Shown here in pieces: positions 1-20,000 of a stretch of 20,000 nt of DNA; positions within the stretch are counted from its first letter, which is position 1, and each line of letters opens with the position of its first letter. The DNA comes from an uncultured virus (IMG/VR IMGVR_UViG_3300010158_000057) (lineage: Duplodnaviria > Heunggongvirae > Uroviricota > Caudoviricetes), in IMG/VR virus record IMGVR_UViG_3300010158_000057. The stretch is one strand, 5' to 3'. Made by a program: the position numbers and the translations under genes. The notes beneath the pieces are model-generated. The model had not been told where the DNA came from. It made no database searches and was given only the letters and a program-made list of their open reading frames with translations.

Positions 1-258
1 GTGACTCTGAGCAGCTAAGTTATAGAATTCTTCTGGGTGGTATTTTTCGCACACCCTAACACATCCACTAGGATCTGTAATATCAAACTCTTCCAAAGAA
101 AAATTTGAATTATCAAGCAAGTGTTTTATTCTTTCAAAATTATTTACGCTACTTCTGCGATGTAGTCCAACTACTTTATAGTCTTTATCTAGAAGATAGT
201 CTGCTAAATAGCTTCCGTCCTGTCCGGTAATTCCTGTGATCAAAGCTGTTTTATTCAT
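1..258 (-). CDS. gmd: GDP-mannose 4,6-dehydratase, N-terminal part (runs off the window)
   Basis: Manual translation from ATG 258: MNKTALITGITGQDGSYLADYLLDKDYKVVGLHRRS...FYNLAAQSH. ITGITGQDGSYLA and YNLAAQSH are Gmd signature motifs. Overlaps the upstream ORF stop by 8 nt. Confidence 0.95.
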   Translation of the reverse strand, partial: MNKTALITGITGQDGSYLADYLLDKDYKVVGLHRRSSVNNFERIKHLLDNSNFSLEEFDITDPSGCVRVCEKYHPEEFYNLAAQSH

Positions 259-1081
259 CGTTTTTCTCTATAGTGTCTGCTGTTAGAAAGGGTTTATCCA
301 AAACTTTATCCTCATAGGCATGATATTGACTAAGCATGGTCTTGTACTTTTCAGTTGCCATACTAAGAATTTCCATTTCACGACCTTCTTTTTCTCTTAC
401 GTCTTCGTCTTCTAACATTCGGATAAGACCTACCCAAGAGCTTTTTCCGTCTTCTATTCTTTTGATTCTTTGTTCTCTGGTAGCCTTGAGATCCTTGCTG
501 ATCTTTTGTTGCTCGTTTAAGAGCTTGGTATATTCATTAGTATAATTCGCAATACTATTGCGAGCAAAGCTCAGTTGTGTTTCTAGGTTGGCCAGTTTTG
601 GAATGTCTCTGTCTGTCTCGGATTTTTCATATTCTTTATCTACTTGTTTTTGTAGTTTCTCTGTTTCTGATATGTGTCTTTTTCTTTCTTTCATGCTTCG
701 ATTAATAAGAATGTCAATAGTAATAAATTGTTTAATCTGTAGTTCTTCTGCTGCTAAAACATCTTCTCTAAACTGTTTAATTAATCCTATCCATGTATCT
801 TCAAAATATTTTAGTTCACCAGTATCTTCGTCAAACTGTCTGAGTATCTCTGACCAAAACGTTTTGGCGTGCAGTTTTTGTCTTAGGATTTCTTGTTCAT
901 TTCTATCTTCTGACGAAACGACTAATTTATTCTCTGACACATACCTTTGTATGGGTGGAAGATTTCTGTTCAGAGCTTCGGCTATATCCTCTAAAGACAA
1001 AGAACCAAAGTTGTCTGTTATGAACTTTTCCTCTTCGAGACTTAATTGTCCTCGTTTTCTTGGAGATTTTCTGGTGTCCAC
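251..1081 (-). CDS. Hypothetical protein with N-terminal HTH-like segment and long coiled coil
   Basis: 276-aa ORF. LSLEEEKFITDNFGSLSLEDIAEALNRN resembles a Myb/HTH motif; the C-terminal half is charged and heptad-rich. Operon-like overlaps with both neighbours. Confidence 0.75.
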   Translation of the reverse strand: MDTRKSPRKRGQLSLEEEKFITDNFGSLSLEDIAEALNRNLPPIQRYVSENKLVVSSEDRNEQEILRQKLHAKTFWSEILRQFDEDTGELKYFEDTWIGLIKQFREDVLAAEELQIKQFITIDILINRSMKERKRHISETEKLQKQVDKEYEKSETDRDIPKLANLETQLSFARNSIANYTNEYTKLLNEQQKISKDLKATREQRIKRIEDGKSSWVGLIRMLEDEDVREKEGREMEILSMATEKYKTMLSQYHAYEDKVLDKPFLTADTIEKNDE

Positions 1082-1743
1082 TTGTTGTTCCTGAGTATTT
1101 CGTTAATGTGACTTTTTAGTTTATCAAGTTGCTGTCTGGGAATTTTAAGTCCATGTTTAAGCTTTAAATAAGTTTCTCTATATTCTGATTGAACATGTTG
1201 ATCCAAAAATTTAATAATCTCATTGTTTTGTATGTTATTGAAAAGCTCATCTTTAGCTAGGGTATTATGTAAATTTTCATGATCACTAATATAAGATGGC
1301 TGCATAATGTTCTTTTTAGAGTCATTTCGACTTGCCCATGCTGAATATAATTCGCACTCTGTTTTGTCGGTATACTTGGAACATTGATTTGTTGAACATT
1401 GATATGCTTTGTCAAAAAGAGGACAAGTTAAACATGGCTTGTCGGGTCTCTGGTAATTATTCCTTTTATAATTGAATAGACGATTACGAACATGGGTCCA
1501 TAAGAAATTTTCTAATGGGCGTGAGTGATCGTACTTTTCTAATCCTTCAAGAGCAAAAATAGCCGCTTGTTGTTTCATATCATCAAAGTCATGATATCCA
1601 AATTTGAATTTATTAGCTAGTCTTCTACTTATGTTATCTAAAACTATTAAAAATTCCTCTTCTGACACACCATATAAATTAGCGCTATTAATTTTTTTCT
1701 TTTTGCTTTTTAGTGTTATTTTCTTCTTCTTGTTGTTCGGCAT
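1042..1743 (-). CDS. Phage sigma-70-like RNA polymerase sigma factor with Cys-rich insert
   Basis: Region-2-like motif DFDDMKQQAAIFALEGLEKYDHSRPLENFLWTHVRNRLFNYKR, then CLTC-x8-C-x4-C-x8-C, then a weak region-4-like C-terminus. Confidence 0.7.
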   Translation of the reverse strand: MPNNKKKKITLKSKKKKINSANLYGVSEEEFLIVLDNISRRLANKFKFGYHDFDDMKQQAAIFALEGLEKYDHSRPLENFLWTHVRNRLFNYKRNNYQRPDKPCLTCPLFDKAYQCSTNQCSKYTDKTECELYSAWASRNDSKKNIMQPSYISDHENLHNTLAKDELFNNIQNNEIIKFLDQHVQSEYRETYLKLKHGLKIPRQQLDKLKSHINEILRNNKWTPENLQENEDN

Positions 1744-1864
1744 CTAGTAGTTCTGCTATAGTTTTGGTTTGTACACAATCAAAATCTGCTGACACGTCCA
1801 TAATGCTGCCAACGGCTTTAACGTCCAAAACGGAGTCTGTTATCTTAATTTTGGGATTATTCAT
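1688..1864 (-). CDS. Small hypothetical protein (start revised to MNNPKIK)
   Basis: GGAGA Shine-Dalgarno upstream of ATG 1864. First gene of the leftward operon. Confidence 0.55.
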   Translation of the reverse strand: MNNPKIKITDSVLDVKAVGSIMDVSADFDCVQTKTIAELLDAEQQEEENNTKKQKEKN

Positions 1865-1952
1865 CTTTTCTCCTTGCATCAAACTTGTCAATCTATAATA
1901 TAATAGAGTATTCTAGTCTGTAGTCAATATTACACCAAAAGGAACATTTTTT

Positions 1953-2186
1953 ATGGCTAATTACAAGAAGTGGACAGAAGCCGAATTGAAGTTTATTAAT
2001 GAGAATCAGAAGTTGTTGAGTGATGATGAGTTAGCCGCTAAGCTTAGCCAAATGACCACACAAAACATTACAACCAGCATGATTCGTAGGCAGCGAAGAA
2101 AGCTAGGAATTAAAAAAGCTAAGGGTCGAAGGCCAAAGATTAGGATTGTGGAAAGTCCTGAGGAAAATAGTACTCAGAGCGTTTGA
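1953..2186 (+). CDS. Small basic HTH (Myb/SANT-like) DNA-binding protein
   Basis: KKWTEAELKFI...SDDELAAKL...TSMIRRQRRKLGIKK. AAGGA RBS upstream and a terminator downstream. Confidence 0.75.
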   Translation: MANYKKWTEAELKFINENQKLLSDDELAAKLSQMTTQNITTSMIRRQRRKLGIKKAKGRRPKIRIVESPEENSTQSV

Positions 2187-2217
2187 CTTACTAATAATAG
2201 TAAATAAATAATAAAAT

Positions 2218-2248
2218 GGGGATAGTCGTAATTGGCTGTCCCTTTTTT
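2218..2248 (+). terminator. Rho-independent terminator
   Basis: GGGATAGTC-GTAATT-GGCTGTCCC stem (with G-U pairs) followed by TTTTTT, between convergent genes. Confidence 0.75.
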
Positions 2249-2606
2249 ATTCAACGTTCTTTAAACCTCGTGTAAAAACCAATCTACGACTAGAACTAGA
2301 AGAAGACGCAGAAGAGAATCCGAGTCTTTCTTGTTTGGTGTGTTTGGTTGATGGAATATCTATTGCGATTTTATTTGGATTGTGAATATTTGGCCTAGAT
2401 TTATTAATAAGATCTATTAAAGAAATATCTTCTCTAGATGGATATATAGGATCAATATGTTCTATATGTTGTTTAGGAGCATAGGTTATTGTGTCTAATA
2501 TTTGTATCTCTAAGTGAAGATAATCAATAACTGGAATTTGATATAGTCCATTATTAAACTGGTAAAAAATACGATGGCCATAGTTGTAATAAGCTGAGTT
2601 GTTCAT
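2247..2606 (-). CDS. Hypothetical protein
   Basis: 119-aa ORF with an AGGA RBS. Last gene of a tightly packed minus-strand run. Confidence 0.6.
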   Translation of the reverse strand: MNNSAYYNYGHRIFYQFNNGLYQIPVIDYLHLEIQILDTITYAPKQHIEHIDPIYPSREDISLIDLINKSRPNIHNPNKIAIDIPSTKHTKQERLGFSSASSSSSSRRLVFTRGLKNVE

Positions 2607-2623
2607 AAATATTCCTATTTAAA

Positions 2624-4276
2624 TTAAAATGGGTAGTTTACTTGACCTGGAATAAATTTACCATCGTCTATAATGATTATATCTCTTGGTGTAGGTGGTT
2701 CTTTAGCTACTTTAAGAACTGGAAAGTTTTGTATCGGCATACCATAGTTTGAATTTAGTGTTAAATTATTTCTAAGATCAGTAGGAGCATTAATATTGGA
2801 TATGGCTCTCATATTAACGTTAGTTGTAGTATTGCCTCTTAAAAAGTTGGATCGTGATGGATTATTAGAGTCTGGTTTAGGAACAGGTGAGCTAATAGAA
2901 CCATTATGGTTCTGAAATGAACCGTCTGGCAAAAACACCCCATCTGTATAATTTAATTGTCCATCATTATTAGATGCTTTCTTTGGACCTCTACCAGAAT
3001 TTCCTTCAGAAGAACCACCTCCTCCTTCTGGATCACAAGTCCAAATTATATCTGAATCTGCTAATCCGCTAGAGCCAAAAGAAGGCTCGCTTAAAGCTGT
3101 AATAGCCGCTTCTGCTTCACTTGCAGCTAAAACCCCCAAAAAAGCAATCAAGGGTTTAAGTCTTGATAAACATGGCCCTAATCTTGCTAATGTTTGTGCG
3201 CTAATTTTCCCTCCGGCTTTTAAAAGCTCCAAAAATTTTTGTCCAACAACGCTGTTACTAGAAACTGTCTTTCCACTATTTATCAGTGTCTGTGTTTCTT
3301 TACATATTTTTTCGATAGTTCCAGTCAATATTCTTTCTGCTGTATCTTTTATCTTTTTTGGATCTTTATATATTACTTCGATCACTGTTTTTCCGTTTAC
3401 TGTTGTTATCTTATATTCTTTGACAAGACTTTTAGCTCTCTCGAAAGTCTGGATATCTCTTAATAATGGATTATTATTTTTTTGAGTTTCCAAACCAGCT
3501 TCAATAAACTTTTTGAGTTCATCTGAAGAAAGGGTTCTGAGGTCTATCTGGGTAGGTGGAGGTGGTGTTGATCCAAAAAGACCGCCAAAAAGACCAGCTA
3601 AAACGCCAGCCTTAAGTGTTGGACTAGCATCTACATAGTTGGTGTCTGTAATAGTTGTACAATCTTCTGTTACTACATCTACGCATTTCCAAGATATCTT
3701 GTAGTCAGAATACGCTGTTTTAGCATTATTGCAATCGTTTTCGTCTCTGCCACTAACGTCTTCAATAGGTCCTTGTGTTCCGCAAGGATTCATAACAGAA
3801 GAACTAATAGGATGACTACCTCCTGGATTACTTGTTGGATGTCCGTTAATGGTGGTCCAACTATCTAGAACATGAGAGCTTCCATCGGAACAATTTAGTA
3901 TCAATCTCATATATCCAGTATATCCATATGGATAAGGAGGATTCCAAGAAGAGGGAGCGCCATCTAAAGTAACGGTCTGGGTAGTTGGATCATATGATGT
4001 GGTTGTGGAACTCCTCCATCCTCCTATATAGTCATATCCTCCATATCCGGAATCTCCTACTTCTGTAACTCTCCAAGAAGAAGGGGTTACTGGATTTTTA
4101 GGACCGTCGTTAACACAACTACAGCTTTGCACCGTTTTGGGTTCACATACTGTTCTATTGGTAACTATTGGGCATTGAGGAGGGGTAAAACCCCCACCAC
4201 CACTACTGCTACAAGAGCCACTACCGCCGCCTGGTTTTGGGGACGGAACCAGAGGATCATCAAACATTATTGGCAT
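2624..4276 (-). CDS. Large Gly/Ser/Pro/Cys-rich hypothetical protein (possibly virion-associated)
   Basis: 550-aa ORF with an AGGAGA RBS, low-complexity linkers, a Cys-rich N-terminal half and two hydrophobic segments. Confidence 0.75.
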   Translation of the reverse strand: MPIMFDDPLVPSPKPGGGSGSCSSSGGGGFTPPQCPIVTNRTVCEPKTVQSCSCVNDGPKNPVTPSSWRVTEVGDSGYGGYDYIGGWRSSTTTSYDPTTQTVTLDGAPSSWNPPYPYGYTGYMRLILNCSDGSSHVLDSWTTINGHPTSNPGGSHPISSSVMNPCGTQGPIEDVSGRDENDCNNAKTAYSDYKISWKCVDVVTEDCTTITDTNYVDASPTLKAGVLAGLFGGLFGSTPPPPTQIDLRTLSSDELKKFIEAGLETQKNNNPLLRDIQTFERAKSLVKEYKITTVNGKTVIEVIYKDPKKIKDTAERILTGTIEKICKETQTLINSGKTVSSNSVVGQKFLELLKAGGKISAQTLARLGPCLSRLKPLIAFLGVLAASEAEAAITALSEPSFGSSGLADSDIIWTCDPEGGGGSSEGNSGRGPKKASNNDGQLNYTDGVFLPDGSFQNHNGSISSPVPKPDSNNPSRSNFLRGNTTTNVNMRAISNINAPTDLRNNLTLNSNYGMPIQNFPVLKVAKEPPTPRDIIIIDDGKFIPGQVNYPF

Positions 4277-4289
4277 AATTGTCTCCTAA

Positions 4290-5084
4290 TTATTGAAAAT
4301 CTCCAAGAGAAAAATTTTTAATTAACATATAGTGGGTTTTATATTCATTATTTGCAGAAGAGACATTAAACTTATTTGGTACTGATGGTCTTTTTCTAGG
4401 ATCAACAATTTGATTATCTATAACAAAAGGATCCATAGATATTGCTAATTGTAAACCACTAGGAATTGGATTAGAGATTCCTTGATTAGAAATTATAGGT
4501 GTGCGATTGATGCTATTTCCTGTTATTCTATTAAAGGTTTGATATCCAAGACCAAAGCCTGTCATGTCTATCTCAAAAATGCCAAATTTATCATTTGCTA
4601 TAATAGTTGCGGAATTATTGTTTGATAAATCAATATTTGGCAATGGTGAGCTAGGACCTAAATCAAGCGGTTTGGAAAAAATCTCATAATCAGAAATTGA
4701 GCCTAAATTTCCTGTTGCTATGACTCTCATAAAACCAACAGCTTCTCCTTGCTGAAGAATTGAAAATGCGTCGTTTATGCTGTATGCTGTACCAGGATTT
4801 GTTATTGTAAAAGTTGTTTTAATTGGAGAAAAGAAAGGTTTGGCGGTAGCAACTATACCATCTGGATGTTCTGGTTGTGGAAAACTAATGGTTGTAGACT
4901 TGCTATAGTTATAACCATTACTTGTAACTTTAGTTTGCAATATAGATACAAACTGTGGTGGAATATTTAATTTTGTATACTCAAAGTATTTTGTGGTATT
5001 CTCTGGCCTATGTGCATGTAGCCCACTTAAGGTTCTATTGCGAATTAAACCACTTATTGAATATCTATTACTACTATCAGCCAT
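4290..5084 (-). CDS. Putative virion structural protein
   Basis: 264 aa. Repeated VTSNGYNY / ITNPGTAY / MTGFGLGY motifs resemble the beta-repeat 'NxGxGY' units of large-phage structural proteins. Confidence 0.6.
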   Translation of the reverse strand: MADSSNRYSISGLIRNRTLSGLHAHRPENTTKYFEYTKLNIPPQFVSILQTKVTSNGYNYSKSTTISFPQPEHPDGIVATAKPFFSPIKTTFTITNPGTAYSINDAFSILQQGEAVGFMRVIATGNLGSISDYEIFSKPLDLGPSSPLPNIDLSNNNSATIIANDKFGIFEIDMTGFGLGYQTFNRITGNSINRTPIISNQGISNPIPSGLQLAISMDPFVIDNQIVDPRKRPSVPNKFNVSSANNEYKTHYMLIKNFSLGDFQ

Positions 5085-5793
5085 TATAAACCTCCTCTAC
5101 CAATTCTCGTGATTCATAACTATCTTGATCTAGTTTAAGAGTATAAACTAGTTCATTATTTAGTAAAGAACATTTATAAATTGATTTATTATTATTGTTT
5201 TTGAGCTCTTTAATGATATTGAATGAACTATCAACTAATAAGGAAAGGTATGACTTCTCAGTTGTTTGTCCTGTTACTATAAATTTGTCTTCATTAAAAA
5301 CTTTATTTAATTTGTAGATATAAACTAATCCCAAGTCAAACTCCTGGGGATTTGTGATTCCTTTTAATACTTTTCCGTTCTTGTTAGGATTGGCGTAGAT
5401 TGGAATATCATCAACGACTGTTCCTGTGAAAGTTTGCTGGATAACTGTAAAATTAGAAGTTTGAGAAGGATCTAGAGGCGAAATGTCCAAAGAACATAAA
5501 TAATAAACTATGGGAGTATTTGGCCCCTTATTAAATCCTGCTGTATAATATAGTTTATTGGAATATAGATGAGGATTACATTCTAGAATTACCTCTCCGT
5601 AATTCTCAACGTTTGTTGGGGTAGTAATACTAACTTCTTCATTTGTAACATAATTTTTGTGGTAGATTTTCCATGGACGAATAGAATATTCTTTTCCAAA
5701 AACTAGTGTTCTTAATGAATCAGCATAACAATAAAGAAGGCATTTTTGGCCGCTATTGTTTGTATATAAGAATGGTTGACTACTATTGATCAT
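5077..5793 (-). CDS. Hypothetical beta-rich protein
   Basis: 238-aa ORF, AGGAGA RBS, 8-nt overlap with the next gene. Confidence 0.7.
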   Translation of the reverse strand: MINSSQPFLYTNNSGQKCLLYCYADSLRTLVFGKEYSIRPWKIYHKNYVTNEEVSITTPTNVENYGEVILECNPHLYSNKLYYTAGFNKGPNTPIVYYLCSLDISPLDPSQTSNFTVIQQTFTGTVVDDIPIYANPNKNGKVLKGITNPQEFDLGLVYIYKLNKVFNEDKFIVTGQTTEKSYLSLLVDSSFNIIKELKNNNNKSIYKCSLLNNELVYTLKLDQDSYESRELVEEVYNG

Positions 5794-5843
5794 AGACTCT
5801 CCTTATGAGAAGTTGTATCTTATTAAGATATACCCCAAAACTA

Positions 5844-6677
5844 TTAAGACGATAATGGAATTTCAGCAATTAGGGTATTTGATGAAGTTCCGTCGCTGTT
5901 ATATAGTATTATTCCATAACTTGCAACTTGTCCTCCTCCAACAGGATCTGGTCTTACTAAAATTGGTCCAAATATTACTCCTGTTGCTGCTCCTAATATT
6001 GCTTTTAAAGCTTTCAGAGCCCCGATTGCTGCTGAGGGTACTGGTCCAATAGGATTGAATGTTGGTGGAGGTCCTGGGGGAGGAACTCCAGGAGTAGTAA
6101 AATATCTATATACTGCCGTAGCTACTCCTCCTGAAATAACAGTTAATGGAATACCATAAGTCCACGGAGACGATGTATCTGTTGTTGTGGGAAAGGTCTC
6201 ATTAATATTGGTATTTTCTACGGTTATTGGAGCATATTGATGTACTCTATTTAAACAAAGAGTTAGTTCGGGATGAAGAGCAGAAAAAGCTGTACATGAG
6301 TCTTGTAAATCTTTCATAGAGTCATAGTGTACTGGAATAGCCCCAGGAGGATCAGAGTCACTAATATTACAAGCATTTACTCTTACCGTTCCTCCTCCTG
6401 CTCCAATTAGAGTTATCATGGGTTTTATAACTCTTATAGGAATTCCTGCAAATGACCTATTTGCAAAATAAGAATTACAGTTTGGCGCATTTAAAACTTG
6501 TCCACAAGGTCCAACAGTAGATTCTGGAGCGCCCTCTCCAACAGATGAGGTTCCTCCTGTACTATCACATTGTTGTTTAGTCACCCAATTAACAGTATTC
6601 CAACCGCCAACTATACCATTACAGCTTATGCATTGCATTGGACTAAAAATAACACCAGGAGGTAATGGTTCTCTCAT
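5844..6677 (-). CDS. Cys/Gly/Pro-rich hypothetical protein
   Basis: 277-aa ORF with an AGGAGA RBS. Composition resembles 2624-4276. Confidence 0.7.
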   Translation of the reverse strand: MREPLPPGVIFSPMQCISCNGIVGGWNTVNWVTKQQCDSTGGTSSVGEGAPESTVGPCGQVLNAPNCNSYFANRSFAGIPIRVIKPMITLIGAGGGTVRVNACNISDSDPPGAIPVHYDSMKDLQDSCTAFSALHPELTLCLNRVHQYAPITVENTNINETFPTTTDTSSPWTYGIPLTVISGGVATAVYRYFTTPGVPPPGPPPTFNPIGPVPSAAIGALKALKAILGAATGVIFGPILVRPDPVGGGQVASYGIILYNSDGTSSNTLIAEIPLSS

Positions 6678-6767
6678 AATTATGGTTTCTCCTACTTATG
6701 GTAAATAATAGCTAATAAAATATACACTATATCATAAGATAAAAACATGTGTTCTTAAAAAGAAGAT

Positions 6768-6796
6768 TTGACTATTGAGGCCTGACGCGTTAGAAT
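6768..6796 (+). promoter_or_regulatory. Sigma-70-type promoter for the 6831/glmS unit
   Basis: TTGACT-17-TAGAAT. Confidence 0.6.
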
Positions 6797-6830
6797 AAAA
6801 GTGTCTTATGTCCCGAACCTGGAGAAAATT

Positions 6831-7142
6831 ATGAAAACTCTACTATGCTCTTTAACGTTGTTGCTTATGCTGGGAAACTTAGCCTCTGCTCAATATCCGG
6901 TAGTTACTCAAGCATGGGTTCCTATGGTGGTTAATACAACCCAATATGTTCCTTACAATTATGCTGTAACTAATTACTATACTACTATGGTTCCGGTAAA
7001 TGTTCCAAATGTTCAGTATTATCAAGCTCCGTTATATCGACCAATATCTGAGGTGACCCCGTATGCTCAAACCTACTTTCCGTCATGTTACTGGAATAGG
7101 CCGGTTTATTATAACTATCGACAGTATCCTTATCGGTACTAA
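6831..7142 (+). CDS. Secreted Tyr/Pro/Val-rich small protein
   Basis: GGAGA RBS before ATG 6831. Signal-peptide-like MKTLLCSLTLLLMLGNLASA, then a Y/P/V-rich mature part. Confidence 0.7.
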   Translation: MKTLLCSLTLLLMLGNLASAQYPVVTQAWVPMVVNTTQYVPYNYAVTNYYTTMVPVNVPNVQYYQAPLYRPISEVTPYAQTYFPSCYWNRPVYYNYRQYPYRY

Positions 7143-7148
7143 AAAACT

Positions 7149-8960
7149 ATGTGTGGTATAGTAGCTTACAAAGGCAAGCAGAAATGCTTGTCTTTTTTGC
7201 TTGATGGACTTCAATCTCTGGAATATAGGGGTTATGATAGTGCTGGCATCTGCTATTTGGTCAACCAGACTTTAATAAATGTCAAACAGACTGGTAGCGT
7301 GGAAGATTTAAAAAAGGTTGTTAAAAACCCCCATATCGAAGCCTACAGCGGCATTGGCCACACCCGATGGGCCACCCACGGAAAGCCCTGTAAAAGGAAT
7401 TCTCATCCTCATCTGACCAGCGACAATAAATTGGCCATAATCCACAATGGTATAATTGAGAATTACCAAGAATTAAAGGATAGTCTGGAGAAAAAGTATA
7501 AGTTCAAAAGCGACACTGATTCTGAAGTCCTTTTGTATCAAATATATGAATTTGTGCAGGAAGGAGAGGATATTTTAACGAGCGTCAAGTGCGCTCTTAG
7601 GAAAATTGTCGGGGCCTTTGCTATGGTGGTGTTGGGGGATAACGGTCAAATGATAGTGGCTCGAAAAGGAAGTCCTTTGGTAATAGGATTGGGGGTAAAT
7701 GAGATAATGGTGGGGAGTGATAGTGGGGCTTTTGGTGATAGGGTAAGTTTGGGGCTGGTTTATTTAAAAGATAATAGTGTGGGGGAAATTACGGACAAAT
7801 TGGCCGTATATGATCTTCATAACGATATAGAAATTGATTATGAGATTGAGCAGGTATATAATCATAATTTGAGGGTGGAAAAGGGAAGTTATGATAGTTT
7901 CATGCTTAAGGAGATTTTTGAGCAACCAAGGGTGATTGATGATTGCTTGAAGGGGCGACTTGATGGATACCGGATTAAATTGGGGGGATTGATTGGATAT
8001 GAGAATTTATTTAAAAAGGTAAAGCATATAACCATAGTGAGTTGTGGGTCAAGTTGGCATTCGTCTTTGATTGCAAAATATTATATTGAGGAATTTTGTA
8101 AAATTAAGGTGAGTGTGGAATATGCTAGTGAGTTCCGATATCGAAAGCCATGTATTGAGCAGGGGGATATTGTTGTTGGAGTTAGTCAAAGTGGGGAAAC
8201 TGCAGATACTATTAGTGCTTTAGAAATAGCAAAGATATATGGGGCGATTATTGTGGGGATTTGTAATGTTCCTAATTCTACCATATCAAGAATGACTGAT
8301 TGTGGAATTTATTTGCGGGCTGGTGTGGAAGTGGGAGTTGCTAGTACTAAAGCTTTTACTAATCAGGTGGTTGTTTTATTGATGTTAAGTCTGTGGATTG
8401 AGCAGAACTTGGGGCTTATGGGTTTGGATCATAGAAAAACAATAATAGATGATTTGAGAGATTTGCCAGATTTGACTGAAAGATGTTTGAAGTGTTATGA
8501 GAATGTGGAATTTTTAGCAGAGACGATGGTTGGAATGACTAATTGCTTGTTTTTGGGGCGCGGATATAATTTTCCAATAGCTCTTGAGGGGGCTCTTAAG
8601 TTAAAAGAGATAAGTTATGTTCATGCTGAAGGATATCCGGCGGCGGAAATGAAACATGGACCTATTGCTTTGATAGATAAAAATATGCCAGTGATCGTTT
8701 TAGCTAATAATGTGGGGCAGTATGGGAAGATGGTAAATAATGTTAGTGAGATAATGGCACGAGACGGTAAGGTGATAAGCATATTTTCTGAGAATGCTGG
8801 ATTGGGGGATTATAAGATAAGGGTGCCAATGGTGACTGATGCTTTGAGTCCACTGATGGGAATAGTTCCTTTGCAGCTATTTTCTTACTACTCGGCAGTT
8901 TTGAGGGGCAAAAACGTTGATAAGCCACGGAATTTAGCCAAAAGCGTGACTGTAGAATAA
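7149..8960 (+). CDS. glmS: Glutamine--fructose-6-phosphate transaminase (isomerizing)
   Basis: MCGIV N-terminal nucleophile Cys, LEYRGYDSAG, GIGHTRWATHG, SQSGETADT, VASTKAFT, EGALKLKEISY, C-terminal DKPRNLAKSVTVE; 603 aa. Confidence 0.98.
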   Translation: MCGIVAYKGKQKCLSFLLDGLQSLEYRGYDSAGICYLVNQTLINVKQTGSVEDLKKVVKNPHIEAYSGIGHTRWATHGKPCKRNSHPHLTSDNKLAIIHNGIIENYQELKDSLEKKYKFKSDTDSEVLLYQIYEFVQEGEDILTSVKCALRKIVGAFAMVVLGDNGQMIVARKGSPLVIGLGVNEIMVGSDSGAFGDRVSLGLVYLKDNSVGEITDKLAVYDLHNDIEIDYEIEQVYNHNLRVEKGSYDSFMLKEIFEQPRVIDDCLKGRLDGYRIKLGGLIGYENLFKKVKHITIVSCGSSWHSSLIAKYYIEEFCKIKVSVEYASEFRYRKPCIEQGDIVVGVSQSGETADTISALEIAKIYGAIIVGICNVPNSTISRMTDCGIYLRAGVEVGVASTKAFTNQVVVLLMLSLWIEQNLGLMGLDHRKTIIDDLRDLPDLTERCLKCYENVEFLAETMVGMTNCLFLGRGYNFPIALEGALKLKEISYVHAEGYPAAEMKHGPIALIDKNMPVIVLANNVGQYGKMVNNVSEIMARDGKVISIFSENAGLGDYKIRVPMVTDALSPLMGIVPLQLFSYYSAVLRGKNVDKPRNLAKSVTVE

Positions 8961-9074
8961 TATAAAGTGGCTATTAAACCGGCCAATTATTATATGGGGG
9001 TCCTTATTGTTTATGTACCACCCCCGGATTGTCTCGCAATTTTCTGGGGTCCTTAATAAAACAGAAAAACCCCC

Positions 9075-9152
9075 CAAGTATATGGCAGATAAGGACTTAT
9101 GTCTCATTTTGCGGGCCGCGTTTGATGTAAGTCTTTTGGTCCCAAGGGTTTA
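9075..9152. repeat. 78-bp double-palindrome element, copy 1
   Basis: CAAGTATAT-N7-AAGGACTTA / 28 bp / TAAGTCTTT-N7-AAGGGTTTA. Confidence 0.85.
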
Positions 9153-9197
9153 GAACGAAAACCGCGAACCTTACGGAAATGTAAGGAAACTTTCCAC

Positions 9198-9225
9198 TTG
9201 CAAACTACAGAATACTCTGTATAAT
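9198..9225 (+). promoter_or_regulatory. Sigma-70-type promoter
   Basis: TTGCAA-16-TATAAT, preceded by the CCTTAC-N6-GTAAGG palindrome at 9169-9186. Confidence 0.6.
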
Positions 9226-9253
9226 GTCGATATAAGAACAAGAGGACAAGAAA

Positions 9254-9496
9254 ATGATCACCATCAACAATCGCGACGAACTGAACAACCTCCTCTATGG
9301 TGCTGATTCGACCAGCCCCGAAACCTTGGTTGGAATTGCTCGTATTGGCGGTGAGTTGCTCATCGAGGCTTTCCACTACTACGAACTGAGCGACGGGACC
9401 GCTTCCATCGGAGATTTCTTTCCCTGCGGCGATGAGGGCGAGGGAATTAATGTTGATCGTGACGGAAACATTCTTAGCGATTTTCTTTACTACTAA
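9254..9496 (+). CDS. Small acidic hypothetical protein
   Basis: 80 aa, GAGGA RBS, follows a promoter. Confidence 0.75.
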   Translation: MITINNRDELNNLLYGADSTSPETLVGIARIGGELLIEAFHYYELSDGTASIGDFFPCGDEGEGINVDRDGNILSDFLYY

Positions 9497-9500
9497 GGTA

Positions 9501-9530
9501 TTGACAGCCGTCTAGCCGATAAGCTATAAT
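9501..9530 (+). promoter_or_regulatory. Sigma-70-type promoter
   Basis: TTGACA-18-TATAAT. Confidence 0.75.
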
Positions 9531-9567
9531 AGAGACACAAGAGAACGATAGGATAAAGGAAAAGAAA

Positions 9568-9735
9568 ATGACTTATTTCATTCAGGTTTTCGACGCTTGG
9601 GATTGTGAAATCGACTTCATCGGCCCGTTCAATACTGAAAACGAAGCGTATGAAGCCGGTTGGAGCAAATGGGAGGGCGATGAAACTGCCTATGGTAGCC
9701 GAATCATCAAAAGGCTTCCGGCTTCCTCTCACTAA
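9568..9735 (+). CDS. Small hypothetical protein (55 aa, not in ORF track)
   Basis: MTYFIQVFDAWDCEIDFIGPFNTENEAYEAGW..., AAGGA RBS, sits between two promoters. Confidence 0.7.
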   Translation: MTYFIQVFDAWDCEIDFIGPFNTENEAYEAGWSKWEGDETAYGSRIIKRLPASSH

Positions 9736-9753
9736 AAAATATTTTCTAAGGTA

Positions 9754-9783
9754 TTGACAACCACCTAGTCTATACTGTATAAT
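9754..9783 (+). promoter_or_regulatory. Sigma-70-type promoter
   Basis: TTGACA-18-TATAAT. Confidence 0.7.
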
Positions 9784-9810
9784 AGAAAAACAAGAAAGAA
9801 AAGGAAAAAC

Positions 9811-10026
9811 ATGTTTGCAACAGCCTATAAGCCGGTAACGAATAACCTTGACAAGATTTTCTCTGCTATGCGAGCTGGCAAGTATCACTGCGTGCTCGAC
9901 CCCAAGGGTAACGCTCATGTGGGCCTTATCAACGGTATCATGCGTGAGGATGGTAGCGGAAAAAACTGGATCGTAACTATCAATAGCAGACTGAGAAGTG
10001 AACAAGTGTTCATTCACGCCTCTTGA
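9811..10026 (+). CDS. Small hypothetical protein
   Basis: 71 aa, AAGGA RBS, stop codon 2 nt before element copy 2. Confidence 0.75.
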   Translation: MFATAYKPVTNNLDKIFSAMRAGKYHCVLDPKGNAHVGLINGIMREDGSGKNWIVTINSRLRSEQVFIHAS

Positions 10027-10028
10027 CG

Positions 10029-10106
10029 CAAAGCCTTGCCCTATAAGGACTTAGGGCGAGCGTGGCGGGCCGAACTCTATGTAAGTGCTTATTCCATATA
10101 GACTTA
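10029..10106. repeat. 78-bp double-palindrome element, copy 2
   Basis: CAAAGCCTT-N7-AAGGACTTA / 28 bp / TAAGTGCTT-N7-ATAGACTTA. Confidence 0.9.
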
Positions 10107-10152
10107 GAGAAAGCTTACGGTATTGTAAGGAAGTTTTTCTTGCTGCTAGGGG

Positions 10153-10181
10153 TTGACATTGGTCGATAATAGATGTAGAAT
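10153..10181 (+). promoter_or_regulatory. Sigma-70-type promoter
   Basis: TTGACA-17-TAGAAT with CGATAATAG in the spacer. Confidence 0.8.
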
Positions 10182-10206
10182 AACAACACAAGAAAGAGAG
10201 ATCCTA

Positions 10207-10338
10207 ATGCTGACGATTATCGACTATGTTCAACTGTTTGCCTTGATTGCTGGTTGTGCTTTCATTACCTATACCGTGCATGAGGTGGGTAATGCTATCC
10301 ATTCCATGCTCCACGACTACGACGACTACAACTATTGA
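10207..10338 (+). CDS. Small membrane protein (43 aa)
   Basis: Start moved downstream of the promoter to ATG 10207; one hydrophobic segment. Confidence 0.6.
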   Translation: MLTIIDYVQLFALIAGCAFITYTVHEVGNAIHSMLHDYDDYNY

Positions 10339-10349
10339 AAGGTTCTCGC

Positions 10350-10667
10350 ATGACACACAGTGAAGCAGTGAAGATGGTTCGTGGTAAGACTAATAAGGAT
10401 ACTCGCAAGGTTGGCAACAATACCTATGCGGAAATTCTTCCTGATGGTAGCGTAGGGATCATGCTGCATAGTACCTATGTGGTAAAGATTCATCCCGACA
10501 ATAGTGCTACCCTCAATAGTGGGGGTTGGCATACGAGTACCACTAAGGATAGAATCAATCAGTATTCGCCCGTGCGTGTGTATCAACGCAAGGGACAATG
10601 GTATCTGGAATGTGGCCTAGAGTATGAAGATGGTATGGTTGTGGCCGATATGAACCTTATTTACTAA
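10350..10667 (+). CDS. Hypothetical phage protein
   Basis: 105 aa from ATG 10350 (AAAGG RBS), containing LNSGGWHTSTTKDRIN. Confidence 0.75.
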   Translation: MTHSEAVKMVRGKTNKDTRKVGNNTYAEILPDGSVGIMLHSTYVVKIHPDNSATLNSGGWHTSTTKDRINQYSPVRVYQRKGQWYLECGLEYEDGMVVADMNLIY

Positions 10668-10678
10668 GAAAGAAAAAA

Positions 10679-10903
10679 ATGAACGTTTTTACCTTTACGA
10701 TGTTGTGGAGCGTTTCGATTTGTTTGCTTGTTGTCGTAATGCAGGCTATCGGCTTGGGACATCCTAACTGTGAGCCTACTACTGTAGGATATGCTGAATT
10801 CTATGCTACACTGTTCGGATGTTCAGTACTCAGCTGTACACTAGGCATTGGTTGCTTGGCATTGCTGGTTTTTGCGAATCGCAGGATAAATAAGCAACAC
10901 TGA
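10679..10903 (+). CDS. Small two-TM membrane protein
   Basis: 74 aa with two hydrophobic stretches; stop 3 nt before element copy 3. Confidence 0.6.
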   Translation: MNVFTFTMLWSVSICLLVVVMQAIGLGHPNCEPTTVGYAEFYATLFGCSVLSCTLGIGCLALLVFANRRINKQH

Positions 10904-10906
10904 ACG

Positions 10907-10984
10907 TAAGTCCTTGTCCCTAAACGACTTAGGGCAAGGCGGGCGGGCCGGGCGCGACGTAAGTGCTTACCCAGTAAGACTTTA
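10907..10984. repeat. 78-bp double-palindrome element, copy 3
   Basis: TAAGTCCTT-N7-AACGACTTA / 28 bp / TAAGTGCTT-N7-AAGACTTTA. Confidence 0.9.
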
Positions 10985-10992
10985 CGACGACT

Positions 10993-11010
10993 TAGCAAAT
11001 GGTATGCCAA
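10993..11010 (-). promoter_or_regulatory. Sigma-54 (-24/-12)-type promoter, antisense
   Basis: Minus strand TTGGCATACCATTTGCTA: GG-N10-GC matching TGGCAC-N5-TTGC. Confidence 0.55.
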
Positions 11011-11073
11011 TGAGAAAGAAAATGACGAAAAGTTTTGTCAAATTCTCTTGACATAAAAATATCCGGATTTCTC

Positions 11074-11103
11074 TTGAACCTTTTCCTATTCATAGCGTAT
11101 AAT
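11074..11103 (+). promoter_or_regulatory. Sigma-70-type promoter
   Basis: TTGAAC-18-TATAAT. Confidence 0.55.
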
Positions 11104-11138
11104 AGATAGAGAAGAAAGAAAAAGAAAGAGGAAAGAAA

Positions 11139-11315
11139 ATGAGTTATTCTGACACACGGTATGATTATGATGATTTCGATGATGTTCGTAAGAATTCTGA
11201 TGATGGATATGATGCGTTAAAGGATAATTGGGAAGTTGGTGATGAACCTATGAATAGTAGGCAACGTCGTGAAAACGAATCATTGAACGAAACCTATCGT
11301 CAAAATGGATGGTGA
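11139..11315 (+). CDS. Small acidic hypothetical protein (58 aa, not in ORF track)
   Basis: MSYSDTRYDYDDFDDVRKNSDDGYD..., GAGGA RBS. Confidence 0.65.
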   Translation: MSYSDTRYDYDDFDDVRKNSDDGYDALKDNWEVGDEPMNSRQRRENESLNETYRQNGW

Positions 11316-11334
11316 GCCTTACGACATTGTAAGG

Positions 11335-11363
11335 TTGACAACATAAAATCATTTTGGTATAAT
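11335..11363 (+). promoter_or_regulatory. Sigma-70-type promoter
   Basis: TTGACA-17-TATAAT (perfect consensus), abutting CCTTAC-N6-GTAAGG at 11317-11334. Confidence 0.85.
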
Positions 11364-11388
11364 GAACACACAAGAAAGAGAGAAAAGA

Positions 11389-11598
11389 ATGTACGAAATT
11401 GGTGATAGTGTGATGCTCAAGGGATTCGAGAAACAGATTGTTGGAAAGATTGTTTCCTACTACTATGATGAGGGCAATGTGTGGGTAGTGCGTACAGAAG
11501 GTGGAAATCTCCATGACTGTGCAGACCATGAGCTTTCGCCCGCAGTGGATGCCTACGGACACCCCTGGACTTATCGACCCACCCATAGTGGGGGTTGA
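11389..11598 (+). CDS. Small SH3/KOW-like beta-barrel protein
   Basis: MYEIGDSVMLKG...VGKIV...WVVRT pattern; start moved downstream of the promoter. Confidence 0.65.
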   Translation: MYEIGDSVMLKGFEKQIVGKIVSYYYDEGNVWVVRTEGGNLHDCADHELSPAVDAYGHPWTYRPTHSGG

Positions 11599-11623
11599 TA
11601 GGCAAAAGAATTGTTGATAGAAT
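11595..11623 (+). promoter_or_regulatory. Sigma-70-type promoter
   Basis: TTGATA-17-TAGAAT. Confidence 0.65.
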
Positions 11624-11664
11624 CCACACACAAGAGAACGATAGACCCTAAGAGAGAAAAGACA

Positions 11665-12039
11665 ATGAAAACCAAGTTCCCCATCATCGAAAATGCCAAG
11701 CGTCAAGCCCGTGCGATCTTCAAGGGTATCGCGATTCCCGTTCGCCACGAAGTAGCCGATGAGCAGTTTATCATCGACGTTGACTACGTTCACGGTGTGA
11801 CTGACCACAAGCGTTACGTTGTGACCGAAAAGGTTCTCAAGTTCAATCGTACTGCCTTGAAGAATATCGGCAAGACTCGCAAGGAAAAGGCCGACCCCCG
11901 CTATGTGGGGGGACAGGATACCATGATCGTTCCGGTTGGCAAGCCGGGTTCGCGTGAGCGTATCGAGGAACTAACCAAGCAGTATGGGGCGGTTGCTCAT
12001 CTGGAAATCAGCCCGTTCAGCTTCAAGGGGGAAGAATGA
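11665..12039 (+). CDS. Basic hypothetical protein
   Basis: 124 aa from ATG 11665 after a purine-rich leader. Confidence 0.75.
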   Translation: MKTKFPIIENAKRQARAIFKGIAIPVRHEVADEQFIIDVDYVHGVTDHKRYVVTEKVLKFNRTALKNIGKTRKEKADPRYVGGQDTMIVPVGKPGSRERIEELTKQYGAVAHLEISPFSFKGEE

Positions 12040-12176
12040 ACGACTGTACACTAGTATACGACGTTACACTAGAGGCTGAGCGTTATGTAAAGAGTAAGTA
12101 TGTACAGCTGTACCCTAAGCTCTACCTCCCCGTTTGGGTGGGTACTGAACGGATATACAGGAAAAGAAAAACTTGA
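12036..12176 (+). CDS. Small hypothetical protein (46 aa, not in ORF track)
   Basis: ATGA overlap with the previous gene; stop 2 nt before element copy 4. Confidence 0.5.
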   Translation: MNDCTLVYDVTLEAERYVKSKYVQLYPKLYLPVWVGTERIYRKRKT

Positions 12177-12178
12177 CG

Positions 12179-12256
12179 TAAAGCCTTGCTGCTAAAGGAC
12201 TTAGGGCAAGGCGGGCCGGCCCCGCTTGACGTAAGTGCTTATTCCACAACGACTTA
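12179..12256. repeat. 78-bp double-palindrome element, copy 4
   Basis: TAAAGCCTT-N7-AAGGACTTA / 28 bp with central GGCCGGCC / TAAGTGCTT-N7-AACGACTTA. Confidence 0.9.
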
Positions 12257-12264
12257 CGACACCA

Positions 12265-12282
12265 TAGCAAATGCTGTACCAA
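12265..12282 (-). promoter_or_regulatory. Sigma-54 (-24/-12)-type promoter, antisense
   Basis: Minus strand TTGGTACAGCATTTGCTA: GG-N10-GC. Confidence 0.55.
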
Positions 12283-12337
12283 ATCATGTTAGAAATACCT
12301 TACAGCATTGCAAGGAAACTTTTTCTGGTCTACCCTA

Positions 12338-12366
12338 TTGACAAATGACGATAATAGATGTATAAT
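12338..12366 (+). promoter_or_regulatory. Sigma-70-type promoter
   Basis: TTGACA-17-TATAAT (perfect consensus) with CGATAATAG in the spacer. Confidence 0.85.
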
Positions 12367-12388
12367 GGTAAGACAAGAAAGAGAGAAA

Positions 12389-12613
12389 ATGAAAATGAGA
12401 AAGCCTCCGAAAGTTTCGACCGTCAAGGGTAAGATCAATGGGTATGCCTACAAGTGTGGGTTTACGTTTCATCCGAAAGAGGATGGAACGTTTGCTCTGT
12501 TCGACATTCACATGGGATACTACGTTTGTCGTGGTACTCATGATCGTGTTGTCCAGTTCGTGATGAATGAACTGTGGGCGAAGTATTATCGGTCGCAACC
12601 TACCCCCGCATAA
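12389..12613 (+). CDS. Small hypothetical protein
   Basis: 74 aa from ATG 12389, downstream of the promoter. Confidence 0.7.
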   Translation: MKMRKPPKVSTVKGKINGYAYKCGFTFHPKEDGTFALFDIHMGYYVCRGTHDRVVQFVMNELWAKYYRSQPTPA

Positions 12614-12619
12614 GAGGGG

Positions 12620-12648
12620 TTGACGACGGCAGAAAAGTTCGATAGAAT
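12620..12648 (+). promoter_or_regulatory. Sigma-70-type promoter
   Basis: TTGACG-17-TAGAAT. Confidence 0.7.
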
Positions 12649-12666
12649 ACTCAAAAGAGGAAAAAG

Positions 12667-12843
12667 ATGCAAAAGATTATGGTTGGCGATGTGGTTCAGG
12701 TGGTTGACGGGTATGGTATTGTCCAGCAAATTATCGGAAAGAATCTGAAGATTCGGCTTTCTGGCCGATACGGTGATGGTGAATGGTATACGCTTGATCA
12801 GATAGTGTGCCATGCTGCTCTGAGCAGAAATAAAGGAAATTGA
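12667..12843 (+). CDS. Small SH3/KOW-like protein (58 aa, not in ORF track)
   Basis: MQKIMVGDVVQVVDGYGIVQQIIGKNLKIRL..., GAGGA RBS. Confidence 0.65.
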   Translation: MQKIMVGDVVQVVDGYGIVQQIIGKNLKIRLSGRYGDGEWYTLDQIVCHAALSRNKGN

Positions 12844-12852
12844 GAGTCTCAG

Positions 12853-12899
12853 CTAACCCTACGGGTTTGGGTGGTTTGGATATAGTCAGCATAGTCAGC
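12853..12899 (+). repeat. Second repeat family, copy 1 (hairpin + tandem ATAGTCAG)
   Basis: CTAACCCTACGGGTTTGGG...ATAGTCAGCATAGTCAGC, matches 16892-16939. Confidence 0.7.
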
Positions 12900-12921
12900 G
12901 GAACCTGTGGGTCTTGTAAGG

Positions 12922-12950
12922 TTGACAACTAAAGTTTTGCAGTGTAGAAT
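12922..12950 (+). promoter_or_regulatory. Sigma-70-type promoter
   Basis: TTGACA-17-TAGAAT followed by GTCGATAATAG. Confidence 0.8.
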
Positions 12951-12996
12951 GTCGATAATAGGTATAGAGAAGATGACCAGTAACCAAGAGGAATGT

Positions 12997-13194
12997 ATGA
13001 TGGACTATATTAAGCGGTATGATTGGGTCGAGTTTGATTATAAGGGTGAGAATTACCGTGGTGAAGTTCGTAGGGTTCTTGACAAGCCCAAGGGTAAGAT
13101 GATGATTGTGAAAATTGGTCTGACCGAATATCGTTCGTGCTATCTTGACCAGTGTGAGAATATGACCCATGTTGCCAACACTGTGGAGGCTTGA
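12997..13194 (+). CDS. Small protein, possibly WYL/Sm-like fold
   Basis: WVEFDYKGENYRGEV...EYRSCYLDQC; GAGGA RBS before ATG 12997. Confidence 0.65.
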   Translation: MMDYIKRYDWVEFDYKGENYRGEVRRVLDKPKGKMMIVKIGLTEYRSCYLDQCENMTHVANTVEA

Positions 13195-13196
13195 CT

Positions 13197-13370
13197 ATGA
13201 GAATGATTGAATATCCTTTTGTGTGGGTTATGGGGGCTTTCCTTAAAGTTATGGAAACTTTCTGTGAAGTCTGGCAGAGAATCAACGAGTATGAGAATAT
13301 GAAGTCTAGGGGTTATACTCTTATGAAGAATGATGAGGGTGATGATTTCTGGGTAGGATACGGGGATTGA
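13197..13370 (+). CDS. Small hypothetical protein (57 aa, not in ORF track)
   Basis: GGAGG RBS; MRMIEYPFVWVMGAFLKVMETF... Confidence 0.65.
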   Translation: MRMIEYPFVWVMGAFLKVMETFCEVWQRINEYENMKSRGYTLMKNDEGDDFWVGYGD

Positions 13371-13398
13371 CCACTTAAACCAAAATGGAGATACAGGG

Positions 13399-13509
13399 AT
13401 GTATCAATTTGATTTTATTAGTGTGGCTTTTGGGTATATTGTTGGTATTATTCTGTATGCTAGTATGTCAAATATCATGTATATGGAGGAAAATGATGAA
13501 AATCAGTGA
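13399..13509 (+). CDS. Small membrane protein (36 aa)
   Basis: GGAGA RBS; MYQFDFISVAFGYIVGIILYASM... Confidence 0.5.
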   Translation: MYQFDFISVAFGYIVGIILYASMSNIMYMEENDENQ

Positions 13510-13573
13510 TTATATTCTATTTGGGTTGTGTTTCATTCTAGGATGTGGCTTGACGTATCTCCTTCATCTGTAA
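13493..13573 (+). CDS. Very small membrane peptide (26 aa)
   Basis: GGAGG RBS at 13485; stop TAA lies inside element copy 5. Confidence 0.45.
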   Translation: MMKISDYILFGLCFILGCGLTYLLHL

Positions 13574-13633
13574 GGACTTACGTCGAGCGCGGCCCGCCCC
13601 GCGAAGCGTAAGTGCTTATGCTGCAACACTTTA
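13556..13633. repeat. 78-bp double-palindrome element, copy 5 (spacer reversed)
   Basis: TATCTCCTT-N7-AAGGACTTA / 28 bp / TAAGTGCTT-N7-AACACTTTA. Confidence 0.9.
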
Positions 13634-13677
13634 CAACAACCTTACGAGATTGCAAGGAAAAACTTTTACGCTAGGGC

Positions 13678-13706
13678 TTGCAATGGGTCGATAATAAGTG
13701 TAGAAT
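13678..13706 (+). promoter_or_regulatory. Sigma-70-type promoter
   Basis: TTGCAA-17-TAGAAT with CGATAAT in the spacer. Confidence 0.7.
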
Positions 13707-13743
13707 ACCAGCATCACGAACGGAAACCACAGGAACCAGAATC

Positions 13744-13917
13744 ATGCTGAACTTCGACGAGATCAACGATATTCTGAACGATATGGCCGAAGCGGGTATT
13801 GTCGAGCCGATGGTCGAGCCAATTGACGATCCCAGTGTGGAAGTCAACTTTTGGGATTGGGCCGACGTTGTGGGTGCTGTTGACGAATTTGTTCCCGAGG
13901 AGTATACTAATGCTTAG
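13744..13917 (+). CDS. Highly acidic small protein (57 aa)
   Basis: AGGA RBS; 16 D/E and no K/R. Confidence 0.7.
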   Translation: MLNFDEINDILNDMAEAGIVEPMVEPIDDPSVEVNFWDWADVVGAVDEFVPEEYTNA

Positions 13918-13981
13918 TGCAATTGCTTTTGTTGTGGGTTATATCGGTTTGTTTTACATTACTACCATCGTGAGGGACTGA
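13910..13981 (+). CDS. Very small membrane peptide (23 aa)
   Basis: GAGGAG RBS; MLSAIAFVVGYIGLFYITTIVRD; fills the gap between neighbours. Confidence 0.5.
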   Translation: MLSAIAFVVGYIGLFYITTIVRD

Positions 13982-13983
13982 TC

Positions 13984-14217
13984 ATGAGCTACGAATACGA
14001 CGATTTCGAGGAAGATGATACCGTTGGAGAATTTGAGAATGATTCGTTTGATGATAGTATGGATGGTGATGCTGAGTCTGCGTTGGCTTCCGCTGGATGG
14101 GGAACCGATGAGGATTACGGTTGCTATGGGGAAGATTTAGACTATCAGGAAGATTTCCATGCCGATGAGGCTGTGGGATTTGTGGATTACAATGAAGATG
14201 GGCCATATAACGACTAA
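13984..14217 (+). CDS. Extremely acidic small protein
   Basis: 77 aa, about 29 D/E and no K/R; GAGGG RBS. Confidence 0.75.
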   Translation: MSYEYDDFEEDDTVGEFENDSFDDSMDGDAESALASAGWGTDEDYGCYGEDLDYQEDFHADEAVGFVDYNEDGPYND

Positions 14218-14234
14218 TTGAAAGGAAATGTATA

Positions 14235-14633
14235 ATGCAGTATCGAAAGATTGCGACGGGTATTATCGAGGCCACATACGAAAATTATGTACAGTGGCGG
14301 GAAGATGGTGTGCTGGATGAAGAACTGAATAAGCATAATCAAGAAATTCCCGTGTGGGATGAAATGAATGAGAGTACCAAGTGTTCTGCAATAGAGTATG
14401 TTTATCTTAATAGAGATACTATTGAGTTACATTCTGGGCTTGTAGAATCATGGGTACAAGCTACGGCCTACTTTATGATCTATGATTTTGCTGCTATTCT
14501 CGCATATGACGGAAAACCAGAAATCGAAGTGTTCTTTGATGACATGGATTTTATGATCGACCAAGATATTCTGGACGACGAGGATGTTCAGCAGCAACTT
14601 GGAATTAGTCCAGATTTTGGAGGAAAATTCTAA
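14235..14633 (+). CDS. Acidic hypothetical protein
   Basis: 132 aa, AAGGA RBS; stop 10 nt before element copy 6. Confidence 0.75.
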   Translation: MQYRKIATGIIEATYENYVQWREDGVLDEELNKHNQEIPVWDEMNESTKCSAIEYVYLNRDTIELHSGLVESWVQATAYFMIYDFAAILAYDGKPEIEVFFDDMDFMIDQDILDDEDVQQQLGISPDFGGKF

Positions 14634-14643
14634 GCACTACCCC

Positions 14644-14721
14644 TAAACCCTTTGTGCATAAGCACTTAGGGCTGGCGGGGCGGGCCGCATTTGTCATAAG
14701 TCTTTATGTTGCAATGCTTTA
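14644..14721. repeat. 78-bp double-palindrome element, copy 6
   Basis: TAAACCCTT-N7-AAGCACTTA / 28 bp / TAAGTCTTT-N7-AATGCTTTA. Confidence 0.9.
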
Positions 14722-14756
14722 CGATAACCTTACAGTATTGCAAGGAAACTACCCGC

Positions 14757-14784
14757 TTGACACCTAAAGTTTCTATGCTATACT
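14757..14784 (+). promoter_or_regulatory. Sigma-70-type promoter
   Basis: TTGACA-16-TATACT with TGn extended -10, followed by GTCGATAATAG. Confidence 0.7.
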
Positions 14785-14819
14785 TGTCGATAATAGAGTA
14801 GAGAAAGAGAGAGCGAAGA

Positions 14820-14972
14820 ATGAAAAGTGAAGAAGAAAAGCGTCTTGAAGAATACAACCGATTCATGGATGAATGGGAAAAGCGTCCTAAGAATCGCGAT
14901 TTGTATGGCAATAACTGCTATCGTCCCGATGAGGTAGCATTGACCGATGAAGAGTATGAGATGTTTGGCTAG
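14820..14972 (+). CDS. Small hypothetical protein (50 aa, not in ORF track)
   Basis: MKSEEEKRLEEYNRFMDEWEKRP..., purine-rich leader. Confidence 0.6.
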   Translation: MKSEEEKRLEEYNRFMDEWEKRPKNRDLYGNNCYRPDEVALTDEEYEMFG

Positions 14973-14983
14973 GAGTATCAAAA

Positions 14984-15127
14984 ATGAAAACCAAAAAGAA
15001 GGTATTGACAGCACACGAAAAAGCTGTTATACTCATGAATCGTGAGACGAATCGTGCAGTAAGTCGTGTGAAGATGTTGGAACAGTTGTATCTTGAAACC
15101 ATGAAAGCAAAGGAACTTGTTAAATGA
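14984..15127 (+). CDS. Small basic protein (47 aa, not in ORF track)
   Basis: AGGAG RBS; ATGA overlap with the next gene. Confidence 0.6.
   Translation: MKTKKKVLTAHEKAVILMNRETNRAVSRVKMLEQLYLETMKAKELVK
15005..15033 (+). promoter_or_regulatory. Sigma-70-type promoter (intragenic)
   Basis: TTGACA-17-TATACT with TGn extended -10. Confidence 0.6.
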
Positions 15128-15354
15128 AGTGCGTTGTTACCCATACGGATACTTTTGGTGGTGAAGCTAACTATGGTTGGGTGAATCGTTATGAGTTCAT
15201 CCCTAAGAAGAATGCTAGCCAGCGTAGCGTTGTTCGTAAAGCTAAGGCTCTGGCCGGTATGACAGCGGTCAAGGCCGAGACCTATGACTATGGCGACGGC
15301 TATACAGTTAAGCCTCGCGGTTATGCTCAAATCATCTTTGTTGATTTTGAGTAA
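15124..15354 (+). CDS. Hypothetical phage protein
   Basis: 76 aa, TDTFGGEANYGWVNR, AAGGA RBS. Confidence 0.75.
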   Translation: MKCVVTHTDTFGGEANYGWVNRYEFIPKKNASQRSVVRKAKALAGMTAVKAETYDYGDGYTVKPRGYAQIIFVDFE

Positions 15355-15371
15355 AAAATAATGTCTCGTCG

Positions 15372-15449
15372 TAAACCCTTTGTGTTCAAGCACTTAGGGC
15401 CGACGGGGCGGGCCGCGTTCGACGTAAGTCCTTACTCTGCAACACTTTA
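15372..15449. repeat. 78-bp double-palindrome element, copy 7
   Basis: TAAACCCTT-N7-AAGCACTTA / 28 bp / TAAGTCCTT-N7-AACACTTTA. Confidence 0.9.
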
Positions 15450-15488
15450 CGAGAATCCTTACAATTCCGTAAGATTCAAGTTTGCCCC

Positions 15489-15517
15489 TTGATTTTGCCG
15501 ATAATATATGGTAGAAT
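15489..15517 (+). promoter_or_regulatory. Sigma-70-type promoter
   Basis: TTGATT-17-TAGAAT with CGATAAT in the spacer and TGn extension. Confidence 0.7.
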
Positions 15518-15545
15518 GACGTATACGAGAAAGAGAGAGTGAAAC

Positions 15546-15809
15546 ATGAGTCCCGATGGAAGTTACAACGGCTATCAAAACTACCAGACATGGAATGTTT
15601 GTCTGTGGATCAGTAATGATGAAAATATGTATAGTCTGGCAAAGCAGTGTACCTCTTACGATCATTTCAAGATTTTGATTCGTGAGATTTTTACCAAAGA
15701 CCCTATTCGATTCGAAACACCCGATTGTGTGGCTTGGAATGATAGTGGTATCAATATGGCAGAAATGGAAGAATACTGGGCAGAAAGTTTTTCTAAAGTT
15801 TGTGCTTGA
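15546..15809 (+). CDS. Hypothetical phage protein
   Basis: 87 aa with a YNGYQNYQTWNVCLWISNDE motif of the kind seen in small phage proteins. Confidence 0.75.
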   Translation: MSPDGSYNGYQNYQTWNVCLWISNDENMYSLAKQCTSYDHFKILIREIFTKDPIRFETPDCVAWNDSGINMAEMEEYWAESFSKVCA

Positions 15810-15834
15810 CAAACGACGATAATTAGTGTAGACT
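15806..15834 (+). promoter_or_regulatory. Sigma-70-type promoter
   Basis: TTGACA-17-TAGACT with CGATAAT in the spacer. Confidence 0.7.
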
Positions 15835-15879
15835 TGTGGCATGGATGTTGTGATCGGTTTTCAATTTGAAAGGGTTTCT

Positions 15880-16284
15880 ATGAGTGATGTGATTCTGTTT
15901 GGTTCGATTCTTGCGGCTGTTGCCGCTGCTGTTGTGGGTTTCGTCTTCTATTCGGTCTATGGTGGATCGAAGGCTAGCTTGGCGAATGCTCAAGAGGGTC
16001 AGGTTTTCAACTTTGTTTACGAGCAGCCTTTGCATGGAACGCATGAGCGTTTTCTGGCTAAGGTGATCGGCAAGCAGACGCTGACTGCTGACCAGATTAA
16101 GAGACTGAATCGAAAGAGTCGATATCGTATCAATGATCCTGAGTTTGTGCGTACTACCAATCTGGTAACGTGTCGAACTGCGGATGGTAAGGTGCGTAAT
16201 TTCTACGCAGAGCGAGTGACGAAGTGCCGAAAGCCTCTTCTGGCTGGTGCTTTGTTCAAGAGCGGGTTTGCTAACCTGTTCTAA
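15880..16284 (+). CDS. Membrane-anchored protein with WYL-like domain
   Basis: N-terminal TM (ILFGSILAAVAAAVVGFVFY), then VFNFVY...HERF...DGKVRNFYAERV, resembling the WYL 'F.Y...R...R.F..dRI' pattern. Confidence 0.65.
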   Translation: MSDVILFGSILAAVAAAVVGFVFYSVYGGSKASLANAQEGQVFNFVYEQPLHGTHERFLAKVIGKQTLTADQIKRLNRKSRYRINDPEFVRTTNLVTCRTADGKVRNFYAERVTKCRKPLLAGALFKSGFANLF

Positions 16285-16320
16285 AAACTAGCAGTCTCTG
16301 CCTACTAACTGACCAACCCC

Positions 16321-16398
16321 TAACCCTTTGACACCAAAGGACTTAGGGCGAGGTCGGCCCGCCCGGCGCGTCGTAAGTCTTTATGCCACAATACTTTA
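16321..16398. repeat. 78-bp double-palindrome element, copy 8
   Basis: TAACCCTTT-N7-AAGGACTTA / 28 bp / TAAGTCTTT-N7-AATACTTTA. Confidence 0.9.
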
Positions 16399-16429
16399 CG
16401 ACAATCTTTTATTGCTCAAGTTTTTCCTC

Positions 16430-16458
16430 TTGACAGGCCGATAATAGTAGTGTAGAAT
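16430..16458 (+). promoter_or_regulatory. Sigma-70-type promoter
   Basis: TTGACA-17-TAGAAT with CGATAATAG in the spacer. Confidence 0.8.
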
Positions 16459-16482
16459 ATGGGGAATCAAAAGGAGAAAAAG

Positions 16483-16749
16483 ATGTTTATAGATAAGCCG
16501 TATGCTCTGAGAGATGTCGTGACTCGCACTGTGGAAGGTGATATTGTTAGGTTCAGCGGCTACAGTGTTGGTGGTCGTCCGTTCTGTATCTCAACCAAAC
16601 TCAGTGATGCCAATGAGTGGCTGAATGGTGGTTTGATTCAGAATTGCTTCCCGTATCTTGGTGCTGATGATCGTGAGATTCTGAAAACAGGGCTTGATGC
16701 TCAAGATTGGGAAGAAATGTTTGCTGGCTCAGAGGAGGAAGAAGTATGA
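16483..16749 (+). CDS. Hypothetical phage protein
   Basis: 88 aa, AAGGAG RBS; GLIQNCFPYLGADDREILKTG motif. Confidence 0.75.
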   Translation: MFIDKPYALRDVVTRTVEGDIVRFSGYSVGGRPFCISTKLSDANEWLNGGLIQNCFPYLGADDREILKTGLDAQDWEEMFAGSEEEEV

Positions 16750-16895
16750 TTACCGATACATACATGGTCATGAAGGGTACTAAGATTGTAGGCTATGTTC
16801 ATGCGTACAGTTCTTATCATGCGTTGTCTATGGCTGAAAAGCTATACGGGAAGAATTTGATGCTTGAAAGAATCTCTCGTGTTTGTCCCTCCTAA
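16746..16895 (+). CDS. Small hypothetical protein (49 aa)
   Basis: GGAGG RBS and ATGA overlap. Confidence 0.65.
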   Translation: MITDTYMVMKGTKIVGYVHAYSSYHALSMAEKLYGKNLMLERISRVCPS

Positions 16896-16939
16896 CCCTA
16901 CGGGGTTGGGCTGGGTGGGCATAGTCAGCACATAGTCAG
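16892..16939 (+). repeat. Second repeat family, copy 2 (hairpin + tandem ATAGTCAG)
   Basis: CTAACCCTACGGGGTTGGG...ATAGTCAGCACATAGTCAG. Confidence 0.7.
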
Positions 16940-16942
16940 GGG

Positions 16943-16971
16943 TTGACAAAGAGTCTTTAATAGAGTATACT
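16943..16971 (+). promoter_or_regulatory. Sigma-70-type promoter
   Basis: TTGACA-17-TATACT. Confidence 0.75.
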
Positions 16972-16989
16972 TGGAGTAAGGAGAAAATT

Positions 16990-17196
16990 ATGCTGACAAG
17001 TGAAGAAAAAGGTTTGATTGCTGGTCGTGTGGCTAGTTTTGCTATGAAGATGATTATACAGGCTATTGATTATAATCCTGAGCTTATGACCGCAGAACTG
17101 GATAAGTTTCAGGCTTTTATCTGTGGTGCTCTTGAGATTGCCAAGAGGGATGGGGTGGTTAGGGTTCGTGAGTCTATTGGGGCTAGTAACAACTAA
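16990..17196 (+). CDS. Small hypothetical protein
   Basis: 68 aa, TAAGGAG RBS; stop 3 nt before element copy 9. Confidence 0.75.
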   Translation: MLTSEEKGLIAGRVASFAMKMIIQAIDYNPELMTAELDKFQAFICGALEIAKRDGVVRVRESIGASNN

Positions 17197-17199
17197 TCG

Positions 17200-17277
17200 T
17201 AAGTCCTTATCCTTAAACAACTTAGGGATAGGGCGGGCGGCCCTGCTTGACATAAGTACTTATGGTCTATAGAGTTA
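17200..17277. repeat. 78-bp double-palindrome element, copy 9
   Basis: TAAGTCCTT-N7-AACAACTTA / 28 bp / TAAGTACTT-N7-ATAGAGTTA. Confidence 0.9.
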
Positions 17278-17317
17278 CGTCAATCTAAAAATTTTTCAGA
17301 ATTTCTGTAGAGAGGGC

Positions 17318-17346
17318 TTGACAATTGACGATAATAGATGTAGAAT
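17318..17346 (+). promoter_or_regulatory. Sigma-70-type promoter of the putative ncRNA
   Basis: TTGACA-17-TAGAAT with CGATAATAG in the spacer. Confidence 0.8.
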
Positions 17347-17352
17347 ACGAGA

Positions 17353-18335
17353 GTTCGAGCCGATCATTGACAATACGACGCGGGTTGCAAGGTTGCAATG
17401 AGCAACTCCCCAATAGCTACCATGGGAGCTGGGAAGTTAAATAGGTGGTCAAGTTCATGGTTTATTCCAAAAGACGAAACCACCCACCCGCACAATACAA
17501 GCAGATGAGGGCCGCTGGCAGAATGATATCAAAGAAGCCACGGTTAAATGCAAGGCCGAGTATGGCATAACCCAATCTGATTGTGAACACCCTCGCAGCG
17601 ACGGTTAGTCGTTGTGCATAACCTAATGAAGAGGGGACGCGGGATAATAAAGATGTGACTCCCGCACAACACAAGCGAACTGAAAGAACTCGCCAAGAGA
17701 CCCAACGGTCACACTTGGGAGAGAATGAGAGAAAGGAGCTTCAGTTCCAAAGCCCGTGGGTCCATGCCTTGGACTAGGTTGGGTAACTCATTACGATAAG
17801 CACCGCATGTCGCGGCAGCGATGGTGCTGACAGTGTTGGTTACGCACTGGATAGTAATGCCAATCTATGGGGGATCGCGTCCCCACCACGTTATAATACA
17901 ATCCGGTATTATCCTTCATCGGGTAATGGAGTGAATTAACACCACGGCGCTAAAACCGTGTCTTATCTTTCATCGGGTAAGATCGCTGAACTAACAGCCG
18001 GATACCGAACAACCAGTAACCGTCGCCTCTGAGCCTCTGTGTATGTTGGAGTCATGACCCAAAGGAAGCAGCGTGGACGGTTTCCACTAAGTAATTGCCT
18101 ATTCGGGGCATTTAAATACCGAGTCTTAGGTGGATTATAGAACCGGATCGTAAATGGTTCGCTGGTTATAAACAGGGGTCGGATAGATACCACAGGGTAA
18201 CTTGTGGTTGGTAATGTGCGTGATACCGGACACTTATTGTAAAACTATCGTAGTGATAAAAACAAGCACGTCCTAGCGGCGTATGGGGTGCGATTCCCAT
18301 ATCATTGCAAGTCGATCCATTTACAACCGGTATAC
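17353..18335 (+). ncRNA. Candidate large structured non-coding RNA (about 950-980 nt; GOLLD/ROOL size class, family unassigned)
   Basis: No plus-strand ORF of 60 aa or more behind a strong promoter. More than 20 nested complementary segments found by eye, a GUAA tetraloop, duplicated hairpins and a boxA-like leader. Boundaries are approximate. Confidence 0.7.
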
Positions 18336-18353
18336 AATACTCTCCGTGAGACG

Positions 18354-18431
18354 TAAGTTCCAGTGAACAAAGGACTTGCGTCAAAACCGGCCCGCCGAAT
18401 TTGTTCTAACTCATTATACCACAAAACTTTA
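18354..18431. repeat. 78-bp double-palindrome element, copy 10
   Basis: TAAGTTCCA-N7-AAGGACTTG / 28 bp / TAACTCATT-N7-AAAACTTTA. Confidence 0.85.
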
Positions 18432-18462
18432 CGTCAAAAAGAATCTTCTAAAGAAAACTCCA

Positions 18463-18491
18463 TTGACAGGTCGATAATAGTAGTGTAGAAT
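18463..18491 (+). promoter_or_regulatory. Sigma-70-type promoter
   Basis: TTGACA-17-TAGAAT, nearly identical to the promoter at 16430. Confidence 0.8.
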
Positions 18492-18515
18492 GGCTTGACA
18501 CAAGAGGAGAATGTC

Positions 18516-18728
18516 ATGTTGAATGTCACACCAGAACTGATTGCTGAAGCAAAAGAACTTGCTAATGATAACTATGAGAGTTGGGGTCAGTATATCGTAG
18601 AATGCTATGAGGATAGTGAGTTGGCCGAAAGCCTTGAAGATTTTGACAGCCTAGACGAATGGGTTGAAGTTAGAATCTCGATAGCAAATATATACGAGGA
18701 AAGAGAAGCTTTTTATAGGTATGAATAA
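18516..18728 (+). CDS. Acidic small protein
   Basis: 70 aa, GAGGAG RBS, D/E-rich. Confidence 0.75.
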   Translation: MLNVTPELIAEAKELANDNYESWGQYIVECYEDSELAESLEDFDSLDEWVEVRISIANIYEEREAFYRYE

Positions 18729-18885
18729 AAACGAGGCGATCATTAAGATTTTGAGGGTTTTAAGGAGCCAATCGGCTGCTGTAAATAAACCCAATCGGGA
18801 AGAGGCATTGACTTTAGCAGATGAGCATGGTATAACTGCTAAGGAATTGATTGACACATGGGTAGAAATTTGTCGAAATATATAA
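18721..18885 (+). CDS. Small hypothetical protein (54 aa, not in ORF track)
   Basis: Overlaps both neighbours (8 nt, and TAATG). Confidence 0.55.
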   Translation: MNKNEAIIKILRVLRSQSAAVNKPNREEALTLADEHGITAKELIDTWVEICRNI

Positions 18886-19112
18886 TGAACTGGAATTATA
18901 ATAATCCTGTTATAAATGGATTCTATATCTGTTGTGTTAAAGATTACTCTTTTCCTTTTACTCTGTCCTGGAATAAAGAGCTTGGTGGTTGGGGTGAGTG
19001 GTGGCACGGTGAGTATGATGATGGGCCAGCAGAATGGAAACAATTTGACAATTCATTAGTGGTGTGTTATACTAGCTTTCAAGGAATTCCTATGCCAGAG
19101 GGTTGGAAATGA
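18885..19112 (+). CDS. Trp-rich small hypothetical protein
   Basis: 75 aa from the TAATG-coupled ATG 18885. Confidence 0.65.
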   Translation: MNWNYNNPVINGFYICCVKDYSFPFTLSWNKELGGWGEWWHGEYDDGPAEWKQFDNSLVVCYTSFQGIPMPEGWK

Positions 19113-19234
19113 TCTATCTAAATATTAACGAGATTGAGCGGTTGGCCGAAATTGTGGCCGAACTGGTTAAACTGAACATGTGTGTGGTTGCTGAGTTGAA
19201 GGGAACTAAGTGGAGTATTGAGGTGACTAAATGA
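19109..19234 (+). CDS. Small hypothetical protein (41 aa, not in ORF track)
   Basis: ATGA overlaps on both sides, GAGGG RBS. Confidence 0.55.
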   Translation: MIYLNINEIERLAEIVAELVKLNMCVVAELKGTKWSIEVTK

Positions 19235-19398
19235 ATGAATCACAAATATTTATTGGTGATATTGATGAATATTACTGTGACGCTGTAGATGGAAATAAGA
19301 GATGGGCAGTATGGAATAGTAATGGACTTCTTGGTAGGTTTTATACAGAGGAAGCGGCAGAGAATTTTGCTAAAGAGGTGCAAAATGGAATGGATTAG
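19231..19398 (+). CDS. Small hypothetical protein (55 aa, not in ORF track)
   Basis: GAGGTG RBS and ATGA overlap. Confidence 0.6.
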   Translation: MNESQIFIGDIDEYYCDAVDGNKRWAVWNSNGLLGRFYTEEAAENFAKEVQNGMD

Positions 19399-19648
19399 TT
19401 TCTTTGGGCCTCGCCGCCCTATTAATGGACAAAAGATCATCTATTATGGTGAGCCTATTGGTGTGTGGCGTGGAAAGTATAGGATAAACTATAATGATCC
19501 TTTTTGTATTCATAATATTGATTGTGGTGAAGCTCCCGGCAATGTTGATTATTTTGACGTTCCTTGGTGGATGCCAGATGAGGGGCAACCAAAACCACCG
19601 CCACCAGAACAACCTTACCCACCAGATTATCCAAGTCCTTGCTGCTAA
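19385..19648 (+). CDS. Small hypothetical protein (MEWIS-type N-terminus, Pro-rich tail)
   Basis: GAGGTG RBS before ATG 19385; stop TAA lies inside element copy 11. Confidence 0.65.
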   Translation: MEWISFFGPRRPINGQKIIYYGEPIGVWRGKYRINYNDPFCIHNIDCGEAPGNVDYFDVPWWMPDEGQPKPPPPEQPYPPDYPSPCC

Positions 19649-19709
19649 AAGACTTAGCTCAAGGGCGGGCGGCCGAATCTGTCGTAAGTCCTTACCTCTA
19701 AAGGATTTG
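19632..19709. repeat. 78-bp double-palindrome element, copy 11
   Basis: CAAGTCCTT-N7-AAAGACTTA / 28 bp / TAAGTCCTT-N7-AAGGATTTG. Confidence 0.9.
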
Positions 19710-19739
19710 CGTCTAGAAATAATTTTTCAAGATTCTCCC

Positions 19740-19768
19740 TTGACGATGCCGATAATAGATGGTAGACT
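19740..19768 (+). promoter_or_regulatory. Sigma-70-type promoter
   Basis: TTGACG-17-TAGACT with CGATAATAG in the spacer and TGn extension. Confidence 0.7.
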
Positions 19769-19793
19769 AAAGGCTCACAAGAGGAGGTTGATT

Positions 19794-20000
19794 ATGTATC
19801 TGGTGTTGATGGTTCAGCATGACCGAGTGGTTCATGTGAAGGCATTTCGCAGCTTTGATCTGGCCACGTTCCATGCAGACGCACTGGTGATGGATCAGAT
19901 CGGGGTCGGCAACGATATGCCCGATTGGGAAGATAGCGATTACCGTAATGTGTTTACCGCACCAAACGGTATTTCGATTATGATCGAACCGTGCGATGAG
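19794..20000 (+). CDS. Hypothetical protein, 3' truncated by the window edge
   Basis: GAGGAGG RBS; open frame MYLVLMVQHDRVVHVKAF... to the end of the window. Confidence 0.7.
   Translation, partial: MYLVLMVQHDRVVHVKAFRSFDLATFHADALVMDQIGVGNDMPDWEDSDYRNVFTAPNGISIMIEPCDE

Follow-up and report, generated by a model that had tools for sequence, protein, structure and literature searches.

An array of eleven copies of a 78-bp double-palindromic element, lying far beyond chance expectation, is present in the window analyzed here, i.e., the whole stretch of 20,000 nucleotides from an uncultured lake virus of the class Caudoviricetes (IMG/VR record IMGVR_UViG_3300010158_000057). The element is a rigid, mirror-symmetric unit lacking covariation; it is confined to one block of genes, runs in the direction of these genes between their stop codons and promoters, and is more conserved than the genes themselves. 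Tentatively, it may serve as a protein-docking boundary or insulator delimiting transcription units, its role being best read as related to that of the promoter-early stem-loop (PeSL) cassettes of T4-type phages and its construction as different. No published description of a 78-base mirror-symmetric signal was found.

All the copies reside on the plus strand, each followed on the same strand by a sigma-70-type promoter. The array is opened, 115 bp past a glmS-like gene, by the most degenerate copy 1 (9075–9152; promoter at 9198–9225). The ORF preceding copy 2 (10029–10106; promoter at 10153–10181) has its stop at 10026, within the conserved TTGACG flank; those preceding copy 5 (13556–13633; promoter at 13678–13706) and copy 11 (19632–19709; promoter at 19740–19768) end within the first palindrome, box A, at 13573 and 19648, respectively. 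Copy 10 (18354–18431; promoter at 18463–18491) is degenerate and comes after an ORF-less cassette. The remaining copies are located at 10907–10984 (copy 3; promoter at 11074–11103), 12179–12256 (copy 4; 12338–12366), 14644–14721 (copy 6; 14757–14784), 15372–15449 (copy 7; 15489–15517), 16321–16398 (copy 8; 16430–16458), and 17200–17277 (copy 9; 17318–17346).

The eleven starts proposed in a first-pass annotation, made from the letters alone, were borne out by a gap-free alignment without indels (106 columns, mean column identity of 69%, 20 columns invariant). A skeleton of 16 bases, taken from the inner part that does not vary, matched all 11 sites and, on both strands, gave 18 matches versus none in 200 shuffles. 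The same annotation described two 9-7-9 boxes per copy; with up to three mismatches allowed, this pattern yielded 27 matches (2.65 ± 1.55 in shuffles), of which 22 were the boxes of the eleven copies and five were others. The GGC-SS-GCC octamer ascribed to the center holds for eight copies, copies 1, 9, and 11 being one base off, and its perfect form in copy 4, GGCCGGCC, was confirmed by reading of the alignment.

The best-conserved part of the element comprises the inner arm pair, AAnnACTTA and TAAGTnnTT separated by 28 bp, and the G...GCC center; the outer arms are more degenerate. When spacings of 10–50 were scanned, 295 of the 323 pairs of ACTTA and TAAGT conformed to ACTTA-N28-TAAGT, the box loop was N7 in 268 of 268 boxes, and true exceptions to this geometry are rare. 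The inner half-site positions are 81–100% conserved in approximately 118 array sites found with a detection matrix blind to those positions; in the set of 248 sites, the search pattern itself imposes invariance on the 16 positions of the skeleton. The copies are only ~65–70% alike; even so, certain positions hardly vary and indels are almost lacking, which argues for selection and not for homogenization.

The base preferences are mirror-symmetric from position −5 to 84 (~90 bp, mean r = 0.79), with the degenerate positions and both “loops” included. The two loops are mirror images of each other (r = 0.54), not direct repeats (r = 0.11), and the central octamer is found in both orientations. 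The arms noticed initially turned out to be conserved as sequence but not as base pairs: in the eleven copies, 74.2% of the cells pair, a value equaled or exceeded in 481 of 500 shuffles, and none of the 18 pairs displays compensatory changes. No within-copy covariation was detected, the top mutual-information pairs being adjacent columns; likewise, there was no covariation on the i+j=79 diagonal and no excess of pairing inside the element. The combination of invariant geometry and mirror symmetry without compensatory changes agrees with the binding of a symmetric protein assembly to double-stranded DNA. It thereby supports, short of proof, the initial suggestion of a symmetric, possibly tetrameric protein platform.

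The pattern recurs in at least 237 stretches from ~97 contigs of IMG/VR and represents a widespread family; 234 of the 248 unique sites are genuine and 14 are probably chance matches. The bacterial chromosomes scanned lack the element. In five near-complete phage genomes (131–231 kb), the sites are confined to a single block of ~6–21 kb composed of small, mostly unknown genes, and the reversed pattern taken as a control gave no match there. The arrays contain 6–27 copies, about one per three genes, with a median spacing of 982 bp (108 intervals, CV 0.35). Elements flank the start of the array in the window and in the genome G004, and its end in the genome G001. The gene content of the arrays is highly patchy among the relatives, yet the elements persist. 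One genome (G002) shares none of the 33 array genes of the window but carries six strong elements, whose conservation thus exceeds that of the genes; in each of the other four genomes, 10–21 of the 33 are shared.

Elements are co-oriented with the array genes in 121 of 125 cases, and at 124 of 125 sites some open frame has its end in the interval from −78 to +26 relative to the first position of the element. The element usually lies 30–90 bp ahead of a sigma-70-type promoter: looking up to 120 bp downstream, a promoter is present for 109 of 125 sites versus 19 of 125 in the opposite direction. The gap ranges from 17 to 229 bp, with a mode of 30–31 bp common to 36 of 119 sites, and with this variability the element has no constant phase relative to RNA polymerase. 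The polarity of the element, its association with promoters and the ends of genes, the hairpin signal of box A, and the spread of the family had been missed in the first-pass annotation.

According to the docking interpretation, a symmetric assembly that recognizes a specific sequence, in the simplest case a dimer of dimers, would settle on the element as double-stranded DNA. The two inner half-sites, AAnnACTTA, would be the strong ones and the two outer half-sites the weaker, with a GC-rich center on the dyad. One copy would end each ~1-kb transcription unit at its 3′ end, directly ahead of the next promoter, the units belonging to a block of small, presumably early genes. The bound complex would delimit these units as a roadblock or terminator and as an insulator between strong tandem promoters, perhaps assisted by the hairpin that box A forms once transcribed. 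The outcome of binding would be a boundary or termination, not regulation. The only candidate for the binder is a conserved 77-aa three-helix protein adjoining the array, its fold matches being not significant (E > 1); the lack of any firmer candidate speaks against this interpretation. The gene polarity and the abutment on stop codons, needless for a purely symmetric DNA site, also run counter to it, as do the single-strand signal of box A, the scarcity of canonical terminators, and the variable promoter gap.

Extra selection for a hairpin is discernible in box A only. Its real copies fold at −10.97 kcal/mol versus ~−8.1 for left/right chimeras, the structure on the plus strand is significant (z = −2.5), and the within-copy complementarity exists in three alternative registers, which implies a role for the single strand, most likely RNA. 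It is possible, though unlikely, that the element acts mainly at this level, its hairpins, above all that of box A, terminating transcription or protecting the 3′ end of the mRNA, and its conserved letters reflecting an RNA-binding or processing factor or common descent. Apart from the folding of box A, the position at or a few bases from stop codons (124/125) and the co-orientation with genes (121/125) would be explained in this way, together with the near lack of canonical terminators: the terminator scan found none on the gene strand of the array in the window and five in 88.7 kb of arrays, so some element must end the transcripts. The stem-loops of the T4-type PeSLs were shown to terminate transcription, as reported in PMC2839356. 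Contigs from RNA libraries pass from gene ends into the element (e.g., a piece at 14532–14684 and a loose end of 113 letters from 10026), their coverage being too sparse to reveal transcript ends and DNA carry-over being possible. However, the architecture of an intrinsic (rho-independent) terminator is missing, since neither of the two boxes is followed by a T-run or U-tract, be it in the consensus or in the eleven copies. Box B and the center are barely structured as RNA (z = −1.2 and −0.1), chimeras surpass the real copies in folding for box B, the inner palindrome, and the element as a whole, and compensatory pairs are absent. Moreover, RNA hairpins require neither invariant loop and spacer lengths nor mirror-symmetric preferences, and the center occurs in both orientations. 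In three arrays, an element is situated directly behind a canonical hairpin-plus-T-run terminator, 24–26 bp away, so it is not redundant with terminators. Rfam covariance models gave no match at E ≤ 1 in the whole window. Binding at the DNA level might also have another outcome. KorB of the plasmid RK2 acts remotely from scattered palindromic operators; in the same manner, a global regulator of the phage or the host could dock at the elements and switch the early promoters of the array off or on from a distance. Symmetry and rigidity serve this reading equally, and the one-sided proximity of promoters (109/125 versus 19/125), the common modal gap, and single boxes directly ahead of promoters in the relatives favor it. 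It is rather improbable all the same: numerous promoters of the same strength within the cassettes lack an element, the gap of 17–229 bp lacks helical phasing, a ParB/KorB-type domain was found in none of the five genomes, and the element closing the array of G001 is followed only by a weak promoter-like site.

The attC sites (59-base elements) are imperfect palindromes with two inverted core pairs and a GC-rich middle, positioned at the 3′ end of cassettes of ~0.5–1 kb; they follow the gene orientation, outlast the genes, and vary in length. The element resembles them in its two “simple sites” of inverted core pairs, GC-rich middle, location at the 3′ end of a ~1-kb cassette, gene orientation, and persistence in arrays of patchy gene content. 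Still, the exchange of cassettes, either by site-specific recombination (attC-like or res-like) or via a homologous linker as proposed for PeSLs, appears quite improbable. In contrast to attC, the element has a fixed length, its core letters deviate from the attC R-box consensus, its cassettes carry their own promoters, and the paired single-strand fold is not seen, judging by the poor folding of the whole element and the empty i+j=79 diagonal. The Pfam model of tyrosine recombinases (PF00589, control positive in 14/14) matched none of the five phage genomes, leaving a host-encoded enzyme conceivable; the models of serine recombinases and of the RAYT/Y1 transposase (PF01797), both with positive controls, gave no match in these genomes either. 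Homology breakpoints against the relatives fell into the element zone in 14 of 108 cases versus 10.6 expected (p = 0.17) and into the promoter zones in 40 of 108 versus 16.1 expected (p = 1e-8). They reveal neither fixed-point cassette boundaries at the element, such as those of attC, nor recombination between the 78-bp elements as the source of indels. Between the window, G001, and G004, the differing units consist of one gene each, equipped with its own promoter, and several variable blocks span an element. By eye, no target-site duplications were noticed at the element. The idea of a recombination site, voiced in the first-pass annotation along with the advice to look for a tyrosine or serine recombinase, is supported neither by the five genomes nor by the breakpoints. 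REP/BIME elements, which include the IHF-binding RIP/RIB units, consist of short palindromes arranged as mirrored pairs and joined by a linker; they are chromosomal and dispersed, sit at the 3′ ends of transcription units, and are bound by host DNA-bending and topology proteins. The mirrored palindrome pairs and the 3′ location are shared by the element, and its half-site AA-N4-TTA resembles the IHF consensus core CAA-N4-TTR, but the “C” of this core is present in 13% of the inner and 59% of the outer half-sites, and the invariant ACTTA exceeds an IHF site in specificity. A MITE- or REP-like repeat, selfish or neutral, that spread in the array and is kept uniform via gene conversion would conform to the many copies and the terminal inverted symmetry. 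It is nevertheless highly improbable: instead of dispersal in both orientations, the sites are always intergenic, in one block and one orientation of genomes of 131–231 kb; the low likeness combined with near-invariant positions and few indels bespeaks selection; the RAYT/Y1 transposase was not found; and the element is phage-only in the scans made, being absent from the bacterial chromosomes scanned.

The preferred reading, a protein-docking boundary, brings the element close in role to the PeSL cassettes, described as composite units that recur between the small orphan genes making up a hyperplastic block (PMC2839356; Comeau et al. 2014, PMC4122927). As outlined there, the unit isolates the transcription of each cassette, and the gene content is shuffled among relatives (PMC2839356, PMC4122927). 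The stem-loop comes after the stop codon; an AT-rich stretch leads from it to a strong sigma-70-type promoter, and a ribosome-binding site completes the unit (PMC2839356). This stem-loop is characterized as a simple hairpin rich in G/C, neither its letters nor its length being fixed (PMC2839356, Arbiol et al. 2010). The element likewise lies between genes, in a hyperplastic region of small orphans (no Pfam match for 29 of 32 array proteins, patchy content), and its layout, with a promoter within 120 bp in 109 of 125 sites, may be likened to that of PeSLs. Yet only box A is hairpin-like, and the unit is a rigid double palindrome of 78–90 bp, mirror-symmetric, with four near-invariant half-sites and without pair covariation. 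It also occurs about once per three genes rather than at every gene, and the breakpoints in the window coincide with promoters, not with the element. The Pfam model of Gp23, the T4 capsid protein, had no match, its control matching nowhere either. A comparable case is the injection-stop region of the large virulent phage T5, depicted as a single complex stretch of ~1.2 kb that is devoid of genes and has DnaA boxes; its conserved non-coding repeats and palindromes lie in the first-entering early part, are better conserved than the neighboring genes, and are thought to bind a host protein (10.1101/866236, Davison 2020). The element differs from it as a single unit repeated 6–27 times between genes.

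On a broader scale, it is conceivable, albeit doubtful, that a clade of large uncultured aquatic phages splits its first-expressed, fast-evolving gene block into ~1-kb insulated domains via a dedicated boundary system. In such a system, a symmetric DNA-bending or bridging complex, phage-encoded or represented by a hijacked host nucleoid protein, would be seated on rigid 90-bp four-site platforms. If so, it would be a bacterial-virus counterpart of chromatin insulators, with the platform kept though the genes that it separates turn over completely.

Another, smaller palindrome, CCTTAC-N6-GTAAGG, lies on the plus strand at 9169–9186, between copy 1 of the element and its promoter. Other copies of it are found at 10113, 11317, 12298, 13640, 14728, and 15457, which amounts to seven matches versus 0.60 expected; the GTAAG/CTTAC core is common to this palindrome and the arms of the element.

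The right half of the window (~9.0–20 kb) is an array of ~33 small ORFs on a single strand, punctuated by eleven copies of a 78-bp double palindrome (box A with two 9-bp arms around a 7-bp loop, 28 bp, and box B of the same build). The copies, with starts from 9075 to 19632, lie exactly where the first-pass annotation had placed them and align without gaps; a 16-base skeleton of invariant columns matches all 11 sites vs. none in 200 shuffles, and the 9-7-9 box pattern, with up to three mismatches allowed, recovers the 22 boxes plus five others (2.65 expected), so the original observation is confirmed. The best-conserved part of the 11 copies is the inner arms, AAnnACTTA–28 bp–TAAGTnnTT with the centre G...GCC, conservation of the outer arms being weaker; the central octamer is found both ways round, as GGCGGGCC or GGCCCGCC.

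Every copy starts at, or a few bases from, the stop codon of the ORF before it: the TGA within the conserved flank TTGACG serves as this stop in copies 2 and 4, and in copies 5 and 11 the preceding ORF terminates within box A. A promoter follows each window copy 30–89 bp downstream, and many equally strong promoters lacking an element occur within the cassettes, i.e., the ~1-kb units between two elements. In all, 52 promoter-like sites of the sigma-70 type were found vs. 20.8 ± 4.6 in shuffles, the strong ones nearly all on the + strand. Context was also analysed for 125 sites from 12 loci (eight sites of locus L018 repeat those of L246). The orientation of the own array is kept by 121 of the 125 sites, the four exceptions being near-symmetric with score margins of at most 3.0 bits. 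For 109 sites, a promoter is found no more than 120 bp downstream, vs. 19 for the opposite direction; the gap between element and promoter is 17–229 bp, with 30–31 bp in 36 of 119 sites. Relative to the element start, the stretch from −78 to +26 contains the end of an open frame of 35 codons or more in 124/125 sites, some of these ends being spurious since the most downstream stop was always taken. The inter-element spacing (108 intervals) has a median of 982 bp, 5th–95th percentiles of 632–1719 bp and a CV of 0.35.

A small palindrome, CCTTAC-N6-GTAAGG, stands between element and promoter in 6 of the 11 gaps of the window; its seven copies (9169, 10113, 11317, 12298, 13640, 14728 and 15457; 0.6 expected by chance) include one that is not behind an element. 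The GTAAG/CTTAC core which it has in common with the element arms suggests that the same putative binder may recognize both. At the strong promoters (10153–10181, 12338–12366, 16430–16458, 17318–17346, 18463–18491 and others), the 17-bp spacer is itself conserved as a CGATAATAG-type sequence (repeat families D5/D6). Such conservation is unusual among sigma-70 promoters, which suggests that a second factor may act on the strong promoters of the array. Another intergenic motif, of 46 nt, occurs at 12846–12891 and 16885–16930 (the two copies being 78% alike); it holds an AACCC-TAC-GGGTT hairpin and stands after ORF ends, ahead of promoters, at places without the 78-bp element.

The element represents a real, strongly constrained family of cis-elements. 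As the first-pass annotation had proposed, the scan was extended beyond the window, and the element proved to be kept in related phage contigs of IMG/VR: among the matches listed, the skeleton pattern hits at least 237 stretches on ~97 contigs, which reach 244 kb in length, yielding 248 unique sites. With a scoring matrix built from the window's 11 copies alone, 234 of these score higher than any shuffled control over the 75 positions outside the skeleton pattern; the remaining 14 are probably chance matches, hence the family statistics are slightly diluted. The element-bearing DNA originates from freshwater and lake metagenomes. Among GenBank phages, neither a megablast of window positions 9000–20000 nor a tblastn of the sigma-like protein described below returned a match.

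In five near-complete relatives (CheckV completeness 95–100%), all skeleton matches with at most one mismatch are within one block per genome: 221.5 kb across the contig ends to 13.0 kb in G001 (228,972 bp, terminal repeats), 162.8–179.4 kb in G004 (230,691 bp), 122.2–136.0 kb in G003 (223,437 bp), 0–8.3 kb in G005 (150,336 bp) and 124.4–130.9 kb in G002 (131,248 bp). The reversed pattern, used as a control, has no match in these genomes, and the matrix scan finds 6–25 copies per genome inside the blocks. Two variant forms were also met in relatives (loci L016:5756, L038:3029, L052:5134 and L149:358; L165:256 and L054:1260 for the two forms together): a single 9-7-9 box immediately ahead of a promoter, and a double element with an AT-rich spacer of 24–25 bp and without the GC centre.

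Most likely, the element is a predicted protein-docking boundary that separates early transcription units and to which a box A hairpin in the transcript contributes. The first-pass annotation had regarded it as a platform for a protein, possibly a recombination site; docking on double-stranded DNA is the part that is favoured, and the recombination site is rejected. Five results speak for recognition of the element as double-stranded DNA, and binding is predicted on these grounds. Its geometry is rigid: the distance between ACTTA and TAAGT is 28 bp in 295/323 pairs with spacings of 10 to 50 allowed, a figure biased by the fixed-spacing pattern with which the loci were obtained, and the long arrays within these loci include copies missed by that pattern. 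The box loop is 7 bp in 268/268 boxes; departures from the geometry are limited to one clear variant of 29 bp, two AT-rich ones of 24–25 bp and a handful of single boxes. At each position i, the base preferences mirror the complement of those at 79−i (mean r 0.79 over positions −5 to 84), down to the degenerate positions; the two "loops" of 7 bp are likewise mirror images (r 0.54, vs. 0.11 as direct repeats), and clear asymmetry is seen only at positions 26/53, 28/51, 7/72 and 12/67. The inner half-site letters are 81–100% conserved in ~118 array sites retrieved with a matrix blind to those letters, values that average two symmetric positions since each site was counted in both orientations.

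There is no covariation, and symmetric positions vary independently of each other. No column pair inside the element has a strong pairing excess, and the top mutual-information pairs are adjacent columns, an effect of outer arms that differ in register by one base. Among the 11 window copies, compensatory changes were found in 0 of 18 pairs, 481 of 500 shuffles pairing as well, and the consensus RNA fold of either strand consists of the invariant ACTTA/TAAGT and GG/CC pairs only, with no compensatory change. When 80 sampled sites were folded as RNA, with 30 shuffles for each, little structure emerged in the centre (z ~0) or in box B (z about −1.1). For box B, the inner palindrome and the whole element alike, chimeras that join the left and right parts of different copies fold better than the real ones do.

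Box A behaves differently. Its fold z-score is −2.5, and real copies reach −10.97 kcal/mol on the + strand and −10.6 on the − strand vs. about −8.1 and −9.0 in the respective chimeras. The predicted hairpins occur in three registers, the variable left part pairing with the conserved TTAGGGCAAGG-type right flank, which is also the main source of element polarity. Hence, an added single-strand role of box A is suggested, most simply as the 3′ end of a transcript. Canonical terminators on the gene strand number five in 88.7 kb of arrays, and three of the five are located 24–26 bp ahead of an element, after the same conserved array-end gene; thus, the element is not simply a terminator substitute. 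In the arrays of three relatives, a larger conserved final gene (~330 aa) is followed by the hairpin-plus-T-run terminator and, 24–26 bp on, the last element (L242, a part of G001, 13039–14300; L245, ~19058; L247, ~6707, reverse strand); in G001, a solitary single box comes after this last element.

Recombination at the element is not supported. Pfam models of tyrosine and serine recombinases and of Y1 transposases matched in none of the five genomes, their controls being matched, and homology breakpoints fall into the element zone in 14 of 108 cases vs. 10.6 expected (p 0.17). The promoter zones harbor 40 of the 108 vs. 16.1 expected (p 1.4e-8; breakpoints being the distinct endpoints, not independent events, of HSPs ≥300 bp that join the window to related loci, with locus ends left out). 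What differs between relatives is individual genes, each with a promoter of its own, and an element lies inside several of the variable blocks. Of the 33 array genes of the window, G001 shares 21, G004 20, G003 13, G005 10 and G002 none, and six high-scoring elements are present in G002 despite this. With genes turning over, elements kept and breakpoints concentrated at promoters, the element is the constant part of the array rather than a preferred junction.

Other readings of the element were set aside as well. For a phage RNA polymerase promoter, the consensus TTGACG followed by 16–18 bp reaches no −10-like hexamer, copy 9 alone scoring as a promoter (TTGACA-17-TAGAGT); a T7-type RNA polymerase model found no match, a result that carries no weight since its control likewise matched nowhere. 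A G-quadruplex in the G-rich left half would require four G-runs, present in some copies only, others being C-rich, and CsrA-type GGA loops are at odds with the GG at positions 19–20, merely 69% and 54% conserved next to invariant neighbours. Within the whole window, no Rfam match at E ≤ 1 and no tRNA was found. A host chromosomal site was considered as well: a scan of bacterial genomes gave at least 121 stretches, and among the matches listed 116 are single, chance-level ones and five are genuine copies; the latter are carried by small contigs, probably mis-binned phage DNA, from three lake MAGs labelled Gammaproteobacteria, Alphaproteobacteria and Flavobacteriales. The boxes in these MAGs are on six small contigs only. 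Given three different labels, neither a host nor a host regulon can be named.

Putative regulators are encoded in the left part of the window. A sigma-like gene (1042–1743, − strand; Sigma70_r2, E 5e-5), whose product has homologues 55–64% identical beside the arrays of four of the five relatives, and a gene for a 77-aa protein (1953–2186, + strand), which adjoins the array in relatives, both lie beside the element block in 4/5 genomes. The 77-aa protein has an N-terminal helix-turn-helix-like motif in common with a 276-aa protein (251–1081, − strand) bearing a long coiled-coil-like tail. All three are possible transcription or DNA-binding factors of the clade. The model of the 77-aa protein comprises three helices and a basic tail (mean pLDDT 78); its best matches among PDB folds, LuxR-type, the GcrA DNA-binding domain and the small-terminase N-domain, all have E > 1. 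No ParB/KorB-type domain was found in any of the five genomes, and the first genes of the arrays, another potential source of a conserved binder, are non-homologous among arrays. The half-site AA-N4-TTA is similar to the IHF consensus core of enterobacteria; the fit is partial, since inner half-sites have the "C" of that core in only 13% and outer ones in 59% of cases, and IHF sites are usually less specific than the invariant ACTTA.

The G+C content of the window steps from 32–40% on the left (1–9000) to 41–47% in the array (9000–20000). In G004, the array begins right after the homologue of the 77-aa gene; in the window, the two are separated by ~6.8 kb (2247–8960) of AT-rich genes of no assigned function and a glmS-like gene (7149–8960), a stretch with the appearance of an insertion. 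At 1–258 lies a GDP-mannose dehydratase fragment.

The element family is apparently undescribed in print: no description was found in the literature covered (mostly non-subscription journals), and four of its 9-mers retrieved primers and shRNAs only. Nearest to it among described systems is the promoter-early stem-loop (PeSL) cassette of T4-type phages (PMC2839356, PMC4122927), alike in position, in forming a composite with an early promoter and in the kind of orphan-gene region; its structural part differs, and breakpoints here are at the promoter, not at the structure. The element has architectural traits in common with integron attC sites and with REP/BIME units but lacks defining features of both, and the T5 injection-stop region is one complex stretch, in contrast to a dispersed unit. 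The element is kept across at least ~90 uncultured phage contigs, with the genes between elements freely replaced. If a protein docks there, this would be a new pair of cis-element and factor organizing transcription of the phage host-takeover region. It would also mean that PeSL-like modular architectures occur beyond T4-type phages, with a far more elaborate boundary signal. In addition, it would help to annotate the early regions of jumbo phages from metagenomes, supply synthetic biology with a ready-made insulator part and present a concrete biochemical target, the binder being within reach of a pull-down with a 78-bp probe.

In four lake metatranscriptome runs, 8–11% of the sampled words were present. 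The contigs are of read length, with a depth of 2–7, over gene bodies and a cassette devoid of ORFs; they possibly represent DNA carry-over and, therefore, say nothing for or against termination, and none of the RNA-library pieces listed (31 of 42) spans a whole element. The ORF-less cassette (~1 kb, 17347–18350) lies between copies 9 and 10 and follows the promoter at 17318–17346. ORFs in it do not exceed 37 aa, Rfam gives no match, the z-score of its RNA fold is −3.0, and a 155-nt core (~17748–17902) is 94–95% identical in several related contigs. RNA-library contigs from the four runs lie on it at 17391–17715 and 18182–18330, and the cassette is a candidate for a large phage non-coding RNA.

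Follow-up and report, generated by a model that had tools for sequence, protein, structure and literature searches.

What is encoded by a stretch of about 1 kb that lies behind a strong promoter and contains no sizeable open reading frame (ORF)? This question was raised by positions 17353 to 18335 of the 20,000-nucleotide viral DNA analyzed here (the window), which a first-pass annotation had interpreted as a candidate large ornate RNA with no plus-strand ORF of 60 amino acids (aa) or more. The latter observation held, the longest plus-strand ORFs being 41 aa and 40 aa, each with a GTG start. Between positions 17347 and 18470, all six frames exhibited 11 to 30 stop codons of mixed kinds. Since even the best frame contains all three stops (seven TAA, three TAG, and one TGA), no frame is opened by any single stop reassignment, and an alternative genetic code was therefore rejected. 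The promoter noted ahead of the region was also recovered as a sigma-70-type sequence on the plus strand (TTGACA-17-TAGAAT, 17318 to 17346) that matches the consensus at 11 of 12 positions and has a predicted start near 17353; in the corresponding arrays of related phages the promoter aligns at the equivalent upstream position. From the promoter type, early expression may be supposed, as the annotation proposed. It is followed by a conserved 5' leader (plus strand, 17353 to 17379) which ends in the linker-like ACAAUAC and is near-identical in three other loci (L066, L082, and L121), coming directly after promoters there. The unit is closed by a dyad boundary element (18368 to 18437) belonging to a 10-copy repeat family, and the next promoter (18463 to 18491) lies downstream of this element.

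The ORF-free region is genuinely a folded RNA. Folding energy gave modest support, with a whole-region z-score of −2.99 on the plus strand and −2.48 on the minus strand (20 shuffles per strand) and scores for individual modules ranging from +0.01 to −3.48. The strong evidence for a folded RNA lies in covariation among relatives rather than in folding energy. When homologues were collected, compensatory pairs were found in four modules, described below as D1, the core, M7, and M8, in which selection keeps base pairing in the plus-strand RNA, in agreement with the earlier proposal of a noncoding structured RNA on that strand. The G-U pairs it had cited likewise fit the plus strand, as the same pairs would be A-C on the opposite strand.

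Searches for known RNA classes were negative. No Rfam 15 model matched the 20-kb window at its gathering score, and at an E value of ≤10 positions 17000 to 18700 gave only five chance-level matches (best E value of 3.1), none of them to GOLLD, ROOL, OLE, HEARO, RNase P RNA, transfer-messenger RNA (tmRNA), or group I or II introns, the families named in the first-pass annotation. ARAGORN called no tmRNA and no tRNA gene in the window, and blastn of positions 17200 to 18500 against the phage collection INPHARED gave no match. In ten relative loci, tRNA was the only Rfam family matched, no other reaching an E value of 1. Some loci collected by pattern searches were dismissed as lacking similarity to the region, namely 4 of 14 from one search (L004, L007, L009, and L013, chance pattern matches) and 14 of 35 from a second.

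Comparison with related lake-phage contigs showed that the stretch is a single transcription unit made up of about eight small RNA modules that are distinct and fold independently, arranged as M1, module A, M3, M4, D1, core, M7, and M8. In these contigs the modules are 75 to 165 nucleotides (nt) long, and every one has a terminal helix of its own that closes it. Most are separated by a single-stranded, CA-rich linker with the consensus CAAUACAA, found on the plus strand as AAUACAA between M1 and module A (17494 to 17500), AACACAA between M3 and M4 (17668 to 17674), and AAUACAA between D1 and the core (17895 to 17901).

D1 (plus strand, 17755 to 17890) is a cloverleaf-like four-way junction: beyond its closing stem it has a short hairpin on the 5' side, a long arm that branches, and, adjoining the closing stem, a hairpin on the 3' side. 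The domain CGTGG 17755/CCACG 17886 and its inner helices, which had been found by eye, were substantiated by a hand alignment of 26 copies, in which 91.9% of the cells were paired, 22 of 46 pairs were compensatory, and a pseudoknot (TAACT/GGTTA) was 100% paired. The covariance model produced a single match in the window (17750 to 17903, 147.5 bits). Across 81 distinct sequences, 93.9% of the cells were paired and 26 of 41 pairs were compensatory, a result matched by 0 of 500 shuffles. A tRNA-like 3' end (NCCA) was considered for D1 and rejected, as CCA comes directly after the closing stem in only 41 of 72 contexts; this CCA may simply belong to the linker.

The core (plus strand, 17901 to 18003) is near-invariant in sequence and consists of a closing stem, ATCCGG/CCGGAT, around three hairpins. 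The multiloop previously assigned to ATCCGG 17901/CCGGAT 17998 is real: among 24 distinct sequences, 99.7% of the cells were paired, compared with at most 41% in slid controls, 7 of 32 pairs were compensatory, including 4 of the 5 that make up the middle hairpin, and the folding z-score was −3.48. U-G/C-G/U-A changes in the hairpins keep RNA pairing on the plus strand only. Hairpin 3 nearly duplicates hairpin 1, both having the loop UUCAUC, and the two 30-nt repeats of the core lie 54 bp apart. From these invariant twin hairpins a specific binding partner, perhaps a dimer, would be predicted. The UUCAUC loops were also considered as partners for GAUGAGGG of module A, but this pairing was abandoned for want of compensation, since phages with GAUGCGGG in module A keep the same loops.

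M7 (plus strand, 18011 to 18167), found in 66 loci including duplicates, is a four-way junction of helices P1 (AACCAGT/GCTGGTT), P2 (AACCGTC/GACGGTT), P3, and P4, the last with GGAUCGUAAAU as its conserved loop and stacked on the 3' strand of P1; in 21 sequences, 6 of 24 predicted pairs were compensatory. M8 (plus strand, 18176 to 18335) is closed by GGGTCG/CGATCC, and 14 of its 51 predicted pairs were compensatory in eight sequences. Within this helix lie a second helix (GATAG/CTATC), a variable hairpin (18189 to 18208), and an embedded tRNA-like arm with an acceptor stem (AGTGAT 18252/ATCATT 18301), a hairpin (18267 to 18281), and a T-arm-like hairpin (18283 to 18300). The GNRA loop reported earlier at 18197 to 18200 is not conserved, since the helix is kept while the loop varies in length and sequence. 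The T-loop-like hairpin reported at 18282 to 18301, by contrast, is homologous to the T arm of the tRNA-like element of relatives. The homologous arms of four loci (L005, L052, L001, and L055) scored 36.8 to 44.3 bits against the Rfam tRNA model (RF00005), for which the threshold is 29 bits and the tRNA criterion also asks for a 7-nt anticodon loop; ARAGORN called the arm in L001, L005, L052, and L060. The anticodon regions of the passing arms are odd: the anticodon is either 4 bases long ("gaga") or reads "aaa" and is placed at position 38. The window's own arm (18252 to 18306), in which the D arm is absent, was called as tRNA by neither Rfam nor ARAGORN. This D-arm-less variant is common to the window and L017, with a compensatory change between them, and the L017 arm also received no ARAGORN call. 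D1, the core, and M7 gave no match to the Rfam tRNA model in the window or its relatives, and their likeness to tRNA is one of topology only.

The upstream modules differ widely in distribution. M1 (plus strand, 17380 to 17491; folding z-score of −1.82), with the closing stem GCGGGT/ACCCGC, has homologues of 67 to 78% identity in three other loci; a GGTGG/CCACC hairpin is stacked directly on the 3' strand of the closing stem in an acceptor/T-arm-like geometry. The position of M1 is that occupied by tRNA-Leu(UAA) upstream of module A in L011, L006, L030, and L032. Module A (plus strand, 17502 to 17579), a small RNA that is about 80 nt long, highly conserved, and closed by the stem CAGAT/ATCTG, was found in 43 loci including duplicates (22 distinct copies) at 83 to 100% identity. 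None of its 12 predicted pairs showed covariation because the sequence hardly varies. The helix CACAAT 17491/ATTGTG 17580, formerly drawn around module A, proved specific to the window, its 5' half being linker. In L001, L002, L005, L006, and L011, some 1.8 kb separates module A from D1 and the core, and it stands behind its own promoter or behind tRNA-Leu, which it directly follows in four contigs; such units in other phages are then followed by a UNCG hairpin and have no gene behind. M3 (plus strand, 17590 to 17665), with hairpins CCCTC/GAGGG and GCGGGA/TCCCGC, is phage specific, its sole match being the window's own contig (folding z-score of −2.37). M4 (plus strand, 17677 to 17747), a hairpin domain closed by GAACTGAA/TTCAGTTC, has homologues of 69 to 80% identity in L037 and L066 (folding z-score of −1.81).

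Across the related lake phages, modules were shown to be gained, lost, duplicated, and reordered. In 85 distinct contexts, the module next after D1 was M7 (24), the core (18), a second kind of cloverleaf (6), another D1 (4), or M8 (1), the remainder being contig ends (2) and others (30). Neighbor clustering, used because cutting arrays at the linker pattern was too crude and recovered only D1, M7, and M8, gave at least 16 downstream and 12 upstream neighbor clusters of D1. D1 is duplicated in L001, L010, L027, and L034, L037 and L052 have additional modules that separate the core from M7, and an ORF directly follows the core in L040. The D1-core-M7 order is unchanged in most core-bearing contigs (24 distinct core-bearing sequences). 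No covarying helix was found between modules. The idea of a single large ornate RNA was not sustained, as its parts occur separately and in a different order among related phages. Of 74 D1 contexts, 59 had the linker pattern AAYAYAA in the 18 nt that follow the module, versus 376 of 29368 background windows (1.3%); across the window as a whole the enrichment of this pattern was not significant (13 matches versus 9.4 expected). Since the linker is also found ahead of the ribosome-binding sites of ORFs, it may be a general spacer instead of a cleavage signal.

In four near-complete relatives there is one array locus per genome, 3 to 8 kb upstream of ordinary tRNA genes and on the same strand. 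Each has eight or nine Rfam tRNA matches, the count for G001 including the array's own, and in the relative inspected the CAAUACAA linker neither flanks nor separates the ordinary tRNA genes. RtcB was found in one of the four and a CCA-adding enzyme in none. Different ORFs come first behind the array in L006/L011, L008, L010, L037, and L040, so that the constant downstream gene family typical of a riboswitch or cis-regulatory element was not observed. Contigs from three metatranscriptome runs matched positions 17499 to 17693 and 18182 to 18330 with zero mismatches, and a contig from a fourth run covered 18061 to 18319 with four mismatches, indicating that some RNA, at least, is contiguous across the M7-M8 junction. 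Together these assembled contigs, which are blind to transcript ends, strand, and level, cover module A, M3, and 18061 to 18330 including M8. None falls on D1, the core, or 17353 to 17498, where contigs give no evidence of absence.

We consider it probable that the array gives a polycistronic precursor from which stable small RNAs, some of them tRNA mimics, are derived. The precursor transcript would be cut in or beside the linkers by host tRNA-maturation enzymes, with RNase P acting at the closing stems and an endonuclease and 3' trimming following, to yield a set of stable small RNAs in the fashion of a tRNA operon. In M1, D1, M7, and M8 a hairpin directly abuts the closing stem's 3' strand, which is the acceptor/T-arm geometry that tRNA-maturation enzymes read. 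More speculatively, the released RNAs might mimic tRNA, or serve as protein-binding decoys, toward tRNA-handling host factors, defense nucleases that cut tRNA being an example.

Alternatively, the whole might be one RNA of about 1 kb that works as a unit, a new class beside GOLLD and ROOL with the modules as its domains. The single promoter, a plus strand free of terminator-like sites between modules except for weak hairpins inside the core, and the RNA contig across M7-M8 would all be expected of such a molecule, which would also give the mostly conserved D1-core-M7 order and could use the near-invariant core for tertiary or intermolecular contacts. We regard this as unlikely, however, because each domain has its own closing helix with no covarying helix between modules, most of the 85 D1 contexts are without the core and show 16 kinds of downstream neighbor, module A is a free-standing gene elsewhere, M3 is unique to the source phage and M1 and M4 are rare, and the Rfam large-RNA models were all unmatched. 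Decidedly unlikely, in our judgment, is a cis-acting leader that governs terminator read-through or the translation or stability of downstream early genes. Put-type antitermination RNAs of lambdoid phages, located just after early promoters, offer a parallel. In L006, L008, L010, L011, L030, and L037 a ribosome-binding site and start codon come no more than about 20 nt after M7, in L040 they follow the core in this way, and a conserved 53- to 58-aa protein is encoded no more than about 1 kb downstream in 51 loci (18721 to 18885 in the window). Against this, at least four unrelated proteins serve as the first downstream ORF in different phages, in L012 and the window the next gene is set off from the array by a boundary element and a fresh promoter, units of module A terminate in a hairpin that no gene follows, and a genome with dozens of early promoters has one array locus.

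A locus without RNA function, either a decayed tRNA cluster or spacer or protein-binding DNA with the twin TTCATCGGGTA motifs as iterons, could explain the loss of the D arm from the window's M8, the tRNA-Leu that takes the place of M1 in other phages, the closely spaced repeats of the core, and a whole-region z-score of only about −3. Covariation speaks against it, and we disfavor it as very improbable: the compensatory pairs of D1 (26 of 41), the core (7 of 32), M7 (6 of 24), and M8 (14 of 51), core hairpin changes that preserve plus-strand RNA pairs only, a D-arm-less variant that is itself conserved with its window-L017 compensation, and the 83 to 100% identity of module A over 43 loci all run counter to decay. 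Hidden coding, through small ORFs or an alternative genetic code, has a negligible chance of being correct. Its one candidate, a 21-codon ORF in module A with its ATG at 17505, was rejected as a gene because three of its 21 distinct copies (L141, L074, and L082) have lost the start codon, a 1-nt deletion in L055-type copies shifts the frame and removes the stop, and there is no ribosome-binding site. In addition, mixed stops occupy all six frames, and base pairs, not codons, govern the substitutions.

Extending the interpretation as a precursor of stable small RNAs, it is conceivable, and put forward tentatively, that uncultured freshwater giant phages carry an RNA cassette system. In it, self-contained small RNAs of cloverleaf type, belonging to well over a dozen families, would be stitched in changing combinations by the conserved CAAUACAA joint, which would be both processing signal and recombination point; a single early promoter would drive their transcription and the host tRNA-maturation machinery would release them, each module binding or decoying a different host factor such as a tRNA-cutting defense enzyme. 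If so, module shuffling would be an RNA-level counterpart of anti-defense gene shuffling, and modules acting as tRNA mimics or decoys would link the array to current work on phage tRNAs and tRNA-targeting defense. D1, the core, M7, M8, and module A are structured RNA families absent from Rfam 15, and a full-text literature search returned no report of interchangeable RNA modules in one transcript with a fixed linker.

Known systems resemble the array in part. GOLLD and ROOL are often found near tRNA genes. Like these ornate phage-associated RNAs (10.1101/2024.12.08.627333), the array is noncoding, highly structured, and phage associated, but they are single RNAs of fixed multidomain architecture, whereas the array is a variable string of self-contained modules. 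As in tRNA operons and phage tRNA clusters, several cloverleaf-type RNAs lie head to tail behind one promoter, and Rfam recognizes one member as tRNA-like in relatives; in contrast to such clusters, most modules match no tRNA model, lengths range from 75 to 165 nt, D1 has a pseudoknot, and the linker is one that a relative's ordinary tRNA genes do not have between them. The T4 RNAs RNAC and RNAD are small stable non-tRNA RNAs from the phage tRNA region, of unknown role (PMC3014915, PMC9697503). The array may resemble them in lying upstream of same-strand tRNA genes in relatives and in the abutment of tRNA-Leu and module A in four contigs, a comparison based on genomic setting rather than T4 sequence; a search for the T4 capsid family matched none of the four relatives, and the tool's control was silent too. 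Unlike T4 with its two such RNAs, the array has up to eight, with a common linker and shuffled between phages. Since the array family is large and variable, it offers comparative leverage and concrete test objects, and thus a test bed for the old question, dating from RNAC and RNAD, of phage small stable RNAs beside tRNA genes.

Bacterial and phage Y RNAs provide a further parallel. Their genes lie beside that for Ro60, whereas the TROVE domain of this protein (PF05731) was found in none of the four near-complete relatives (control positive in 2 of 14 genomes). No Y RNA model was matched, there being no non-tRNA Rfam match at an E value of 1 in the relatives or of 10 in the window. The motif GNCGAAN0-1G, given for Y RNAs in PMC4201824, is not present as such, the nearest sequence being the invariant GUCGAUCC. 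The same paper describes two Y RNAs processed from a single precursor, a tRNA-like YrlA of M. smegmatis that is cut by RNase P and receives CCA, and YrlA/Yrn1 RNAs, 100 to 170 nt long, whose larger stem-closed fold includes a tRNA-like arm with acceptor, D, and T arms (PMC4201824). M8 shares this last arrangement, its tRNA-like arm being embedded in a larger fold with the separate closing stem GGGUCG/CGAUCC.

The data show that the region at 17353-18335 is non-coding and, on the plus strand behind a promoter, carries a string of structured RNA modules that are each conserved independently. As the first-pass annotation had proposed, a promoter (TTGACA-17-TAGAAT) was found at 17318-17346, and no plus-strand ORF between it and the following dyad element (18368) exceeded 41 aa. 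Each of the six frames of the region contained 11 to 30 stops of mixed types, so that no gene is expected under any single stop reassignment. Neither a tRNA nor a tmRNA was detected in the window by ARAGORN. Rfam 15 gave no match at the gathering score and only chance-level matches at E values up to 10. Folding energy was modestly below that of shuffled sequences, with z-scores of -2.99 (plus strand) and -2.48 (minus strand) for the whole region and of +0.01 to -3.48 for single modules; thermodynamics alone would not settle the question. The proposed collection of homologues and covariation check revealed compensatory changes in the modules D1, core, M7, and M8, and the constraint was assigned to the plus-strand RNA because G-U pairs were frequent.

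No match to the region was found in the INPHARED phage collection. A pattern scan of IMG/VR seeded with the core's duplicated hairpin gave 14 loci, 10 of them true relatives, and a second pattern added one more; of the 35 loci from a metagenome scan, 21 proved to be true relatives. Together they yielded 24 distinct core-bearing sequences. Scanning with a D1 motif added 81 viral loci, together with two contigs that are assigned to bacterial MAGs but clearly carry phage DNA of this type. These two contigs (L144 and L145, one labeled Candidatus Planktophila and the other Alphaproteobacteria) have the promoter, dyad, and RNA-array architecture of the window and are either phage DNA binned in error or a clue to the host.

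Multiple alignments and locus-by-locus mark-up revealed a common plan of self-contained folds of 75 to 165 nt, each with its own terminal helix, most of them linked by a short, unpaired CA-rich linker with the consensus CAAUACAA. The order in the window is leader, M1, module A, M3, M4, D1, core, M7, and M8. D1 (17755-17890) consists of a closing stem, a short hairpin on the 5' side, a long arm with branches, and another hairpin that adjoins the closing stem on the 3' side, with a loop-to-strand pseudoknot of TAACY with GGTTA. When 26 copies were aligned by hand, 91.9% of cells were paired, compared with at most 44% when the partners were slid; the pseudoknot was paired in 100% of cells, and both sides had changed at 22 of 46 pairs, a count reached by none of 500 shuffles. 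The covariance model made from this alignment matched the fetched DNA (282 kb) 104 times, including once in the window, at 147.5 bits. When the 81 distinct sequences among these matches were aligned, compensatory changes affected 26 of 41 pairs; this alignment was fitted to the model, a procedure that favors the structure.

The core (17901-18003) is nearly invariant in sequence, with 99.7% of cells paired and compensatory changes at 7 of 32 pairs, including four of the five in the middle hairpin. Its twin outer hairpins (17897-17926 and 17951-17980) are direct repeats, 80% identical and 54 nt apart; both have a UUCAUC loop, and their pairs alternate among U-G, C-G, and U-A. This two-fold appearance of the core suggests a dimeric binder. 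M7 (18011-18167) is a four-way junction with a conserved loop containing CGUAAA (6 of 24 predicted pairs compensatory), and M8 (18176-18335) holds a tRNA-like arm inside a larger stem-closed fold (14 of 51 in eight sequences). Module A was 83 to 100% identical across 43 loci and hence too conserved for usable covariation. M1 and M4 had a few homologues, and BLAST found none for M3 among the relatives.

The first-pass annotation had proposed the region as a candidate single large RNA. BLAST comparison with the relatives divided it into blocks that behave independently. In other phages, module A is free-standing, as promoter-A-hairpin or promoter-tRNA-Leu(UAA)-A-hairpin. D1 was duplicated in four contigs, and across 85 distinct contexts its 3' neighbor was M7 (24), the core (18), a different cloverleaf (6), a second D1 (4), M8 (1), something else (30), or the contig end (2); clustering gave 16 kinds of neighbor downstream and 12 upstream. 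Two loci (L037 and L052) carry additional modules between core and M7, another (L040) has an ORF directly 3' of the core, and in L006 M7 is without one arm. The linker motif AAYAYAA lay within 18 nt 3' of D1 in 59 of 74 contexts, compared with 1.3% of background windows. The single-RNA reading should give way to one of small RNAs in a modular array. The observation itself stands and is new to the catalogues.

The relatives' repertoire exceeds that of the window, with additional conserved ORF-free modules, such as a 100-nt element starting GATTGAAGAACAAG immediately 3' of the promoter; four loci (L002, L003, L008, and L047) have extra modules 5' of D1. In L035 and L046, M7 is followed by a second unit, a promoter-driven string of three modules.

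Parts of the region were matched by assembled contigs from four lake metatranscriptome runs (four studies): 17499-17693 and 18182-18330 in two runs each with no mismatches, and 18061-18319 in one run with four, matches that indicate presence in an RNA library rather than ends, strand, or level, with DNA carry-over possible. The next ORF after the region was likewise covered.

Several features connect the array with tRNA. In four relatives the M8 arm scored 36.8 to 44.3 bits against the Rfam tRNA model, and ARAGORN also called the arm in relatives, with abnormal anticodon loops. The anticodon region of the arm is abnormal at L001:2586-2660, L005:2603-2681, and L055:682-753 (all minus strand). 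ARAGORN assigned either an anticodon of four bases, "gaga", or "aaa" at position 38; in the Rfam alignment the L005 type has 17 nt in the anticodon region compared with the model's 13, and by eye the L055 type could have a UAU anticodon, with C at position 33. A shorter, D-arm-less M8 arm is shared by the window and L017 and is conserved, with a compensatory change in the inner hairpin. In M1, D1, M7, and M8 alike, a hairpin abuts the closing stem on its 3' strand, resembling the T arm on the acceptor stem of tRNA. D1, core, and M7 did not match the tRNA model. Each of four near-complete relatives carries a single array locus, with ordinary tRNA genes 3 to 8 kb downstream on the same strand and no linker flanking those genes; each genome has eight or nine Rfam tRNA matches, counting the array's own arm in G001.

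We infer that host enzymes of tRNA maturation would cut the string near the linkers, making it a precursor of stable small RNAs, which, more speculatively, might serve as tRNA mimics or decoys. The decoy idea is reasonable because a phage tRNA is known to neutralize a tRNA-cutting defense system (PMC11464382), a precedent rather than a test. Among the closest precedents are T4 RNAC and RNAD, which originate in the T4 tRNA region and have no known role (PMC3014915, PMC9697503) and were the only comparable RNAs found in full-text literature on T4. The others are bacterial and phage Y RNAs with an embedded tRNA-like domain; PMC4201824 reports that one precursor can give two and that RNase P cuts one. 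Ro60, the Y RNA partner, was absent from the four relatives searched. No description of such arrays was found in full-text literature searches.

The window comes from a contig of an uncultured freshwater phage and is identical to metagenome locus L028, which lies on a 159-kb contig. Its left half encodes a full-length GlmS-type glutamine-fructose-6-phosphate aminotransferase with SIS and GATase domains (7149-8960, plus strand), a protein that weakly matches sigma-70 region 2 (1042-1743, minus strand), and proteins without known family. Early-type cassettes follow one another in the right half; each combines a dyad element of roughly 90 nt, a near-consensus sigma-70 promoter, and small ORFs. 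The dyad element (70 to 98 nt across copies) occurs in nine to ten copies 5' of these promoters between 9000 and 20000, for example at 17183-17280 and 18368-18437. A conserved protein of 53 to 58 aa without Pfam or PHROG family is encoded at 18721-18885 (plus strand). In 51 fetched loci this protein is encoded no more than about 1 kb 3' of the array, in some cases immediately 3' of the last module; its position may reflect a link to the array or only synteny. A short recurring hairpin element, GCTAAYCC-TACG-GGRTTTGG, with a UNCG-type loop (TACG or TTCG), occurs at 12846-12891 and 16885-16930, and in relatives (L011, L002, and L062) also 3' of module A and of tRNA-Glu. Small RNA units and some of the cassettes end in this element, which could act as a terminator or 3' stabilizer.
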